Assembly: GCA_021798955.1 (NCBI GenBank)
Contig: JAJZBK010000002.1
Coordinates: 15,650 to 79,649, forward strand
DNA from: Actinomycetes bacterium
GTDB taxonomy: Bacteria > Actinomycetota > Acidimicrobiia > Acidimicrobiales > RAAP-2
Direction of reading: 5' to 3'
DNA: 64,000 bases
This document shows, piece after piece, positions 1-64,000 of this stretch. The position numbers were made by a program, and so were the translations under genes. The notes under the pieces were generated by a model that did not search any database, was not told the origin of the DNA, and worked only from the letters and a program-made list of their open reading frames with translations. Within the stretch, counting starts at the first letter, position 1. Each line of letters opens with the position of its first letter.

Positions 1-106
1 CGACGGCCGCCTGGTGGGTCATCCGGGCCAGCTGGCCGGCTCCCACCATGGCGACGACACCGGCGGGACCACCGTCGTCCCGGTGCCCGTGCCCGTCAGA
101 CCCCAT
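1..106 (-). CDS. 5' end of a PurK-like (N5-carboxyaminoimidazole ribonucleotide synthase) gene, cut by the window edge
   Basis: Minus-strand ATG at 106 preceded by GGAGG. It reads MGSDGHGHRDDGGPAGVVAMVGAGQLARMTHQAAV, and the GxGQLxRM ATP-grasp N-terminus is typical of PurK. Only 35 codons are visible. Confidence 0.4.
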   Translation of the reverse strand, partial: MGSDGHGHRDDGGPAGVVAMVGAGQLARMTHQAAV

Positions 107-231
107 CCGTGCGCCTCCGTCTCGTCGTCCCTGGTGTCGTACGTCGGCAGCACAAGGGGGCAGGGCCGACGGGTCGTCTTCGACGCTAATCGGTGCGGCA
201 GGGTAGGGCCGCCAGGGCCTAGCCTGGCGCC

Positions 232-1668
232 ATGCCCGGGGACGGGACAGCGAGCGGGCCCGGCGACGACCCCGTCGTCGGCGGCCTGGTCCGTGCCGTC
301 GGCCCCGAGCATGTGCTCGTCGACGACGACGTGCGACGCGGCTACGAGGTCGACTGGATGGGGCGCCAGCTGGGCCGGTGTCGCGCCGTCGTCCGGCCGG
401 CGACGACCTCCGAGGTGGTGTCCGTGCTGGCGACCTGTGCGGCTGCCGGGGTGCCGGTTGTCCCCCAGGGGGGGAACACCGGCCTCGTCGGCGGCGGCGT
501 CCCCCGCGGCGGTGAGGTCGTCCTCTCGACTCGACGCCTGGTCGGCATCGGCCCCGTCGACCCCCACGGCCACCAGGTGGCGGTGGCCGCCGGCACCACG
601 CTGGCATCGGTGGCGCAAGCGGTGGCACCGGCCGGGTTCGAGGTCCCGCTCGACCTCACCGCACGCGATTCGGCCACCGTGGGCGGCATGGTCGCCACCG
701 ATGCCGGCGGCACCCGGGTCCTGCGCCACGGCTCGATGCGGGCCAACCTGGCCGGCCTCGAAGCCGTTCTTGCCGACGGAACCGTCCTACGCCGCATGGG
801 GGGCCTCGCCAAGGACAATGCCGGCTACCACCTCCCGAGCCTGCTGTGCGGTAGCGAGGGGACCCTCGCCGTCGTGACCGAGGTCCTGCTCCGCCTGGTC
901 CCCTCGGCCCGGGCCCGGGTGACGGCCGTCGTCGGAACGGCATCGCTGGCGGCCTCGGTGGCACTGGTGGCCGCGGCGCGCCGCACCGTGCCCCAGCTCG
1001 ATGCCGCCGAGGTCGTCTTCGCTGACGGCGTGCGCCTCGTCCACGAGCTGCTCGGCGTGGCCTCGCCGCTGCATACCGGCCCTCCCTGCGAGGTCCTCCT
1101 CGAGGTGGCCTCCGACAGCGATGACGTCGCGGCCACCGTGGCCCGCCTGGCCGAGGCGGTCGACACGCACGACCCCGACGCCGAGACCGCGCTCGCCGAC
1201 GACCCCGAGGGCCGTCGGCGTCTGTGGGCCGTCCGCGAGCGGCACTCGGAGCTCGTCGGACTGCTCGGCGCGCCGCACAAGCTCGATGTCTCCCTGCCGC
1301 CCGACGAGCTGTCCGGCTTCGTCGAAGACGTGCGCGCCGCTGTCACCGACCGGCTCCCGGGTTGCGTCCCCGTGCTCTTCGGCCACCTGGGTGACGGCGG
1401 GATGCACGTGAACGTGGCGGTCCCCCCAGGTGCAGGCGAGCACCCTGGCGCCGGGGCCGACGACGTCGCCGCGGTCGTCCTTCCCATCGTCGCCGCGCAC
1501 GGCGGCTCCATCAGCGCCGAGCACGGCATCGGGACGGACAAGGTGCGGTGGCTGTCGCTCGCCCGCACCCCCGGGGAGATCGCCGCCATGCGGCGGGTGA
1601 AGGACGCCCTCGACCCGGCATGGACACTCAACCCCGGAGTAGTCCTCCCCCGCCGGCCTCCGGTCTGA
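232..1668 (+). CDS. FAD-linked oxidase (GlcD / D-lactate dehydrogenase family)
   Basis: 478-aa ORF with the PCMH-type FAD-binding signature (VVPQGGNTGLVGGGVP) and a C-terminal FAD-oxidase domain (ISAEHGIG). Confidence 0.85.
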   Translation: MPGDGTASGPGDDPVVGGLVRAVGPEHVLVDDDVRRGYEVDWMGRQLGRCRAVVRPATTSEVVSVLATCAAAGVPVVPQGGNTGLVGGGVPRGGEVVLSTRRLVGIGPVDPHGHQVAVAAGTTLASVAQAVAPAGFEVPLDLTARDSATVGGMVATDAGGTRVLRHGSMRANLAGLEAVLADGTVLRRMGGLAKDNAGYHLPSLLCGSEGTLAVVTEVLLRLVPSARARVTAVVGTASLAASVALVAAARRTVPQLDAAEVVFADGVRLVHELLGVASPLHTGPPCEVLLEVASDSDDVAATVARLAEAVDTHDPDAETALADDPEGRRRLWAVRERHSELVGLLGAPHKLDVSLPPDELSGFVEDVRAAVTDRLPGCVPVLFGHLGDGGMHVNVAVPPGAGEHPGAGADDVAAVVLPIVAAHGGSISAEHGIGTDKVRWLSLARTPGEIAAMRRVKDALDPAWTLNPGVVLPRRPPV

Positions 1669-1717
1669 GCCGAACCTGACCGGGCCACCTCCGCCGGGCC
1701 CACCAGCCTGCGTCCCC

Positions 1718-2179
1718 TCAGGTCATCTCGAGGGCGAGCGTCGCCGCCACGGTCGCCGCCAGCTCACGTACGGCCTCGAGGTCGGAGCGCTGGGGAGCCC
1801 CGACGACGGAGACGGGCAGGTGGACACGTCGCCACCCGAGCGCCGAGGCCACCAGCTCGACGGAGCGCACCGCGCCAGCCGTGTCGCTCTCCCCGTGCAC
1901 CCAGAGCGCATACGGCCGGTTGCCGGTGGCACCGAGGCACGGGTAGTAGCACTGGTCGAAAAAGTGCTTGAGCGCGCCGGACATGTACCCGATGTTGGCG
2001 GGCGTGCCGAGCACATAGCCGTCCGCCTCGAGCGCGTCGACGGCACCGGCCAGCAGTGCCGGACGGGTGACGACCTCGACGGCCTCGACCTCGTCGGTCG
2101 ACGCGCCTTGCGTGGCCGCCTCGGCCAGCGCGTGGAGCGCCGGCGACACCGTGTGATGGAGGACGAGCAGTCGGGGCAC
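1718..2179 (-). CDS. Flavodoxin-like / NAD(P)H-dependent FMN oxidoreductase family protein
   Basis: 153 aa. The N-terminal beta-strand LLVLHHT, GYMSGALKHFFD and its size fit the flavodoxin-like fold. It is the last gene of the minus-strand redox operon. Confidence 0.65.
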   Translation of the reverse strand: MPRLLVLHHTVSPALHALAEAATQGASTDEVEAVEVVTRPALLAGAVDALEADGYVLGTPANIGYMSGALKHFFDQCYYPCLGATGNRPYALWVHGESDTAGAVRSVELVASALGWRRVHLPVSVVGAPQRSDLEAVRELAATVAATLALEMT

Positions 2180-2278
2180 GACGGCAGGCTCTCACCGGCC
2201 CGTTGCCGCCGCAACACCAGCGTGCCTCGGGCCGGGAGACCTGAGCGGGGCCGCACCGGCCCCGCTCAGGTCGACCCG

Positions 2279-3502
2279 TCAGATGCCGGAGAACCCCGGG
2301 TGGTGCCGGCGGATCTCGCGACGGGCGATCGACATCTTGTGGACCTCGTCGGGCCCGTCAGCCAGCCGCAGGGTACGCAGACCGGCGTACATGTGGGCGA
2401 GGGGGGTGAACTGGGTGACGCCGGCCGCGCCGTGGACTTGGATGGCCCGGTCGACGACCTGCAATGCCATGCGAGGGACGGCCACCTTGATCCCCGAGAT
2501 CTGCACGGCCGCCGCCTTGTTGCCCACCGTGTCCATCAGGTGGGCGGCGTGGAGGACGTACTGGCGGCACATGTCGATCTCGATGCGGGCCTCGGCGATC
2601 CAGTCCTGGATGACCCCCTTGTGGGCCAGGCTCGACCCGAACGTGGTGCGCTCGAGCGAACGGGTGACCATGAGCCCGAGCGCGCGCTCGGCCACCCCGA
2701 TGGTCCGCATGCAGTGGTGGATGCGCCCGGGGCCCAGACGCGCCTGGGCGATGGCGAAGCCGCCCCCTTCCTCGCCGAGGAGGTTGTCGACCGGTACGCG
2801 GACGTCACGGAAGACCACCTCGGGGTGGCCACCACGCTCGTCGTAACCGAACACCGAAGGGTCCATCCCGAGCGAGACGCCCGGGGTCTGGCGAGGCACG
2901 ACGACCATGGAGTGCTGCAGATGGCGCGGCGCGTCAGGATTGGACCGGCCCATCACCACGAGCACCTGGCAACGCGGCGAGCGCGCCCCGCTCGAGAACC
3001 ACTTCCGGCCGTTCAGCACGTAGTGGTCGCCGTCACGCTCGATGGACAGGCTGATGTTGGTGGCGTCCGAGGAGGCCACGTCCGGCTCGGTCATCGAGAA
3101 GGCGCTGCGGATCTCCCCGGCCAGCAACGGCGCCAGCCACTGCTCACGGACGCGTTCGGACCCGTAGTGGTGGAGGATCTCCATGTTGCCGGTGTCGGGT
3201 GCCGAGCAGTTGAGCGCCTCGGAGGCGAACGACACCGACCCGAGCAGCTCGGAGATCGGGGCGTACTCGACGTTGGTCAGCGGCGTGCCCGGGTCGTCAG
3301 GCCGGAGCCCGGGCAGGAAGAGGTTCCACAACCCGCGCTGGAGGGCGAGGGACTTGAGCTTGTCGAGCACCGGCGGCATGCCGTCGATGCCCACCTCGGC
3401 GAGCTGCTGGTAGTACGTCTCCTCGTTGGGCAGCACGTGCTCGTCCATGAACCGCTGGACCTCGTCGCGCACGGCTGCCCCTGCTTGGGAAACCTCAGGC
3501 AC
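2279..3502 (-). CDS. Acyl-CoA dehydrogenase
   Basis: The ORF track gives a 632-aa read-through. An in-frame GTG at 3502 with upstream GGAGG gives 407 aa starting VPEVSQAGAAVRDEVQRFMDEHV. ACAD N, middle and C-terminal domains are recognisable (FSMTEPDVASSDATN, RLADGPDEVH). Confidence 0.9.
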   Translation of the reverse strand: MPEVSQAGAAVRDEVQRFMDEHVLPNEETYYQQLAEVGIDGMPPVLDKLKSLALQRGLWNLFLPGLRPDDPGTPLTNVEYAPISELLGSVSFASEALNCSAPDTGNMEILHHYGSERVREQWLAPLLAGEIRSAFSMTEPDVASSDATNISLSIERDGDHYVLNGRKWFSSGARSPRCQVLVVMGRSNPDAPRHLQHSMVVVPRQTPGVSLGMDPSVFGYDERGGHPEVVFRDVRVPVDNLLGEEGGGFAIAQARLGPGRIHHCMRTIGVAERALGLMVTRSLERTTFGSSLAHKGVIQDWIAEARIEIDMCRQYVLHAAHLMDTVGNKAAAVQISGIKVAVPRMALQVVDRAIQVHGAAGVTQFTPLAHMYAGLRTLRLADGPDEVHKMSIARREIRRHHPGFSGI

Positions 3503-3530
3503 CCTCGACCTCCACTCCTGCCACCCCGGA

Positions 3531-5768
3531 CTAGCCCGCCCGAACGGCGACCGTCCCCAGGAGAGCACCGGCCATCGCCTCGGGGGCGTTGCCGCCGGCG
3601 CCTGCCGACCGCGACCGGCGCCCGAAAGCCTCGGCGGCCACGACCCGGCCACCGTGGCGTTCCACGGACGCTCGCATGAGGGGCAGCGTACGCCCCGGCG
3701 AGACGCCGTAGGTGCACAACAGCGCCACGGGCATGCCGGCGAGAGGCGGCAGGCCGTCGAGCCACTTGCTCGTGGCCCGAGCTGGTCCCACCTTGGCGAC
3801 GACGAGACCTTCCACCCACGTGGCGACGACCAGGGCGTCGGCCCACGCCAGCTCGGTCGTCCCCACAGAAGTGAGGGGGACGACGCGGACGTCCGCTCCG
3901 GCACCGACGAGGGCACCGGCCAGGGCGTCGGCCCGTGCCGCCGTGGTGCCCGTCTGGCTCTCGACGGCCACGAGCACACGCTCACCACCGGGACGGGCCC
4001 GTCCGGGGCGCCGGGGCTGGCGGTCGAGGATCGCCTCGGCTGCCCGCTTGCCCTGGGCCATGGCCTCGACCACCGTGGCCGGGCCGACCAGGGCGTCGCC
4101 GACGACCCACGTCCGCTCCTTGCGGGCCAGGGCAGCCTGGGTCCGGGCGTGCTCGCGACCGCGTGCCAGTGCACCAACCGGCTGGTTGCGGGCGAAGGGC
4201 GGCGCCGGGTTGGCGAAGATGCCGCTGCCGAGCCACCGACGATCGGGGAACCCGCCGATGCGACGCGGAACGAGCGTTCCGCCGTCGAGCTCGAGCAGCT
4301 CGGGTGGCACCCGGTAGCCCATGGCCATCACCACCAGGTCGATCTCCTCGACGGCCACGGGCCCCGAGAGGACCTCGGGCGTGACCCCGGCCTTGAGCTG
4401 GCGGGTGGGGGCCAACTGAGCCCGGGCCACATGGCCGTCCTCGCCCTCCAGCCGGACTGCTGTGGTGGAGAACCGGACGTCGACGCCTTCGCCGGCCGCT
4501 TCGTCGAGCTCGTCGGGCCGGACGGGAGCGAAGGCCCGGTCCATCCAGTCGACACAGATCGCCTCGGCTCCGAGGCGGCGTGCGCTCCGGGCCACGTCCA
4601 TGGCCGTGTTGCCAGCCCCGAGGACGAGCACCCGTGCCGCCCGCCCGGACCCGTCCGGCGATCGCAGCGCCTCGAGCTGGGTGCCGTGGGCCAAGGCGGC
4701 GTGCGCCGCAGTGAGGAACCGGGTGGCGTCCCACACGCCGTCCAGGTCGCCGCCCGGGACCGGCAACCGGAGCGGGACCGATGCCCCAGCGGCCACCACC
4801 ACGGCGTCGAAGTCGAAGGGCAAAAGGTCGAGGTCAGCGGCCGACACCTCGTGGCCGAGCCGCAGGTCGACACCGGCATCCACCAGGGTCTCCCACGGAC
4901 GCCGGGCCACGGCGTCAGGCAAGGTGAAGTCGGGGATGCCCCACCGCAGCAGCCCGCCGGCGTCGGCGTCACGCTCGAAGACCGTGACCTTCGCCCCCCC
5001 GGCGACGAGCGCCGAGGCGGCACCGATGCCAGCCGGGCCCGAGCCGACCACCGCTACCTCGAGGCGGTCGGTCCGAGCGCTCCGACCGCCGTTCTCCACA
5101 GGACCGTCGGAGGCGGCAGTGTCGGGCGGCGCTGCCGTCACCAGCGGCGGCACGGGGGCGTTGTCCGCCACGAAGCGCTCGAGGGCACCGATGGCCACCG
5201 GCACATCGCCGGCGAGGGACCACGAGCACGAGCCTTCGCACTGGACGGCCTGGTCGCACACCCGTGCGCACACGTCGGGCAGGAACGTGGTGCGCCGGAG
5301 GACGGCATGGGCGGTGTCGAGGTCGCCGTCGGCAATGGCCCGGATGAACCCGGGGATGTCGTTGTGCGCCGGGCACCCCCGGACGCAGGTCGGGTCTGGG
5401 CAGTCGAGGCAGCGAGCGGCCTCGGCCAGGGCGTCCGCCCACGAGGCAATGCCGTGACGCGTCTCGGTGCGCGACCCGGCGAGGTCGGTGACGTGCTCGT
5501 GGACGAGGGGGACCCGCACACCGGCGAGCGCCGGTCCCTCGACCACGACGGCCGAGAAGGGGCACGTGCGCTCGCACTGGCGGCACCCGACGCAGGTACT
5601 GCTGTCGCCCACGACCGTCCAGGTGGTCGAGTCGAGGGTGAGCGCTCCGGTGGGGCACCGGATCGAGCACTCCTGGCAGCCGGCACAGCGGTCGCCGAGG
5701 ACGTGGACGCTCGGATGGTCGGGAGGGGCGTCGGACGCCCGGTCGGTCGGGAGGTCGATGACGGACAT
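3531..5768 (-). CDS. Multidomain redox protein: 2x[4Fe-4S] ferredoxin + GltD-like FAD/NAD(P)H oxidoreductase + C-terminal flavodoxin-like domain
   Basis: N-terminus has CAGCQECSIRCP and CVGCRQCERTCP. The GltD-type Fe-S region is CLDCPDPTCVRGCPAHNDIPGFI. Dinucleotide folds are VAVVGSGPAGIGAA and VLVLGAGNTAMD. The C-terminus VLVAVESQTGTTAARADALAG...LLCTYG is flavodoxin-like. AAGGAG lies 6 nt before the ATG. Confidence 0.8.
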   Translation of the reverse strand: MSVIDLPTDRASDAPPDHPSVHVLGDRCAGCQECSIRCPTGALTLDSTTWTVVGDSSTCVGCRQCERTCPFSAVVVEGPALAGVRVPLVHEHVTDLAGSRTETRHGIASWADALAEAARCLDCPDPTCVRGCPAHNDIPGFIRAIADGDLDTAHAVLRRTTFLPDVCARVCDQAVQCEGSCSWSLAGDVPVAIGALERFVADNAPVPPLVTAAPPDTAASDGPVENGGRSARTDRLEVAVVGSGPAGIGAASALVAGGAKVTVFERDADAGGLLRWGIPDFTLPDAVARRPWETLVDAGVDLRLGHEVSAADLDLLPFDFDAVVVAAGASVPLRLPVPGGDLDGVWDATRFLTAAHAALAHGTQLEALRSPDGSGRAARVLVLGAGNTAMDVARSARRLGAEAICVDWMDRAFAPVRPDELDEAAGEGVDVRFSTTAVRLEGEDGHVARAQLAPTRQLKAGVTPEVLSGPVAVEEIDLVVMAMGYRVPPELLELDGGTLVPRRIGGFPDRRWLGSGIFANPAPPFARNQPVGALARGREHARTQAALARKERTWVVGDALVGPATVVEAMAQGKRAAEAILDRQPRRPGRARPGGERVLVAVESQTGTTAARADALAGALVGAGADVRVVPLTSVGTTELAWADALVVATWVEGLVVAKVGPARATSKWLDGLPPLAGMPVALLCTYGVSPGRTLPLMRASVERHGGRVVAAEAFGRRSRSAGAGGNAPEAMAGALLGTVAVRAG

Positions 5769-5784
5769 GGAGGCTCCTTACGGC

Positions 5785-7365
5785 TTACGACGCGGCGTGC
5801 ATGAGCACGTAGAGGATGGACGCGGTGAGCCCGACGGCAGCCACGATGGCCAGGCTCGTCACCCGGGTGGCGACGGGGTGGTCCGACACCGGTGCGAGGT
5901 CGCGGGTGGTGATCCGCCACGTCGCCACGGCCGAGGCCAGCGTGCCGAGGGCGATGACCGCCACCTGGACGACGACGATCGAGGGGTTCGACAGCATCCG
6001 GGTGTTGTACAGGCTGGAGTGCGTCGAACCAGCCCCGAACCAGGCGCCGACCGACGGCACGATCCGGGCTGCGTGCTTGAAGAACTTGGGCAGCTGGCGG
6101 GCGAAGTAGTCGGCCCCGACGACCGGGATGATGCCGTAGGAGATGGGCACGAAGAACGCCCGGAACCGGCTCGTCTTGTCGATGAACGATCGCTTGACCG
6201 ACAGCAGCGGCTGCGGCAGGTCGGGCCGGACGAGCGCCCGTGAGGCCACCCAGGCGATGCCGGCCACGAGGGCGGCCATGGCGACGATGATGCCCAGGTA
6301 GTCGATCGGGTTCGGGTAGTGGATCCCCGTGTACTTGGCCAGCCACCCGTCGAACGAGTTGTAGACGTTGGTGGCGTTGAACTGCTGGAAGAAGACGAGC
6401 CCCCACAGCAGTGCCACCGACCAGGCGACGTCGGCACGGCGGCGGTTGGGTGCTACCACCGAGGTCATCGGCGGCTGCAGGTAGAACCCGACGTTGTCCG
6501 AGGGGCAGCTCTTGTAGCACTCGGAGCACAGGCCACAGGTGAGGTTGGAGTCTGCGCTGCCCGGCCACGTGTACCACGGGCAGCCGAACCCTTCCTCGCT
6601 GCCCCGCATGCAGTCCTTCGTCTTGCAGTCGAGGCAGACCTGCCGGTCGCGAGTGCGGAACCCGGCGGCCGTGCCAACGGCACCCACCGAGCCGATCAGG
6701 GCCGACAGCGGGCAGACGTAGCGGCAGAAGGTCCGTCGCTCGAACACGAGGAAGAAGATGAGGGCCGAGGTGACGATGCCGAGCACCATGAGGCTCGTGT
6801 CCATCGGGTTCCCCGGTCCGGCGATGTTGAAGAACTCCTCGATCCAGGTGAGCAGGAGGAAGGAGCCGACCGACAACAGCAGGCCGTAGCGGGCGATGGG
6901 CTCGGGCAGCTTGCGGCCGAGCCCGAGGGTCTTCTGGGTGCGTTGCCAGAAGGTCCGGCGCTGGATCCACTCGGCGAACCCGCCAAAGGGGCACATGGCG
7001 CACCAGGCTCGGCCGACGACCACCATCATGACGAAGACCAGGCAGAACCAGATGTACCAGGTGATCGCCGTGCCGAAGTTGAGCCCGGGCACCACGGTGC
7101 CGAGCAGGCCGAGCATGATGACCAGCCAGAACACCAACTGGTTCGGGAGGATCAGGAAGAACTGCAACTTGCGGTTGTGCAGCACGCGAGCCACCCGCGG
7201 GTGAGCGGCGACGTCCCACCCCCGCGGAGGATCGGTGGCGGCGAACCGCTCGGCGACGCCGTCGCGTCGGGGGGGACGGAGGTGGACGGCAACGGGGACC
7301 GGGTCGAAGGGATCCGGGGGTGCGTCCGACCGGGGAGGGCGATCGGGGGGTGCCGTGATGGTCAT
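5785..7365 (-). CDS. Integral-membrane polyferredoxin (NapH/MauN/RdhC-like 4Fe-4S binding protein)
   Basis: Multiple TM helices plus cysteine motifs CAMCPFG, FCRYVCPLSAL, CLDCKTKDCMRG and CGLCSECYKSCP. The start was moved to the ATG at 7365 (GGAGGA 4 nt upstream); the ORF maximum is 7410. Confidence 0.75.
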   Translation of the reverse strand: MTITAPPDRPPRSDAPPDPFDPVPVAVHLRPPRRDGVAERFAATDPPRGWDVAAHPRVARVLHNRKLQFFLILPNQLVFWLVIMLGLLGTVVPGLNFGTAITWYIWFCLVFVMMVVVGRAWCAMCPFGGFAEWIQRRTFWQRTQKTLGLGRKLPEPIARYGLLLSVGSFLLLTWIEEFFNIAGPGNPMDTSLMVLGIVTSALIFFLVFERRTFCRYVCPLSALIGSVGAVGTAAGFRTRDRQVCLDCKTKDCMRGSEEGFGCPWYTWPGSADSNLTCGLCSECYKSCPSDNVGFYLQPPMTSVVAPNRRRADVAWSVALLWGLVFFQQFNATNVYNSFDGWLAKYTGIHYPNPIDYLGIIVAMAALVAGIAWVASRALVRPDLPQPLLSVKRSFIDKTSRFRAFFVPISYGIIPVVGADYFARQLPKFFKHAARIVPSVGAWFGAGSTHSSLYNTRMLSNPSIVVVQVAVIALGTLASAVATWRITTRDLAPVSDHPVATRVTSLAIVAAVGLTASILYVLMHAAS

Positions 7366-7486
7366 GGGCTCCTCCGTGGGCTCGGTAGCCAGGGACCTAC
7401 CATTAGTCAAGGGCTATACGTCTATTTGTACCGTAGAAAATTCTGGCGGTTACGTCAAGTCCCGAGCTATACTTTCCAATGTGAAC
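7366..7486. promoter_or_regulatory. AT-rich divergent promoter/operator region between the redox operon and the Rrf2 gene
   Basis: Locally AT-rich in a roughly 70% GC genome. TATACT at 7468-7473 sits 7 nt before GTG 7481 and 13 nt before ATG 7487, suggesting a leaderless or short-leader mRNA. The direct repeat GTCAAG..GCTATAC occurs at 7406-7419 and 7454-7472. Confidence 0.4.
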
Positions 7487-8635
7487 ATGACGTTGTCGAA
7501 GCGCGGCGACTACGTGGTCCGCTCGGCGTTGGCCCTCGCCCGGGCGTGGCCGACCGGCGAGCCTCGCAAGATCCGCGAGGTCGTCGCCGAGATGGGCGTC
7601 CCCCAGACGTTCGCCTCCCAGATCCTCGCCGAGCTGGTCCGAGCCGGACTGGCCTCGTCCAAGGCCGGCAAGGACGGCGGGTACCGCTTGTCCCGAGCAC
7701 CGGAGGAGATCGCTCTCGTCGACGTGGTCGAGGCGGGCGAGGGGCCGTTGCGCGCCGAGCGGTGCGCGCTGGGCGACGGACCGTGCCGGTGGGACGAGGT
7801 GTGCCCGCTCCACGAGACGTGGCGGACGGCCACCGAGGCACTTCGCCAGGTGCTCGGCGCCACCACCCTCGCCGATCTCGCCCAGCGCGATCTCGACCTC
7901 GAGGCCGGACGAGCCTCACCGGTACCCGACTCGCACCGGCACGGTCCCGTCAGCATCGCCGTCGACGACTGGGTCCACGTCGAGGCAGGCATCGCCGCTC
8001 TGGGTGGCTGCATCGCCCGCGAGCAGATCGTCGGCCGAGCCGTCGAGGGTGCTTACGAAGAAGCCGATGCCCTTCGGGCCGGTCTCGACCCGGCGGGGAC
8101 ACCATGGTCGCCGCTGCACGCCCTGGCCAGCTGCGTCCCCCACCCCTCGGCCGACAACGACGGCGTGGTCCGGCCCACCGCGAAGAGCGCGAGCGGAGCA
8201 ACCGGAGCGGACGCCACGGACGGCGGCACAGCCGATGGGGCGGAGCCTGCGCTGCACTTCTCCCTCTCGTGGGAGGCGGCGAGCGGCGACGGCGTGACGT
8301 CCCACGCCGACGTCGAGCTGGTCGCCACGCCCGTCGACCCCGACCGGACCCAGCTCAAGGTGCACGGACGGCTCCGTCCGCCCGTCGCCTCGACGCCAGA
8401 GCCCGTCGACCCCGAGGTCGTCGAGCGCCTCGGCCAAGTCGTCATCCGGTCCCTGCTGCGCCGAATTGCCCGCGCCACAGAAGAGGCAGCCGTCTCGTCC
8501 CACGCCCCGACCAAGCCCCGCCGCTCCCGCTCGACGGCCAGATCAGGCTCGGCCAACGGGACGAAGAACGGCACTGGAGCGCGCCGAGGGCGGGCGACCA
8601 CCGAAGGCACCACTGCCGGGGCTGTCCGCGCCTGA
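7487..8635 (+). CDS. Rrf2-family transcriptional regulator with a roughly 230-aa C-terminal extension
   Basis: MTLSKRGDYVVRSALALA... is a winged-HTH of Rrf2 type. The cluster-ligand-like motif is CALGDGPCRWDEVCPLH (C-x6-C-x5-C-x2-H). The ORF then continues about 230 aa beyond normal Rrf2 length. Confidence 0.85.
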   Translation: MTLSKRGDYVVRSALALARAWPTGEPRKIREVVAEMGVPQTFASQILAELVRAGLASSKAGKDGGYRLSRAPEEIALVDVVEAGEGPLRAERCALGDGPCRWDEVCPLHETWRTATEALRQVLGATTLADLAQRDLDLEAGRASPVPDSHRHGPVSIAVDDWVHVEAGIAALGGCIAREQIVGRAVEGAYEEADALRAGLDPAGTPWSPLHALASCVPHPSADNDGVVRPTAKSASGATGADATDGGTADGAEPALHFSLSWEAASGDGVTSHADVELVATPVDPDRTQLKVHGRLRPPVASTPEPVDPEVVERLGQVVIRSLLRRIARATEEAAVSSHAPTKPRRSRSTARSGSANGTKNGTGARRGRATTEGTTAGAVRA

Positions 8636-8700
8636 CGGCACGGAACGGCGACGGGCCACCACAGCCGCGTCCTCGTCGCCACGCCCCGAGGGGGCATGTT

Positions 8701-8738
8701 GGCCGGCACGCTGACAGCCGGCCGGCACGCTGACAGAC
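8701..8738. repeat. 19-bp tandem duplication (ggccggcacgctgacag-cc/ac)
   Basis: Two adjacent copies with 1 mismatch, in the intergenic region downstream of the Rrf2 gene. Confidence 0.8.
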
Positions 8739-8983
8739 GCCGCTTCTGGCGGTCGGGGCGCCCTCGGTAGGCTGACCGTGGTCGACCGGGGAAGGGACCA
8801 GCAGCGATGGCAGACGACTGGAGTCCGCTCGGGCCACTGGCCGGCGAGTGGGCGGGCGACGTCGGGGTCGACTGCTCTACCGGACGCAGCACCCTGCACC
8901 GTGTCGACTGACCCGCCAACGGTCATCGCTCCCGCCACCGCTGCACCACAGCCCAGTGGGAGCCGAACCTCGAGGAGACGACG

Positions 8984-9826
8984 ATGAAACTGGCCAACCT
9001 GGCAGGCCGCGCAGCCCTCGTGGTCGGCGACCGCGCCATCGACCTCGCGACGGTCACCGACGGGGACCTGGGACCCGACGTCCAGCCCCTCTTCGCCCGC
9101 TGGCCCGAGGTCCAGGCCGTCGCCGCACGCCTCGGCGCCGACGACGGCCACCCCTTCGACCCGGCGCTCCTCGGACCGCCCGTGCCCCGTCCTGCCCAGG
9201 TGTTCGCCATCGGGCTCAACTACCGGGCCCACGCCGAGGAGTCGGGCATGGAGCTCCCCGAGGTGCCGGCCACCTTCACCAAGTTCCCGGCGTGCCTGAA
9301 CGGCCCCTTCGGGGATGTCGAGGTCCCCACCGACACCACCGACTGGGAGGTCGAGCTGGTGGTGGTCATCGGCGAGCTGGCCGATCGGATAGCCGAGGGC
9401 GCGGCGTGGGACCACGTCGCCGGGCTCACCGTCGGTCAAGATCTCTCCGAGCGAACCGTGCAGTTCGCCGCCGGGCGCCAATTCTCGTTGGGGAAGTCGT
9501 TCCGCGGGTTCGCTCCCATCGGCCCGTGGGTGGTCACCCCCGACGAGCTCGACAACCCCGACGACCTGGCCCTCGGCTGCTCCCTCAACGGCGAGACCGT
9601 CCAGTCGTCACGTACGAGCGACCTCGTCTTCACCGTTCCGCAGCTCATCGCCGAGCTGTCGGCCGTGGTGCCACTCCTGCCCGGCGACCTCGTCTTCACG
9701 GGCACGCCCGCCGGGATCGGGTCGGCCCGCACCCCGCCGCGCTACCTCCACCCCGGCGACGTGCTCGAGTCGTGGGTGGAAGGCATCGGCTCGATCCGCA
9801 ATACCATGGTCGCCGCCCGCCCCTGA
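8984..9826 (+). CDS. Fumarylacetoacetate hydrolase (FAH) family protein
   Basis: 280 aa with typical FAH-fold motifs (VFAIGLNYRAHAEE, DWEVELVVVIG, GDLVFTGTPAGIG). Confidence 0.9.
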   Translation: MKLANLAGRAALVVGDRAIDLATVTDGDLGPDVQPLFARWPEVQAVAARLGADDGHPFDPALLGPPVPRPAQVFAIGLNYRAHAEESGMELPEVPATFTKFPACLNGPFGDVEVPTDTTDWEVELVVVIGELADRIAEGAAWDHVAGLTVGQDLSERTVQFAAGRQFSLGKSFRGFAPIGPWVVTPDELDNPDDLALGCSLNGETVQSSRTSDLVFTVPQLIAELSAVVPLLPGDLVFTGTPAGIGSARTPPRYLHPGDVLESWVEGIGSIRNTMVAARP

Positions 9827-9926
9827 GCCCTCCCCTGGCGGTGCTCGCCGTCCCTCCACCGTCCCTGGCGGTGCCCGCCCGACACCGTTCGGGCCAGGCT
9901 GTGCCGGGCCGTACGGTGGACCGGTC

Positions 9927-9993
9927 TTACCCCAACAGGGCCTTGGCGATCACCACCAGCTGGACCTGGTTGGTGCCCTCGTAGATCTGGGTG
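9927..9993 (-). pseudogene. Orphan 3'-terminal fragment of an acyl-CoA dehydrogenase gene (displaced att-like copy)
   Basis: Encodes ...TQIYEGTNQVQLVVIAKALLG*, matching the C-terminus ...ITQIYEGTNQVQRVVIAKALLG* of the intact ACAD at 14147..15304. No ACAD body lies upstream of it. Confidence 0.7.
9941..9993. repeat. Left copy of a 53-bp direct repeat (att-like)
   Basis: ccttGgcgatcaccacCAgctggacctggttggtgccctcgtagatctgggtg matches 14161-14213 with 2 mismatches and a 35-bp perfect core. The offset is exactly 4220 bp. Confidence 0.85.
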
Positions 9994-10122
9994 TTCCTCG
10001 GCGGCCGTCCAGGGAACCGTCTCACGTGCGCTGACCTGCGCTGGTTCGGTTGGTCGTCCGGCCCTGCGTACCCGGTCGGCCCGGTTTGTAGGGATGGAGT
10101 AGGGATGCTCGGCACATCTCGC

Positions 10123-12105
10123 TCACCGGCCGAGTGACGAGCTGCGCCGCTTGAAGAGCGCCTTGCGGGCCGCCTTGGCCACCACCTTCGACGGGTGGAC
10201 CTGACCGATGACGGTCAGCACCAGGTCCGTCGCCGCCGACGGTGCCCGCCACAACCGGTCGATCACGGCGATCTGCCTGCCATGGTCGCCAACAATCTCC
10301 AAGGTAGGGACGAGGCCCTCGGGCCCGGCCGTCGCCATGCGATAGGCGAGCACGTCGACGAACGGGTTCGGATCCGACGGGTCGAAGAGGTCCACCTCGG
10401 CGGCCTGGCCATGGTCGACCAGCCAGCACAGGGCGAAGCCGCGGACAGTCGGTTCCGTGGCGAGCCGGCGCACATGAGGCGTTGCGACGTCGACGCCGAT
10501 CTCTCCCAGGACGGCCAATGCCAGGTTCTGCAGAGCGGGGTCGTCGAGCTCCAACACGGCGTCCGACATCTCGGAAGCGGCCTGTTCCGGCTGGCGCCGT
10601 TGGCGCCAGGCCATGATCTCCCCGTACACGGTCTGGAAGTCGTCCTTGTCGGTGCCGAGCAGCAGCTCGGCGGCGGTGGCATCGGCGAACCGTCCGGCCA
10701 CCGGCGTGTCGTAGCCGGCATCACCGAGGATCCGACGGACCGTCATCACCCCGGCCGGGGTCAGCTCGACCGTCCCACCGGAGCGGCGACGTCCGACTTC
10801 GGGCTGCTCGGTACCGTCACGGCGCACCACCCCGGCCAGCTCGAAGGCATACATGATGTCAACCACGTCGGTGAGGATGATCTGCTCCACCTGGTCGTCG
10901 GAAAGGCGGAATTCGAACGTGTCGAGCACAGCATTGGTGGCTGTCGCGCCTATGTCCTCGATCGGGACGGGGCCGTGCGCGGCGTAGGGAGCGATCAGGA
11001 GACGCACGCTCATCTGGTCCAGGAGCCGGTTGACCTCGGTCCAGGCGAACCAGCCGTCGGGGTCCCGCTGGGCCTGGAGCGGCCCCAAGGCCAGCAACCC
11101 ATCCACCGCCCGATCGAAGGACCCGACCGGGTCACGGCCCAGGGCCAAGCCACGCTTGGTGGCGACGACCTTGCCGTGGACGATCCGCAGGATGCCGGCC
11201 TTCTTAGCCCATGCGAACACAAGCGTGAGCCCGGGCAGTTCGGCGGCGCTCTTGGTCTTGAACGTCCGGTCGCCGACGGTCTCGTCCATCGCCTCGCCGG
11301 TACCGAGCAGATCGACCAGCACGCGGGCATCGGCCAGGGTGAGGTTACCCGTCTGGGTCAGCTTGCGGCCGCTCCCGACGAAGCCGGCGAGGTCCTCGAA
11401 CATCCGGAGGATCGGCGCGGCCACCTTGGACGCTGCGACCTCGTCGTCGCCGGGCAACGGTATCGGCGGGAGCCCCGGCCGGCGGGCCGGGCCAGAGAAG
11501 GCTGAGTCAGGGAGAATGCGGAACCGCTCCTCGTCCGGCTTGTCGTTGAAGCCGTTCATCCACTCCATGAGCTCGGCTGGGTCGCTGGCGTCGACACCTT
11601 CGTCGACCGCCGCGGCGAACAACGACTTGGCCATGCCGAACTTCGACCGGTCTCCCATGGCAGCCACGAACTCGTCGGTCAGGGTCGCGAGCAGGTCGAC
11701 GAGCTCGGCCGACGGTGACGAACCGACCCCGGCCAGTCCCTCGTCGTCGAGAAAGGTCAGAAAGGCGCCCAGCGCCGGCGGGATCGAGATGCAGGCCGCC
11801 TGGGTGACGCTCAGCTTTCGAGGGCACCACTCCAACAGGAATTCAGCCACGTCGTCGGGGACCCAGGTGGCCAGCCGGCCATCGGCGTAGCTCCACTTCC
11901 AGTCCAGTGCGACGCCGACATCGCCGGCGAGCTCACCGGCCCCGTCGTCCCCGACACCGATCGCACGGCTCGCCCACACGGCGAACCGGTCGAGCAGTAC
12001 CCCGCGGGCTTCCCGGAACGCGTCCTCGTCCTCGTGGTCGATATCGAGCTTCACGGCGCCGACCTTCTCACGGGTGCAACTCTCCCACGGGTGCAACTCT
12101 CCCAC
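10123..12105 (-). CDS. Hypothetical 660-aa protein (no recognisable catalytic motif; mostly helical by composition)
   Basis: Long ORF with coding-like codon bias, divergent from the AbiE pair. The start is ambiguous: GTG 12105 lies inside a 17-bp tandem repeat, while the in-frame GTG 12054 has a GAGAAGG SD-like element. Confidence 0.65.
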   Translation of the reverse strand: MGELHPWESCTREKVGAVKLDIDHEDEDAFREARGVLLDRFAVWASRAIGVGDDGAGELAGDVGVALDWKWSYADGRLATWVPDDVAEFLLEWCPRKLSVTQAACISIPPALGAFLTFLDDEGLAGVGSSPSAELVDLLATLTDEFVAAMGDRSKFGMAKSLFAAAVDEGVDASDPAELMEWMNGFNDKPDEERFRILPDSAFSGPARRPGLPPIPLPGDDEVAASKVAAPILRMFEDLAGFVGSGRKLTQTGNLTLADARVLVDLLGTGEAMDETVGDRTFKTKSAAELPGLTLVFAWAKKAGILRIVHGKVVATKRGLALGRDPVGSFDRAVDGLLALGPLQAQRDPDGWFAWTEVNRLLDQMSVRLLIAPYAAHGPVPIEDIGATATNAVLDTFEFRLSDDQVEQIILTDVVDIMYAFELAGVVRRDGTEQPEVGRRRSGGTVELTPAGVMTVRRILGDAGYDTPVAGRFADATAAELLLGTDKDDFQTVYGEIMAWRQRRQPEQAASEMSDAVLELDDPALQNLALAVLGEIGVDVATPHVRRLATEPTVRGFALCWLVDHGQAAEVDLFDPSDPNPFVDVLAYRMATAGPEGLVPTLEIVGDHGRQIAVIDRLWRAPSAATDLVLTVIGQVHPSKVVAKAARKALFKRRSSSLGR

Positions 12106-12110
12106 GGGTG
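12069..12110. repeat. 17-bp tandem repeat, about 2.5 copies (cacgggtgcaactctcc)
   Basis: Perfect copies at 12069-12085 and 12086-12102, then a partial copy at 12103-12110. The unit is not a multiple of 3 and sits at the 5' end or leader of the 660-aa gene. Confidence 0.85.
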
Positions 12111-12350
12111 GATGAACTCGAGCGTGGGGTGTTCGGCGAGCGCCTGCTGCTCCTCCTCGGCGTCACACGTGAAGAAGGTCGACCCCCGACGGTTTCGACC
12201 GGCTTCATGTCGTGTTCCAACCGACGTGCGACACCTGGTGAGCGACGTCGCTCTGGTTCCTCCCCAGCGGGTAGATCGGGTCGTCCGAGCCGACGTTATG
12301 TTTGCATACAGACCGCTCTTCCGTATTATTGTGACGTAATAGGTGCTCTG

Positions 12351-13130
12351 ATGAAAACACGACCGTTGCCCACCAGTCTGGCGCGGGTGGTCGAGGAGCT
12401 GGAGCTCCGGCAGCCCGCTGTGGTGACCCGGTCCCTCCTTCGGGAGATCTCGGCCGGCGCCGATCTCCGGCTGCCCGAGGACACCGTCGCTGAGCGCCTC
12501 GTCCGTTACGGCTGGCTGCTCCCACTGCGCCGCCGCGATGCTTGGGAGTTCGCTCCCGCCGCCAGGGCGGGCCGGTACCCGGCGGGCGATCCCTGGATCG
12601 AACTGCGCGCCCTGCTGGAGCACGAGCCCGACGCCCCGGTGGCCGTGGCGTTCGAGTCCGCCGTCTGGGAGCTGGGCCACGCCACCCACAAGCCGACCCG
12701 ACCGGTCCTCGCCCATCGACGCGGTTGGCGGCCACCTCGGTCCCTGGGCGCCAGGGCCGTCACGTTCGACTGGCGTCTGCCGACGCGCACGGTGAAGGGC
12801 CTGCCGGTGTGGGGTGAGCCGACCGTCGTGGTAGCGGCCGCGGAACGACCGACCGCGCAGGGCAATTGGGCCAACGCCGACGACTGGTTGTCGGAGACGT
12901 TCGGAGTGCTGGCGCCGGACGAGGTCTTGACCGAGGCGGCCGGCAGGAACGTCTCGACCCTGGCACGCCTGGGCTACCTCGCTGAATGGTCCGGCCGCGA
13001 CGACATCGCGGATGAGATCGAGGCCGTGCTCCCGAACCGGCTCCCCGTGACGTTCCTCGGCCCGCGGGAGCGACGTGACAGGTGGAGCCGCCGCTGGCGT
13101 GTGTACGACTCGCTCCTGCCGGCGCGATGA
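12351..13130 (+). CDS. AbiEi-like antitoxin (type IV TA / abortive infection)
   Basis: 259 aa from the ATG at 12351, after an AT-rich stretch (ccgtattattgtgacgtaatagg). Its stop overlaps the AbiEii start (ATGA). The assignment rests mainly on its position and size upstream of AbiEii. Confidence 0.55.
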   Translation: MKTRPLPTSLARVVEELELRQPAVVTRSLLREISAGADLRLPEDTVAERLVRYGWLLPLRRRDAWEFAPAARAGRYPAGDPWIELRALLEHEPDAPVAVAFESAVWELGHATHKPTRPVLAHRRGWRPPRSLGARAVTFDWRLPTRTVKGLPVWGEPTVVVAAAERPTAQGNWANADDWLSETFGVLAPDEVLTEAAGRNVSTLARLGYLAEWSGRDDIADEIEAVLPNRLPVTFLGPRERRDRWSRRWRVYDSLLPAR

Positions 13131-13996
13131 TCACCCAGGGCTACCTCTCGCGACACTTCCAGGGGAGGCGCGGGATGGCGGACGCGGCGTTGCTCGACGT
13201 CGCGCAGGACTACGTCCTGAAGTTCCTACACGAACAAGGGCTGTTCGACCTCGGCGCCGTCCTCAAGGGCGGGACGTCGCTGCGCAAGCTGCGCGCCGGA
13301 AACGCTGGCCGGTTCTCGACGGACCTCGACTTCGCGACACCCGACGTGGAGACGGGCGAGCTCCTGTTGGACACGATCGACGGCGCCGAGCTCTTCGATG
13401 TGCGCTTCAGACTCGCCGATCGTGAGGCACTGCGTGCCAAACTGGTGGTCGACACGCCGCTCGGTCAGCCGCAGATTCCCGCACGCATCGAGATCTCGCC
13501 CCGGCCGTTGTGGCTGCCGACCGAAGCGACAGCGCCCGTCACGCTCCCGGTTCATGCCGGGTATGAATTCACACCGCCGTCCATTCCTGCACCTGCTCTC
13601 GAGGAATCGCTGTCGGAGAAGCTGGCGGCATGGCGCAGACGGCGCAAGATCCGCGACCTCTACGACCTCGACCTGTTCGGTCACGGAAGCCTCGACGAGC
13701 CGTTGATCCGCCGCCTGCTCGTGCTCAAGGTCTGGCATGACGTCGTCGACGACGGCCTCGGCACGAGACCGTTCGATCCGAACGAGATCGTCGAGGGCAT
13801 CGAGATCCGCCGGCTGCCGGCGGAAGACATCGGGCTGCTCACGCAACCCGTTGACCCCGCGGCATGGCTCGCCCGCGTCCGAGTCCGGTACCGATTCGTC
13901 ACGGCGCTCGACGATGTCGAGATCGGCGTGGCCGCATGCGATCCGCGGGACCGCCATGCGGTGTCCCGGCTCGTCAGCGAGCTGCAAGGGCACTGA
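13127..13996 (+). CDS. Nucleotidyltransferase AbiEii/AbiGii-family toxin (DUF1814)
   Basis: The N-terminal motif DVAQDYVLKFL...LKGGTSLRKL...RFSTDLDF is characteristic of AbiEii. The ATG at 13127 overlaps the upstream stop. Confidence 0.8.
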   Translation: MITQGYLSRHFQGRRGMADAALLDVAQDYVLKFLHEQGLFDLGAVLKGGTSLRKLRAGNAGRFSTDLDFATPDVETGELLLDTIDGAELFDVRFRLADREALRAKLVVDTPLGQPQIPARIEISPRPLWLPTEATAPVTLPVHAGYEFTPPSIPAPALEESLSEKLAAWRRRRKIRDLYDLDLFGHGSLDEPLIRRLLVLKVWHDVVDDGLGTRPFDPNEIVEGIEIRRLPAEDIGLLTQPVDPAAWLARVRVRYRFVTALDDVEIGVAACDPRDRHAVSRLVSELQGH

Positions 13997-14146
13997 TCCC
14001 ACATCCGCGAGAGCGCTACGGATGCGATCGCCTGACGAGGCCTCACCCTCGGAGTCATGCCCACCTGCGTGGGACGACCCTTCCGGTGCAGCCCGTGAAG
14101 GCCCGCACCTCCCGTACGCCTGGGGGGCGGGCCCGGATGGCCGCCC

Positions 14147-15304
14147 CTACCCGAGCAGCGCCTTCGCGATCACCACCCGCTGGACCTGGTTGGTGCCCTC
14201 GTAGATCTGGGTGATCTTGGCGTCGCGCAGGAAGCGCTCGACGGGGAAGTCGGTCGTGTAGCCGTAGCCGCCGAGGAGCTGCACGGCGTCGGTGGTGACC
14301 GCCATGGCGGTGTCCGAGGCGACGCACTTGGCCATGGCCCCCACCATCGACAGGTCGCCGTCGGGGTCGCCGGCGTCCACCAAGGCGCACGCCCGGTAGA
14401 CGAGCCCTCGGGCAGCCTCGGTCCGCATGGCCATGTCGGCGACCATGAAGCGCAGGCCCTGCAGCTCGGCGATCGGCTTGCCGAACGCCTTGCGCTCCTT
14501 CAGGTAGCCCACCGCGTAGTCGATGGCCCCCTGGGCGATGCCGACGGCCTGAGCCCCGATGGTCGGCCGGCTCCGGTCGAGGGTGTGCATGGCGATCAGG
14601 AAGCCTTGGCCCTCCTCGCCGATGCGGTGGCTCGCCGGTACGCGCACATCCTCGAAGACGACCTCGCCCGTCGGGCTCCCTCGCAGCCCGAGCTTGTGCT
14701 CGAGCTTGGTCACCCGCACGCCCCAGTCCTTCTCGACGAGGAAGCAGCTGATGCCCCGATGGCCGGCCGAGGGGTCTGTCTTGGCGAAGACCGTGTAGGT
14801 GTCCGACACGCCGGCGTTGGTGATCCAGTACTTGGTGCCGTTGAGCACGTAGTCGTCCCCATCGCGCTCGGCCCGGCACCGCATGGCCGCCACGTCGCTA
14901 CCGGCGTCGGGCTCGGAGAGGCAGTAGCTGGCCTGGGACTGCCCGGAGGCGACTCGGGGCAGGTACGTGCGCTTGAGCTCCTCGGAGCCGAAGTTCATCA
15001 CCGGCAGCATGCCGAGCTTGGTGACGAGGAACGTCACCGACGTCGAGGCGCACACCCGGGCGAGCTCCTCGGCGGCGATGGCCTGGGTGACCATGTCGGC
15101 ACCGGCACCCCCGTACTCGGCCGGGAAGGCGAGGGCAGGCAGCTCCATTTCGGTGAGGGCCTTGTAGCTCTCCCAGGGGAACGCCTCGTCGCGGTCGACG
15201 GCGGCCGCGTGGGGGGCGATGCGTGCTTCAGCCATCTGACGCACGGCGTCACGGAACTGGCGGTGGGTATCGGAGAGCAGGAAGGCGGCGGAGTCCATCC
15301 CCAC
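14147..15304 (-). CDS. Acyl-CoA dehydrogenase (short/branched-chain type)
   Basis: 385 aa with canonical ACAD motifs (YCLSEPDAGSD, GGYGYTTDFPVERFLRDAKITQIYEGTNQVQ). Confidence 0.92.
   Translation of the reverse strand: MGMDSAAFLLSDTHRQFRDAVRQMAEARIAPHAAAVDRDEAFPWESYKALTEMELPALAFPAEYGGAGADMVTQAIAAEELARVCASTSVTFLVTKLGMLPVMNFGSEELKRTYLPRVASGQSQASYCLSEPDAGSDVAAMRCRAERDGDDYVLNGTKYWITNAGVSDTYTVFAKTDPSAGHRGISCFLVEKDWGVRVTKLEHKLGLRGSPTGEVVFEDVRVPASHRIGEEGQGFLIAMHTLDRSRPTIGAQAVGIAQGAIDYAVGYLKERKAFGKPIAELQGLRFMVADMAMRTEAARGLVYRACALVDAGDPDGDLSMVGAMAKCVASDTAMAVTTDAVQLLGGYGYTTDFPVERFLRDAKITQIYEGTNQVQRVVIAKALLG
14161..14213. repeat. Right copy of the 53-bp direct repeat (inside the intact ACAD 3' end)
   Basis: See 9941-9993. 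Confidence 0.85.
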
Positions 15305-15323
15305 AACCTACCCATCGGTCACC

Positions 15324-16067
15324 ATGCCGATGGTCCCTTCGCCCCGTGCGCCGCACGAACCTCCCTTCCGGGGTTTACTAGGGCCGATGGACGGGACCGG
15401 CCGACCCGATGATCGACGCCCCTTTCCGCCCCCGGCCAGCGGTGACCGTGGGCCCGTGGCCCGCCCCCGACCAACGGAGAGGAGACCTGCACGGCCCACC
15501 GCCGAGGACAGGTCGAGCCGGAGCGGGTTAGAACCGGCCTCCTCTCGTACCCTCGAGTCTCCGATCGGGACGCTCCTCCTCGTCGCCACCGCGGTCGGGC
15601 TGGTCCGGCTGGGCCTGCCGACCGAAGACCACGACGGCGTGCTCACCGACCTGGTCGGGAGGACGGGCCTCGCGCTGGACCAGGCCCCTCGCCTGCTCGA
15701 CCCGGCCGCCCGCGCCCTCGACGCCTACTTCACCGGCCGGAGCCGCACCGTCGATCTGCCGGTCGACCTGCGCCTCCTCCGTGGGTTCCGACGTGAGGTA
15801 GCGCGCTCGCTCACCACCATCGCCTACGGCACCACCCGGAGCTACGCCGCCGTAGCCGCTCGGCTCGGGCACCCCAAGGCGGCCAGGGCCGTCGGGACGG
15901 CGTGTGCGTCCAACCCCGTCCCGCTCGTCCTCCCCTGCCACCGGGTGGTACGGGCCGACGGCACCGTCGGCGGCTACCGGGGTGGCGCCGAGCTGAAGGC
16001 AGCACTGCTCGCCTTCGAGGCGGGTGGCGGGCGGCCCGAGCTCCTCACCGGCCATCCCCGGACCTGA
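15324..16067 (+). CDS. ogt: Methylated-DNA--protein-cysteine methyltransferase (Ogt/MGMT)
   Basis: Active-site motif LVLPCHRVV and the DNA-binding region TRSYAAVAARLGHPKAARAVGTACASNP. The N-terminal roughly 70 aa are low complexity, so the true start may be downstream (for example the ATG at 15387). Confidence 0.8.
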   Translation: MPMVPSPRAPHEPPFRGLLGPMDGTGRPDDRRPFPPPASGDRGPVARPRPTERRPARPTAEDRSSRSGLEPASSRTLESPIGTLLLVATAVGLVRLGLPTEDHDGVLTDLVGRTGLALDQAPRLLDPAARALDAYFTGRSRTVDLPVDLRLLRGFRREVARSLTTIAYGTTRSYAAVAARLGHPKAARAVGTACASNPVPLVLPCHRVVRADGTVGGYRGGAELKAALLAFEAGGGRPELLTGHPRT

Positions 16068-16140
16068 CGACGGCCCGAGGTAGCACCATCAGGGCCGCCG
16101 CCCGGGGCCAGCCACCCGGAGTGGTAGCCGGAGCCCTCGT

Positions 16141-16737
16141 TCAGCCCGCCGCGGCAGCCGGCTCGGGCGATCCTCCCGCCGGCTCGGGCGATCCTCCCGC
16201 CGGCTGGGGCGATCCTCCAGCCAGGTCGTCGATGACGAGGAGGGAGCGCCACGCGCCGAGCTGCTGGGAGACCTCGTCGGCGGTGAGCCGGTAGGTCTCC
16301 GGGCGCACCCGGTCGCAGATGGCTCGCTGGACGCTGGTGTGGTGCGACGCCGAGCGGAAGAGGGGCACCCGGAAGGCGACCAGGTCGGCAGGCGCCCCGG
16401 GGAGGAAGCCCCACAACGCGGCACCAAAACGGAGGTCACCCAGCACCGGAGCCCGACCGAGCTCGGCCGCGTGGCGCATGGCCACGGCGGTGATGCCGGC
16501 CAGGACGTCGTGCAGGTGCTCACCCGGTTGCAGCTCGACCTCGCCCTCGAGGTAATGGGCCAGTTTGGCCGCGTAGCCGATATCCGGCCCGGGGCTGCCC
16601 ATCCGGCGGCCCTTCGGTTGGCTGGTCGAGCGAACTTCGGCAGGACGCGACTGCGTCCAGATGCGAGGGACGCTCAGCCGGTACGCCGGACGAACCTGGT
16701 CGGCTTCGACGATCGGGACGAAGTTGGGCTGGGTCAC
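16141..16737 (-). CDS. Hypothetical protein with C-terminal AGGSP(E/Q)P x3 repeat
   Basis: 198-aa ORF 15 nt downstream of cimA in the same operon. No motif was recognised. Confidence 0.55.
   Translation of the reverse strand: MTQPNFVPIVEADQVRPAYRLSVPRIWTQSRPAEVRSTSQPKGRRMGSPGPDIGYAAKLAHYLEGEVELQPGEHLHDVLAGITAVAMRHAAELGRAPVLGDLRFGAALWGFLPGAPADLVAFRVPLFRSASHHTSVQRAICDRVRPETYRLTADEVSQQLGAWRSLLVIDDLAGGSPQPAGGSPEPAGGSPEPAAAAG
16159..16221. repeat. 21-bp tandem repeat x3 (cggctcgggcgatcctcccgc)
   Basis: Two perfect copies plus a third with 2 mismatches. In frame, it encodes the C-terminal GGSPEPA repeats of the 16141..16737 product. Confidence 0.85.
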
Positions 16738-16752
16738 GCTGCTTCTACTCTC

Positions 16753-18561
16753 CTACTTCTCGTCGTCGCCCGCGCCGAGCGGGGTGCCCTCGGGCACGCC
16801 AACCGGGGCGGACCCGGCTCGCAGCAAACCGTAGACGATCGAATCGCACAGGGCCTGCCACGAGGCGTCGATGATGTTCTCCGACACACCGATGGTCGTC
16901 CACGTCCGCTCTCCGTCCGTCGAGTCGATGAGCACCCGGGTGACCGACCCGGTCCCCGCCCCCGTGTCGAGGACACGGACGCGATAGTCGACCAGGTGGA
17001 TGTCACGCAGTGACGGGTACCAACGCTCGATGGCGTCACGGAGGGCCGCGTCGAGGGCGTTGACCGGCCCGTTCCCTTCGGCGGTGGCCACGATCCGGTC
17101 GGAACCGGCGAGCACCTTGACGGTGGCTTCGGTCGACCGTCCGGCGTTGCGTTCGTCGATCACCCGGTAGGACTCGAGCTCGAAGAAGCCCTGGCGCCAA
17201 CCGGTGGCTCGGCGCAGGAGCAGCTCGAGGGACGCATCGGCCACCTCGAAGTGGTACCCCTGGTGCTCGAGTCGCTTGAGGGAGTCGAGCACGGAAGTCA
17301 TGGCGTCCGAGTCGAGCTCGATGCCCAGCTCGGCCGCTTTCAGAGCGAGCGTCGAACGGCCGGCCATCTCCGAGACCACGAAGCGGGTCCCGTTGCCCAC
17401 CAGCTCGGGGGCGATGTGCTCGTAGGCGTCGGAGCGGCGAGCGATGGCACTCGTATGGAGCCCCGCCTTGTGGGCGAACACCGACGCCCCCACATAGGGC
17501 TGCTGGGGGTTCGGGGCGATGTTGACCAGCTCGGCGATGTGGTGGGCAACCGGCGTGAGACGCTCCAGCCGGCCCTCGGGGATGGTTCGCACGCGCAGCT
17601 TCAACGTCAGGTCGGGGATGGTCGCCGACAGGTCGGCGTTGCCGGCGCGCTCGCCGTAGCCGTTCACGCACCCCTGGACGTGGGTGGCACCGACGCCGAC
17701 GGCGGCCAACGAGTTGGCCACGGCGACCCCCGAGTCGTTGTGGAAGTGGACGCCGACCTGGCTCTCGAAGGAGCCGACCACGTCGGCCACGATGCGGCTC
17801 ACCTCGTGAGGGAGGGTCCCCCCGTTGGTGTCGCAGAGCACGAGGGCCTCGGCGCCCGCTTCCTCTGCCGCCTGCAGGATGCGCCGGGTGAACGCCGGGT
17901 TCGCCTTGTAGCCGTCGAAGAAGTGCTCGGCATCGAGGAACACCCGCAAGTCGTTGCGTCGCAGGAACTCGACCGAGTCGGCGACCATGGCGACGGCTTC
18001 GTCGAGGGTCGTCCTGAGGGCGTCGACGACGTGCACTTCGGACGACTTGGCCACGATGCACACTGCCGACGTCCCCGCTTCGACCAGGTGCCGGAGCGTC
18101 TCGTCGTCCTCCGCCCGGACGCCAGCCCGGCGCGTCGACCCGAAGGCCACCAGGGTGGCGGTGGCGAGGTCGAGCTCCTTTGGAGCTCGGGCGAAGAACT
18201 CGGCGTCTTTCGGGTTAGCCCCCGGCCAACCGCCTTCGATGAAGGTGACCCCCAGGTGGTCGAGCTGCTCGGCTACCCGCAGCTTGTCGTCGACCGTCAG
18301 GGACAGCCCTTCCTGCTGCGAGCCGTCGCGCAGGGTGGTGTCGAAGACGTCGACGGCCTCGGGCAGCGCCGGGAGCCCGGCGCCGTGGCCCGACCCTCCG
18401 TCAGCGGCGCCATTGTCTCGCCCTGCCACGGCCCCGCGACGCGCCCGGAGCTCGGCGTGCGACCGCTGACCGGCGGTCAGCCCGTGGCCGTGGCCACCTG
18501 CATGGTCGTGGCCGTGCTGGTGGTCGTGTGGGCCACCGAGGGTGGGTCCGTCACTCGACAT
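16753..18561 (-). CDS. cimA: Citramalate synthase-type LeuA-family enzyme with a His-rich N-terminal extension
   Basis: VFDTTLRDGSQQEGLSLTVDDKL...IEGGWPGANPKD is the CimA/LeuA_rel signature. The start was set at the ATG at 18561 ([27 protein letters not shown]), overlapping the ilvE stop by 11 nt. The ORF maximum is 18681. Confidence 0.8.
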   Translation of the reverse strand: MSSDGPTLGGPHDHQHGHDHAGGHGHGLTAGQRSHAELRARRGAVAGRDNGAADGGSGHGAGLPALPEAVDVFDTTLRDGSQQEGLSLTVDDKLRVAEQLDHLGVTFIEGGWPGANPKDAEFFARAPKELDLATATLVAFGSTRRAGVRAEDDETLRHLVEAGTSAVCIVAKSSEVHVVDALRTTLDEAVAMVADSVEFLRRNDLRVFLDAEHFFDGYKANPAFTRRILQAAEEAGAEALVLCDTNGGTLPHEVSRIVADVVGSFESQVGVHFHNDSGVAVANSLAAVGVGATHVQGCVNGYGERAGNADLSATIPDLTLKLRVRTIPEGRLERLTPVAHHIAELVNIAPNPQQPYVGASVFAHKAGLHTSAIARRSDAYEHIAPELVGNGTRFVVSEMAGRSTLALKAAELGIELDSDAMTSVLDSLKRLEHQGYHFEVADASLELLLRRATGWRQGFFELESYRVIDERNAGRSTEATVKVLAGSDRIVATAEGNGPVNALDAALRDAIERWYPSLRDIHLVDYRVRVLDTGAGTGSVTRVLIDSTDGERTWTTIGVSENIIDASWQALCDSIVYGLLRAGSAPVGVPEGTPLGAGDDEK

Positions 18562-19480
18562 AGTCGAGCCAGTCCTTGTACCGGTCGACCTCGCCCCGGA
18601 CGGTGTCGTAGTAGGTCTGCTGGATCTGGGCCGTGATCGGTCCCGGCACGCCCTGGCCCATCGGTCGGTCGTCGACGGCACGAATGGGAACCACCTCGGC
18701 AGCGGTCCCGGTGAGGAAGGCCTCGTCGGCGGTGTAGAGGTCCGAGCGGATGATGGGCTCGTAGGCCACTTCGTAGCCGAGGTCGCCTGCGATGGTCTCG
18801 ACCGAGCGCTGGGTGATGCCTTCGAGCGCTCCGGAGTCCGAGCTCGGCGGGGTGACGAGCCGTCCCCGGCGCACGAGGAAGAGGTTCTCGCCCGTGCACT
18901 CGCTGACGTTGCCGTCGGGGGCGAGCAGGATGGCCTCGTCGTAGCCGGCCTTCAGCGCCTCGACCTTGGCGAGCGACGAGTTCACGTACATGCCCGTGCC
19001 CTTGGCCGCCGTGGGCACGGCGTTCGGATCGTGCCGGCGCCACGAGCTGATCTTCATCGACACCCCGTTGGCCACGCCGTCGTCGCCGAGGTAGCTCCCC
19101 CACGGCCAGGCGGCGATGGACACGTTGACCGGGCACGGCAACGGGTTGAGGCCCATCTCGCCGTAGCCGAGGTAGACGAGGGGGCGGATGTAGCAGCCGT
19201 CGTCGAGCCGGTTCACCCGCACCACCTCCTTGGTGGCCGCCACCAGCTCGTCGACCGTGTAGGGAATGTCGATGAGGAACACCTTGGCCGAGGCGAAGAG
19301 TCGCTCGATGTGGTCGCGCAGCCGGAAGACGGCGACCCCCCGAGCCGTCGGGTAGGCACGGATCCCTTCGAAGACGCCCGATCCGTAGTGCATGGTGTGC
19401 GTGAGCACGTGGACGGTGGCGTCCTGCCAGGCGACGAGCTCGCCGTCCATCCAGATCTTGTCGGTGGGGGTGATGGGCAC
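18551..19480 (-). CDS. ilvE: Branched-chain amino acid aminotransferase
   Basis: 309 aa, class IV aminotransferase ([28 protein letters not shown]). Confidence 0.9.
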
Positions 19481-19483
19481 GGG

Positions 19484-20503
19484 TCAGAGCCTTTCTGCGA
19501 TGGCGTCGCCGATGGCGGAGGTCGAAAGAGAGGGATCCGGGACGGACGCCACGAACTCGAGCACCGCCTTGGTCACCCGCCGGGCCGCCTCCATCTCGCC
19601 GAGGTGGTCGAGCATGAGGGCGGCCGAACGGATGGCGGCGGCGGGGTTGGCTTTCCCCGTCCCGGCGATGTCGTGGGCGGCACCGTGCACCGGCTCGAAC
19701 ATCGAGGGCCCAGTGCGGTCCGGGTTGAGGTTGGCCGAGGCGGCGTACCCGATGCCCCCGGCCACCGCTCCGGCGAGGTCGGTCAGGATGTCGCCGAACA
19801 GGTTGTCGGTGACGATCACGTCGTAGCGCGAAGCCTGCTCCACCAGGTAGATGCAGGTCGCGTCGACGTGGTTGTAGTCGCGGGAGACCTCGGGGAACTC
19901 GGGGGCAACCTCGTCGACGGTGCGCTGCCAGAGGTCGCCGGCGAAGGTGAGGACGTTCGTCTTGTGGACCAGCGTGAGGTGCCGGCGTGGCCGGTCTGCG
20001 GCCAGACGGAAGGCGAACCGGACGCAGCGTTCGACCCCGTGACGGGTGTTCACCGATCCCTGGGTCGCCACCTCGTGCGGCGTCCCCTTGCGCAGGAACC
20101 CACCCTCGCCGGCGTAGGTTCCCTCGGTGTTCTCCCGGACGACCACGAAGTCGCAGTCGGGCGCCGGAGCACCCGGGACCCCGTTGAAGGGCCGCAGGTT
20201 GACGTAGAGGTCGAGGTCGAACCTCAGTCGAAGGAGCAGACCGCGCTCGAGCGTGCCTGGGGGCACGGCCGTCGATCCCACCGGTGGGCCGATGGCGCCG
20301 AGGAGGATGGCGTCGAAGCCACGAAGCTCCTCGAGCACCGTGTCGGGCAGGACCTCGCCGGTGCGCAGGTAGCGGTCGGCACCCAGGTCGTAACTGGTCG
20401 TCTCGAGGTCCACGCCGGCGGCGGTCACGACCTTCAGCGCCTCGGCCACCACCTCGGGGCCGATGCCGTCGCCGCCGATGAGGGCGACCTTATGGGTTGT
20501 CAC
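19484..20503 (-). CDS. leuB: 3-isopropylmalate dehydrogenase
   Basis: The in-frame GTG at 20503 gives 339 aa starting [18 protein letters not shown]. It has the isocitrate/isopropylmalate dehydrogenase signature ([19 protein letters not shown]). Confidence 0.9.
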
Positions 20504-20519
20504 GGTTCTCGTCCCTACT

Positions 20520-20557
20520 CTCTGCTCTGCTGTCGCTCTGCTGTCGCTCTGCTGTGG
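20520..20557. repeat. 11-bp tandem repeat (ctctgctgtcg) about 3 copies in the leuB leader
   Basis: Copies at 20525-35 and 20536-46, with a partial copy at 20547-57, lying 17 nt upstream of the leuB start. Confidence 0.75.
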
Positions 20558-20712
20558 TCCTACCACCGCCGGCACCTGCCGGCGCCCAGCGGCACTGCCG
20601 GTTTGCCAGCCGGTCGCCAGTCGGCGGCTGCCGACCGGCTGCCACCCCGTAGCGGCCGGTCGTCGGGGCTCCCGGCCCGTCCGCTCGGCGGGCGACGCCC
20701 GGCGGAGAATTG

Positions 20713-20736
20713 AAAAACCGCCCACCAGGTGGACGG
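20713..20736 (-). terminator. Candidate intrinsic terminator (minus strand)
   Basis: The minus-strand RNA ccgucca-ccugg-ugggcgg has a 7-bp stem with one G-U pair, followed by UUUUU. An 8-bp hairpin (aggcacgc/gcgtgcct, 20741-20767) lies just upstream. Confidence 0.4.
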
Positions 20737-20945
20737 TCGAAGGCACGCACCGGGTTGGCGCGTGCCTAGAGAATGCTGCGTACGGTCGCCCGGTGCCACG
20801 ACATAGCCCACTAAGTGTCCCTGCTGGGACGCGCTCCGTCAACCCCGGCACCCCGCAGCCGAGCCCGGTTCCCCAAGGACGGAGGTCGAGGGCATGCGTG
20901 CTCCCGGCGGCGATGCCCCAGACGACCTCGGACCGACCCCGACGG

Positions 20946-20983
20946 GCCGCGCCGTCACAGGCCAGCCGCGCCGTCACAGGCCA
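20946..20983. repeat. 19-bp perfect tandem duplication spanning the tsaC stop codon
   Basis: gccgcgccgtcacaggcca x2. The second copy contains the last codons and the TGA of the tsaC-like gene. Confidence 0.85.
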
Positions 20984-21612
20984 TCGGTCAGCTCGTCGAA
21001 GGGCAGGGCGCCATGGCGGAGGCAACGTGGCTCCGCGCCCGTGCAGTCGACCACCGTCGACGGCTCGCCGGCGCACGTCCCCCCGTCGACCACCAGTTCG
21101 GGCCGTCGGCCGGTGGCGAAGGCGGCCTGTACGTCCTCGGCAGTCGCACACGGCGGGGCGCCGTGCCGGTTCGCACTGGTGACGGCGAGCGGGCCGGCGC
21201 GACGGCACACGGCTGCCACGAAGGCGTGGTCGGGCCAGCGCACGCCGACGGTGCCCGATCGCTCCGGTGGTCCACCGAGGTCGGCGACGAAGTCCGGGGC
21301 CCGAGGAACGACCAGGGTGAGCGGACCGGGCCAGAACCGTCGGGCGAGGTCAGCGGCATACCCACCAAGGGGAGCCGCGACAGCGGGAACCTGGGCGAGC
21401 TCGCCGACGAGGACCGGCAGCGCCACGTCGACGGGCCGCTCCTTGACGGCGAAGAGGGCGGCCACGGCGATCGGGTCGACAGGGAGAGCAGCGACCCCGT
21501 AGACGGTGTCGGTGGGGAGCGCTACCACGCCGCCGGCGGCCAGGACCTCGAGAACGGCGTCGACGGCACGCCGAGCGGTCTCCGGCACCGTGGGGATGAC
21601 CGCTCCGCTCAC
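20974..21612 (-). CDS. tsaC: L-threonylcarbamoyladenylate synthase (YrdC/Sua5 domain, TsaC-type)
   Basis: 212 aa with a YrdC-like domain ([21 protein letters not shown]). The GTGA overlap with the prmC stop matches the conserved position after prfA-prmC. Confidence 0.85.
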
Positions 21613-22466
21613 CGGTGGGCCACCACCATGCGGCGTCGGCCGGCGAGGTCGTGCTCGATCCTCACGTCGACGAGCCCGGCCTCACGAGCCAGGGCGGCGG
21701 CGGCATCGGCCTGGTGAGGGGCCAGCTCGACCACGACGGCACCGCCCTGAGCGAGCCACCGGATCGATCCGACCAGCACCTCCTCCACGTCGGCCAGGCC
21801 GTCGACACCCGACGTGCTGGGGCCGGCCACGAGCGCGCTGCGTGGCTCCCACTCCCGTACCACCGGGTCGAGACAGGCGTGCTCGCCCTCGGTGACGTAG
21901 GGCGGATTGGCGACGACGAGGTCACACCGGCCGAGCAGGCCCGTCGGCAGGGCGTCGAACCACCACCCTGCCGCCAGGTGCACCCGCGCTGCTGCCACCG
22001 GGTCGAGGTCGGCCAGGTGCGCGACGTTCTCGCGTGCCAGTGCCAGTGCCTCGGGCGACCAGTCCGTCGCCCACACCTCGAGCCCGGCACCTGCCCCGGC
22101 CTCGACGGCCAGCGACAGGGCGATCGCCCCGGTGCCGGTGCCGAGGTCGACGGCGACCCGGCTCGGACGATGACGGTGGCGGAGCTCGTCGAGTGCCACG
22201 CCGGTGACCACTTCCGTCTCGGGGCGGGGCACCAGCGCGCGGCGGTCCACCCGGAGCTCGAGCGTGCGAAAGGGCCAGGTCCCCAGCACGTACTGGAGCG
22301 GCTCCCCCGCCGCCCGACGACGGGCCAGCTCATAGGCACCCTGCGGACCGAGGCCGGAGACCTCGGCGTGCTCGGCGATCCACACCGCCTCGCGCCGGTC
22401 GCCGACCACGGCCGCCACCTCGTCGACGAGCACCTGGTCCACGTCGCGACGCACGCCGGAGACCAC
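21609..22466 (-). CDS. prmC: Release-factor glutamine N5-methyltransferase
   Basis: SAM motif VDLGTGTGAIAL and catalytic NPPY (VVANPPYV). It lies directly downstream of prfA. Confidence 0.9.
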   Translation of the reverse strand: MVSGVRRDVDQVLVDEVAAVVGDRREAVWIAEHAEVSGLGPQGAYELARRRAAGEPLQYVLGTWPFRTLELRVDRRALVPRPETEVVTGVALDELRHRHRPSRVAVDLGTGTGAIALSLAVEAGAGAGLEVWATDWSPEALALARENVAHLADLDPVAAARVHLAAGWWFDALPTGLLGRCDLVVANPPYVTEGEHACLDPVVREWEPRSALVAGPSTSGVDGLADVEEVLVGSIRWLAQGGAVVVELAPHQADAAAALAREAGLVDVRIEHDLAGRRRMVVAHR

Positions 22467-22469
22467 CGC

Positions 22470-23540
22470 TCAGCCGGCGGCCAGCTGGCGGGCGCGCTTG
22501 TCGGCTACCAGGGCGTCGGTCAGCTCGTCGAGGTCGCCAGCGAGGACGCGGTCGAGCTTGTAGAGGGTCAGCTTGACGCGGTGGTCGGTGACCCTGTTCT
22601 CCTTGTAGTTGTACGTCCGGATCTTCTCGGCCCGCCCACCCGAGCCGACCTGGCTGCGACGCTGTGCCGACAGCTCGGACGCCTGACGGTCCTGCTCGGC
22701 CTTGAGCAGACGCGACCGCAGCACGACCATCGCCTTGGCACGGTTCTGGATCTGGCTCTTCTCGTCCTGCATGGCCACGACGATCCCACTGGGCAGGTGG
22801 GTGACACGGACGGCCGAGTCCGTCGTGTTCACCGACTGCCCTCCGGGGCCGGTCGAGCGGTAGACGTCGATCTTCAGGTCGGCTGGGTCGATGGTCACGT
22901 CGACCTCCTCGGCCTCGGGGAGGACGGTCACCGTCGCCGAGGAGGTATGGACCCGCCCCTGGGACTCAGTGACCGGCACCCGCTGGACGCGATGCGGACC
23001 GCCCTCGTGCTCGAGCCGCTGCCAGGCGTCCTTCCCCTTCACGACGAAGGTCACCTCGTTCAGCCCGTCGCGCTCGGACGGGCTCGACGAGAGCACCTCA
23101 ACGGCCCACCCGCGCTGCGCGGCGTACCGGGTGTACATGTCGAACAGGTCGCGGGCGAACAGGTTGGCTTCTTCGCCGCCTTCGGCACCCCGTATCTCCA
23201 CGATGACGTTCCGCCCGCTGTTCGGATCGCGTGGCAGAAGGCCGACCCGGAGGTCCTCCTCGAGCTCGGCGACCAGACGCTCGGCGCCCTCGACCTCCGA
23301 GCGCACGATCTCGCGGTCGTCCCCCTGGGCGTCGGCAAGCAGCTCGCGAGCGACCTCGAGGTCCGAACGCGCCTCGAGGAGGCGGCGCCAGGTGCCAACG
23401 ACCTCCTCCAACTCCTTCATCCGCTTGGAGAGGACGCGCAGGCGACCCGGGTCGTCGGCCAACCCGGGGTCACCGAGCTCGGCGACGACCGCGTCGTACT
23501 CCTTCTCCAACGCGCTCAGCCGGTCGTCCAGCACGGGCAC
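22470..23540 (-). CDS. prfA: Peptide chain release factor 1
   Basis: 356 aa with the GGQ motif (STGPGGQSVNTTDSAVR) and RF1-type domains. Confidence 0.95.
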   Translation of the reverse strand: MPVLDDRLSALEKEYDAVVAELGDPGLADDPGRLRVLSKRMKELEEVVGTWRRLLEARSDLEVARELLADAQGDDREIVRSEVEGAERLVAELEEDLRVGLLPRDPNSGRNVIVEIRGAEGGEEANLFARDLFDMYTRYAAQRGWAVEVLSSSPSERDGLNEVTFVVKGKDAWQRLEHEGGPHRVQRVPVTESQGRVHTSSATVTVLPEAEEVDVTIDPADLKIDVYRSTGPGGQSVNTTDSAVRVTHLPSGIVVAMQDEKSQIQNRAKAMVVLRSRLLKAEQDRQASELSAQRRSQVGSGGRAEKIRTYNYKENRVTDHRVKLTLYKLDRVLAGDLDELTDALVADKRARQLAAG

Positions 23541-23628
23541 AGGGTACCGGGGGCTCGGTCACGGCTCGGTCGTGGAAGGGTCGACCCGGCGACAGGCAGC
23601 ACGGGCGCATGGCGTCGCGCCCTGCCGG

Positions 23629-23862
23629 TCAGGACGCCGGCGAGGTCCCCTTCTTGCGCGCCGCGCTCTTGGCGTAGCGACGCTGGAAGCGCTCGACACG
23701 ACCACCCGAGTCGACCAGCTTCTGCTTGCCGGTGAAGAACGGGTGGCACTCGTTGCACAGCTCGAGGTGGATCTCGGGCTTGGTCGACCGGGTGGTGAAC
23801 GTGTTGCCACACGAGCACCGAACGGTCGCCGTGACGTACTCGGGGTGGATGTCGGTCTTCAT
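23629..23862 (-). CDS. rpmE: 50S ribosomal protein L31
   Basis: [10 protein letters not shown]...CSCGNTF...[28 protein letters not shown] is a canonical Zn-ribbon L31. Confidence 0.95.
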
Positions 23863-23951
23863 CGCTTTGCTCCCATGTTCCTGCTCGTGCGTGCGGCTGC
23901 TCGGACCCGGTAGCCTACCGGCCCCGTCGACGGGCCCGGTCGACGGGCGCT

Positions 23952-25970
23952 TCAGGCCGACGGGCCCTTGGCGATCTCAGCGAGGAACTCGTCGTTGCTC
24001 GCCGTGGTACGGATCTTGTCCATCAACAACTCGAGACCGGCGGCGGCACTCCCCTCGCTGGCCAGAGCGTTCAGCACCCGCCGGAGCTTCCACACCTGCT
24101 GGAGCTGGGACCGGTCGAAGAGGAGCTCCTCGTGCCGGGTCGAACTGGCGTTGACGTCGATGGACGGGTACAGGCGCCGCTCGGCCAGGCGGCGATCGAG
24201 CCTCAGCTCCATGTTGCCGGTGCCCTTGAACTCCTCGAAGATGACCTCGTCCATCTTCGAACCGGTCTCCACCAGGGCGGTGGCGAGGATGGTCAACGAC
24301 CCGCCCTCTTCGATGTTCCGAGCGGCACCGAAGAACTTCTTCGGTGGGTAGAGAGCACCAGAGTCGACACCACCGGACATGATCCGTCCGGTCGCCGGCT
24401 GGGCGAGGTTGTAGGCCCGGGCCAGGCGAGTGATGCCGTCGAGGATGATGATGACATCCCGGCCCAGCTCCACCAGCCGCTTGGCCCGCTCGATGGCGAG
24501 CTCCGCCACCGTCGTGTGCTCCTCGGAGGGCCGGTCGAAGGTGGAGGCGACCACCTCGCCTCGGACCGACCGGCGCATGTCGGTGACCTCCTCGGGCCGC
24601 TCGTCCACCAAGAGGACCATGAGGTGCACGTCGGGGTTGTTGGCCTCGATCGAGTGGGCGATCTGCTTCATGACGGTCGTCTTGCCGGCCTTCGGCGGCG
24701 ACACGATCAACCCCCGTTGACCCTTGCCGATGGGGGAGAGCAGGTCGACGATCCGGGCGGTCATGTTGTCCTTGTCGCCCGGCAGCTCGAGGCGGAGCTT
24801 CTCGTCGGGGAAGAGCGGGGTCAGCTCCTCGAAGCGAGGCCGGTTGCGGGCCGCCTCGGGATCGAGGCCCGCCACGGTGTCGATACGCAGCAAGGCCGGG
24901 TACTTCTCGCTGCTCCCCGCCGGACGGCACGCGCCCTCGACCACATCGCCGCGCCGCAGGGCGAACCGGCGGGCCTGGCTGATCGAGACGTAGACGTCCT
25001 TGGCCGAAGGCAGGTAGCCGTCGCAGCGCAGGAAGCCGTAGCCCTCGTCGCGGAGGTCGAGGAACCCCCGGACCGGGATGAGGTCGCCCTGGTACTGGTC
25101 AGCCTGTCCGGCGTCCTGCAGGTCACGTTCTCCGCCACCTTGACGGTCCCGTCCCCGACGACGTCGGTTCCCTCGGCGGTTGCCCGCGTCGTCGGGCAGG
25201 CTCGACTGGCCACCCTGACGGTTGCCCTGGTTGCCCTGGTTGCGGCCAGCCTGGCCCTGGCCACCCTGACGGTTGCCCTGGTTGCGGCCAGCCTGGCCGG
25301 TGCCGTTCTGGCCGGTGCCGTTCTGGCCGGTGCCGTTCTGGCCGGTGCCGTTCTGGCCGGTGCCGTTCTGGCCGGTGCCGTTCTGGCGATTGCCGGTGCC
25401 AGCGTGGCGAGGTCCCGGAGGAGAGCTGACCCCCGCGCCCCCGGTGTCGGACGTGGCGGTGGACCCTCCCGCCGTCCCGCCAGCAGACCGGGCCTCCTCG
25501 GCGCGCACCTCGTCCTCGGGGTCGAAGACGAAGACGGCGGGCGGCTTCGCCGTCCGAGCTGGCTCGGACCCGTTGGGGGGCGCTCCGTCGACGACCGAGG
25601 CCGCGGACCCGTTGGGGGGCGCTCCGTCGACGACCGAGGCCGCGGACCCGTTGGAGGGCGCTCCGTCGACGACCGAGGCCGCGGACCCGTTGGAGGGCGC
25701 TCCGTCGACGACCGAGGCCGAGCTGCCTGCGACGGAACCGTCGGCCTGCTCGGCCGGTGCCTTGGCCTTCCTGCCGTTGGCACGTGGGCTGTGGACGGTC
25801 TCCGGTGCCTCGCCGAGCTCGACGCCCGTCGCCCGCAGGATGCCGTCGATCATGTCGGCCTTCTTCGTCCGGGTCGTGGTCTTGACCGAAAGCGCCTGGG
25901 CGATGGCCAGGAGCTCGTCGCGCTCCTTGCGTTCCAGTACCGAGCGCTCGAGCTGCTGTTCCGCAGTCAT
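23952..25970 (-). CDS. rho: Transcription termination factor Rho with a long repetitive N-terminal insertion
   Basis: The C-terminal two-thirds is canonical Rho (RNA-binding CSD, Walker [11 protein letters not shown] loops). The N-terminal insert of about 260 aa is rich in G/N/Q/R/S and contains repeats. Confidence 0.95.
25294..25386. repeat. 15-bp perfect tandem repeat x6 inside rho (encodes NGTGQ x6)
   Basis: ctggccggtgccgtt occurs as six perfect copies. Confidence 0.9.
25566..25722. repeat. 39-bp tandem repeat x4 inside rho (encodes [10 protein letters not shown](P/S)NG x4)
   Basis: Four near-perfect copies of 39 bp, differing at one or two positions. Confidence 0.9.
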
Positions 25971-26283
25971 CGGCTACCTCAATTCATGCCGAGCCGAACG
26001 ACGGGTGGTCCGATGCCCCCCGTCGGGGAAATGGAAAGAACGGGACGCCGTCGGGTTCGCTGCCCGCCGGCACGGCCGACCTGATTGCCGGCGTCCCCCG
26101 TCGCCGTGCTCTGCCACTGGGACGGCCGAACGACCGGAAGACCAGCGACGAGAGCTCCGCGGCGTCCATCAGGGCCGACCGCGGTTGCGAAGGTGGGCCC
26201 ATGTTACCGGGAGGTCCGCCCCGCAGCAACATTGCCCCGGCGAGGCCTGCCGCCCCGTCAGCGACCGGCCACCTGGAGGCCGG

Positions 26284-27372
26284 TCAGAGGGCGAGCTCGG
26301 CCAGGACTGCTCCGAGCTCAGCGTCGATCGCCGTCGGCACCGAGATCTGACTGATGGCGATGTCGGGGTCCTTCAGCCCGTGCCCGGTGAGCACGCACAC
26401 CACGGTGGGGGCGGGACCCAACCCGTCGGGCAGTCCCGTCGCCAGCAGGCCGGCCACCGAGGCGGCTGAGGCAGGTTCGCAGAAGACCGACTCCTCGGTG
26501 GCGAGGAACCGGTAAGCAGCGAGGATCTGCTCGTCGGTGACCGCGGCGATCCCCCCGCCCGACTCTGCTGCGGCAGCCGTCGCCCCATACCAGCTCGCTG
26601 GGTTGCCGATGCGAATGGCAGTGGCGACCGTCTCGGGACGCTCGATGGGGTGCCCGGCGACGATCGGCGCGGCGCCGGCAGCCTGAAAGCCCAACATGCG
26701 GGGCAACCGGGTCGACCTCCCGGCCTCGCGGTACTCGAGGTATCCCTTCCAGTAGGCGGTGATGTTCCCGGCGTTGCCCACCGGAATGCAGTGGACGTCG
26801 GGGGCGTCCCCCAGGGCGTCGACGAGCTCGAAGGCGCCCGACTTCTGGCCCTCGATCCGGAAGGGGTTGACCGAGTTGACGACGGTGACGGGTGCCCGCT
26901 CGCCCAGCTCGCGCACGATGGTGAGCGCCTGGTCGAAGTTCCCCCGGACCTGGAGGACCTTGGCCCCGTGGATCAGGGCCTGGGCCAGCTTGCCGAGGGC
27001 GATGTGACCCTCGGGGATGAGCACGGCACACGTCAGGCCGGCGCGGGCGGCGAAGGCGGCGGCCGAGGCGGACGTGTTGCCGGTCGACGCGCACACGACC
27101 GCCTTCGCTCCCTGCTCGGCCGCCTTCGAGATGGCCACCGTCATGCCCCGGTCCTTGAACGACCCGGTAGGGTTCGCTCCTTCGACCTTCAGCAGGACCC
27201 GGGCACCGACGCGTTCGGAGAGCCGGGGGGCAGGGACAAGCGGCGTTCCACCTTCGAGCAGGGTGACGACCGGGGTCGCCTCTGACACGGGAAGGAACTC
27301 GCGGTACTCCTCGATCACCCCGCGCCACGGCTGGCGCGCCGCCGGAGCGCCCGCCTCTCCCACCGGTGTCAT
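26284..27372 (-). CDS. thrC: Threonine synthase
   Basis: PLP-lysine motif [10 protein letters not shown]. The start was chosen at the ATG at 27372 (GAGGG upstream); the ORF maximum is 27396. Confidence 0.9.
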
Positions 27373-27380
27373 CGGGCCAG

Positions 27381-28730
27381 TCACCCTCGCCCCCACGGCA
27401 GGATCCGCACGGCGTTGGCCACCCGGACGACACCAGGCACGCCGCCGAGGTCGTCGAGGGTGGCGACCACGTCGCCGGTCGTGGCCTCGTGGGTCACGAA
27501 GAGGAGCCGAGCCATCCCCGCGGCGTCGCGCCCGGCGGCGCCTTCCTCGTCGGCCAGGCGCTCGGGCGTCTCCTGCTCCATGGAGCTGATGGAGACGCCG
27601 TGGTGGCCGAAGGCCGTCGCCACCGCGCCGAGGACGCCCGGACGGTCCTCGACGTCGAGGCGTACGTAGTAGCGCGAGCGGAGCCCCTCGAGCGGTTCGA
27701 GGTGCACCGGGCTCCGCTCTGGCGTCGGCGCCGTCGTCCCCGAGAGCAGGTTCCGGGCAGCGTCGATGACGTCTCCCACCACGGCGCTGGCCGTGGGCAG
27801 ACCGCCTGCCCCCTGGCCGTAGAGCATGAGCTCGCCGGCAGCCTCGCCTTCGACGAAGACGGCGTTGAAGGCGTCACGGACGCCAGCGAGTGGGTGGTGG
27901 CGCGACACCAGCGTGGGGTGCACCCGCACCGATACCGAGCCCACGCCGAGCCGCTCGACGACGGCGAGGAGCTTGATCACGTGTCCCGAGCGGCGGGCAA
28001 AGGCCACGTCGGGCTGCTCGATCGACGTGATCCCCTCGCAGTGGACCTGGTCCACCGACACGTCGTACCCGAAGGCGACACCGGCCAGGATGGCCGCCTT
28101 GGCGGCCGCGTCGTACCCGGCGACGTCCGCGGTGGGGTCCCGCTCGGCGAGCCCGAGCCGCTGGGCCTCGGCGAGCACCGCCTCGTAGGGCTCGTCGCCC
28201 TCGTCCATCTTCGTCAGCAGGTAGTTCGTCGTGCCGTTGACGATCCCCATCACCCGTACGATGCGCTCGCCGGTCAGCGACTGGCGTAAGGCCCGCACCA
28301 GGGGGATGGCGCCCGCGACCGCCGCCTCGTAGAGGAGGTCGACCCCTCGGGAGCGGGCGAGCGAGCGGAGCCGGGCGCCCTCCGGCGAGGCGAGCAACGC
28401 CTTGTTGGCGGTCACCACCGGCTTGCCGGCCTCGAGAGCGGCTCGCACCAGGGGGCCGGCCACGTCGACCCCGCCGATCAGCTCGACGACGACGTCGACG
28501 GTGGGGTCGGCGACCACAGCAGTCGCATCACCGGTCACCAGCGCTCCCGGCACCGCGTCGGGGCGCTGCTTGGCCACGTCGGCCACGGCCACGGCGACCA
28601 CCTCGAGCCGGGCACCGGCCTGGACGGCGAGGTCTGCGGCACGCTCGCGGAGCAGGCCCACCACCGGTGCCGCCACCGTGCCGCCACCGAGCACGCCGAT
28701 ACGAACGGTGCGCGACGGTGCCGAGGTCAC
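27381..28730 (-). CDS. hom: Homoserine dehydrogenase (with C-terminal ACT domain)
   Basis: NAD fold IGVLGGGTV, catalytic domain ([11 protein letters not shown]), and an ACT-like C-terminus ([14 protein letters not shown]). Confidence 0.9.
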
Positions 28731-28800
28731 CCGGTCACGCTAGCGCCTGGCAACGGACCGGGTCGGTGCCCGAGGTCCGCTGGGGTGGCAGGAGGCCGGC

Positions 28801-30186
28801 TCACGGGACGTCGAGGCGCAGGAGGTCGTCGAGCGTCTCGCGGCGGACGACGGTACGGGCCTGACCACCGGCCACGAAGACCACCTCGGGACGGGGGACC
28901 TTGTTGTAGTTGCTCGCCATGGAGTAGCCGTACGCCCCGGTGACCGGCGTGGCGACGACGTCGCCGACCATGAGGTCCTCGGGGACCCATCCCTCCGAGA
29001 CGACCACGTCTCCGGTCTCGCAGTGCTTACCGACCAGCCGGATCGCCCGGGGGCGGGTGGCGGCGACCTCGCGGGGCAGGAACGTTTCGTACCCGCTGCC
29101 GTAGAGCACCGGGCGGGGATTGTCGCTCATGCCTCCGTCGACGGCCACGTAGGTCCGGAACCCGGCCACGTCCTTGACCGTCCCGACCGTGTAGAGGGTG
29201 AGCCCCGCCGTCGCCACGATGGAGCGACCGGGCTCGGCGGTGACCCGGACCGAGGGGGCAACGCCGGCGGCGGTGCACGCCTCCCGCACGGAGGACGCCC
29301 AGGATGCCAACGAGGGAGCTTCTTCACCGGCGACGTAGGCAACCCCCAGCCCACCGCCCACCACCAGTTCGGGGAGCTCGAGGGGGGCGACGAAGGTGGC
29401 GAGGACGTCCACGGCCTCGGCGAAGGGAGCGAGCGCGAAGACCTGACTGCCGAGGTGGGCGTGGACACCGACCAGCTCGAGGCGGCCGGCTCGTTCGAGG
29501 CCCTGGAGCCGGGCGATCGCCGCAGCGGCGTCCCCCGATGCCACGCCGAAGCCGAACTTCGAGTCGAGCTGGCCCGTACGAACGAACTCGTGGGTGTGGA
29601 CCTCGACGCCCGGCGTCACCCGGACGAGCACCCGGGGACGGAGCGGACCGTCGAGCGGCGAGACACGTGGGTCGGTCAGGCGCTCCAGACGGTCGATCTC
29701 GTCGAAGGAGTCGACGACGATCCTCCCCACGCCGGCCTGCAAGGCGGCGGCCAGCTCGAGAATGGACTTGTTGTTGCCATGGAGCACCAGCCGGCCAGCG
29801 GGCACGCCGGCTGCCAGCGCCACGTGCAGCTCGCCACCGGTCGACACGTCGAGGCACAGCCCCTCCTCGTGGGCGAGGCGGGCCATGGCCAGGCACAAGA
29901 AGGCCTTGGTGGCGTAGGCGACGCCGTCGCCCCAGGCGTCACGCGCCTCGCGGCAACGGGCACGGAGATGGTCCTCGTCGTACACGAACAGCGGTGTACC
30001 GCGCTCCCGGGCCAGCTCCACGACGTCGACGCCCCCCACGTGCAGGTGTCCCCAGTCGTCGACGGTGGCACTCTCCGGCAACAGGTTCCATCCCACCGGG
30101 TCGTTCGGCCCGGGCTTCGGCGCCACGCCGGGGCTCCCGCCGCGAGCGGTCTCGTTCGGACCAGGCGGGCGAGCGGTGTCGTTCAC
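28801..30186 (-). CDS. lysA: Diaminopimelate decarboxylase
   Basis: The in-frame GTG at 30186 overlaps the argS stop (GTGA), giving 461 aa. It is an Orn/DAP/Arg decarboxylase fold (YATKAF, GGGLGV, CETGD). Confidence 0.9.
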   Translation of the reverse strand: MNDTARPPGPNETARGGSPGVAPKPGPNDPVGWNLLPESATVDDWGHLHVGGVDVVELARERGTPLFVYDEDHLRARCREARDAWGDGVAYATKAFLCLAMARLAHEEGLCLDVSTGGELHVALAAGVPAGRLVLHGNNKSILELAAALQAGVGRIVVDSFDEIDRLERLTDPRVSPLDGPLRPRVLVRVTPGVEVHTHEFVRTGQLDSKFGFGVASGDAAAAIARLQGLERAGRLELVGVHAHLGSQVFALAPFAEAVDVLATFVAPLELPELVVGGGLGVAYVAGEEAPSLASWASSVREACTAAGVAPSVRVTAEPGRSIVATAGLTLYTVGTVKDVAGFRTYVAVDGGMSDNPRPVLYGSGYETFLPREVAATRPRAIRLVGKHCETGDVVVSEGWVPEDLMVGDVVATPVTGAYGYSMASNYNKVPRPEVVFVAGGQARTVVRRETLDDLLRLDVP

Positions 30187-31823
30187 ATCGACTCCGGGGC
30201 CGAGATACCGAGGAGCGATAGCCCGATGGCGAGACCGATGCGCGTCCCTTCCACGAGCCACAGCCGAGCCTGGGCGAGACGAGGGTCGACGTCGTCGGCC
30301 AGCACCGGGCAGTCGTGGTAGAAGCCGTGGAAACAACCGGCCAGTCGGCGCACCCAGGTGGTGACCTTGGTCGGCGCTCGGTCCACGGCGGCCTCGGCCA
30401 CCACCTCGGGGAGCACTTCGAGGGTGCGGATCAGCTCGAGCTCGCGACCGTGGACGAGCACGGCGAGATCGACCTCCTCGCGAGGACGGCGGACGATGCC
30501 TCGTTCCGCCGCCTTCCGGCCGATCGCGGCGATGCGCGCGCTCGCGTACTGCACGTAGAAGACGGGGTTCTCCATCGACTGCTCGCGCGCCGTGGCCAGG
30601 TCGAACGTCGTCGCCTGGTCGAGCGAGCTCATGAGACTGAGCAACCGGGTGGCGTCGGGGCCGATGTCGGCCACGAGCGTGTCGAGGGCGACGGCCGTGC
30701 CCGCCCGCTTCCCCATCTTGACGGTCTCGTCACCGTCCACGAGGGACACCATCTGGCCCAGCTTGACCTCGAGCCGGCTCGGGTCGACGCCGAGGGCCTC
30801 GACGCCGGCGACCAGGCTCGCCACCTGGCCGTGATGGTCGGCACCGAAGACGTCGATGACCCGGTCGAAGCCGCGTACGAGGAACTTGTCGCGGTGGTAG
30901 GCGAGGTCACCGGCGAGGTAGGTGGCGTCACCGTTGGACTTGCGCAGGACACGGTCTCGGGTGTCGCCGAGCTCGCTCGCCCGGAACCACGTCGCCCCGT
31001 CCTGTTCGAAGACGAGCCCCTTGGCAGCCAGCGCGGCGATGGTCTCGTCGACGGCCCCGCTCTCCTCGATCGACGCCTGGCTGTACCACTCGTCGAAGAC
31101 GATGCCCACTGACGCCAGGGTGGCCTTGATCCGCTCGAGGATGCGCTCGGCGGCGAACCGCCCGGCCGTCGTCACATCGTCCGGTCCGTCGTAGGCACGG
31201 GCCAGCTCAGTCACGTACTCGCCCCGATAGCCGTCCTCGGGCACCTCCGTGCCGTTCCGGCGGGCCAGCAAGCTGGCCCCCAGGCGACGGATCTGGCCTC
31301 CGGTGTCGTTGACGTAGTACTCACGGCTCACCTGGTAGCCCGACCGAGCGAGGACCCGGGCAAGGGCGTCTCCGTAACTCCCCCACCAGCCGTTGCCCAC
31401 GTGGATGGGACCCGTCGGGTTCGCCGAGATGAACTCGACCTGCACGCGTTCGCCGTGGCCGACGTCAGGGCGGGCGTAGCCGTCCTCGCCGGCTTCGAGC
31501 ACCTCGCCGAGCGCTTCGTGGAGCCAGCCGACGTCGAGGCGGAAGTTGACGAAGCCGGGCCCGGCGACCTCGACACCCACGACATGGTCGACGGACTGCG
31601 CGGTGAGTGCCGCAGCCAGCTCCGCGCCGAGGGCTCGCGGGTTGAGCCCGACTCGTTTGGCCAGCACCAGGGCAGCGTTGGTCGACCAGTCGCCGTGCTC
31701 CCGACGGGCGGGGCGCTCGAGGTGGACGTCCTCGGGGACGACGAACGCTCCGGCGTCACGGACGGCGGGCAGGAGCACCAGGGCGTCGGCCACGGCACGG
31801 GCGAGGCGGTCTCGGATCGGCAT
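30183..31823 (-). CDS. argS: Arginine--tRNA ligase
   Basis: 546 aa with a class I HIGH-like motif (SANPTGPIHVGN) and the DALR anticodon-binding domain. Confidence 0.95.
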   Translation of the reverse strand: MPIRDRLARAVADALVLLPAVRDAGAFVVPEDVHLERPARREHGDWSTNAALVLAKRVGLNPRALGAELAAALTAQSVDHVVGVEVAGPGFVNFRLDVGWLHEALGEVLEAGEDGYARPDVGHGERVQVEFISANPTGPIHVGNGWWGSYGDALARVLARSGYQVSREYYVNDTGGQIRRLGASLLARRNGTEVPEDGYRGEYVTELARAYDGPDDVTTAGRFAAERILERIKATLASVGIVFDEWYSQASIEESGAVDETIAALAAKGLVFEQDGATWFRASELGDTRDRVLRKSNGDATYLAGDLAYHRDKFLVRGFDRVIDVFGADHHGQVASLVAGVEALGVDPSRLEVKLGQMVSLVDGDETVKMGKRAGTAVALDTLVADIGPDATRLLSLMSSLDQATTFDLATAREQSMENPVFYVQYASARIAAIGRKAAERGIVRRPREEVDLAVLVHGRELELIRTLEVLPEVVAEAAVDRAPTKVTTWVRRLAGCFHGFYHDCPVLADDVDPRLAQARLWLVEGTRIGLAIGLSLLGISAPESM

Positions 31824-31947
31824 GTACCGCCGAGGATACGTGCTGGCGACGAGGTATCCGGGCTACCCGGCCACGGCGCCGGACTACAGTGAGGGTCCCA
31901 GCGAAGACGCCGTCCCGACTGGCGGTCGGGGTGGCGCCGCGTTGTCT

Positions 31948-32022
31948 GCCCTCGTAGCTCAGCGGATAGAGCATCGGCCTCCGGAGCCGTGTGCGCAGGT
32001 TCGAGTCCTGCCGAGGGCGCCA
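31948..32022 (+). tRNA. tRNA-Arg (anticodon CCG), CCA encoded
   Basis: Hand-folded cloverleaf. The acceptor stem is gccctcg/cgagggc, the D-arm gctc-agcggata-gagc, the anticodon loop cuCCGga and the T-arm gcagg-ttcgagt-cctgc. The discriminator is g, followed by cca. Confidence 0.9.
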
Positions 32023-32092
32023 CATCCGCTACCAGCGTCTTCATCAGGTTGGACCTCCACGGCGCGAACCACTACGCCGTACAGTGGTTCTC

Positions 32093-32293
32093 GTGCAGTT
32101 CACGGCAGCGGTCACGCACGAGGGTGGGTGGTACGTTGCGCGCGCCCTGGAGGTCGAGGTGACCAGCCAGGGACGGACGGTCGACGAGGCCTTGGCGAAC
32201 TTGCGGGAAGCGCTCGAGCTGTATTTCGAGGACGAGACCATGCCCGAGGTCGTCGAACCTCCCATCATCGCGACGGTCCAGCTGTCGGCGTGA
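32093..32293 (+). CDS. hicB: HicB-family antitoxin
   Basis: VQFTAAVTHEGGWYVARALEVEVTSQGRTVDEALANLREALELYFED has the typical HicB N-terminal fold. An alternative GTG is at 32084. The stop overlaps the hicA start. Confidence 0.75.
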   Translation: MQFTAAVTHEGGWYVARALEVEVTSQGRTVDEALANLREALELYFEDETMPEVVEPPIIATVQLSA

Positions 32294-32508
32294 GCCCGGC
32301 ACTGCCGGTCGTCGGTGGTGCCGACGTCATCGCCGCCTTGTCCAAGGCCGGTTTCGTGCAGGTGAGTCAGCGAGGCAGCCACGTCAAGCTCCGAGGCGGC
32401 GATCGAACGGTCATCGTGCCGATGCATCGGGAGCTTGCGACCGGCACCCTCCGCTCGGTGCTCAGACAGGCGGGTCTCACGCCCGCGGAGTTCTTCGCGC
32501 TTCTCTGA
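32290..32508 (+). CDS. hicA: HicA-family mRNA-interferase toxin
   Basis: 72 aa reading ...VIAALSKAGFVQVSQRGSHVKLRGGDRTVIVPMHRELATGTLRSVLRQAGL, which is YcfA/HicA-like. It has a GTGA overlap with hicB. Confidence 0.8.
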   Translation: MSPALPVVGGADVIAALSKAGFVQVSQRGSHVKLRGGDRTVIVPMHRELATGTLRSVLRQAGLTPAEFFALL

Positions 32509-32867
32509 CGCCCTCACGTGGCGTAGCCCTCACGGCGCACTTTGTTGTGCCGGCCGGCCAGGGTGATGGCCGGCCCCTCCACCAACGGACCGAGGTTCGC
32601 ATTCTGGGAGGCTGGGGGCGCCACGCAGATGGGAAACGGCGGCCCGTTGACCGAGGCGCCGCTTCTCGCCGACGGTCCGCTTGGCGGAGAGCGCGATGAC
32701 GTTGCTGCCGACATAGTCGACGGCGTCCTCCGCGATGGTGGCTCGGACGAGGGCGTGGTGGTCGGCCTGGTGGTAGCGAACCTCGAGCCGGAAGCCTTCG
32801 AACAGCAGCCGCAGGATGTGGTGGGGGGCGTCGAGGTTGGCGGCTTGCTCGATGACGCCGCGCCCGG

Positions 32868-35606
32868 CTACACCGACGCCTTACGGACGTCCACGCGGAT
32901 CATGCGGTCGAACTGCACGGGCTGCCACTGGTTCGGCGTGAAGCGCAGGTGGCCCCAGCCGTCGGCCAGGTGCAACCACTTGACCATGCCGGGCTCGATC
33001 ACCGTGCCGTCGTACCAGCCGGCGAACCCGTACGGCTCCCAGGCGGCGTACAGGACGACCTGGCCCGGGCGCGGTCCTGGCGCGACCCGCGCGTGCACGG
33101 TGAAGGAGCCGAGGTCGTTGCGGACCTCCACCTCGTCGTCGTCCGCGATGCCGAGCGCTGCAGCGTCGTTGAGGTTGATCACCAGTGTCGGGTGGCCCCG
33201 TGTCGTCTCGAGCATGAGGGGGTTGGTGGCGTTGCAGGCATGGATGGACCAGCGGGGGTGCCCGCCGGTGAGCACGAACGGGTGGTCGCCGCCGTGCGCA
33301 GGTGCGTCCTTGTGGACGGGCAGCTCCTCGCCAGCCTCGAGGAACCACGGGTGGTCGACGTAAAAGGTCGCCCGGCCCGTGGTGGTGGCGTACGGCACGC
33401 CGTCCTCCACGTGCCAGCGAAAGGCGCTGAAGGTCTCGTCTGCCCGCAGCTCGGACCCGATGAGCCGGCCCGCTGGGAACACGCCATTGCCCTGCGCCGG
33501 TGCGAAGCCCCGCTGGCGCAGGGTCGTGAGCGACAAGTCCTCGCTGAACACGCCGGACAGGGCGCTGTCGCGCACCAACACGTCGAGGAGCGCCTCGTCC
33601 GATCGCAGCCTGCCGTCACGGTGCATGACCTTCCCGACGTCGCCAAGCGGGTGGGGAGCAGCTCGGCCGACGACCCGGTCGGCCATGCCCCGGGCCCGGG
33701 CCCGGTCGGCCACGGCGTCGGCGATGTCGCAGAAGATCTGCCAGTCCGAGCGGGCCTCGCCTGCCGGCTCGTGCACCTTGTCCGAGAAGGCCAGGTCGAG
33801 CGAGTGGGCGATGGGGTACTGCAGGTTGACCCGCTCGGCGTCGTAGGCGGCCGGCAGCAGCAGGTCGGCGTGCAGGCCCGCGCCGTTCATGCGCTGGTCG
33901 ACCGACACCACGAGCTTGAGCTCGGGCCACAGGTGCCGCAGCAGCATCCGCCGGCCGCCGCGGGTGCGGCGCAGTGTGCTCGTGCCCGGTTGGAACAGCA
34001 CTCGCGGGGTGCAATCCGGCGCGGGACGCAGGTATGGCGCCCACGACCGGCGGGCCTCGGCGATGTACTCCGCCATGGGCCGGGGGGAGCCGCCCCACGC
34101 CGGGTTGCTCCAGATGTCGCCGTAGCCGCAGTGGTCCAGCCAGTAGAAGAATGGCGGCGTGGTCGTGCTCGTGGCCGCCGCCGTCGACATGAGATCCCAG
34201 AAGGCCGGCCGGGGTAGCGGCGGCGGCACCCCCGTACCCGGATCGGGCTCGCCGAAGAGCATCCTCGCCATCGAGAACACCGCCTCGGCACCCTCGATCC
34301 CGCCAGTGCTCATCTGCTGTACGAGCGAGCCGTCGAAGGGCATCACCGCGTACGTGTCGTGTCCCCGGCCCTGACCGCCCCAGTTGCCGGTCAGGGCGAG
34401 CAGCAGGTCCATCGACCGTTCCATCAGGTCGCCGTGGTAGTGCTTGGGGGTGTCGAAGCCCTCCACGATCTTGGTGCGCTTGGCCGCCACCTTGCGTGCG
34501 AGCATGCGGATCGTGTCGGGGTGCACCCCGCAGATCGCCGAGGCCGCCTCCGGCCCGTACGCCTGCAGGCGCTCGACCAGCAGCTCGAACGCCGGCGTGA
34601 CCTCGACGGCTGTCCCGTCCTCCAGCCTGACGGTGAACCGGCCCCAGAGCGCTGGCGCGAATGACAGCCGCAGCGTGTCGTCGCGAGCCTCGACGGCACC
34701 AGACGCCGGGTCCCAGTGGAAGAACCCGAGCTCGCTGCCTCCCTCGGCCAGGTCGGCCTGGCGGAGCAGTCGGCGCGTGTCGGTGCGCACCAGCAGGGAC
34801 AGGTCCGTCTGAGACGAGACGAACGCCTCGTCCATCAGCCCCTCGTCGACGACCACCCTGCACATGCCGAGCGCCAGCGCGGCGTCCGCGCCCGGGGCGA
34901 CCGGTACGAAGTAGTCGCAGTGCGGCGCCGAGGGGCTGTAGTCGGGGGCAATGAGGGCCACCTCGGCCCCGTGGTACCGCGCCTCGGTTAGGTAGTGGAA
35001 GTAGGGGATGCGGGTGTACGCCGGGTTGCAGTGCCACACGAGCACCAGCTCAGCGTGGAAGGTGTCGTCGGAGGCCGAGCCTCCGGCGATGTGGCCGTAC
35101 GTGACGTAGTGGCCCAACAGGACGTCGTTGACGGTGGAGATGCTGTCGAGCGACACGGCACCCAGGGCGGCCGCCAGCCCCATGTGGCCGGCGATCGACA
35201 GCATGCCGCCCTCGGCGCTCTCGTCGACCACCACCGCATCGGGCCCGGACTCCTCGATGGCGTCGAGCACGGCGTCGGCGACCTGGGCGAGCGCCTCATC
35301 CCACGAGATCTGCTCCCACCGTCCCGAGCCGCGCTCCCCCACCCGACGCATGGGGTGCAGTAGGCGGTCCTCACCGGTGAGCTGGCGGCTCCAGGCGGTG
35401 CCCTTCTGGCACCCCATGGGGTTCCGGTCGGGCACGCCGGGCTGCGTCGGAGGGTAGACGCCGGCCTGCTCCTCCCACAGCACCGCGCTGTCCGCCGCGA
35501 ACACTCGGTAGGTGCAGCTCGACAGGCAGTTGGTGCAGTGCGTGCCCCAGGCGACGCGTTCCCACGAGAAGCGCTGGCGGTAGCGTTGCTCGCTCGACGA
35601 GATCAT
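32868..35606 (-). CDS. Type-II DMSO-reductase-family molybdopterin oxidoreductase, orphan alpha paralogue 3
   Basis: The ATG at 35606 has AAGGAG 6 nt upstream, giving 912 aa. FS0 motif WGTHCTNCLSSCTYRV (H-x3-C-x3-C), then NPMGCQKG, and the NarG-D222-equivalent context TVNDVLLGH. There is no twin-arginine signal. Confidence 0.85.
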   Translation of the reverse strand: MISSSEQRYRQRFSWERVAWGTHCTNCLSSCTYRVFAADSAVLWEEQAGVYPPTQPGVPDRNPMGCQKGTAWSRQLTGEDRLLHPMRRVGERGSGRWEQISWDEALAQVADAVLDAIEESGPDAVVVDESAEGGMLSIAGHMGLAAALGAVSLDSISTVNDVLLGHYVTYGHIAGGSASDDTFHAELVLVWHCNPAYTRIPYFHYLTEARYHGAEVALIAPDYSPSAPHCDYFVPVAPGADAALALGMCRVVVDEGLMDEAFVSSQTDLSLLVRTDTRRLLRQADLAEGGSELGFFHWDPASGAVEARDDTLRLSFAPALWGRFTVRLEDGTAVEVTPAFELLVERLQAYGPEAASAICGVHPDTIRMLARKVAAKRTKIVEGFDTPKHYHGDLMERSMDLLLALTGNWGGQGRGHDTYAVMPFDGSLVQQMSTGGIEGAEAVFSMARMLFGEPDPGTGVPPPLPRPAFWDLMSTAAATSTTTPPFFYWLDHCGYGDIWSNPAWGGSPRPMAEYIAEARRSWAPYLRPAPDCTPRVLFQPGTSTLRRTRGGRRMLLRHLWPELKLVVSVDQRMNGAGLHADLLLPAAYDAERVNLQYPIAHSLDLAFSDKVHEPAGEARSDWQIFCDIADAVADRARARGMADRVVGRAAPHPLGDVGKVMHRDGRLRSDEALLDVLVRDSALSGVFSEDLSLTTLRQRGFAPAQGNGVFPAGRLIGSELRADETFSAFRWHVEDGVPYATTTGRATFYVDHPWFLEAGEELPVHKDAPAHGGDHPFVLTGGHPRWSIHACNATNPLMLETTRGHPTLVINLNDAAALGIADDDEVEVRNDLGSFTVHARVAPGPRPGQVVLYAAWEPYGFAGWYDGTVIEPGMVKWLHLADGWGHLRFTPNQWQPVQFDRMIRVDVRKASV

Positions 35607-36017
35607 GCGGGCTCCTTGGCCGGGTCCCCCGATGCTCTCACGGGAGCTCGGCCGGCATCGACAACAACTGGAGAACGCCTCGATCCGCGCTCGAGCCCGG
35701 CCCTGGCCGTGCCGGCGTGCTGGTCGTGGCGGACACGCGGGCACACGAGAGGCGGGGTTGGACACCGTCGGTGATCGCCAGCGGTGAGGCATCGGCCGGT
35801 GCTGCGGACAGCCGTGGCGGCCTTCTCGCCTGCAGGTGGAGCGGCACTTGCTCGGCCCGGTGGTTCCGACCCGGCGGCACGTGGGCCTGCACCCGTCCGG
35901 TCAGCCACGTCAGGGAGTGCGGCTGCGTCGGAGGGTGGCCTGGCCCTGCCGGCACAGAGGCCCAGCGGAGCGGCCGCCGTGACCGATGGGGTGAGGCCCA
36001 CGTGCCGGACCTGCACC

Positions 36018-36191
36018 GTCCCGCCGAGGGGGGCACTCGCCGACGACTGACGCACATGGGTCGACGGCTGGAACGAGAACCCCACGCCCTTCGTGTGGCA
36101 CAAGACCGCAGACCAGATGCTCGAGCGCCTTGCCGGCTCTGGCGGCGCCACCAACCAAGGGGGGTGGACATGCCGGTGCCAGCCGCCGTGA
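36018..36191 (+). pseudogene. IS630-family transposase C-terminal remnant
   Basis: Reads ...RGALADD*RTWVDGWNENPTPFVWHKTADQMLERL, the conserved IS630 C-terminal block xWNExxxPFxWTKTADeIL, with an in-frame TGA and no upstream DDE region. Confidence 0.6.
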
Positions 36192-36355
36192 CCCGTGCCG
36201 TCACCGGGTGGCAGCCGTCCAGCCCGACCCTGGTCGAGGACCTCGACGCCGGCCGGCTTGCAGGGTCGACCGCCTGACCGGCCGAACCTGGCGGCCACCT
36301 GGCCACGCGGCCGCTTCCCGCGGGTCGGACCACCCGCCCTCCTACGGCCGGGGCG

Positions 36356-36958
36356 TCATCGGGTGCCCGGCACCGGCCGCCGGTGGTAGAGGACCCCCTC
36401 CAGTGCGGCCAGCGACCCGGGCGGCGCCGGGTACGCCATCGGGTAGGACGACCGTGCCTGGCCCCCCAGGCCGTGGTCGTCGGTGGCCGAGCACCGTGCG
36501 GTGGCCCGTTCCAGGACGTCGAGGACGATGGCGATGAAGGCCACCTCGTCGGCCGGTTCGGCGTCGAGAAGGGAACGGGCCGCCGACGTCGCCGCCGCCA
36601 TCGAGGCCTGGTGGGCCTGCCACAGCGCCGCCTGGTCGTCACCGACAGCCGCTCCGACGTACGACGCCCACGCCCGGGCCGCGCCGGTGAGCTCGGCGTC
36701 CGCGCCGACCGTCACGTCGACCACGTCCAGCACCATGAGCCCGTTCACCGCCTTCCACCAGCGTGAGCCCGACGGCCCGTCCGCTACCCGGCCGCTCGTC
36801 ACCTCCCACTCGAGGAAGTCGGACAGTGCGGTGCCGAGCCCCAGGCCGGTGCGCCCGGGCCCCGGGTGGGCCGTGAAGAACGCGGCGAAAGCCTGGCGGC
36901 GGTCGTCCACCGCCAGCCCGATGGCCGCCTCCAACCGGTCTGCTTCGTTCCTCACCAT
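36356..36958 (-). CDS. Hypothetical 200-aa protein (last gene of the Mo-enzyme operon)
   Basis: The in-frame ATG at 36958 has GGGGAG upstream, 65 nt after the preceding gene. No motif was recognised. Confidence 0.5.
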   Translation of the reverse strand: MVRNEADRLEAAIGLAVDDRRQAFAAFFTAHPGPGRTGLGLGTALSDFLEWEVTSGRVADGPSGSRWWKAVNGLMVLDVVDVTVGADAELTGAARAWASYVGAAVGDDQAALWQAHQASMAAATSAARSLLDAEPADEVAFIAIVLDVLERATARCSATDDHGLGGQARSSYPMAYPAPPGSLAALEGVLYHRRPVPGTR

Positions 36959-37023
36959 CACCGTCTCCCCGGCGACGTCACCGCCGGCTCCGGGTGCGGC
37001 GCCAGCAGGACTGCTCCCCGGGC

Positions 37024-38238
37024 TCACGGATCGACCAGGTAGAGCATGCCGTTGGGGTCGGAGGCGGCCAGCACGCCGGTGGCGAACCGCCGGCCCGCCG
37101 GCGCCCCCGGCCCCGGCGGGAACCCAGATAGGGCCAGTGCAGGCGACCATGCCGACACCATGGCGTGGTCGAGGAGCTCCCACATGACGTCGATGGGCTC
37201 GCCGGTGTCGGGGTCGGCCGGCAGCACGTGCATGTTGGGGACCGGGATGCCCGCCGGCTCGTCCAGGAACCAGCTCGGGTGGGCGGCGATGACGGGGCCG
37301 ATCTCCCCCATGCCGAAGAGCGTCAGCGCCCCACCCCCGGCGGCGGCGCCCACGCTGCGCCGCTCGTCCGGGTCGAACGGGCCGTCCACCGTGGCCACCA
37401 GCCACCGCCCCGGCACACCCTGGCTGCGGCGGCGACGCCCGCCACCGCCCGACCACGTTCGCCCGGCGTCCTCCAACGAGGCGGTGATCCACCCGGGCTG
37501 GTAGCGCTCGGTGGCCTCCACCGCACCGTCCCCAGCGACCGCCGCCACCACCGGGCACCCCGCCGCCAACGCACCCACGACCACGGCCAGGCCGTCCCAC
37601 GAGCACGGCGACTGCAGGACCAGCCACGCCGAACCCGGCTCCGGCTCGAAGAACGACGGGACGACCAGCGCGCCGGCCAGCAGCGACCGCTGCGAGTGCC
37701 ACACCGGCCCGGACGACCCGGACAGGCACACGCGCTCGTCTCTCAGGGAACCGGCCCCCGCTGCCGGCGTCTCATCCAGAGCCGTCGGCGGCTCGTCACC
37801 CACCTCGAGCACGGCCACGCCCGCGGCGGAAAGCAGGTCGGCACCCTCGGCGTCGCACAACCCGAAATCGGGCCGGGCTGCCTCAAGCACGGCCCGGGCG
37901 CGGTCGTCGTCGGCTGCGGCCAGGGCGACCCGTCGACCCGACGCCAGGGCACCGAGCACGGCCACGACCCCGGCAGCCCCGGGCCCGGCCGCCACCGCCA
38001 CCGCACCCTCGGGGCTCACCACGTCACGCACGGCCGACGCGGTGGCCGCCACCCGAGCGGCCAGCTCGGAGGCGGTCAGGTCGGCACCGTCGTCACCCGA
38101 CAGAGCGGCGTCCTGCGGACGTCGACGGGCCGGCCCGTCCACGGCCAGCGCGGCGACCGGCACGGGGGGCACCCCGAACACGCGGGGCACGGTGTCTGGC
38201 CAGTACCACGACGGTGTGGTGGCGATGGTCTTCGGCAT
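37024..38238 (-). CDS. Degenerate adenylate-forming (ANL/acyl-CoA-synthetase-like) N-domain protein
   Basis: 404 aa from the ATG at 38238 (TGATG overlap with the upstream stop). LSGSSGPVWHSQRSLL resembles the (T/S)SG(T/S)TGxPKG P-loop but lacks the Lys. No C-terminal ANL subdomain is present. Confidence 0.5.
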   Translation of the reverse strand: MPKTIATTPSWYWPDTVPRVFGVPPVPVAALAVDGPARRRPQDAALSGDDGADLTASELAARVAATASAVRDVVSPEGAVAVAAGPGAAGVVAVLGALASGRRVALAAADDDRARAVLEAARPDFGLCDAEGADLLSAAGVAVLEVGDEPPTALDETPAAGAGSLRDERVCLSGSSGPVWHSQRSLLAGALVVPSFFEPEPGSAWLVLQSPCSWDGLAVVVGALAAGCPVVAAVAGDGAVEATERYQPGWITASLEDAGRTWSGGGGRRRRSQGVPGRWLVATVDGPFDPDERRSVGAAAGGGALTLFGMGEIGPVIAAHPSWFLDEPAGIPVPNMHVLPADPDTGEPIDVMWELLDHAMVSAWSPALALSGFPPGPGAPAGRRFATGVLAASDPNGMLYLVDP

Positions 38239-38723
38239 CAGAGCGAGGCTCCCGGGCCGGATCCGTGCGGCCACGCGGCCACCAGCGCCCCCACCAGCGC
38301 CACACCCAGCTCGATCCGCAGGAGCACGTCCATCACCCGGATCGACCGCATCCGGCGTCGCTTCAGCTCGGCCCGGTCCTCACCGGGTTCGATGCGGGCG
38401 TGCGACCGGGGATGGACGAGGAGGCCCATGACCGTCACCAACGACGCCAGCACCACCCAGGCGGCCCCGAGGGCGAGCCACCGGGCCACGGACAACCGAC
38501 CGGGACCGCCGGTGGCCTGCCACGCCACGCATGTGGCGGCGATGGCGACCAGCGAGGCGATGGCCAGCCACCGGTAGCGGCGCCCCATGACGTTGCACAG
38601 GACGCCCGTCTGGCCGGGGGGGACGTAACGTTGCAGCGGGCGCCAGACCAGCTCCATGAACAGGGCACCGCCCACGTACACGGCCCACTCGATGGTGAAC
38701 ACGTAGCCGAGCGCGGTGTGCAT
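38238..38723 (-). CDS. 4-TM membrane protein, paralogue B
   Basis: 161 aa. It shares the AVYVGG..(F/A)ME(L/F)V...Q R(Y/F)VPP.Q..VL block with the upstream paralogue. It has 1-nt overlaps (TGATG) at both ends. Confidence 0.6.
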   Translation of the reverse strand: MHTALGYVFTIEWAVYVGGALFMELVWRPLQRYVPPGQTGVLCNVMGRRYRWLAIASLVAIAATCVAWQATGGPGRLSVARWLALGAAWVVLASLVTVMGLLVHPRSHARIEPGEDRAELKRRRMRSIRVMDVLLRIELGVALVGALVAAWPHGSGPGASL

Positions 38724-39256
38724 CAGAGGATCCCGTTCCCGTAGGCGAGGGAGGCGCCCAGCAGGACCACGACCAGGGCGATGACGAGGTCGGCCCGGGT
38801 CAGCCAGGACACCCGGCGGGCAGCCACCTGCATGGCCTCGACCTGCTCGCCCACCCGAGCACCACCGCCTCGTCCACTGGCCTTGGCCGCCAGGCGGGGC
38901 CGGTACACGAAGGTGATGACCGAGCCGTTCACCACCAGCACGGCCCACAGGACCATCATGGCCAGCAGGGTGCGCCCCGAGCCGGTAGTGAAGATGTCGC
39001 CGCTCGACACCAGGTTCTGGTCCGACAGGGAGAAGAAGAGCAGCATGCCGCTGACGGGCAGCAGGGCGAGCGAGGACCACACCAGGACCAGGAACCGGTC
39101 GGCCGACTTCTGGGCCAGCACCTGGGCCTGGGCCGGGGGGACGAAGCGCTGTGCCGGACCGAGGACGAACTCCATGGCCACCGACCCGCCGACGTAGACG
39201 GCCACCGCAAGGAGGTGGAGGTAGGAGGCGAGAACCTGGACCCACGTGGCCGTCAT
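38723..39256 (-). CDS. 4-TM membrane protein, paralogue A
   Basis: 177 aa with four hydrophobic segments. It has an ATGA overlap with the upstream gene. Confidence 0.6.
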   Translation of the reverse strand: MTATWVQVLASYLHLLAVAVYVGGSVAMEFVLGPAQRFVPPAQAQVLAQKSADRFLVLVWSSLALLPVSGMLLFFSLSDQNLVSSGDIFTTGSGRTLLAMMVLWAVLVVNGSVITFVYRPRLAAKASGRGGGARVGEQVEAMQVAARRVSWLTRADLVIALVVVLLGASLAYGNGIL

Positions 39257-40728
39257 GCGTGCCTCTCCCCTCCGGTGGCGGCTCCGGGATCGGGCTGCCC
39301 CGCGTGCCAGGTGGCGAAGTGGTCCTCGATGGCGGGAGTGAGGCCGTCGGCACCGCCGTCGGGGATGAAGTACCGATGGTAGAAGCCGGTGTCGACGTGG
39401 TGGACCTGGACGGAGAGCTTGGCCCGCACCGGGTTGACGTACGCGGGGCAGCACCCGTGCTTGGCCACGATGTGCTCGACGGTGGCGATGGCCGCCTCCT
39501 CGGCCCAGTCAGAGAGGTGGGCACGGGGGTGGGCGCGCACCTCGTCTGCCACCTCCGGACGCCACGGGTCTGGGGCGCCGTCGAGGGCGCCGCCGGGTCC
39601 CTCACGCAGCGACCGGACGTAGCGCACGGCAGAAGCCGCGTCGGGGAAGCGGGGGGAGGGCACCATGACCGGCTCGAACACACCGGCCAGCCCCTGGCAC
39701 GTGGAGGTCTTCGCCGGGTTGGTGGCAGGGTCGCGCTCGAGGAACGAGAAGCCCAGCCCGGGCGAGATCTCCGGATAGGCACCGAGGAGGAAGTCGTCGG
39801 CGTACGACCCCGTGGCCCACGCCCCAAGCCCGAGCGCTTCGCACGCCAGGCGGATGTTCTGGACCATGCAGCCGACCTGGCCGGTGTGGAGGAGGAGGGC
39901 CAGCTCGTCGAAGGCGGGGATGGGGAAGCCCACCTCGAGGAAGCCGGGCCGGATCCACTCCTCGCACCCGGCGGGGTCGCCGGTGTCGGGGTCCTGGAGG
40001 TAGAAGCCGGACCACTCGTAGGAGACGAGGAGCTGGTTGAACCACTCGAGGCCCACGTCGCCCACGGGCACCAGCCACGTGCTCCCCGGCCGGTTCAGGT
40101 TGTACTGGCCCGCCCCCATCGGCCGGACGTTGTGGGTGGCCTCGGGGGCTCCCGGCCAGGCCACGTCGGGGCGGTGGTCGAGGACCTGGACCCGCCCGGC
40201 CCGGTACCACTCGAGGATCCTGCCGTAGTCCTCGGGGCCCCGGATCTCGACGGGTCGGGGCGGATCGGGCTCCGGCCGGTAGGCCCACACGCCGCTGTCG
40301 TCGATGACGAACAGGTCGACGCCGAGGTCACCGGAGGACGACGGGACCGTCCGCCCCCGGCGGTGGAGCATGCCGGCCAGGGCGCCCTGCACGGGGATGT
40401 CGGCCAGGGCCATGCCGTTGGGACCAGCGGCGACCCAGCACAGCAGGGCGGCCTCCGTCTCGGACAGCGGGACGGGCGATGCCGCGGACGCGTAGGCGAA
40501 GGGCCCCTCGGGCTGGGTGGCGGTGCGGTCTCCCGACCAGGAGAACGCCTCCTCCTCCCCCGTCTCCGCCCGGTAGCCGAGGCCCATGCGGCGGGTGCGG
40601 ACGGTGGCGAGCAGTTGGAACAGCGTTGGGGTCGAGGTGAAGGCGGCCGCCACCTCCGAGGGATCGCCCGCTCCGGTCGGTGCCGGCCCGCTGCCGGCGT
40701 CGTCGCCGGCCCGTCGCGAGAAGATCAT
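39253..40728 (-). CDS. Nitroreductase-superfamily (SagB/ThcOx-like) protein
   Basis: 491 aa. VRTRRMG resembles the RRSxR FMN motif, VPSSSGDLGVDLFVIDDSGVWAYRPE resembles SagB PSAGxxYPxExY, and VQNIRLACEALGLGAW is the nitroreductase QN..LAA.ALGLG motif. It has an ATGA overlap with the alpha-2 stop. Confidence 0.6.
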   Translation of the reverse strand: MIFSRRAGDDAGSGPAPTGAGDPSEVAAAFTSTPTLFQLLATVRTRRMGLGYRAETGEEEAFSWSGDRTATQPEGPFAYASAASPVPLSETEAALLCWVAAGPNGMALADIPVQGALAGMLHRRGRTVPSSSGDLGVDLFVIDDSGVWAYRPEPDPPRPVEIRGPEDYGRILEWYRAGRVQVLDHRPDVAWPGAPEATHNVRPMGAGQYNLNRPGSTWLVPVGDVGLEWFNQLLVSYEWSGFYLQDPDTGDPAGCEEWIRPGFLEVGFPIPAFDELALLLHTGQVGCMVQNIRLACEALGLGAWATGSYADDFLLGAYPEISPGLGFSFLERDPATNPAKTSTCQGLAGVFEPVMVPSPRFPDAASAVRYVRSLREGPGGALDGAPDPWRPEVADEVRAHPRAHLSDWAEEAAIATVEHIVAKHGCCPAYVNPVRAKLSVQVHHVDTGFYHRYFIPDGGADGLTPAIEDHFATWHAGQPDPGAATGGERHA

Positions 40729-43541
40729 CGGTCGACTCCTCCTCCCGCCGGGACTGCGGCGACCTCGACGAACACCGCCCGGTCGGCGGGGACCGGCTGC
40801 CACCCGAACGGTAGGTAGCGCAGGTGGCCGTACTTGCCCACCAGGTGCAGCCACTTGACCATGCCCGGCTCGACCTCGTTCGCGCCCTCCCACCGGCGGA
40901 ACATGTGCGGCTCGAAGCCGTTGTAGACGATGACCTGCCCGGGCCGCACCCGCCCGGTGACCCGCACCATGGCCTCGAAGGCGCCGTGGTCGTTGGACAC
41001 CCGCACCTTCTCGCCCTCTGCCACGCCGCGGGCGGCGGCGTCCTCCTCGCTCATCACCACCAGAGGGCGTCCCCGGTGGGTGCCGAGCAGGTGGCGGTTG
41101 CCCATCCCGATCGAGTGGACCGTCCAGCGCGAGTGGCCGCTGGTGAGGACGAGGGGGTACTCGCCCCCCATGCGGGGCGGCTCCTTGTGGGTGGGGAGCT
41201 GCTCCCCCGCCTCGAGGAACCACGGGTGGTCGATGTAGAACTGGGCCCGCCGGGTCAGCGTCGGGTAGGGCAGGTGCTGTTCGACGTGCCAGCGGAACGC
41301 CGTCATCACCTCGTCGTCACGCACGTCGGCCGCCACCGACAGACCCGGCGCGAAGGTGCCGAGCCCGGTGAAGCGGATGCTCCCGTCGCGGCGCAGGCGC
41401 TCGACCGAGCTACCCGGCGGCAAGGTGCCGGCGTCGGCCGAGTCGCGCACCCACTCGTCGAGGACCATCTCCTCACCCGACAGCTGGCCCCCGAGGTCGA
41501 AGTCCTCCCCCAGCCGGGCGGCGTGGCGGGTCTGGCGGCGGGCGTCGTCGTACTCGTCGAGCCCGACAGCGACGGCCCGCTCGGCGATGGTCCGGGCGAG
41601 CGCGGAGAAGATCTCCCACTCGGTGCGGGCCTCGCCCCGCGGTGGGGTGGCCGCGTCGGAGAAGGCCAGCCGCAGCATGTGGGTGATGGGGTACTGGACG
41701 TTGACCCGCTCGTACTGCATGGCCGCCGGGAGCACCAGGTCGGCCTGGAGGGCGGTGGCCGACATGCGGAAGTCGACCACCACCACCTTGTCGAGCTTCG
41801 GCCACAGGGTGTCGACCAGTTTCGCCCGCCCGCCCCGGGCACGGCGCATGGGGTTCGTCCCCACGGTGAAGAGCACCCGCGGGGGGGTCGACGCCCCCGG
41901 CCGAGCCACCCCGCCCCACCAGCCACGACGGAGGGCGTCCCGCAGGTAGTCGCCGAACGGCTTGGTCATGGTCGGATCCGACCACTCCGGCCGGTTCCAC
42001 GTCTCGTCGTAGCCGGCATGGTGGTAGTTGAAGAACACGGGCGGCGCCGCGGTCCCGGAGCTGGTGGCCAGGGCGAGCAGCTGGTTCCCGAGCATTTCGT
42101 CGGTGGCGTCGGGATCGCGCTTGCGCATCTGGGCCATGGCCTGGTCGATGCCGTCGAGCACCCGGGCCGTCTCCTCCACGCCCGGGCGCGTCTTCATCGA
42201 GAACAGCAGGTAGCCGTCCAACCCGGCCAGGGCCAGGCCCTGGATCCCGGTGCCGGGTCGGCCCCAGTTGCCGGTGAGGGCCAGCACCAGGCACATGGAG
42301 CGCTCCATCAAATCGCCGTGAAAGTACTTCGGCCCGTTGAAGCCCTCGAGGATCTTGACCCGCCGCCCGGCGACCAGGTGGGCCAGCCGGCGGATCGTGG
42401 ATGCGGGCACGCCGCAGATGGCGGCGGCGTCCTCCGGCGCGTAGACGCCCAGGTGGCGGCGGAGCAGGTCGAGGACGGTGACCACCTCCACCTCGGTGCC
42501 GTCGGCCAGCGTGACGGTGAAGGGGCCCTCGAGCACCGGGTCGAGCGTGCCCAAGTCGAGCGTGCCCCTGGGGGCGGCGGTCAGGCCGCCGGCCCGGTCC
42601 CACAGGTGGAAGGTCTCCTCGTCGCCGCCCGCCCGGAGGTCTCGCTGGCGCAGGTAGCGGCCGGTGTCGCTCCGCACCAGCAGCGGCAGGTCGGTCTGGG
42701 TGAGGACGAACTGGCGGTCCCACAAGTCCTCGTCGAGCACCACCCGGCACATGGCGAGGGCGAGGGCGGCGTCGGTGCCGGGCCGGACGGGGACGTAGAG
42801 GTCGGAGCCGACGGCCGATGCGTTGTAGTCGGGGGCGATGGCCACCACCTGGGCGCCCCGGTAGCGGGCCTCGGAGATGAAGTGGTGGTACGGGATCGAC
42901 GTGTAGGCCGGGTTCGAGTGCCACAGCAGGAGCACGTCGGCGAGGAAGGTGTCGTCCACCGTGCTGGCACAGGAGAACTTGCCGAAGGTCAGGTGCTGGC
43001 CGGTGGGGAGGTCGTTGACCAGCCCGTTGGCGTCGAGGGTGACGGCGCCGAGGAGGGCGGCCAGGCGGAGGAACGGCGCCTGGGCCAGCAGGCCGCCCTC
43101 CACGCTCTCCTCGAACACCACCGCTTCTGGGCCGTCCTCGTCGAGGACGGCAACGACCGCCTCGGCCACCTCGGCCAGCGCCTCCTCCCAGGTGATCTGC
43201 TCCCACTTCCCGCTACCCCGCTCCCCCACCCGGCGCAGTGGGTGGAGGACGCGGTCCTCGCTCGACAGCTGGGCGCTCCACGCCCCGCCTTTCTGGCAGC
43301 CGAGCGGGTTCATGTCGGGCACGCCGGACGCCACCGGGTCGATGGTGCCGGCCTGTTCCTCGAACGCCACCTCGCCGTCCCGGCTGAACACCCGGTACGG
43401 GCAGCCAGCCAGGCAGTTCAGGCAGTGGGTGCCCCAGGTGACGCGCTCCCACGTCCACCGGGACCGGTAGTCGTCCGCGGTGGCTCCCGTTCCCGGCCGG
43501 TCGCCCGCGCTCGCCGGGGGTGCGGCGTCGCCCTCACCCAC
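40725..43541 (-). CDS. Type-II DMSO-reductase-family molybdopterin oxidoreductase, orphan alpha paralogue 2
   Basis: The in-frame GTG at 43541 overlaps the chaperone gene by 8 nt, giving 938 aa. Motifs are WGTHCLNCLAGCPYRV, NPLGCQKG and LVNDLPTGQH. There is no Tat signal. The 1437-aa ORF in the track is a read-through artefact. Confidence 0.85.
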   Translation of the reverse strand: MGEGDAAPPASAGDRPGTGATADDYRSRWTWERVTWGTHCLNCLAGCPYRVFSRDGEVAFEEQAGTIDPVASGVPDMNPLGCQKGGAWSAQLSSEDRVLHPLRRVGERGSGKWEQITWEEALAEVAEAVVAVLDEDGPEAVVFEESVEGGLLAQAPFLRLAALLGAVTLDANGLVNDLPTGQHLTFGKFSCASTVDDTFLADVLLLWHSNPAYTSIPYHHFISEARYRGAQVVAIAPDYNASAVGSDLYVPVRPGTDAALALAMCRVVLDEDLWDRQFVLTQTDLPLLVRSDTGRYLRQRDLRAGGDEETFHLWDRAGGLTAAPRGTLDLGTLDPVLEGPFTVTLADGTEVEVVTVLDLLRRHLGVYAPEDAAAICGVPASTIRRLAHLVAGRRVKILEGFNGPKYFHGDLMERSMCLVLALTGNWGRPGTGIQGLALAGLDGYLLFSMKTRPGVEETARVLDGIDQAMAQMRKRDPDATDEMLGNQLLALATSSGTAAPPVFFNYHHAGYDETWNRPEWSDPTMTKPFGDYLRDALRRGWWGGVARPGASTPPRVLFTVGTNPMRRARGGRAKLVDTLWPKLDKVVVVDFRMSATALQADLVLPAAMQYERVNVQYPITHMLRLAFSDAATPPRGEARTEWEIFSALARTIAERAVAVGLDEYDDARRQTRHAARLGEDFDLGGQLSGEEMVLDEWVRDSADAGTLPPGSSVERLRRDGSIRFTGLGTFAPGLSVAADVRDDEVMTAFRWHVEQHLPYPTLTRRAQFYIDHPWFLEAGEQLPTHKEPPRMGGEYPLVLTSGHSRWTVHSIGMGNRHLLGTHRGRPLVVMSEEDAAARGVAEGEKVRVSNDHGAFEAMVRVTGRVRPGQVIVYNGFEPHMFRRWEGANEVEPGMVKWLHLVGKYGHLRYLPFGWQPVPADRAVFVEVAAVPAGGGVDR

Positions 43542-44193
43542 CGAGCCGCTCGGCCACGTAGGCGCGGTCGGCCGACACGAACGCGGCCAGCTGGTCCAGC
43601 GTCCACCCCACCAGCGGCCCGGCACCGCGTCCGGCCGACGCCACCAGGCCAGGGACCCAGTCGAGCACGTGGGCGTCGAGGAAGTCCCGCTGGGCCCGGC
43701 GGAACGAGGTGGCCAGGCGGGGCGACGGCGTGGCCGCCTCGCGGAAGCACAGGTACTGGAGGAAGTCGAGCTCGGTGGCCAGGTGGTCGGCCGGGCGGGG
43801 TGCGGCGTCCGATGCAGCCAAGCCGAAGTACTCGTACTCCCGCCGCACGGCGGCGATCTCCGCCTCCCGGTCGGCCCGGCCGCCCCCGCCCAGGAGGGCG
43901 CCGCCGCCGAGGACCCGCTCGTGGTCAGCGGCGAACGATGCCGCGTCGGCGCCGGCGGGGACCTCCACCGGCCCGATGGCGAAGCCGAACGGCAGCAGCG
44001 ACGCCGCTTCGGTGAGGCCCGCCACCCACTTGCCCTCGGCCGCCTGGTCGAAGAGATCTGCCGGTGCGGTGGCGAACCAGCCGCCGAAGAACTGGTACAC
44101 GGCGCTGCGGGCCGTGGTCTCGTTCTCCTCCACCTCGATGGGGCCGGCCTCGGCCGCGCTGAGCTCGAGCCCCTGGAGCGAGTAGGTGAACAT
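43534..44193 (-). CDS. TorD/NarJ/EbdD-like redox-enzyme maturation chaperone (delta)
   Basis: 219 aa. The EYEYFG...DHLATELDFLQYL block is typical of TorD-family chaperones. Confidence 0.8.
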   Translation of the reverse strand: MFTYSLQGLELSAAEAGPIEVEENETTARSAVYQFFGGWFATAPADLFDQAAEGKWVAGLTEAASLLPFGFAIGPVEVPAGADAASFAADHERVLGGGALLGGGGRADREAEIAAVRREYEYFGLAASDAAPRPADHLATELDFLQYLCFREAATPSPRLATSFRRAQRDFLDAHVLDWVPGLVASAGRGAGPLVGWTLDQLAAFVSADRAYVAERLGG

Positions 44194-44197
44194 GGCG

Positions 44198-45301
44198 TCA
44201 CTCCCCTTCCGTCGCTCCGGCCCTGGTCCGACCCAGCTGCACGGCCACCCGTTCCGGTGACCGATCGAGGCCGGCCGGATCGACCGTGTACGGGCCGAAC
44301 AGGTCGTGCCACCGGTAGACGATCAGCGTGTCGAGCAGTTCCGAGGTGCCGCCCGACCGTACCGTCGCCATCTCGTCCCGAAGGGTGTCGAGCGCAGCGT
44401 GGACGCGGGGTCCGAACAGCGACTCGAGGTACTCGGGCGGGATCCGCGGCGTCTCCTCGTCGACGGAGAAGTCGTCGTGCAGTCGGTAGGGCGAGAGGGG
44501 CGGCACATAGAAGATGTTCGGGCCCGTCCCGTACTCCTCGTGGAGAGGCAGCGCCACCTTCCACTCGTGCACCAGCCGGTGGATGGGGCCAGCCGGATCG
44601 GCGGCGTCGCCCACGAACACCAGACGCCCCGGGCACTGGCGGGCACAGGCGGGGGCCACTCCCTCCTCCAGCCGGGGGAAGCAGGCGATGCAGTGCTGGC
44701 TGACGCCCCGGACGTAGTTGAAGGAGATCTTCTTGTAGGGACAGGCCTCCATGCAGAAGCGTGCGCCCTGGCAGACGCTCTCGTCCCGGAGCACGATCCC
44801 GTCCTCGTGGCGCTTGTACATGGCGCCCGACGGGCAGGCCGACACGCACACCGGACGAGTGCAGTGGTTGCACAGCCGGGGCAGGTAGAAGTAGTAGGAG
44901 TTCGGGTAGGTCCCGCCCCCCTGGTCCTCGTCCCAGTTCATCCCCCACCGGGTGGTGCCGTCCCCCCGGTCGACGGGCTGGAGGTGGGCGTCGCGGCCCC
45001 GGCCGCCGAAGAGCACCTCCTGGTAGTTGAAGTCCCACCCGCCGCCGAACTCGGCACGGGTCGGCTGGTGGCCGGGCACGGGGGTGTCGTCACGCCACCC
45101 ACCCCCCATGTCCTCCCACGCCTTCGGGGTGCCGAGGCCGGGCTGGGTGTTCACGCTCATCCACCACTGGTGCTCCTCCCCCTCCTCGCGGGTCCACAGC
45201 ACCTTGCAGGCCACCGAGCACGTCTGGCAGCCCATGCACTTGTTGAGGTCGAAGACCATGGCCAGCTGGCCGGCCGCCCCCTGCTGCGTCATCGTCTGCA
45301 C
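44198..45301 (-). CDS. Type-II DMSO-reductase-family Fe-S beta subunit (EbdB/NarH-like)
   Basis: 367 aa with four cluster motifs: CMGCQTCSVAC, CNHCTRPVCVSACP, CQGARFCMEACPYKK (3Fe-4S type) and CIACFPRLEEG...CARQCPGR. Confidence 0.9.
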   Translation of the reverse strand: MQTMTQQGAAGQLAMVFDLNKCMGCQTCSVACKVLWTREEGEEHQWWMSVNTQPGLGTPKAWEDMGGGWRDDTPVPGHQPTRAEFGGGWDFNYQEVLFGGRGRDAHLQPVDRGDGTTRWGMNWDEDQGGGTYPNSYYFYLPRLCNHCTRPVCVSACPSGAMYKRHEDGIVLRDESVCQGARFCMEACPYKKISFNYVRGVSQHCIACFPRLEEGVAPACARQCPGRLVFVGDAADPAGPIHRLVHEWKVALPLHEEYGTGPNIFYVPPLSPYRLHDDFSVDEETPRIPPEYLESLFGPRVHAALDTLRDEMATVRSGGTSELLDTLIVYRWHDLFGPYTVDPAGLDRSPERVAVQLGRTRAGATEGE

Positions 45302-45335
45302 CGTCCTTCGTCCGCGACCGAGCCGCTCCCGTGCC

Positions 45336-45956
45336 TCATGCCTGCACCGCCGACCACTCGCTGCTCACCGCTCCGATGCCCGCCCGCTCCTCGTTGGCAC
45401 CGTTCCACACGGCCACCGCCACCCGGCCGCGGTCGCCCAACGCCGAGCGGGGCCCGGTCAGCACCACCGACCATCGGATGCCGTCCACCGACGACGCCGC
45501 GTCGAGGCTGGCGCCGTCGGGAGCGGGGCGGAACATGCCCGGGCCGGTGGAGACCAGGTGGCGGACGGCGGGCATGCCCTTCTGGATGGGGAGCCGGTCA
45601 CGCCACTGCCACACCAGGACGGGCGACGTGTGGTCGCCCATGGTCACCGGATCGGCCGGCCCATCCCCCTGAGGGAAGAGGACGGCACAGGCGTCGGGGA
45701 ACTCCCCCGCGATGGGCCCCGAACCGTCCCACTCCAGACGCATCAGCAGGCGGTCGCCGTGAGTGGCCACCGAGACGGAGGCCGACGGCGTGGCGCCGTA
45801 GGGGCGGTCGCGCCAGGCCGCCCGGACGTAGGCGTTCCGCTGGGCGTCGACGGGCACCGGGACGAGAGGCACCGTCACCGGTGGGGCCGCGGCCCACGCC
45901 GGGTCGTCCGGTGCCAGTGCCTCGGCGCCCAGCTCCAGCGCGGTCAGGTCGGTCAC
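45336..45956 (-). CDS. EB_dh-like gamma subunit (putative heme-b subunit), no signal peptide
   Basis: 206 aa. Size and blocks (LLMRLEWD, VAVAVWNGANEERAG..SSEW) resemble EbdC/SerC/DdhC. GTGA overlap with the alpha-1 stop. Confidence 0.7.
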   Translation of the reverse strand: MTDLTALELGAEALAPDDPAWAAAPPVTVPLVPVPVDAQRNAYVRAAWRDRPYGATPSASVSVATHGDRLLMRLEWDGSGPIAGEFPDACAVLFPQGDGPADPVTMGDHTSPVLVWQWRDRLPIQKGMPAVRHLVSTGPGMFRPAPDGASLDAASSVDGIRWSVVLTGPRSALGDRGRVAVAVWNGANEERAGIGAVSSEWSAVQA

Positions 45957-48799
45957 GCGTCACCCCCCTCGTCGGGCGCCCCGATGCGCTCGAAGTCACA
46001 GGGCACACCCCGGTCGACGGGGATGGGCTGCCACTCGCCCATCGAGTAGTTGATGTGCCCGTAGCCGCCGGCGAATGCGATCCACTTCACCATGCCGGCT
46101 TCGATCTCGTTGGCGCCCTTCCAGTCCGCGTACTGGTGGCCGTCCCAGCCGTTGTAGGAGATGATCTGGCCGGGTCGGACCCCGGGTGCCACCTTGGCCC
46201 GGGCCTGGAACGACGTGATGTCGTTCCACACGCGGATGAGGTCGTCGTCGGCCACCCCCCGGGCGGCGGCGTCCTCCACCGCCACCTCGACCAGCGGCTC
46301 ACCCCGGTGGGTCTGGAGGATGACCGGGTTGGCCTGGTTCATCGAGTGGATGCTCCAGCGGTTGTGGCCCGACGTCATCCGCAAGGGCTGGTTGCCCCCC
46401 GACGGCGGGTTCGGCTTGTGGACCGGCATCTCCTCGCCCGCCTCCAGCCACCACGGGTGGTCGATGTAGAACTGGGCGCGGCGTGCGTAGGTGGGGAACG
46501 GGTGGCCGTCCTCCACGTGGCTGCGGAAGGGCGAGTGGGTCTTGTTCGTCTCGAAGGGCGACGCCTGGGCCAGAGCGAACGGGCTGGTGCCCCAGCCGAT
46601 GAAGCGCTCGTAGCCCTTCTCCCGCATGGTAGCCAGGTTGGTGCCCTCGGGCAGGGTGCCGATGTAGACGGAGTCCCGCAGGATCTCGTCGGCCACCTGC
46701 TCGTCGGAGGTCAGGTAGCCGTTCAACGTGTAGCGGTCGACCATGTCGGCCGGCTGGAACGTGGCGCCGGTGCGGTTGGCGTACTCGGACATGCCCCGGG
46801 CCTCGGCCCGGCGAGCCAGGGCGTGGAGGAGGAGCCGGTAGATGTCCCACTCGGGCTTGGCCTCGCCGGCCGGCGTGGCGTTGCGGTCCGAGAAGGTCAG
46901 GCGCATGGTGTGAGACGTCGGGATGTGGAAGTTGACCTTCTCGTAGTGCTGGGCCGCCGGCAGGACGATGTCCGAGTTGAGCCCGGTGAAGTTGAGCCGG
47001 AAGTCGATCGACACGATGAGGTCGAGGTTGTCCCACAAGTTGGGACCGAGCTGGGTCGAGCCGCCCCGGGTGCGGCGCAGCATGTTCCCGCCGCACTCGA
47101 TGAGGACGTGGGGCGGCGATTCGGGTCGGGGCTCGTCGAGGCCGGCCCACCAGCCCGAGGCGATGGCCTCCTCGACGTACTCGTCGAAGGTGCGAGGCAG
47201 GGTGGCGTCCCCCCACTCCTTGCGGTTCCACCGCTCCTTGTAGTTCCCCTGCCAGTACCACCAGAAGGCGGGCGGTGACCCCCGCATGCCCGTGACCTGG
47301 CCGCCGGCCGACCGCACCTGGTTGGTCAGGCGCGACAGCTCGCGCACGGCCAGCTCGTCGGTGGTGATGCTGGGGTCGGCGTCGCGGAGGGCAGCGGTGC
47401 CCATCTCCTGGGCGGCGAGGAGCTGCTCGGCGCCTTCCACGCCCGGGACCGTCTTCACCATCAGGGTGAACATCCCGTCGGCCATGCCGATCATCCACGA
47501 CCGGATGCCGGTGCCGTGCTTGCCCCAGTTGCCGGTGACCCCGAGCAGGAGGCACATGGCCCGCTCGATCAGGTCGCCGTGGTAGTACTTGCACGAGTTC
47601 CAACCGAGCATGATGTTCGTCCGCTTGGTGGCAGCCTTGCGGGCCAGCATGCGGGTCACATCCGGGTGGATCCCCGTCGTCACCTGGCTCTGTTCGGGCG
47701 TGTAGCGCTCGTTCAGGTGGCGGGTCAGACGGGCGAGGACGGGCTCGACGGTCACCGTGGTGCCATCGGCCAGCGCCACCTCGAAGGTGCCCTCCAGGGC
47801 CATCTCCCGGCCCCCGAGGAGCAGGTTGCCCCGGTCGGCCTCGACCAGGCCGGCGTCCGGGTCCCAGTGGTAGAGCTGGTCCTCCCGGCCGAGGCCGGCG
47901 CCCTTCACGTCGGACGCCCGCAGGAACCGCCGGGTGTCGGTGCGGACCAGGCAGGGCAGGTCGGTCTGCTCTCGCATGAAGGTGACGTCGGCGATGCCCT
48001 CGTCCAGGATGACCTGCACCATGGCCAGGGCCAGAGCGGCGTCGTCACCGGGTGTGATGGGCACGTGGTAGTCGGCGTGCATGTGCGACGCGTTGAGGTC
48101 GGGGGAGATCGACACGACCTCGGCGCCGTGGTACCGGGCTTCGAGCATGTAGTGGTAGAAGGGGATGCGGGTGAAGGCCGGGTTCATGTGCCAGATGAGC
48201 ACGAGCTCGGAGTGGAACCAGTCGTCGGCCGACGACACCGGGTTCCACTTCCCGAACGTCTCGTGCAGCCCGATGGAGAAGTCGTTGAAGGACGGGTGGA
48301 GGTCGAGCGTCCGTCCCCCGATCACATTGAAGAAGCGATCGGTCGGGAACACGGCGGCCACCTCGGGAGTACCCTCCCGAACGATCGACTCCGGCCCCCC
48401 GACGGCGATGGCGTCGAGCATGGCGTCGGCCACCTGGTCGAGGGCCTCGTCCCAGCTGATGCGCTCCCACTGGCCGCTGCCGCGCTCGCCCACCCGCCGC
48501 ATCGGGTACAGCAGGCGGTCGCCGTCGTAGAGCTGCTGGCTCCAGCACGCTCCCTTGTTGCACCCCATCGGGTTGGCGTCGGGCACACCCGGCTCGGTGG
48601 GGACGAACGTGGCAGCCGGCTCCTCCCGGAGGACCCGGTCACCGGCGGAGTAGACCCGGTACGGACAGTTGCCCGGGTAGCAGTCGATGCAGTGGGTTCC
48701 CCACCCGACCGACTCCCAGGACCATCGGGCCCGGTAGGCGTCCTCCGCCCCCTTCTTCCCTCCGGTACGCGGCACCTCGACTACGTCTTGGACGTCCAC
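45953..48799 (-). CDS. Type-II DMSO-reductase-family molybdopterin catalytic subunit, alpha 1
   Basis: 948 aa with WGTHCIDCYPGNCPYRV (H-x3-C-x4-C), NPMGCNKG and SFNDFSIGLH. The N-terminus MDVQDVVEVPRTGGKKGAEDAYRARW has no RR motif, and 48799 is the first start after an in-frame stop. Confidence 0.9.
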   Translation of the reverse strand: MDVQDVVEVPRTGGKKGAEDAYRARWSWESVGWGTHCIDCYPGNCPYRVYSAGDRVLREEPAATFVPTEPGVPDANPMGCNKGACWSQQLYDGDRLLYPMRRVGERGSGQWERISWDEALDQVADAMLDAIAVGGPESIVREGTPEVAAVFPTDRFFNVIGGRTLDLHPSFNDFSIGLHETFGKWNPVSSADDWFHSELVLIWHMNPAFTRIPFYHYMLEARYHGAEVVSISPDLNASHMHADYHVPITPGDDAALALAMVQVILDEGIADVTFMREQTDLPCLVRTDTRRFLRASDVKGAGLGREDQLYHWDPDAGLVEADRGNLLLGGREMALEGTFEVALADGTTVTVEPVLARLTRHLNERYTPEQSQVTTGIHPDVTRMLARKAATKRTNIMLGWNSCKYYHGDLIERAMCLLLGVTGNWGKHGTGIRSWMIGMADGMFTLMVKTVPGVEGAEQLLAAQEMGTAALRDADPSITTDELAVRELSRLTNQVRSAGGQVTGMRGSPPAFWWYWQGNYKERWNRKEWGDATLPRTFDEYVEEAIASGWWAGLDEPRPESPPHVLIECGGNMLRRTRGGSTQLGPNLWDNLDLIVSIDFRLNFTGLNSDIVLPAAQHYEKVNFHIPTSHTMRLTFSDRNATPAGEAKPEWDIYRLLLHALARRAEARGMSEYANRTGATFQPADMVDRYTLNGYLTSDEQVADEILRDSVYIGTLPEGTNLATMREKGYERFIGWGTSPFALAQASPFETNKTHSPFRSHVEDGHPFPTYARRAQFYIDHPWWLEAGEEMPVHKPNPPSGGNQPLRMTSGHNRWSIHSMNQANPVILQTHRGEPLVEVAVEDAAARGVADDDLIRVWNDITSFQARAKVAPGVRPGQIISYNGWDGHQYADWKGANEIEAGMVKWIAFAGGYGHINYSMGEWQPIPVDRGVPCDFERIGAPDEGGDA

Positions 48800-48868
48800 G
48801 TCACTCCCCCCGCGCCATCCGGCCCGCTGCGCCGGCTCGTGTCGCCTGTCCGAATTGGACTGTTTCCT

Positions 48869-48898
48869 TATCTACCGCTCCCGGATTCGAAAAGTCAA
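48869..48898 (-). promoter_or_regulatory. Candidate sigma-70-type promoter of the Mo-enzyme operon
   Basis: The minus strand reads TTGACT-N18-TAGATA within a locally AT-rich stretch (48840-48960), about 70 nt upstream of the alpha-1 start. Confidence 0.3.
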
Positions 48899-49097
48899 TG
48901 CCACAACTTCTGTTTTATTGTCTCACTGGATGTACTGGTCGGTCGCCACGATCGTGGGACCGCGTGACGGCGGTGCCCGCCACCGTCATGGGACGGGTAG
49001 AACTGGCCCACCCTTCTGCCAGCCATGGGACCGCCCCTGAACCCACCAGTGCCGGCCGGTCATCAACTCGACTGGGCACCTCGATCCGCAACGGAGG

Positions 49098-49655
49098 GTG
49101 TGCCCGATGGCATGCAGGGAGGTGTCAGCGACGCAGGTCAAAGAAGTGCTGCGACGGTGGCTTCGCGACGACGCGGGGCTCCGGTCCGCCGCTGCCGTCT
49201 CCGACGTCGACCGGAAGACGGCTCGCCGCTACGTGGACGCGGCGGCAGCCCTCGGGCTCGATCGCAGCGGCGGTGAGGACCAGCTCACCGACGAGTTGAT
49301 CGGGGGGTCTGCGGGGCCGCCTGGTCGTTCTTCGGGGGCGTCTTCCCGATCCTCATCCCCGACAACCTGACGCCGGTCATCACCAAGGCCGAGCCCACCG
49401 AGCCGAGGATCAACGACACGTTCCTCGAGTACGCACAGGACCGGGGGTTCCTCGTCGATGCCGCCCGGGTCCGCTACCCGAAGGACAAGCCGCGGGTCGA
49501 GCGCCAGGTGCCCTTCGTGCGCGGTCGGTTCTTCAAGGGTGGGACGTTCGTCGACCTGGCCGATGCCCAGCGCCGGGCCGAGGCGTGGTGTGCGAAGGGT
49601 GCGGGCATGCGCATCCACGGCACGACATGGTGCCGACCTACCGAGGGCGCCGAAG
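49098..49655 (+). pseudogene. IS21-family istA transposase remnant with internal deletion and frameshift
   Basis: The N-terminal HTH part (...LRSAAAVSDVDRKTARRYVDAAAALGLDRSGGEDQLTDELIG) joins near 49300 in another frame to AAWSFFGGVFPILIPDNL...YPKDKPRVERQVPFVRGRFF...DLADAQRRAEAWC...RIHGTTWCRP. The DDE core and istB are absent. Confidence 0.7.
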
Positions 49656-49901
49656 CCGTCTGGCACGTCCACCCTGCGGCGGAGCGGGCGATCGCGATGG
49701 CGAGGTTGCAGCAGGTAGCTGCGATCTCGAGGTCCCAACAGATTCGAGGTCCCGCCAGAACGGTGGCCCCCCACTCGCGTAGACCGCGGATCCCCCGGTG
49801 GAGCGGGGCGCAGCAGAGCTGACCCTGACGGTGGGGCGGGCGGGCGACGGCGCCTGTTCGCCCGCAAGGTGGTTCTGACCGTCGTGGTCAGCGAGCTCCG
49901 G

Positions 49902-50579
49902 TCAGGCGACCTGACCGCTCGGGGAGCGGCGCTGCGAGGATCGGCGGCGAACGTGCTCCAGGTGGATTGCCGTGAGGAAGGGCAGGACGAGCAGAGCGAC
50001 GAACGCCAGGACGCCGACAGCTGGCGGAAGTACCGTTCCTCCGACGCACTGCTCGACGGTAGGCCTGCCTGGCCCCCCGCTGCTGGACCCACAGATGGCC
50101 ACGGGGCGCGTGGCGAGCACGAAGAGACCGAGCAGACCACCGGGGACGACGAACGTGCCGAGGAGCTTGTCTCGCATGGAGAAGATCGTCGAAGACCCGA
50201 GCGCGACGACGCCGCCGAGCCACCCCACCACGCCGACGACCAGCGAGAGCGGCGCCGGACCAGCACCGCCGACGACGTAGCCCACGACCCCGCCGAACAG
50301 CAAGAGCCAGGGGACCCAGGCATCCACGTGCCGTTCCAGCCGAAGAGGCATGCCGATTCCCGCTTCGGCGGCGATTGCCTCCGGATCTCCCATCCGATCG
50401 AGCAACGAACGCAGACCCGCCTCGTCGAGAGGGTCGAGGCCGGTCCGACCCTCGGCGATGTGGCCGGCGACGTCCTCGACCATCTGCCGGCGCACCTCGG
50501 GAGGGAGGCCACGCAGCGCCGCATCCAGCTCGTCGAGGTACCGCTCGACCATGTCATCGGTCCCCTGCCTGATCTTCAT
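49902..50579 (-). CDS. DUF1700/HAAS-like membrane protein (PadR partner)
   Basis: The ATG at 50579 overlaps the PadR stop (ATGA). The N-terminus VERYLDELDAALRGLPPEVRRQMVEDVAGHI is followed by TM segments. Confidence 0.6.
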   Translation of the reverse strand: MKIRQGTDDMVERYLDELDAALRGLPPEVRRQMVEDVAGHIAEGRTGLDPLDEAGLRSLLDRMGDPEAIAAEAGIGMPLRLERHVDAWVPWLLLFGGVVGYVVGGAGPAPLSLVVGVVGWLGGVVALGSSTIFSMRDKLLGTFVVPGGLLGLFVLATRPVAICGSSSGGPGRPTVEQCVGGTVLPPAVGVLAFVALLVLPFLTAIHLEHVRRRSSQRRSPSGQVA

Positions 50580-50926
50580 GCAGTGCTCCCCTCGCCGAGG
50601 ATGTGGTCGACCGTGTCCCGGAAGACCTTCCAGTAGTCGATAAAGCTCGCCAGCGATCGCTCCCCCGCCTCGGTGATGCGGTAGTAGCGGCGGGGCGGGC
50701 CGGCCGTGGACTCCTGCCACGTGGTCTCCACCAGACCGTTGCGCCGTAGGCGGGCCAGGAGCGGATAGATGGTCCCCTCGCTGGCGATCAGCCCATCTGC
50801 ACCGGCAAGGATCCGAGCGAGGTCGAAGCCGTACCGCTCACCCTGGTGAAGCAGGGCCAGAACGCAGTGCTCGGCGGTGCCTCGGCGAAGCTGCGCCACC
50901 CACGGGACCTCATCGCCAGGTACCAT
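50576..50926 (-). CDS. PadR-family transcriptional regulator
   Basis: 116 aa from the ATG at 50926 with a winged helix (HCVLALLHQGERYGFDL...GTIYPLLARLRRNGLVE...RRYYRITEAG). Confidence 0.85.
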   Translation of the reverse strand: MVPGDEVPWVAQLRRGTAEHCVLALLHQGERYGFDLARILAGADGLIASEGTIYPLLARLRRNGLVETTWQESTAGPPRRYYRITEAGERSLASFIDYWKVFRDTVDHILGEGSTA

Positions 50927-51161
50927 GCACCATAAGCTAGTGGAGGTTACCGAGTCTGCCAAAAGGCGTCTGCGGCACCGGCGTCCACCGTGGGCCACCA
51001 CCTCGCCCGGTGGCCGCAACGGGCACAACAGAGCCGGAACGACCCCAGGGGCTTCTGCGCCACACCTCCGGTCACGTCCGCCAGCACAGATCCGGTCCTC
51101 GACACCGATCGAGCCGTCTCGAGGACTTCAGAAGTGGCGACGGGATGCCGATCCCACCCCC

Positions 51162-52946
51162 ATGACCCTGGGCAGGGAGCAACCAGCAGAGGAGCCGGCG
51201 GCGGAGCCACGGGCACTGGCCCACGTCGGACCAGGAGCGGACAGCCGCTCCGGACCCGGACCCGGAGGCGACGATGGAGAAGGAACGGCGACGCGGGCTG
51301 TCGATGCCGTCGTTGCGACGTTGCTCGCCCAGCATCCCCGAGGGACCGTCGTCGCCCTCAACGAGGACGCCGTCTTCGTGGCCATCCCGCCGAGCGTGCT
51401 GGTCGCCTCGACCCACCGGCTCGTCCAGGAGGGCTCGGCCATCGAGTTCGTCATCCCGCAGGACCGCTCGGTCATCGTCAACCTCTACGTCCAGGCCCGC
51501 GTCACCGGGTTGGCGACGGCCACCGTCCACCTGGTCGACGAGCCCGATCGGCCGGTCACCGCCCACTTCGTCGACTGCCGGTCGGTGTACGGCGTCATCA
51601 TGGGCGTCGTCAGCGAGCAGCTCGACGACGTGCACGACCTCGTCGCCCAGTGGACCGCCCCGCACCTCCCCCCACGGCTCGCCCGGGCCGTCAAGGACGA
51701 GTCGGCCGTCTACGTCTCCTTCGACGAGGGCTTCTGCCAGATCCTCGGCTGGGACCGTGACGAGCTGGTCGGCGAGCGGGCCCTCCAGATCGTCCACCCG
51801 GACGACCACGACCTCGCCATCGCCAACTGGGTCGACATGCTGGAGCACCCCGGCCCCGGCCGGCGCGTCCGTCTCCGCCACCAGCACAAGGACGGGCACT
51901 GGGTCTGGCTCGAGATCATGAACGACAATCGTCTGGACGACCCCGACAACCCTGTCGTGGTTGCCGAGATGGTCGACATCTCGGACGAGATGGCCACCCA
52001 CGAAGCCCTCCGGGCCAGCGAGCAGCTCCTACGCGAGCTGGCCCAGACCATCCCCATCGGGCTCGTCCACAGCGACCCGTCGGGTCGGGTCCTCTTCGCC
52101 AACGACCGCCTCGAAGAGATCCTCGGTGCCGACGGCATCCAGTCGGTCGACGACCTCGTGGCCGCAGTCGCACCGGAGGACGCCGAGGCCGTGGCGCTCG
52201 CCGTCCGCTCGACGGTGGACACCCAGACGGGGGCCGACCTCGAGCTGCGCGTGCCGTCGGCCGTCGGCTCCCTGCGTCACTGCACCCTGCGGCTCCGTCC
52301 GCTCGTCAACGACGACCAGGTCGTCACCGGGATCATCGGCTGCGTCGAGGACGTGACCGACAGCGTCCGGATGCGCCAACGGCTCGAGGTGCAAGCCACC
52401 TTCGACCCGCTCACCGAGTGCTACAACCGCGCGTCGTCGCTGGCGGCGCTGCAGTCCGCACTCCACCAGATCGGCGGGCACGGCCCGGTCGGTGTGGCCA
52501 TCGCCTACGTCGACCTCGACGAGTTCAAGCCGGTCAACGACACCTACGGGCACGCCACCGGCGACGACCTCCTCGTGGTGGCGGCCAAGCGGATCCGCCA
52601 GTCGGTGCGGTCCAGTGACATCGTCGGCCGCCTCGGCGGCGACGAGTTTCTGGTCATCTGCTCGAAGGTCGGCTACCCGGGCGACGCCGTGCGTATCGGG
52701 GATGCCGTCGCGACCCACCTGTGCCAACCGGCGACCGTCGGCGAGCTCGAGCTCGACATCCGGGCGAGCGTGGGCGTCGCCTGGACCGACGATCCCGACA
52801 TCGACCCCGAGCGTCTGGTCGCAGCAGCCGACGAGGCGATGTACCGGTCGAAGCACGACCGCCGCTGCGAGCCCGCCCTGGCCGATCCGTTCCTCGTCGG
52901 CGACCACGAGGCCCCCCACGACGCCGCCGTACCTGCTGCGTCCTGA
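51162..52946 (+). CDS. PAS-domain diguanylate cyclase (GGDEF)
   Basis: The ATG at 51162 gives 594 aa. It has PAS-like regions and a C-terminal GGDEF domain (RLGGDEFLV, YGHATGDDLL). Confidence 0.85.
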   Translation: MTLGREQPAEEPAAEPRALAHVGPGADSRSGPGPGGDDGEGTATRAVDAVVATLLAQHPRGTVVALNEDAVFVAIPPSVLVASTHRLVQEGSAIEFVIPQDRSVIVNLYVQARVTGLATATVHLVDEPDRPVTAHFVDCRSVYGVIMGVVSEQLDDVHDLVAQWTAPHLPPRLARAVKDESAVYVSFDEGFCQILGWDRDELVGERALQIVHPDDHDLAIANWVDMLEHPGPGRRVRLRHQHKDGHWVWLEIMNDNRLDDPDNPVVVAEMVDISDEMATHEALRASEQLLRELAQTIPIGLVHSDPSGRVLFANDRLEEILGADGIQSVDDLVAAVAPEDAEAVALAVRSTVDTQTGADLELRVPSAVGSLRHCTLRLRPLVNDDQVVTGIIGCVEDVTDSVRMRQRLEVQATFDPLTECYNRASSLAALQSALHQIGGHGPVGVAIAYVDLDEFKPVNDTYGHATGDDLLVVAAKRIRQSVRSSDIVGRLGGDEFLVICSKVGYPGDAVRIGDAVATHLCQPATVGELELDIRASVGVAWTDDPDIDPERLVAAADEAMYRSKHDRRCEPALADPFLVGDHEAPHDAAVPAAS

Positions 52947-52999
52947 ACGCCGGCTTCGGCTCCCGTGCTCCTGCTCGGGACCGGCCCCGGCGCAGGAGC

Positions 53000-53749
53000 T
53001 CAGTCGGGGAGGCCGGTCTGGCGGACGGTGACGTTGACCCTCGACACACGCAGCTCGAGACCAGCAGGTCCGGTGCCCGGCAGCACCTTCGGCACGCCGT
53101 GGTAGGCGCGCCGCGACGGCCCGCCGAAGACGAACAGGTCCCCTGAGCGCAGCTCGACGTCTACCCAGGGACGAGCGCGGCCCGACGCGTTCCCGAAGCG
53201 GAAGATGGCTGTGTCCCCCAGGCTGAGGGAGACGACCGGGGCATCGGCACGCTCCTCTCGGTCGGCGTGCATCCCCATCCGCGACCGTGGGCCGTACTCG
53301 TTGACGAGGGCGACGTCGGGTTCGAAGACGGCCGACGCGGCGGGCCCGAGCGTCTCGCCGACCGCCCGGCGGGCCAGCGCGGCGAGGTCCTCGGGCAGGG
53401 GCGGTGCCGTTCCGCCGTCACCGTCCACCCGGGTGCGCGTGTAGCGGTAGGGGCTCCAGTGCCAACCGAGACAGGCGATCCCCACTGACATCACGGCACC
53501 GCCGCGCACCACCGGCCGCCGAGCACCACCGGCCGCCGCCACCCAGCGGGCGCACGCTCGGGCCAGCGACCACTGCGCTTCCTCGTCGAGCCAACCGGGG
53601 ACGTGGACGGCACCGGGTGCCACCGTCAGCGGAGGCGGGTCGAACAGCCGGCTCACCGACTCTGGGTGAAACGGGCCCTCTCGCTCACAGGGGGCGCCAC
53701 CGGTTACCGACCCTGCCCGCCACGTCCTCCCGGGTGCCGCACGAAGCAC
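53000..53749 (-). CDS. alkB: Alpha-ketoglutarate-dependent dioxygenase AlkB
   Basis: Fe(II)/2OG motifs MGMHADREE...SLSLGDTAIFRFG...GDLFVFGGPSRRAYHGVPK. An alternative GTG start is at 53656. Confidence 0.8.
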   Translation of the reverse strand: MLRAAPGRTWRAGSVTGGAPCEREGPFHPESVSRLFDPPPLTVAPGAVHVPGWLDEEAQWSLARACARWVAAAGGARRPVVRGGAVMSVGIACLGWHWSPYRYTRTRVDGDGGTAPPLPEDLAALARRAVGETLGPAASAVFEPDVALVNEYGPRSRMGMHADREERADAPVVSLSLGDTAIFRFGNASGRARPWVDVELRSGDLFVFGGPSRRAYHGVPKVLPGTGPAGLELRVSRVNVTVRQTGLPD

Positions 53750-53778
53750 CGACGGCAGGGGGGCCTCCGGTGAGGACG

Positions 53779-54237
53779 TCAGGTGCCACGGCCGGCAAGG
53801 ACGTCGAGTGCCCGATCGGCGTGGAGGTGCATGCGCACCTCGCTGCTGATGACGGCCTGGATGCGACGGTCGCTGCCGATGACGAACGTGGTCCGCTTGG
53901 TCGGCGACAGGGTGGTGATCCGTCGCCGCACCCCGAACTGGGTCGCCACCACCCCGTCTGGGTCCGAGAGCAGGGGGAAGTCGAAGGCGTGCTTGTCCGA
54001 GAAGCGCTTCTGCTTTTCCACCGGGTCCGCGCTGATGCCGATCCGTCGGGCGCCGACGGCTTCGAACTCCGCCTTGAGGTCGCGGAAGTGACAGCTCTCG
54101 GCCGTGCAGCCGGGGGTCATCGCCGCCGGGTAGAAGAACAGGACGACGGGCCCGTCCTGGACGAGCTCCGACAGGCGACGAAGCACGCCCTGCTCGTCGG
54201 GGAGCTCGAAGTCGGGAGCGAGGTCACCGACGCGCAC
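53779..54237 (-). CDS. bcp: Thiol peroxidase / peroxiredoxin Bcp
   Basis: 152 aa. FFYPAAMTPGCTAESCHF contains the peroxidatic Cys motif. Confidence 0.9.
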   Translation of the reverse strand: MRVGDLAPDFELPDEQGVLRRLSELVQDGPVVLFFYPAAMTPGCTAESCHFRDLKAEFEAVGARRIGISADPVEKQKRFSDKHAFDFPLLSDPDGVVATQFGVRRRITTLSPTKRTTFVIGSDRRIQAVISSEVRMHLHADRALDVLAGRGT

Positions 54238-54460
54238 GGCGTCATGCTAGTCGCCGGGCGGTCGTGAGGGCCGGGGCGCCCCGGCCCGTCGAGCGCCGGC
54301 GCCCCGTGGAAGTCGCGGCCGCGGGGAAGGCCGGGCCGGCCGAGCCCGTTTGACCCCTAAGATCCCCCCCGTCAAGACGCCCGCTGATCCGCCTAGGTGA
54401 CCGACGGGGCCCAGGGTGGCCTGTCGGCACGTCTCGGCCCTCAGGAGACTGCGCCCCACC

Positions 54461-55579
54461 ATGACGCACGCCATCACCGCTGACGACCTCCGCAAAGTCT
54501 TTCGCGGTCGTCGCGAGGTGCGAGCGCTCGACGGCGTCAGCTTCGCCGTCGAAGAGGCGACCGTCTTCGGCCTGCTCGGACCCAACGGCGCGGGCAAGAC
54601 GACAGCGGTCCGGATCCTCACCACCATCCTGCGGCCGGACAGCGGCACGGCCCGGGTCCTCGGCCACGACGTCGTCCACGAACCGTCGGTGGTACGCACG
54701 CTCATCGGCCTGGCCGGCCAGTACGCGGCGGTCGACGAGCACCTGACCGGGCGCGAGAACCTCACGATGGTCGGTCGGCTCAACCACCTCGGCCGGACGG
54801 TCGTGCGCGATCGGGTCGCCGCCCTGCTCGACGAGTTCGGGTTGACGGACGCCGCCGACCGTCCCCTCAAGACGTACTCGGGCGGGATGCGTCGACGCCT
54901 CGACCTCGCTGCCGCGCTGGTGGCCCGCCCGAGCGTCCTCTTCCTCGACGAGCCCACCACCGGGCTCGACCCCCAGAGCCGCAACGACCTGTGGGAGGTG
55001 ATCGAGACGCTCGTCGACAACGGCACCACCGTGCTGTTGACCACCCAGTACCTCGAGGAGGCCGACCGCCTGGCCAAGATGCTCGCCGTCGTCGACCAGG
55101 GACGGGTCATCGCCGAGGGGACGCCGGCCAAGCTCAAGGCCGACCTCGGCGCGACCGTGCTCGAGGTGGGGCTGCACGACCACGGCGACGCCGACCGGAC
55201 CATGGCCGCGCTCGCTGCGCTCGGTCCCCACTCCCCCACCCGCGAGGGAAGCCTGGTGGAGGTCACCGTCGACGACGGGCCGCGAGCAGCCATGACCGCC
55301 TTGCGCGCCCTCGACAGCGAGGGCATCACCCCCATCCACTTCACCCTGCGCGAGCCGAGCCTCGACGACGTCTTCCTCGCCCTGACCGGGCGCCGGGCTG
55401 GAGGAGGGGCGGGGCAGGACGGCACGGAGGCAGGGACAGGCACGGAGGCAGGAGCAGGCACGGGGGCAGGAGCAGGCACGGAGGCAGGGACAGGCACGGA
55501 GGCAGGGACAGGCACGGGGTCCGAGGGGAGCGGCCAAGGAGCGAGCGCCCTCGGAGCAGGGACTGGAGGGCGGCCGTGA
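54461..55579 (+). CDS. ABC transporter ATP-binding protein (DrrA-like) with repetitive G/T/E/A tail
   Basis: Walker A GPNGAGKTT, signature YSGGMRRR, Walker B LFLDEPTTGLD. Start at the ATG at 54461 (MTHAITADDL). Confidence 0.9.
   Translation: MTHAITADDLRKVFRGRREVRALDGVSFAVEEATVFGLLGPNGAGKTTAVRILTTILRPDSGTARVLGHDVVHEPSVVRTLIGLAGQYAAVDEHLTGRENLTMVGRLNHLGRTVVRDRVAALLDEFGLTDAADRPLKTYSGGMRRRLDLAAALVARPSVLFLDEPTTGLDPQSRNDLWEVIETLVDNGTTVLLTTQYLEEADRLAKMLAVVDQGRVIAEGTPAKLKADLGATVLEVGLHDHGDADRTMAALAALGPHSPTREGSLVEVTVDDGPRAAMTALRALDSEGITPIHFTLREPSLDDVFLALTGRRAGGGAGQDGTEAGTGTEAGAGTGAGAGTEAGTGTEAGTGTGSEGSGQGASALGAGTGGRP
55421..55510. repeat. 18-bp tandem repeat x5 (ggcacggaggcagggaca) in the ABC ATPase 3' end
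   Basis: Five copies, three of them identical, encoding GTEAGT-type hexapeptides. Confidence 0.8.
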
Positions 55580-56385
55580 GCGTCGCCACCCTCGCGCCAC
55601 GGGTCCACCCGGCCAGGCGTGTCGCCCGCGCCCTCGGCGACACCGCGACCATCACCCGCCGCAACCTCCTCCACTACACGCGGGTGCCGATCAACTTGTT
55701 CTTCTCACTGGTCCAGCCGGTGATGTTCGTCCTGCTCTTCCGGTACGTCTTCGGCGGCGCGATCCACCCTCCGTCCAAGGTCCCCTACGTGGACTTCCTG
55801 CTGCCAGGCGTGTTCGTCCAGACGGTGGCCTTCGGCGCCGTCTCCACCAGCATCGGCCTGGCCGAGGACTTGCAGCAGGGCCTCGTCGAGCGCTTCCGGG
55901 CCCTGCCCATGGCGCGGGCGGCCGTGCTGGCCGGGCGCACCTCGGCCGACTTGTGCCGCAACGTGGTCGTCGTCGTCATCATGACCGGCGTCGGTTTCGC
56001 CGTCGGCTTCCGTCCCTCGGGGAGCGCCACTGCCTTTCTTGCCGCCGTCGGCCTCATTCTCCTGTTCGCCTATGCGCTGTCCTGGGGGTTCGCCTTCATC
56101 GGCCTGTCGGCACCGAACAGCGAGACCGCCCAGGTCATGTCCTTCCCGCTGCTGTTCCCGCTGACCTTCGCCTCCTCCTCGTTCGTCCCCGTCCAGTTCA
56201 TGCCCGGCTGGCTCCGGGGGTTCGCCACCTACCAACCGGTGAGCGTCACGGCCACCGCATGCCGCGACCTGATGATCGGCGGGCCGGTGGCCACCTGGGT
56301 CGTCCAGTCGGTCCTGTGGACCACCGGCTTCCTCGTGGTGATGATCCCGCTCGCTGTCTGGCGGTACCGGAGCTCGTCGCGTTGA
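55576..56385 (+). CDS. ABC-2 type transporter permease (DrrB-like)
   Basis: The GTG at 55576 overlaps the ATPase stop (GTGA). 269 aa with six hydrophobic segments. Confidence 0.85.
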   Translation: MSVATLAPRVHPARRVARALGDTATITRRNLLHYTRVPINLFFSLVQPVMFVLLFRYVFGGAIHPPSKVPYVDFLLPGVFVQTVAFGAVSTSIGLAEDLQQGLVERFRALPMARAAVLAGRTSADLCRNVVVVVIMTGVGFAVGFRPSGSATAFLAAVGLILLFAYALSWGFAFIGLSAPNSETAQVMSFPLLFPLTFASSSFVPVQFMPGWLRGFATYQPVSVTATACRDLMIGGPVATWVVQSVLWTTGFLVVMIPLAVWRYRSSSR

Positions 56386-56478
56386 CCCACGCGAACTGCC
56401 CTGGCCCGGTGAGCCTCACACCCACAGCGCTGTCGTCGGTCCGCCCGCCGGCCGGGCAACCCGGGCAGGACGGCGCTC

Positions 56479-58209
56479 CTAACCCACCTGCTCGGCTCCA
56501 CCCACGGGCCCCCGCCGCAGTCGCTCGGGCAAGTGCATGGTCACGAGCAGGTCGGTCAGGTTGGCTGGCACGGCTCCGGGGGTGAGGAGCGAACCGACCA
56601 CCATGGCCGCGAAGGCGACGGGGACCGTCCAGATGGCAGGCTCGCCCAGCAAGAGCGCCGACCACCCCGTGCCACCGAAGCCGGCCATCGAGGCCACCAC
56701 GGCGAGCGAGGACGTCCCCCCGCCGAGCGCCAGTCCCCACATCGCCCCCACCCGGGTTAGCCGCGGCCACCAGATGCCCAGCAGCAAGAGCGGACAGAAC
56801 GACGAGGCGGCCACGGCGAACGCCCAGCCCACCAGCACGTTGATGGGGACCGACGCCACCAGCAGCCCGGCCCCGGTGACGAGCATGCCGAGCACCAGAG
56901 CCGACAGGCGGAACGCACGTACCCCCCAACCCATGATGTCGTGGGACAGCGCGCCAGCCATGGCGATGAGCAGACCCGAGGACGTGGAGAGGAAGGCCGC
57001 GAACGCCCCCGCAGCCACCAGCGCGGCCAGGACCTCGCCGCCGAGGCCCGCCACCATGATCCGAGGCAGCACCAGCACCACCGAGTCGGTCTGCCCGGTC
57101 AGGTAGAGGGCAGGTGCCTCCATGCGGCCCAGCACGGCGAAGACTGCCGGGAACAAGTAGAAGGTCGACACCAGCAGTAGGACGAAGGCCGTGGTCCGGC
57201 GAGCCGCCTGGCCGTCCCGGTTCGTGTAGAACCGGACGAGGATGTGCGGGAGGCCCATGGCGCCGAAGACGGTGGCCAGCAGCACGCCGTAGGTGGCGGC
57301 CAGCGGATGTCCGTGGCGTCCGTCCAGGTGGAGGAGGGGCGAGGACCACGAGCTGCCGGTGACCGGCGACACTGTCGGTGCCGGAGCACCGGCCGGGAAC
57401 CGGAGGGACGTCCCGGCCGCCACGACCTGCGTGCCCGGACGGAGCGTGAGGGCGCCATGCACCCGGGTGCCGTCGACGGTGCCGGCGGCGCGCACGGTGA
57501 CGGGCCGGGAGACGTCCATGCGGGTGGTGCCGGGGAACCGCACCAAGGTCGCACGGGTGAAGGTGGTCGGTGCCGGACCGTCGACGGTGCCGAAGGACGG
57601 GTGCGACACGGCGAGCACGAGGACGACGGCAGGCACGGCGATCGCCGTCACCTTGATCCAGTAGAGGAACGCCTGGACGACGGTGATCCCCTTCATCCCT
57701 CCGCTGGCGATCCCGGTGGTGACCACGACGCCGAGGACGACGACGCCGACCCAGTAGGGACCGCCCAGGGTGGCCTGCAGGGTGATGCCCGCCCCGTTGA
57801 ACTGCGGGATCAGGTAGAAGCCGCAGATAACCAGCACCATCACCGTCGCCCACCGGCGGAGGCGGGGCGACCCGAGCCGTCCCTCGGCGAAATCGGGGAT
57901 GGTGTAGGCGCCGAAGCGACGCAGAGGGGCAGCCACGGTGGCCAGCAGCACCAGGTAGCCGGTCGCGTAGCCGACCGCGTACCAGAGGGCGCCCAGCCCC
58001 TCCAACATGGCCAAGCCAGCGATGCCGAGGAACGATGCCGCCGACAGGTACTCGCCGGAGATGGCCGATGCGTTGAGCAACGGCGGGACCTGGCGTGCCG
58101 CCACCATGAAGTCGGCCGGGGTCCGGGCGACCCGCATGCCCCGCATGCCGATGACAGCGGTCGTCACCGTGATGACCACGACGGCACCGACCGACAGGGG
58201 AGCAGCCAC
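56479..58209 (-). CDS. actP: Cation/acetate symporter (SSS family, ActP-like)
   Basis: The in-frame GTG at 58209 lies 1 nt after the DUF485 stop, giving 576 aa. SSS motifs are present (SAISGEYLSAASFLGIAG). Confidence 0.85.
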   Translation of the reverse strand: MAAPLSVGAVVVITVTTAVIGMRGMRVARTPADFMVAARQVPPLLNASAISGEYLSAASFLGIAGLAMLEGLGALWYAVGYATGYLVLLATVAAPLRRFGAYTIPDFAEGRLGSPRLRRWATVMVLVICGFYLIPQFNGAGITLQATLGGPYWVGVVVLGVVVTTGIASGGMKGITVVQAFLYWIKVTAIAVPAVVLVLAVSHPSFGTVDGPAPTTFTRATLVRFPGTTRMDVSRPVTVRAAGTVDGTRVHGALTLRPGTQVVAAGTSLRFPAGAPAPTVSPVTGSSWSSPLLHLDGRHGHPLAATYGVLLATVFGAMGLPHILVRFYTNRDGQAARRTTAFVLLLVSTFYLFPAVFAVLGRMEAPALYLTGQTDSVVLVLPRIMVAGLGGEVLAALVAAGAFAAFLSTSSGLLIAMAGALSHDIMGWGVRAFRLSALVLGMLVTGAGLLVASVPINVLVGWAFAVAASSFCPLLLLGIWWPRLTRVGAMWGLALGGGTSSLAVVASMAGFGGTGWSALLLGEPAIWTVPVAFAAMVVGSLLTPGAVPANLTDLLVTMHLPERLRRGPVGGAEQVG

Positions 58210-58210
58210 G

Positions 58211-58630
58211 TCAGCGGTCGTCCAGCAGCTCGCCAAACCGGCGTTCCAACTGCTCGGCCCGCCGTACGTACCAGAAGCCGAGCGCCACGAGCGGCGGGTA
58301 GATCCCTCCCCCCAGCACCACGAGCGTGAGCGGGACCCCGATGACCTGGTCGCGACCAAGACCTGGGACCAACACGGCCAACAGGGGGTAGAGGGCGAGG
58401 AGGAGGACTGCCGGGCCGAGCACGCTCACCGTCGCCCCCAACTGCGCTCGTATCAACGAACCGAGGAGGGCACGGCCGTACTCGTCGCGACGCAGGAGGT
58501 CATCGCCTCCCGGGACGCCGGTGCGGTCGATCGTCCCTCGGGTCGGGGCCCGCACCGCCTGGCGCACGGGCGCCCCGTCCGGTCGAGGGGTGACGCCCGC
58601 CGGGACGGGTGGGACCGGTGGAGCGGTCAC
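58211..58630 (-). CDS. DUF485 (YjcH-like) membrane protein
   Basis: 139 aa with two TM segments, immediately upstream of actP as in yjcH-actP operons. Confidence 0.75.
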   Translation of the reverse strand: MTAPPVPPVPAGVTPRPDGAPVRQAVRAPTRGTIDRTGVPGGDDLLRRDEYGRALLGSLIRAQLGATVSVLGPAVLLLALYPLLAVLVPGLGRDQVIGVPLTLVVLGGGIYPPLVALGFWYVRRAEQLERRFGELLDDR

Positions 58631-59409
58631 CGCCGACGTCCCACGGCGCCGCCCAACAGCCGATGTCGGAGCTCGGCGGCGTGCCGTCGGCTCACCGGCA
58701 GGACCGTGTCGCCAACCTTCACTGACGTGCGGGTGCCCTCAGTGCGGACCTCCCGCACCTCGCCCAGGTCGACCAGGTAGCCCCGGTGGACCCGGACGAA
58801 CCCGTGAGGCACCCACTGCTCCTCGAGAGCGACCATGGGGATCCGCACCAGGTAGTTCGACCCGTCCTTGGTGTGGATCCGCACGTAGTCGCCCGAAGCC
58901 TCGGCCCACGCCACCTCGTCCCGCCGGATCATCCGGGTCGCGCTCCCGACGTCGGCAGCGATCACGTCGAGGCGACCCCCGTTGTCGTCGACGGCGGGCC
59001 ACCGCGCCGGAGGAGCAGCGCGGTCGAGCACGCTGGCCAGCCGGTCGGCGGTGACGGGCTTCAGCAGGTAGTCGACGGCCCCCACGCCGAACGCGTCGAC
59101 GGCGTGCTCCTCGTGGGCGGTCACGAAGGCGATCGCCGGCGGCGTGGCGAACCTGGTCAGGATCGTCGCCAGCTCGAGCCCGTCGAGCCCGGGCATGCGG
59201 ACGTCGAGGAGGACCAGGTCGAACGGGCGATCCCGGAGGAGCCGGAGCGCCTCGGTGGCGTTGGAGGCGGCCTGCGCCGTCTCCACCCGGGGGTCGGTCC
59301 GCAGCAAGTAGACCAGCTCGTCGAGCGAGGGGCCCTCGTCGTCCACGGCCAGGACAGCGAGCCCGCCGACCGGCTCGCTACTGCCGCTCCCGCCACCGGT
59401 AGCGATCAC
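58627..59409 (-). CDS. LytR/AlgR-family response regulator (REC + LytTR)
   Basis: The REC domain (LAVDDE...DLVLLDVRMPGLDG) is followed by a C-terminal LytTR DNA-binding domain. GTGA overlaps at both ends. Confidence 0.85.
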   Translation of the reverse strand: MIATGGGSGSSEPVGGLAVLAVDDEGPSLDELVYLLRTDPRVETAQAASNATEALRLLRDRPFDLVLLDVRMPGLDGLELATILTRFATPPAIAFVTAHEEHAVDAFGVGAVDYLLKPVTADRLASVLDRAAPPARWPAVDDNGGRLDVIAADVGSATRMIRRDEVAWAEASGDYVRIHTKDGSNYLVRIPMVALEEQWVPHGFVRVHRGYLVDLGEVREVRTEGTRTSVKVGDTVLPVSRRHAAELRHRLLGGAVGRRR

Positions 59410-60587
59410 GACGCTGGCACCGCCACCTGGTACTTCGGGATGCGGACGGTGACCTTGGTCCCCGCGTCGATCCCCGTCTCGACCACCAGGCCGAACTGCT
59501 CGCCGAACACCGTGCGCAGGCGTTCGTCCACGTTGTGGAGGCCGACGGCGTCACCGTCCTCCCGTCCGGAGAGCACCCGTCGCACCCGTTCCGGGTCGGC
59601 ACCGGCACCGTCGTCCTCGACCGTGATCACCGCGTCGCTGCCGGCGTCGTGGGCGGCGATCGACAGATGGCCCGCCCGACCGCTCGGCTCCAGCCCATGC
59701 CGGACCGCGTTCTCGACCAGGGGCTGGAGGATGAGCGACGGGACCCGGACCGAGAGGACCTCGGGTGCCACGCGCAGGGTGACGGCCAGACGCTCACCAA
59801 AGCGGGCGCGCTCCAGCTCGAGGTAGGTGTCCACCAGCCGGAGCTCCTCGGCCACGGTGACGAACTGGTCGCGTCCTCGAAAGCTGTAGCGGGTGAAGTC
59901 GGCGAACTGCACGAGCAGCTCACGGGCCCGGTCGGGATCGGTGCGCACGAAGGACTCGATGGCGGTGATGGCGTTGTAGATGAAGTGCGGTGAGATCTGC
60001 GCCCGCAGGAAGCGAAGCTCGGCCTGGGCGGCGCGTCGGCGGGAGCGGTCGAGCTCGGCCAGTTCGAGCTGGGTGGCGATGAACTGCGCCACCTCGCTGG
60101 CCAGGCGGAGCAGGCCGGCCGGGGCTGACGGTCCGGCCGCCACCAACGCACCCACCACCGTGCCGTCGACGGCCAAGGGCGCCACGACAGCGGCCTGCAG
60201 CGCACAGGTGGCGCCCCGGGCACAGACCAGGTCGGCGGCCGCCAGCACCTGAGGCTCGCCGGTGGTCACCACCCTCGCGATCGGGCCCTCGAGCAGCGCC
60301 TGGTGGACCTCGTCGACGCCGGCGACGGCGATGACACCCGCCACGTCGGCCAAGACGACACCCGGTGTCCCGAGCAGGGACTGTAGATGGGTCGTCACCT
60401 TCCCCGAGCCTGCACCGTGGAGCCCGCTGCGCAACGACGGGGCGAGGAGGTTGGCAGTCCGCAAGGTGGCGTACCCAGCCCGCTGGGCAGGCGTTCCCAG
60501 CCGGCGCTCGCCGCGGACGACAAAGCCCAGGACGACGCCCAGCAGCACCACCACGGCGGCGACGGCAAGCCACAGCAGCTCTGTCAC
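59406..60587 (-). CDS. LytS/YehU-type sensor histidine kinase (1 TM + GAF-like + His_kinase/HATPase)
   Basis: The FLRAQISPHFIYNAITAIE H-box is typical of the LytS family. Start chosen at the GTG at 60587 (AAGGAG upstream); the ORF maximum is 60704. Confidence 0.8.
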   Translation of the reverse strand: MTELLWLAVAAVVVLLGVVLGFVVRGERRLGTPAQRAGYATLRTANLLAPSLRSGLHGAGSGKVTTHLQSLLGTPGVVLADVAGVIAVAGVDEVHQALLEGPIARVVTTGEPQVLAAADLVCARGATCALQAAVVAPLAVDGTVVGALVAAGPSAPAGLLRLASEVAQFIATQLELAELDRSRRRAAQAELRFLRAQISPHFIYNAITAIESFVRTDPDRARELLVQFADFTRYSFRGRDQFVTVAEELRLVDTYLELERARFGERLAVTLRVAPEVLSVRVPSLILQPLVENAVRHGLEPSGRAGHLSIAAHDAGSDAVITVEDDGAGADPERVRRVLSGREDGDAVGLHNVDERLRTVFGEQFGLVVETGIDAGTKVTVRIPKYQVAVPAS

Positions 60588-60594
60588 GATCTCC

Positions 60595-60624
60595 TTACCA
60601 CTGGCACCGTTACCACTGGCACCG
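60595..60624. repeat. 15-bp perfect tandem duplication (ttaccactggcaccg x2)
   Basis: Directly upstream of, and overlapping, the kinase SD sequence. Confidence 0.8.
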
Positions 60625-60936
60625 TTCCGGTGCGGGCGACGACCGCCCACAGCGGCGAGGCGCCCCCCCGTCAGGCGAGCTCGACGTGCTGGCCAGCATG
60701 CCACAGCGGCCTCCGCAGCACTCGACCATCGCTTGGTCCTGCTCCCGGGCGCTTCCGGGCTCCCGTCGAGCCGGTGCCCTGCCTCCCCTCGCCGGTCGCC
60801 CGTTCGTCGAGCCCTACCGACCGCTCGTCGTGCGCCCCCAGCCGCTCGAAGACTTACCGGTCAGTGTCCTTGCCAGTGAGCGCTGCCCTCTGCACCATCG
60901 CGAGAGAAACGCTGTACACCCAGGGGAGGGAACTTC

Positions 60937-61545
60937 ATGAGCAACGACTCGCCGTCGGTCCACGACACGCCGCCACCCGCGCACCGGGTAGCCGACCCGG
61001 GACCGCTCGGGCTGGCTGCCTTCGCCATGACCACCTTCGCGTTGAGCGTCTCGAACGCCGACATCTGGGGTCCGGCCGTGAGCACCGCCCTCGCGCTCGC
61101 GCTCGTCTACGGGGGCGTCGTCCAGATCTTCGCCGGCATGTGGGAGTTCGCCCGGCGCAACACGTTCGGCGCTCTCGCCTTCACCTCGTACGGAGCCTTC
61201 TGGGTCTCGTTCTACGTGCTGATCAAGTTCATCATGCCGGGGGTAGCCAAGGCGGACGCGGCGACCGTGGTCGGCGTCTTCCTGCTCGGGTGGACCATCT
61301 TCACCGCCTACATGCTCATCTCGACGTTCCGGTTGTCAGTCGTCCTCGTGGTGACGTTCGTGCTGCTGACCGTGACCTTCGTGCTGCTCACCATCGGCAA
61401 CTTCCAGTCCTCGGTGGGGCTGGTGAAGACCGGTGGCTGGTTTGGTGTGGCCACCGCTGCCGCAGCGTGGTACGCCTCGTTTGCTGGAGTGACGAACGAG
61501 ACGTTCGGCAAGGCCGTGCTGCCTACCGGCCCGCTCGGCCGTTGA
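60937..61545 (+). CDS. satP: Acetate/succinate channel (GPR1/FUN34/YaaH family, SatP-like)
   Basis: 202 aa with the NPGPLGLAAFAMTTF signature and six TM segments. Confidence 0.85.
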   Translation: MSNDSPSVHDTPPPAHRVADPGPLGLAAFAMTTFALSVSNADIWGPAVSTALALALVYGGVVQIFAGMWEFARRNTFGALAFTSYGAFWVSFYVLIKFIMPGVAKADAATVVGVFLLGWTIFTAYMLISTFRLSVVLVVTFVLLTVTFVLLTIGNFQSSVGLVKTGGWFGVATAAAAWYASFAGVTNETFGKAVLPTGPLGR

Positions 61546-61624
61546 TCCCGCCCGCCACCGGCCGACCACACCGCTGCTCGATCGAATCACATCCCAGGGC
61601 GACCCTGGGGGAAGGACGACCACG

Positions 61625-63616
<1,992 letters not shown>

Positions 63617-63777
63617 CGAGGCGAGCTTCAGAGGCGCCACGGACCGGCCCGCCGCCGAGTGGGTCGGTCCGTGGCCACCTGGGTCCCGTTGCCCGCTGGC
63701 TTGCCGCCCGGCTTGCCCGCGAACTGCGTGCGGCGTCGAGGCCCGCGTGCCGATCTGGAACCTCGAGGGCCCAGCTG

Positions 63778-64000
63778 TCAGCCGGCCTCGGGGCCGCGCC
63801 AGATCGGCCAGGTGCACTGCCACTCGGGGATGGCGGGCCGACCCTGGCGGACGAAGTAGTCGCTCAGTGACTGCTGCTGCTCGCGGTACCAGCCCACCTG
63901 GAGGTCGTGCAGTTCCGCCGGCCGACAGGCAGCCACGTCCTCCTTGGCGGCAGCGATGGCGAGCACGCAGCGGACAGCCGCGTACACGTCGCTGGTGGCG
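63778..64000 (-). CDS. 3' part of an unidentified gene running off the window
   Basis: The open minus-strand frame ends at 63778 and may extend beyond 64000. No motif was recognised. Confidence 0.25.
   Translation of the reverse strand, partial: ATSDVYAAVRCVLAIAAAKEDVAACRPAELHDLQVGWYREQQQSLSDYFVRQGRPAIPEWQCTWPIWRGPEAG

Follow-up and report, generated by a model that had tools for sequence, protein, structure and literature searches.

The closest described relatives of the enzyme considered here belong to the type II DMSO reductase family. Ethylbenzene dehydrogenase (EBDH, EbdABCD; PDB 2IVF) of Aromatoleum aromaticum, the best-scoring solved relative of our alpha and gamma proteins, is periplasmic, with a Tat signal on alpha, a signal on gamma and gene order ABCD. 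Its gamma subunit holds haem b on Met108 and Lys201. The S25DH1-4 and S26DH enzymes of Sterolibacterium denitrificans, which were compared by literature description rather than by the S25dA sequence, offer several alphas per genome, some on a shared beta/gamma pair with one chaperone, and S25DH1-3 consist of alpha1-3 each with beta3gamma3 (PMC6016249). They are haem b enzymes with Tat signals and a periplasmic assignment (PMC7411048, PMC6016249); isoprenoid side chains are their targets, in concert with a delta-24 desaturase from the CtmAB family, a family that feeds the Mo-dependent S26DH2 (PMC11061730). ClrABDC and the haloarchaeal periplasmic NarGH, both reductases, share the family and the subunit set and have a Tat signal on alpha and a hydrophobic gamma N-terminus; their reference loci are ordered ABDC (Clr) and ABCD (Haloferax Nar). 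With EBDH, S25DH, Ddh, Ser, Clr and Pcr all given as periplasmic in reviews (PMC10609526, PMC7411048), these loci bear out the view of the initial annotation that characterised relatives are periplasmic and ordered ABCD or ABDC. NarGHJI, by comparison, is a type II enzyme that faces the cytoplasm; its alpha has a short N-terminus that does not direct export, and it has a NarJ chaperone.

The locus analysed here lies in a 64-kb stretch of DNA (the window). It resembles EBDH in subunit sizes, cofactor ligands, gamma fold and chaperone, and differs from it in having no export signals, in the order alpha-gamma-beta-delta, and in its extra alphas and five accessory genes.

A type II gene block at the head of a larger operon

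All genes of the locus are on the minus strand. Alpha1 (45953..48799; 948 aa, GTG start) is a predicted Mo-bisMGD/FS0 catalytic subunit of the A1 type, gamma (45336..45956; 206 aa, GTG start) an EB_dh-fold subunit, beta (44198..45301; 367 aa) a predicted four-cluster Fe-S subunit with three [4Fe-4S] motifs and one of 3Fe-4S type, and delta (43534..44193; 219 aa) a NarJ/TorD-type assembly chaperone. These type II DMSO-reductase-family genes are tightly coupled, as originally described: the gamma GTG overlaps the alpha1 TGA as GTGA, and gaps of 34 nt and 4 nt separate gamma from beta and beta from delta. The same genes recur in the same order in dozens of related loci, so the arrangement is more than chance.

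The four genes had been taken as a complete set. They stand instead at the 5' end of a conserved module spanning about 16 kb, in which two further alphas and five accessory genes follow; the whole forms one translationally coupled operon, alpha1-gamma-beta-delta-alpha2-Y-M1-M2-AMP-like-X-alpha3. The initial annotation covered only the first third of this transcription unit. Start and stop codons overlap at the delta-alpha2, alpha2-Y, Y-M1, M1-M2 and M2-AMP-like junctions, with the GTG start of alpha2 overlapping the delta stop and ATGA overlaps joining alpha2 to Y and Y to M1.

Family identity and cofactor motifs

Searches with the family models proposed in the initial annotation returned the four NCBIfam "DMSO reductase family type II" models as top matches, one for each protein, though all four proteins score under the curated cut-offs: alpha1 matches TIGR03479 (818 bits, E 8e-246), beta TIGR03478 (447 bits, E 3e-134), gamma the corresponding type II model (E 4e-24) and delta the chaperone model TIGR03482 (74.6 bits, E 1e-20). 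Gamma also matches Pfam EB_dh (35.7 bits, cut-off 33.3) and delta Pfam Nitrate_red_del (E 7e-14), in keeping with their earlier description as EB_dh-like and TorD-like.

The FS0 motif of alpha1 reads H-x3-C-x4-C...C (THCIDCYPGNC ... NPMGCNKG), and the Asp of SFNDFSIG corresponds in the alignment to Asp223, the Mo ligand in EbdA; both features had been noted before. The FS0 His/Cys3 set and the equivalents of Asp223 and Lys450 are invariant in 46 A1-type orthologues, and the cofactor ligands are invariant across all alpha types. EbdA His192, in contrast, is not kept in the alphas of the clade. Beta has the four Cys groups already recognised (C-x2-C-x2-C-x3-C; C-x2-C-x4-C-x3-CP; C-x5-C-x3-CP, of 3Fe-4S type; C-x2-C-x11-C-x3-CP), every one of them conserved in 75 orthologues. 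Judged by these models and motifs, the four genes encode an ethylbenzene-dehydrogenase-type molybdenum enzyme.

Placement among type II enzymes

Phmmer scores for alpha descend from EbdA (668 bits) through PcrA (433) and NarG (183) to NxrA (83); alpha1 is about 37% identical to EbdA (2ivf_A, E 2e-199) and 31-33% identical to ClrA and haloarchaeal NarG, and gamma matches EBDH gamma at E 2e-10. The core clade has 99.5% bootstrap support in a neighbour-joining (NJ) tree and groups as sister to EbdA in 100% of bootstraps, with ClrA, periplasmic NarG and cytoplasmic NarG outside; after EbdA, ClrA and periplasmic NarG come closest, and cytoplasmic NarG is the most distant reference. The phylogenetic check proposed earlier thus stands in so far as the alphas fall outside NarG, in a tree that is NJ rather than ML and holds four outgroup references, S25dA, CmdA, SerA, DdhA and PcrA not being among its sequences.

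A divergent respiratory nitrate reductase or nitrite oxidoreductase, of the NarGHJI or cytoplasmic NxrAB type, would share the cytoplasmic orientation, the Asp-ligated Mo centre and the NarJ-like chaperone. We consider this highly improbable: besides the NxrA score and the remote position of cytoplasmic NarG in the tree, the narG and narH models give 217 bits each against cut-offs of 1084 and 524, alpha and beta are far shorter than their counterparts (948 vs about 1230 aa, and 367 vs about 500 aa), and there is no NarI. Scores, tree and subunit sizes together uphold the assignment to an Ebd-type clade rather than NarGHI. No characterised homologue combining the alpha-gamma-beta-delta order with a signal-less topology was found, and our literature search returned no publication on the clade.

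Export signals

An in-frame stop precedes the alpha1 GTG at 48799, which is the first start codon to follow it, so the gene cannot be extended upstream, and the Shine-Dalgarno sequence GGGGGGAG lies 5 nt upstream of this GTG. In the three alphas the match to TIGR03479 begins only at positions 42-46, leaving the leader part of the profile without a counterpart. Signals were sought by a regular expression (an RR motif preceding a hydrophobic stretch) and by N-terminal hydropathy. The regular expression found no such combination in alpha, beta, gamma or delta, nor in any other protein of the operon, and picked up RRRFL in ClrA and SRRTFL in Haloferax NarG; positive and negative controls came out as expected. 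N-terminal hydropathy peaks at 1.47 in gamma, compared with 2.48 in ClrC and 3.56 in Haloferax gamma, and the alignment of gamma to the EbdC chain as deposited starts at residue 14, which leaves no room for a signal. Among the 120 best-matching alpha homologues, in which only about 30 residues precede the FS0 His, one shows an RR match by chance and no credible Tat signal occurs; nor was one found in the A2, A3, g3 and g1 alphas.

An ordinary periplasmic EBDH/S25DH-like enzyme, exported by an unrecognised signal, from a mis-called start or with a Tat-bearing partner, might be missed by a regular expression and hydropathy, and actinobacterial Tat signals can be atypical. Yet no start codon lies between the in-frame stop and the alpha1 GTG, the N-termini are equally short in all 120 homologues from five classes, the Tat controls were correctly detected, and both the RR search of the operon and the gamma/EbdC alignment speak against it; we give this explanation very little credence. 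The missing Tat and Sec signals, read from these sequences, are a clade-wide property, and since no subunit carries an export signal the enzyme is firmly predicted to be assembled and kept on the cytoplasmic side. The earlier statements that alpha has no RR motif or upstream extension, that gamma lacks a hydrophobic signal, and that the enzyme is a cytoplasm-facing member of the Ebd-type clade all hold.

Gamma and the electron exit

Gamma retains Met106 and has Gly195 in place of the Lys ligand. The Met+Lys pair occurs in none of the approximately 45 core-cluster gammas tallied, and in 44 of them conservation of His, Met, Lys or Cys stays below 90% at every position. A control within the data set is a second cluster without Tat signals, from Chloroflexota, where 12 of 16 gammas keep Met+Lys. 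Gamma is an EbdC homologue that has probably lost haem b, and with the ligands not kept, electrons would have to leave by a new route. The missing ligands did not figure in the initial annotation.

Downstream genes

Alpha2 (40725..43541; 938 aa, A2-type) is a second catalytic-type subunit without a Tat signal, 47% identical to alpha1; its FS0 ligands, Asp and Lys do not vary in 64 orthologues. A1 is always followed by gamma and A2 by Y, which separates the orthologous groups by downstream gene. Alpha3 (32868..35606; 912 aa from an ortholog-supported ATG) is a third catalytic-type subunit without a Tat signal. Y (39253..40728; 491 aa) has no Pfam family; Foldseek scores are weak (best E 5e-4, TM 0.2-0.55) and suggest a remote nitroreductase fold of SagB/ThcOx type. 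M1 (38723..39256; 177 aa) matches Pfam CopD (37.2 bits, cut-off 32.1), with four long helices and invariant His14, Tyr21, Met28 and Glu29; a Foldseek search gave no significant match, the best being FdnI (E 0.22). Its paralogue M2 (38238..38723; 161 aa; BLASTP E 1e-10), also a four-helix CopD-family membrane protein, conserves Met23, Glu24, Cys43 and His104, so that M1 and M2 have one conserved His each. NarGHJI exchanges electrons with a membrane anchor and not with a soluble cytochrome, which for M1/M2 is an analogy only: NarI, a di-haem cytochrome b, has no relationship to CopD. The AMP-like protein (37024..38238; 404 aa) is the N-terminal lobe of an adenylate-forming enzyme, degenerate in that it has no conserved P-loop, no Asp in the TGD position and no C-terminal lobe, and its N-terminus MPKTIAxTPSWYWP is invariant. 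X (36356..36982; about 200 aa, start uncertain) is a small protein of unknown family confined to Acidimicrobiia-type loci. No partner like Y, CopD or the AMP-like protein is mentioned for S25DH/S26DH (PMC6016249, PMC7411048, PMC11061730).

Conservation and genomic neighbours

Bacteria of at least five classes share the module core. The 85 related loci, all from MAGs, come from Acidimicrobiia, Thermoleophilia, Chloroflexota, and Alpha- and Gammaproteobacteria, so the actinobacterial setting first described applies here but is not exclusive, and the proposed synteny search found alpha-gamma-beta-delta loci in Acidimicrobiia and beyond. Each locus has 2 to 5 alpha paralogues. The alpha2-Y-M1-M2-AMP-like block is present wherever flanks allow, and in most loci alpha1-gamma-beta-delta adjoins it, contiguous and co-oriented. 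The module probably sits in a genomic island.

Two enzymes might be encoded, alpha1-beta-gamma and a self-contained Mo/flavin alpha2-Y in which FS0 would pass electrons directly to the Y cofactor, served by M1/M2 and the AMP-like protein. The downstream block is invariant and alpha1-gamma-beta-delta variable in its position, on the upstream or the downstream side of that block or at a distance of more than 10 kb (L021, L031); alpha2 and Y overlap by ATGA and are conserved as beta is, at about 60% identity between phyla for alpha2 and 53% between actinobacterium and Gammaproteobacteria for Y. Against this, alpha2 has every feature of a beta-dependent alpha, including the FS0 ligands, no second beta belongs to the invariant block, and the blocks are mostly contiguous and co-oriented and are translationally coupled in the window. 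We regard two separate enzymes as possible, if rather doubtful.

An alpha/beta flavoprotein pair of the delta-24 steroid desaturase/limonene dehydrogenase family, homologous to the desaturase that works with S25DH/S26DH, flanks the module in 11 loci; identities go up to 40% (E 2e-123), and 19 of 20 retain the covalent-FMN His. The pair was not found in the 64-kb window and is missing from most loci. An acyl-CoA dehydrogenase neighbours the module in 17 loci; thiolases, a ChsH2_C-type OB-fold protein, short-chain dehydrogenases and MFS transporters (upstream in some loci) also recur. Neighbours other than the desaturase-like pair are generic lipid-metabolism genes. One member of the clade carries the JGI label "steroid C-25 hydroxylase alpha subunit".

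Proposed function

A cytoplasmic reductase of an oxyanion or N-/S-oxide, for detoxification or assimilation, would run the other way, with NAD(P)H via Y or quinol via M1/M2 supplying beta and then the Mo centre. NAD(P)H oxidation is usual for nitroreductase-family proteins, many type II enzymes are reductases (Nar, Clr, Pcr, Ser) with ClrA and periplasmic NarG next after EbdA, NarGHI likewise combines a cytoplasm-facing enzyme and a membrane anchor, and MFS transporters lie upstream in some loci. However, the alphas fall with EbdA, a hydroxylase, in 100% of bootstraps and not with ClrA or NarG, the neighbours of Y include the FMN-dependent dehydrogenases/oxidases ThcOx, McbC, BmdC and SagB and not only NAD(P)H nitroreductases, and multiple alpha paralogues with desaturase, acyl-CoA dehydrogenase and thiolase flanks fit organic catabolism better. 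We consider a reductase unlikely.

The explanation we favour, with some reserve, is a cytoplasmic EBDH-type enzyme with shared beta/gamma and a new electron exit that would oxidise lipid-like C-H bonds. Several alphas would take turns on the single beta/gamma pair, as in the S25DH isoenzymes of Sterolibacterium, with alpha1 and alpha2 perhaps on different steps or substrates. Gamma would be a structural remnant and, its Met/Lys ligands being lost, the last Fe-S cluster of beta could not pass electrons via haem b to cytochrome c. Candidate partners are M1/M2, as a NarI-like anchor towards the quinone pool, and Y, alternatively or jointly. Menaquinone is expected in Actinomycetota and Chloroflexota, and its potential is low for electrons from C-H hydroxylation. 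Counted against this explanation were the non-conservation of His192, NCBIfam scores below cut-off, the small reference set of the NJ tree, the weak Foldseek scores of Y, the lack of a significant structural match for M1, the single conserved His in each of M1 and M2, the low menaquinone potential, the generic nature of the other neighbours, the MAG origin of every related locus and the absence of the desaturase pair here and in most loci. The chemistry would be water-dependent, oxygen-independent C-H hydroxylation or dehydrogenation of lipid-like substrates, probably of isoprenoid or sterol type, which would be cytoplasmic through import or as CoA-bound forms. The module may thereby allow isoprenoid-like compounds to be oxidised inside the cell without oxygen.

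Operon structure

The four genes of the type II DMSO reductase family enzyme lie on the minus strand as alpha1 (45953-48799, 948 aa), gamma (45336-45956, 206 aa), beta (44198-45301, 367 aa) and delta (43534-44193, 219 aa). The gamma start codon (GTG) overlaps the alpha stop codon (TGA), beta starts 34 nt after gamma, and delta starts 4 nt after beta, confirming the three junctions described in the initial annotation. The four genes proposed there as a set are only part of the operon, which is far longer: downstream of delta, on the same strand, it continues with alpha2 (40725-43541, GTG overlapping the delta stop; product 47% identical to alpha1), Y (39253-40728, ATGA overlap with alpha2), M1 (38723-39256, ATGA overlap with Y), M2 (38238-38723, one-base overlap), the AMP-like gene (37024-38238, one-base overlap), X (about 36356-36982) and alpha3 (32868-35606). 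The genes from alpha2 to alpha3 were delimited by GC3 frame analysis and translation. GC3 is elevated in one minus-strand frame of a ~750-nt stretch between X and alpha3 (35607-36355); a candidate ORF there (35603-36298, minus strand) has an Arg/Pro/Gly-rich translation with no matches.

The alpha1 start is the first start codon past an in-frame stop and is preceded by GGGGGGAG 5 nt upstream. In-frame stops before both alpha1 and gamma rule out an upstream extension of either gene. Pseudogene formation or decay was also ruled out, as all 11 ORFs are intact, GC3 is high (0.91-0.95 for alpha, gamma, beta and delta, and in the same range for the six ORFs passing the GC3 filter), and orthologues are conserved between phyla. 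No site in 32-50 kb qualified as promoter-like under the rule of the scanning tool, terminator-like sites in the same region occurred at chance level only, and no riboswitch or other RNA was found upstream of alpha1. A putative promoter, TTGACT-18 nt-TAGATA, was read by eye at 48898-48869.

Conservation of the module across genomes

A scan for Y, keeping one genome per species, gave 150 species-level genomes, the best 80 of which are all MAGs. Synteny was mapped by tblastn of eleven window proteins onto 85 loci. The arrangement alpha2-Y-M1-M2-AMP-like is present in the 85 loci wherever the flanks allow, except that tblastn detected no M2 copy in a few loci of Solirubrobacterales and gammaproteobacteria. 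The alpha1-gamma-beta-delta set lies directly upstream in most loci and downstream in some Acidimicrobiia, and additional alphas are frequent (as many as five in locus L086). Independent gene calls with precomputed Pfam assignments agree with this synteny. When the alphas were clustered into orthologous types, the A1 type was followed by gamma in 34 of 46 cases and the A2 type by Y in 63 of 64. These results show an extended conserved module. The alpha-gamma-beta-delta order recurs in related loci among the 85 mapped and is thus a character of the clade, in contrast to the ABDC order of chlorate reductase (Clr) and the ABCD order of Haloferax Nar. An orphan A1-like alpha (58% identical) was observed in Candidatus Amarobacter glycogenicus (L087, 10001-12817) beside a short-chain dehydrogenase; neither beta nor gamma nor delta lies within 10 kb of it, so alphas of the clade can be dispersed in a genome.

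In the window, the Mo cluster is bracketed by a tRNA-Arg(CCG) gene (31948-32022, plus strand) and a HicA toxin gene (32293-32508, plus strand) on one side and by an IS21-family istA remnant (about 49090-49830, plus strand) on the other. The HicA gene lies beyond the tRNA with a probable HicB just upstream, and the istA remnant is frameshifted and truncated, with 66-72% nucleotide identity to actinobacterial plasmid istA. The remaining window carries housekeeping genes (argS, lysA, hom, thrC, rho, prfA, leuA and ilvE). This flanking pattern, together with the patchy spread across phyla, suggests that the Mo cluster is an island gained by horizontal transfer. The 3' end of the tRNA-Arg has no att-type repeat within the window, and direct repeats in the region reflect only the three alpha paralogues. 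Upstream of the operon are genes for a PadR regulator and a HAAS-domain membrane protein (49902-51028, minus strand) and a divergent PAS-GGDEF protein (50877-52946, plus strand). In loci L001 and L086, Rrf2 regulators adjoin alpha1 instead, and regulation therefore seems lineage-specific. A tRNA-Gln called by ARAGORN at 25316-25396 (plus strand) lies inside the rho ORF (23952-25970, minus strand), was unconfirmed by Rfam at the gathering threshold, and is probably a false positive.

Family assignment, cofactor motifs and phylogeny

In NCBIfam, alpha, beta, gamma and delta each match best with one of the four "DMSO reductase family type II" models, followed by the EbdA-D equivalogs; Pfam places EB_dh on gamma and Nitrate_red_del on delta. 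All four NCBIfam scores are below the curated cut-offs (alpha 818 bits against 985, gamma 85 against 170, beta 447 against 481, chaperone 75 against 152), and the proteins are therefore divergent members of the family. Against solved structures, alpha scored highest with EbdA of ethylbenzene dehydrogenase (EBDH; 668 bits), followed by PcrA (433), NarG (183) and NxrA (83). Identity as NarGHI or a cytoplasmic NxrAB was ruled out by the scores (narG 217 bits against a cut-off of 1084, narH 217 against 524, and the 83 bits with NxrA), and is also contradicted by the subunit sizes, the tree and the lack of NarI, which bears out the initial exclusion of NarGHI.

All four proteins are homologous to the family, and the cofactor motifs of alpha and beta are intact. 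The FS0 motif His-x3-Cys-xn-Cys...Cys of alpha (HCIDCYPGNC ... GCNKG) is invariant across the alpha types A1, A2 and A3 and the further alpha groups g3 and g1. An Asp occupies the EbdA Asp223/NarG Asp222 column in 135 of 135 aligned clade alphas, and from this alignment it is predicted to be a Mo ligand. Both features had been read from alpha1 alone and are here seen to be invariant in the clade. Of two active-site residues of EbdA, Lys450 has an equivalent that is also invariant, and every group has a gap or a different residue in place of His192. The FS0 ligands, Asp and Lys are kept in all three window alphas. The four cluster motifs previously noted in beta are present as four Cys groups, as for three 4Fe-4S and one 3Fe-4S cluster, and are conserved in 75 orthologues (TIGR03478, E 3e-134).

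A neighbor-joining tree of the alphas (882 columns, Kimura distances, 200 bootstraps) was built with one hydroxylase, EbdA, and three other references, ClrA, periplasmic NarG and cytoplasmic NarG. The core clade (A1, g3, A2 and A3) had 99.5% bootstrap support and, relative to these references, grouped with EbdA in 100% of the 200 bootstraps, with ClrA and both NarG types outside. The next groups outward are g1 (81%) and then ClrA and periplasmic NarG, with cytoplasmic NarG as root. The tree shows the affinity of the clade to EbdA and places alpha outside NarG. The g1 group is a second Tat-less alpha-gamma-beta(-delta) cluster in Chloroflexota, divergent from the AMP-like gene beside the module (L043, L045, L047, L049, L052, L053, L056, L057, L060, L063 and L065-L067).

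Export signals and the gamma subunit

Signals were sought by regular expression and hydropathy with positive and negative controls. The regular expression found the RRRFL of Ideonella ClrA (FS0 His at residue 68) and the SRRTFL of Haloferax NarG (His at 109), gave no match in cytoplasmic Rhodococcus NarG, and found no signal in alpha1, alpha2 or alpha3. All three window alphas match the TIGR03479 profile only from positions 42-46. In each of the 120 best alpha homologues, drawn from Acidimicrobiia, Chloroflexota, Gammaproteobacteria and others at 57-96% identity, the FS0 His is preceded by roughly 20-50 residues, and none of them carries a twin-arginine with a hydrophobic stretch apart from one chance match. 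The N-terminal hydropathy of gamma is 1.47 versus 2.48 for ClrC and 3.56 for the Haloferax gamma, and gamma aligns with the deposited EbdC chain from EbdC residue 14. Export signals are absent clade-wide, and for alpha this extends to the whole clade the lack of Tat and Sec signals first noted for alpha and gamma. We infer a cytoplasmic location for the enzyme. In contrast, the EBDH-like hydroxylases (EbdABC, CmdABC and the Sterolibacterium steroid dehydrogenases S25DH/S26DH) are periplasmic: their alpha bears a Tat signal and their gamma a signal peptide.

EBDH-like hydroxylases bind haem b through a Met and a Lys of gamma, whereas core-clade gammas are without this pair. In the alignment of the window gamma with EbdC, Met108 corresponds to Met106 and Lys201 to Gly195. 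At the two positions, core-cluster gammas have the pairs (L,A), (I,G), (M,G), (K,K), (M,A) or (I,A) and never Met with Lys; across 44 core gammas, conservation of a His, Met, Lys or Cys nowhere reaches 90%. The haem ligands of gamma have thus been lost. Haem b in gamma and electron delivery to a high-potential cytochrome c are part of the definition of EBDH-like hydroxylases (PMC6153880). Given the loss of the ligands, the route from haem b to cytochrome c is predicted to be unavailable here. Met and Lys are kept in 12 of 16 g1 gammas, which, with the lack of a Tat signal, suggests that g1 is a cytoplasmic but haem-containing relative.

Y, M1, M2 and the AMP-like protein

No Pfam family was found in the window Y. 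An "Actinomycetota bacterium" MAG encodes a protein with 100% identity to Y, and between this actinobacterium and Gammaproteobacteria Y is 53% identical; the Y family comprises ~170 clusters, all at least 52% identical and all named "hypothetical". In a Foldseek search of the PDB with its AF2 model (pLDDT 72, pTM 0.77), the top 50 of 50 hits were from the nitroreductase superfamily, including ThcOx, McbC and BmdC, at low TM and a best E of 5e-4. A profile search against PDB sequences gave nitroreductases only, weakly (E ≥0.03), and NCBIfam gave a SagB domain (E 6e-4). A full HMMER search returned 593 representatives, mostly of 400-480 aa, some of which match PF00881 weakly. One relative, P0454 (863 aa), has a distant Y-family domain fused C-terminal to an MpaB/Lcp-type oxygenase domain (rubber oxygenase/farnesyl-cleaving). 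By Rosetta-stone reasoning, this fusion may hint at a role of the wider Y family in handling isoprenoid chains. No Mo enzyme was found near distant Y relatives on plasmids of cultured Rhizobium, Rhodobacter and Haladaptatus, all of them "hypothetical proteins".

M1 matches Pfam CopD (PF05425) at 37.2 bits against a cut-off of 32.1, and PF05425 is also carried by nearly all of the 120 homologues listed; M2, a paralogue of M1, reaches only E 0.06. The M1 model (pLDDT 84.5) has four long helices and no significant Foldseek match in the PDB, the top hit being FdnI (E 0.22). Conserved residues are His14, Tyr21, Met28 and Glu29 in M1 and Met23, Glu24, Cys43 and His104 in M2. The AMP-like protein corresponds to the N-lobe of an adenylate-forming enzyme with the C-lobe missing, the P-loop and TGD Asp unconserved, and an invariant N-terminus (MPKTIAxTPSWYWP). 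Judged from its sequence, it is probably not an adenylating enzyme.

Recurrent neighbors and a possible substrate class

Other ORFs of 80 loci were clustered to give recurrent neighbors: an acyl-CoA dehydrogenase (17 loci), a tandem pair of 545-650-aa flavoproteins (11), a radical SAM/SPASM protein (8), a nitroreductase (7), MobB (5), Rrf2 (5), a thiolase (4) and an MFS protein (4). The radical SAM/SPASM protein (~430 aa, anaerobic sulfatase-maturase-like; L012, L024, L029, L033, L036, L037, L038 and L084) and MobB may be maturation factors. The flavoprotein pair adjoins the Mo module directly in L012, L016, L020, L021, L027, L031, L032 (2919-6339), L035, L070, L072 and L085, and lies within ~1 kb of alpha2 in several loci. 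Comparison with the sequences given in Table S2 of Zhan et al. 2024 (PMC11061730) showed it to be homologous over the full length to the alpha (27-31% identity) and beta (32-40%) subunits of the Sterolibacterium delta-24 steroid desaturase (lowest E 2e-123), and the covalent-FMN His is kept in 19 of 20 flavoproteins.

The desaturase family, which includes the limonene dehydrogenase CtmAB, oxidizes allylic positions of isoprenoid chains, and in Sterolibacterium the delta-24 desaturase supplies the substrate of the Mo-dependent S26DH2 (PMC11061730). Its closest uncharacterized homologues are from Pseudomonadales, Halieaceae and Acidimicrobiales (PMC11061730), groups that also carry the Mo module. 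These observations point to an isoprenoid-type substrate. No desaturase-like flavoprotein pair is present within the 64-kb window, and the isoprenoid substrate is therefore a lead rather than proof.

Proposed function and significance

The beta and gamma subunits are predicted to be shared among several alphas, for which S25DH1-3 provide a precedent of several alphas on one beta/gamma pair (PMC6016249), and electrons would exit through M1/M2 and/or Y. It is conceivable, although in our estimate unlikely as a complete account, that the module is a hitherto unrecognized, membrane-associated cytoplasmic machine for the oxygen-independent oxidation of isoprenoid methyl or methine carbons. In such a machine, A1 and A2 would be obligatorily paired Mo hydroxylases performing consecutive water-dependent steps over one shared Fe-S wire, by analogy with S25DH followed by S26DH. 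Gamma, formerly a haem subunit, would serve as a haem-free scaffold, and electrons would leave via Y, as a putative nitroreductase-fold flavoprotein, and the CopD-type membrane pair rather than a periplasmic cytochrome c.

EBDH-like hydroxylases carry out water-dependent hydroxylation of alkyl C-H bonds with a high-potential acceptor. To our knowledge, EBDH-type enzymes are the only route to hydroxylation of unactivated C-H with water rather than O2, and we know of none studied outside the periplasm of a few anaerobic Proteobacteria, where electrons pass to cytochrome c via haem b. The clade lacks three defining features of these hydroxylases, namely periplasmic location, haem b and scores above the curated cut-offs, and for this reason we do not file it as a member. 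Metagenomic labels of "ethylbenzene dehydrogenase" or "steroid C25 hydroxylase" on genes of this clade are probably wrong. Our search of the literature, with coverage outside subscription journals, found nothing relevant on a Tat-less or cytoplasmic EBDH-like clade. The conserved module offers a defined gene set open to co-expression tests, and soluble, signal-free enzymes of the EBDH type could serve in regioselective hydroxylation of sterols and terpenoids.

If the proposed function is correct, EBDH-type C-H activation would occur in Gram-positive, menaquinone-based, aerobic lineages, where it is not known to have been described. A widespread lineage in the cytoplasm, with new partners and a gamma free of haem, would raise the bioenergetic question of the identity of the electron acceptor on the cytoplasmic side, and would alter the expected sites and hosts of this C-H hydroxylation, the hosts being Acidimicrobiia, Thermoleophilia, Chloroflexota and marine Proteobacteria.
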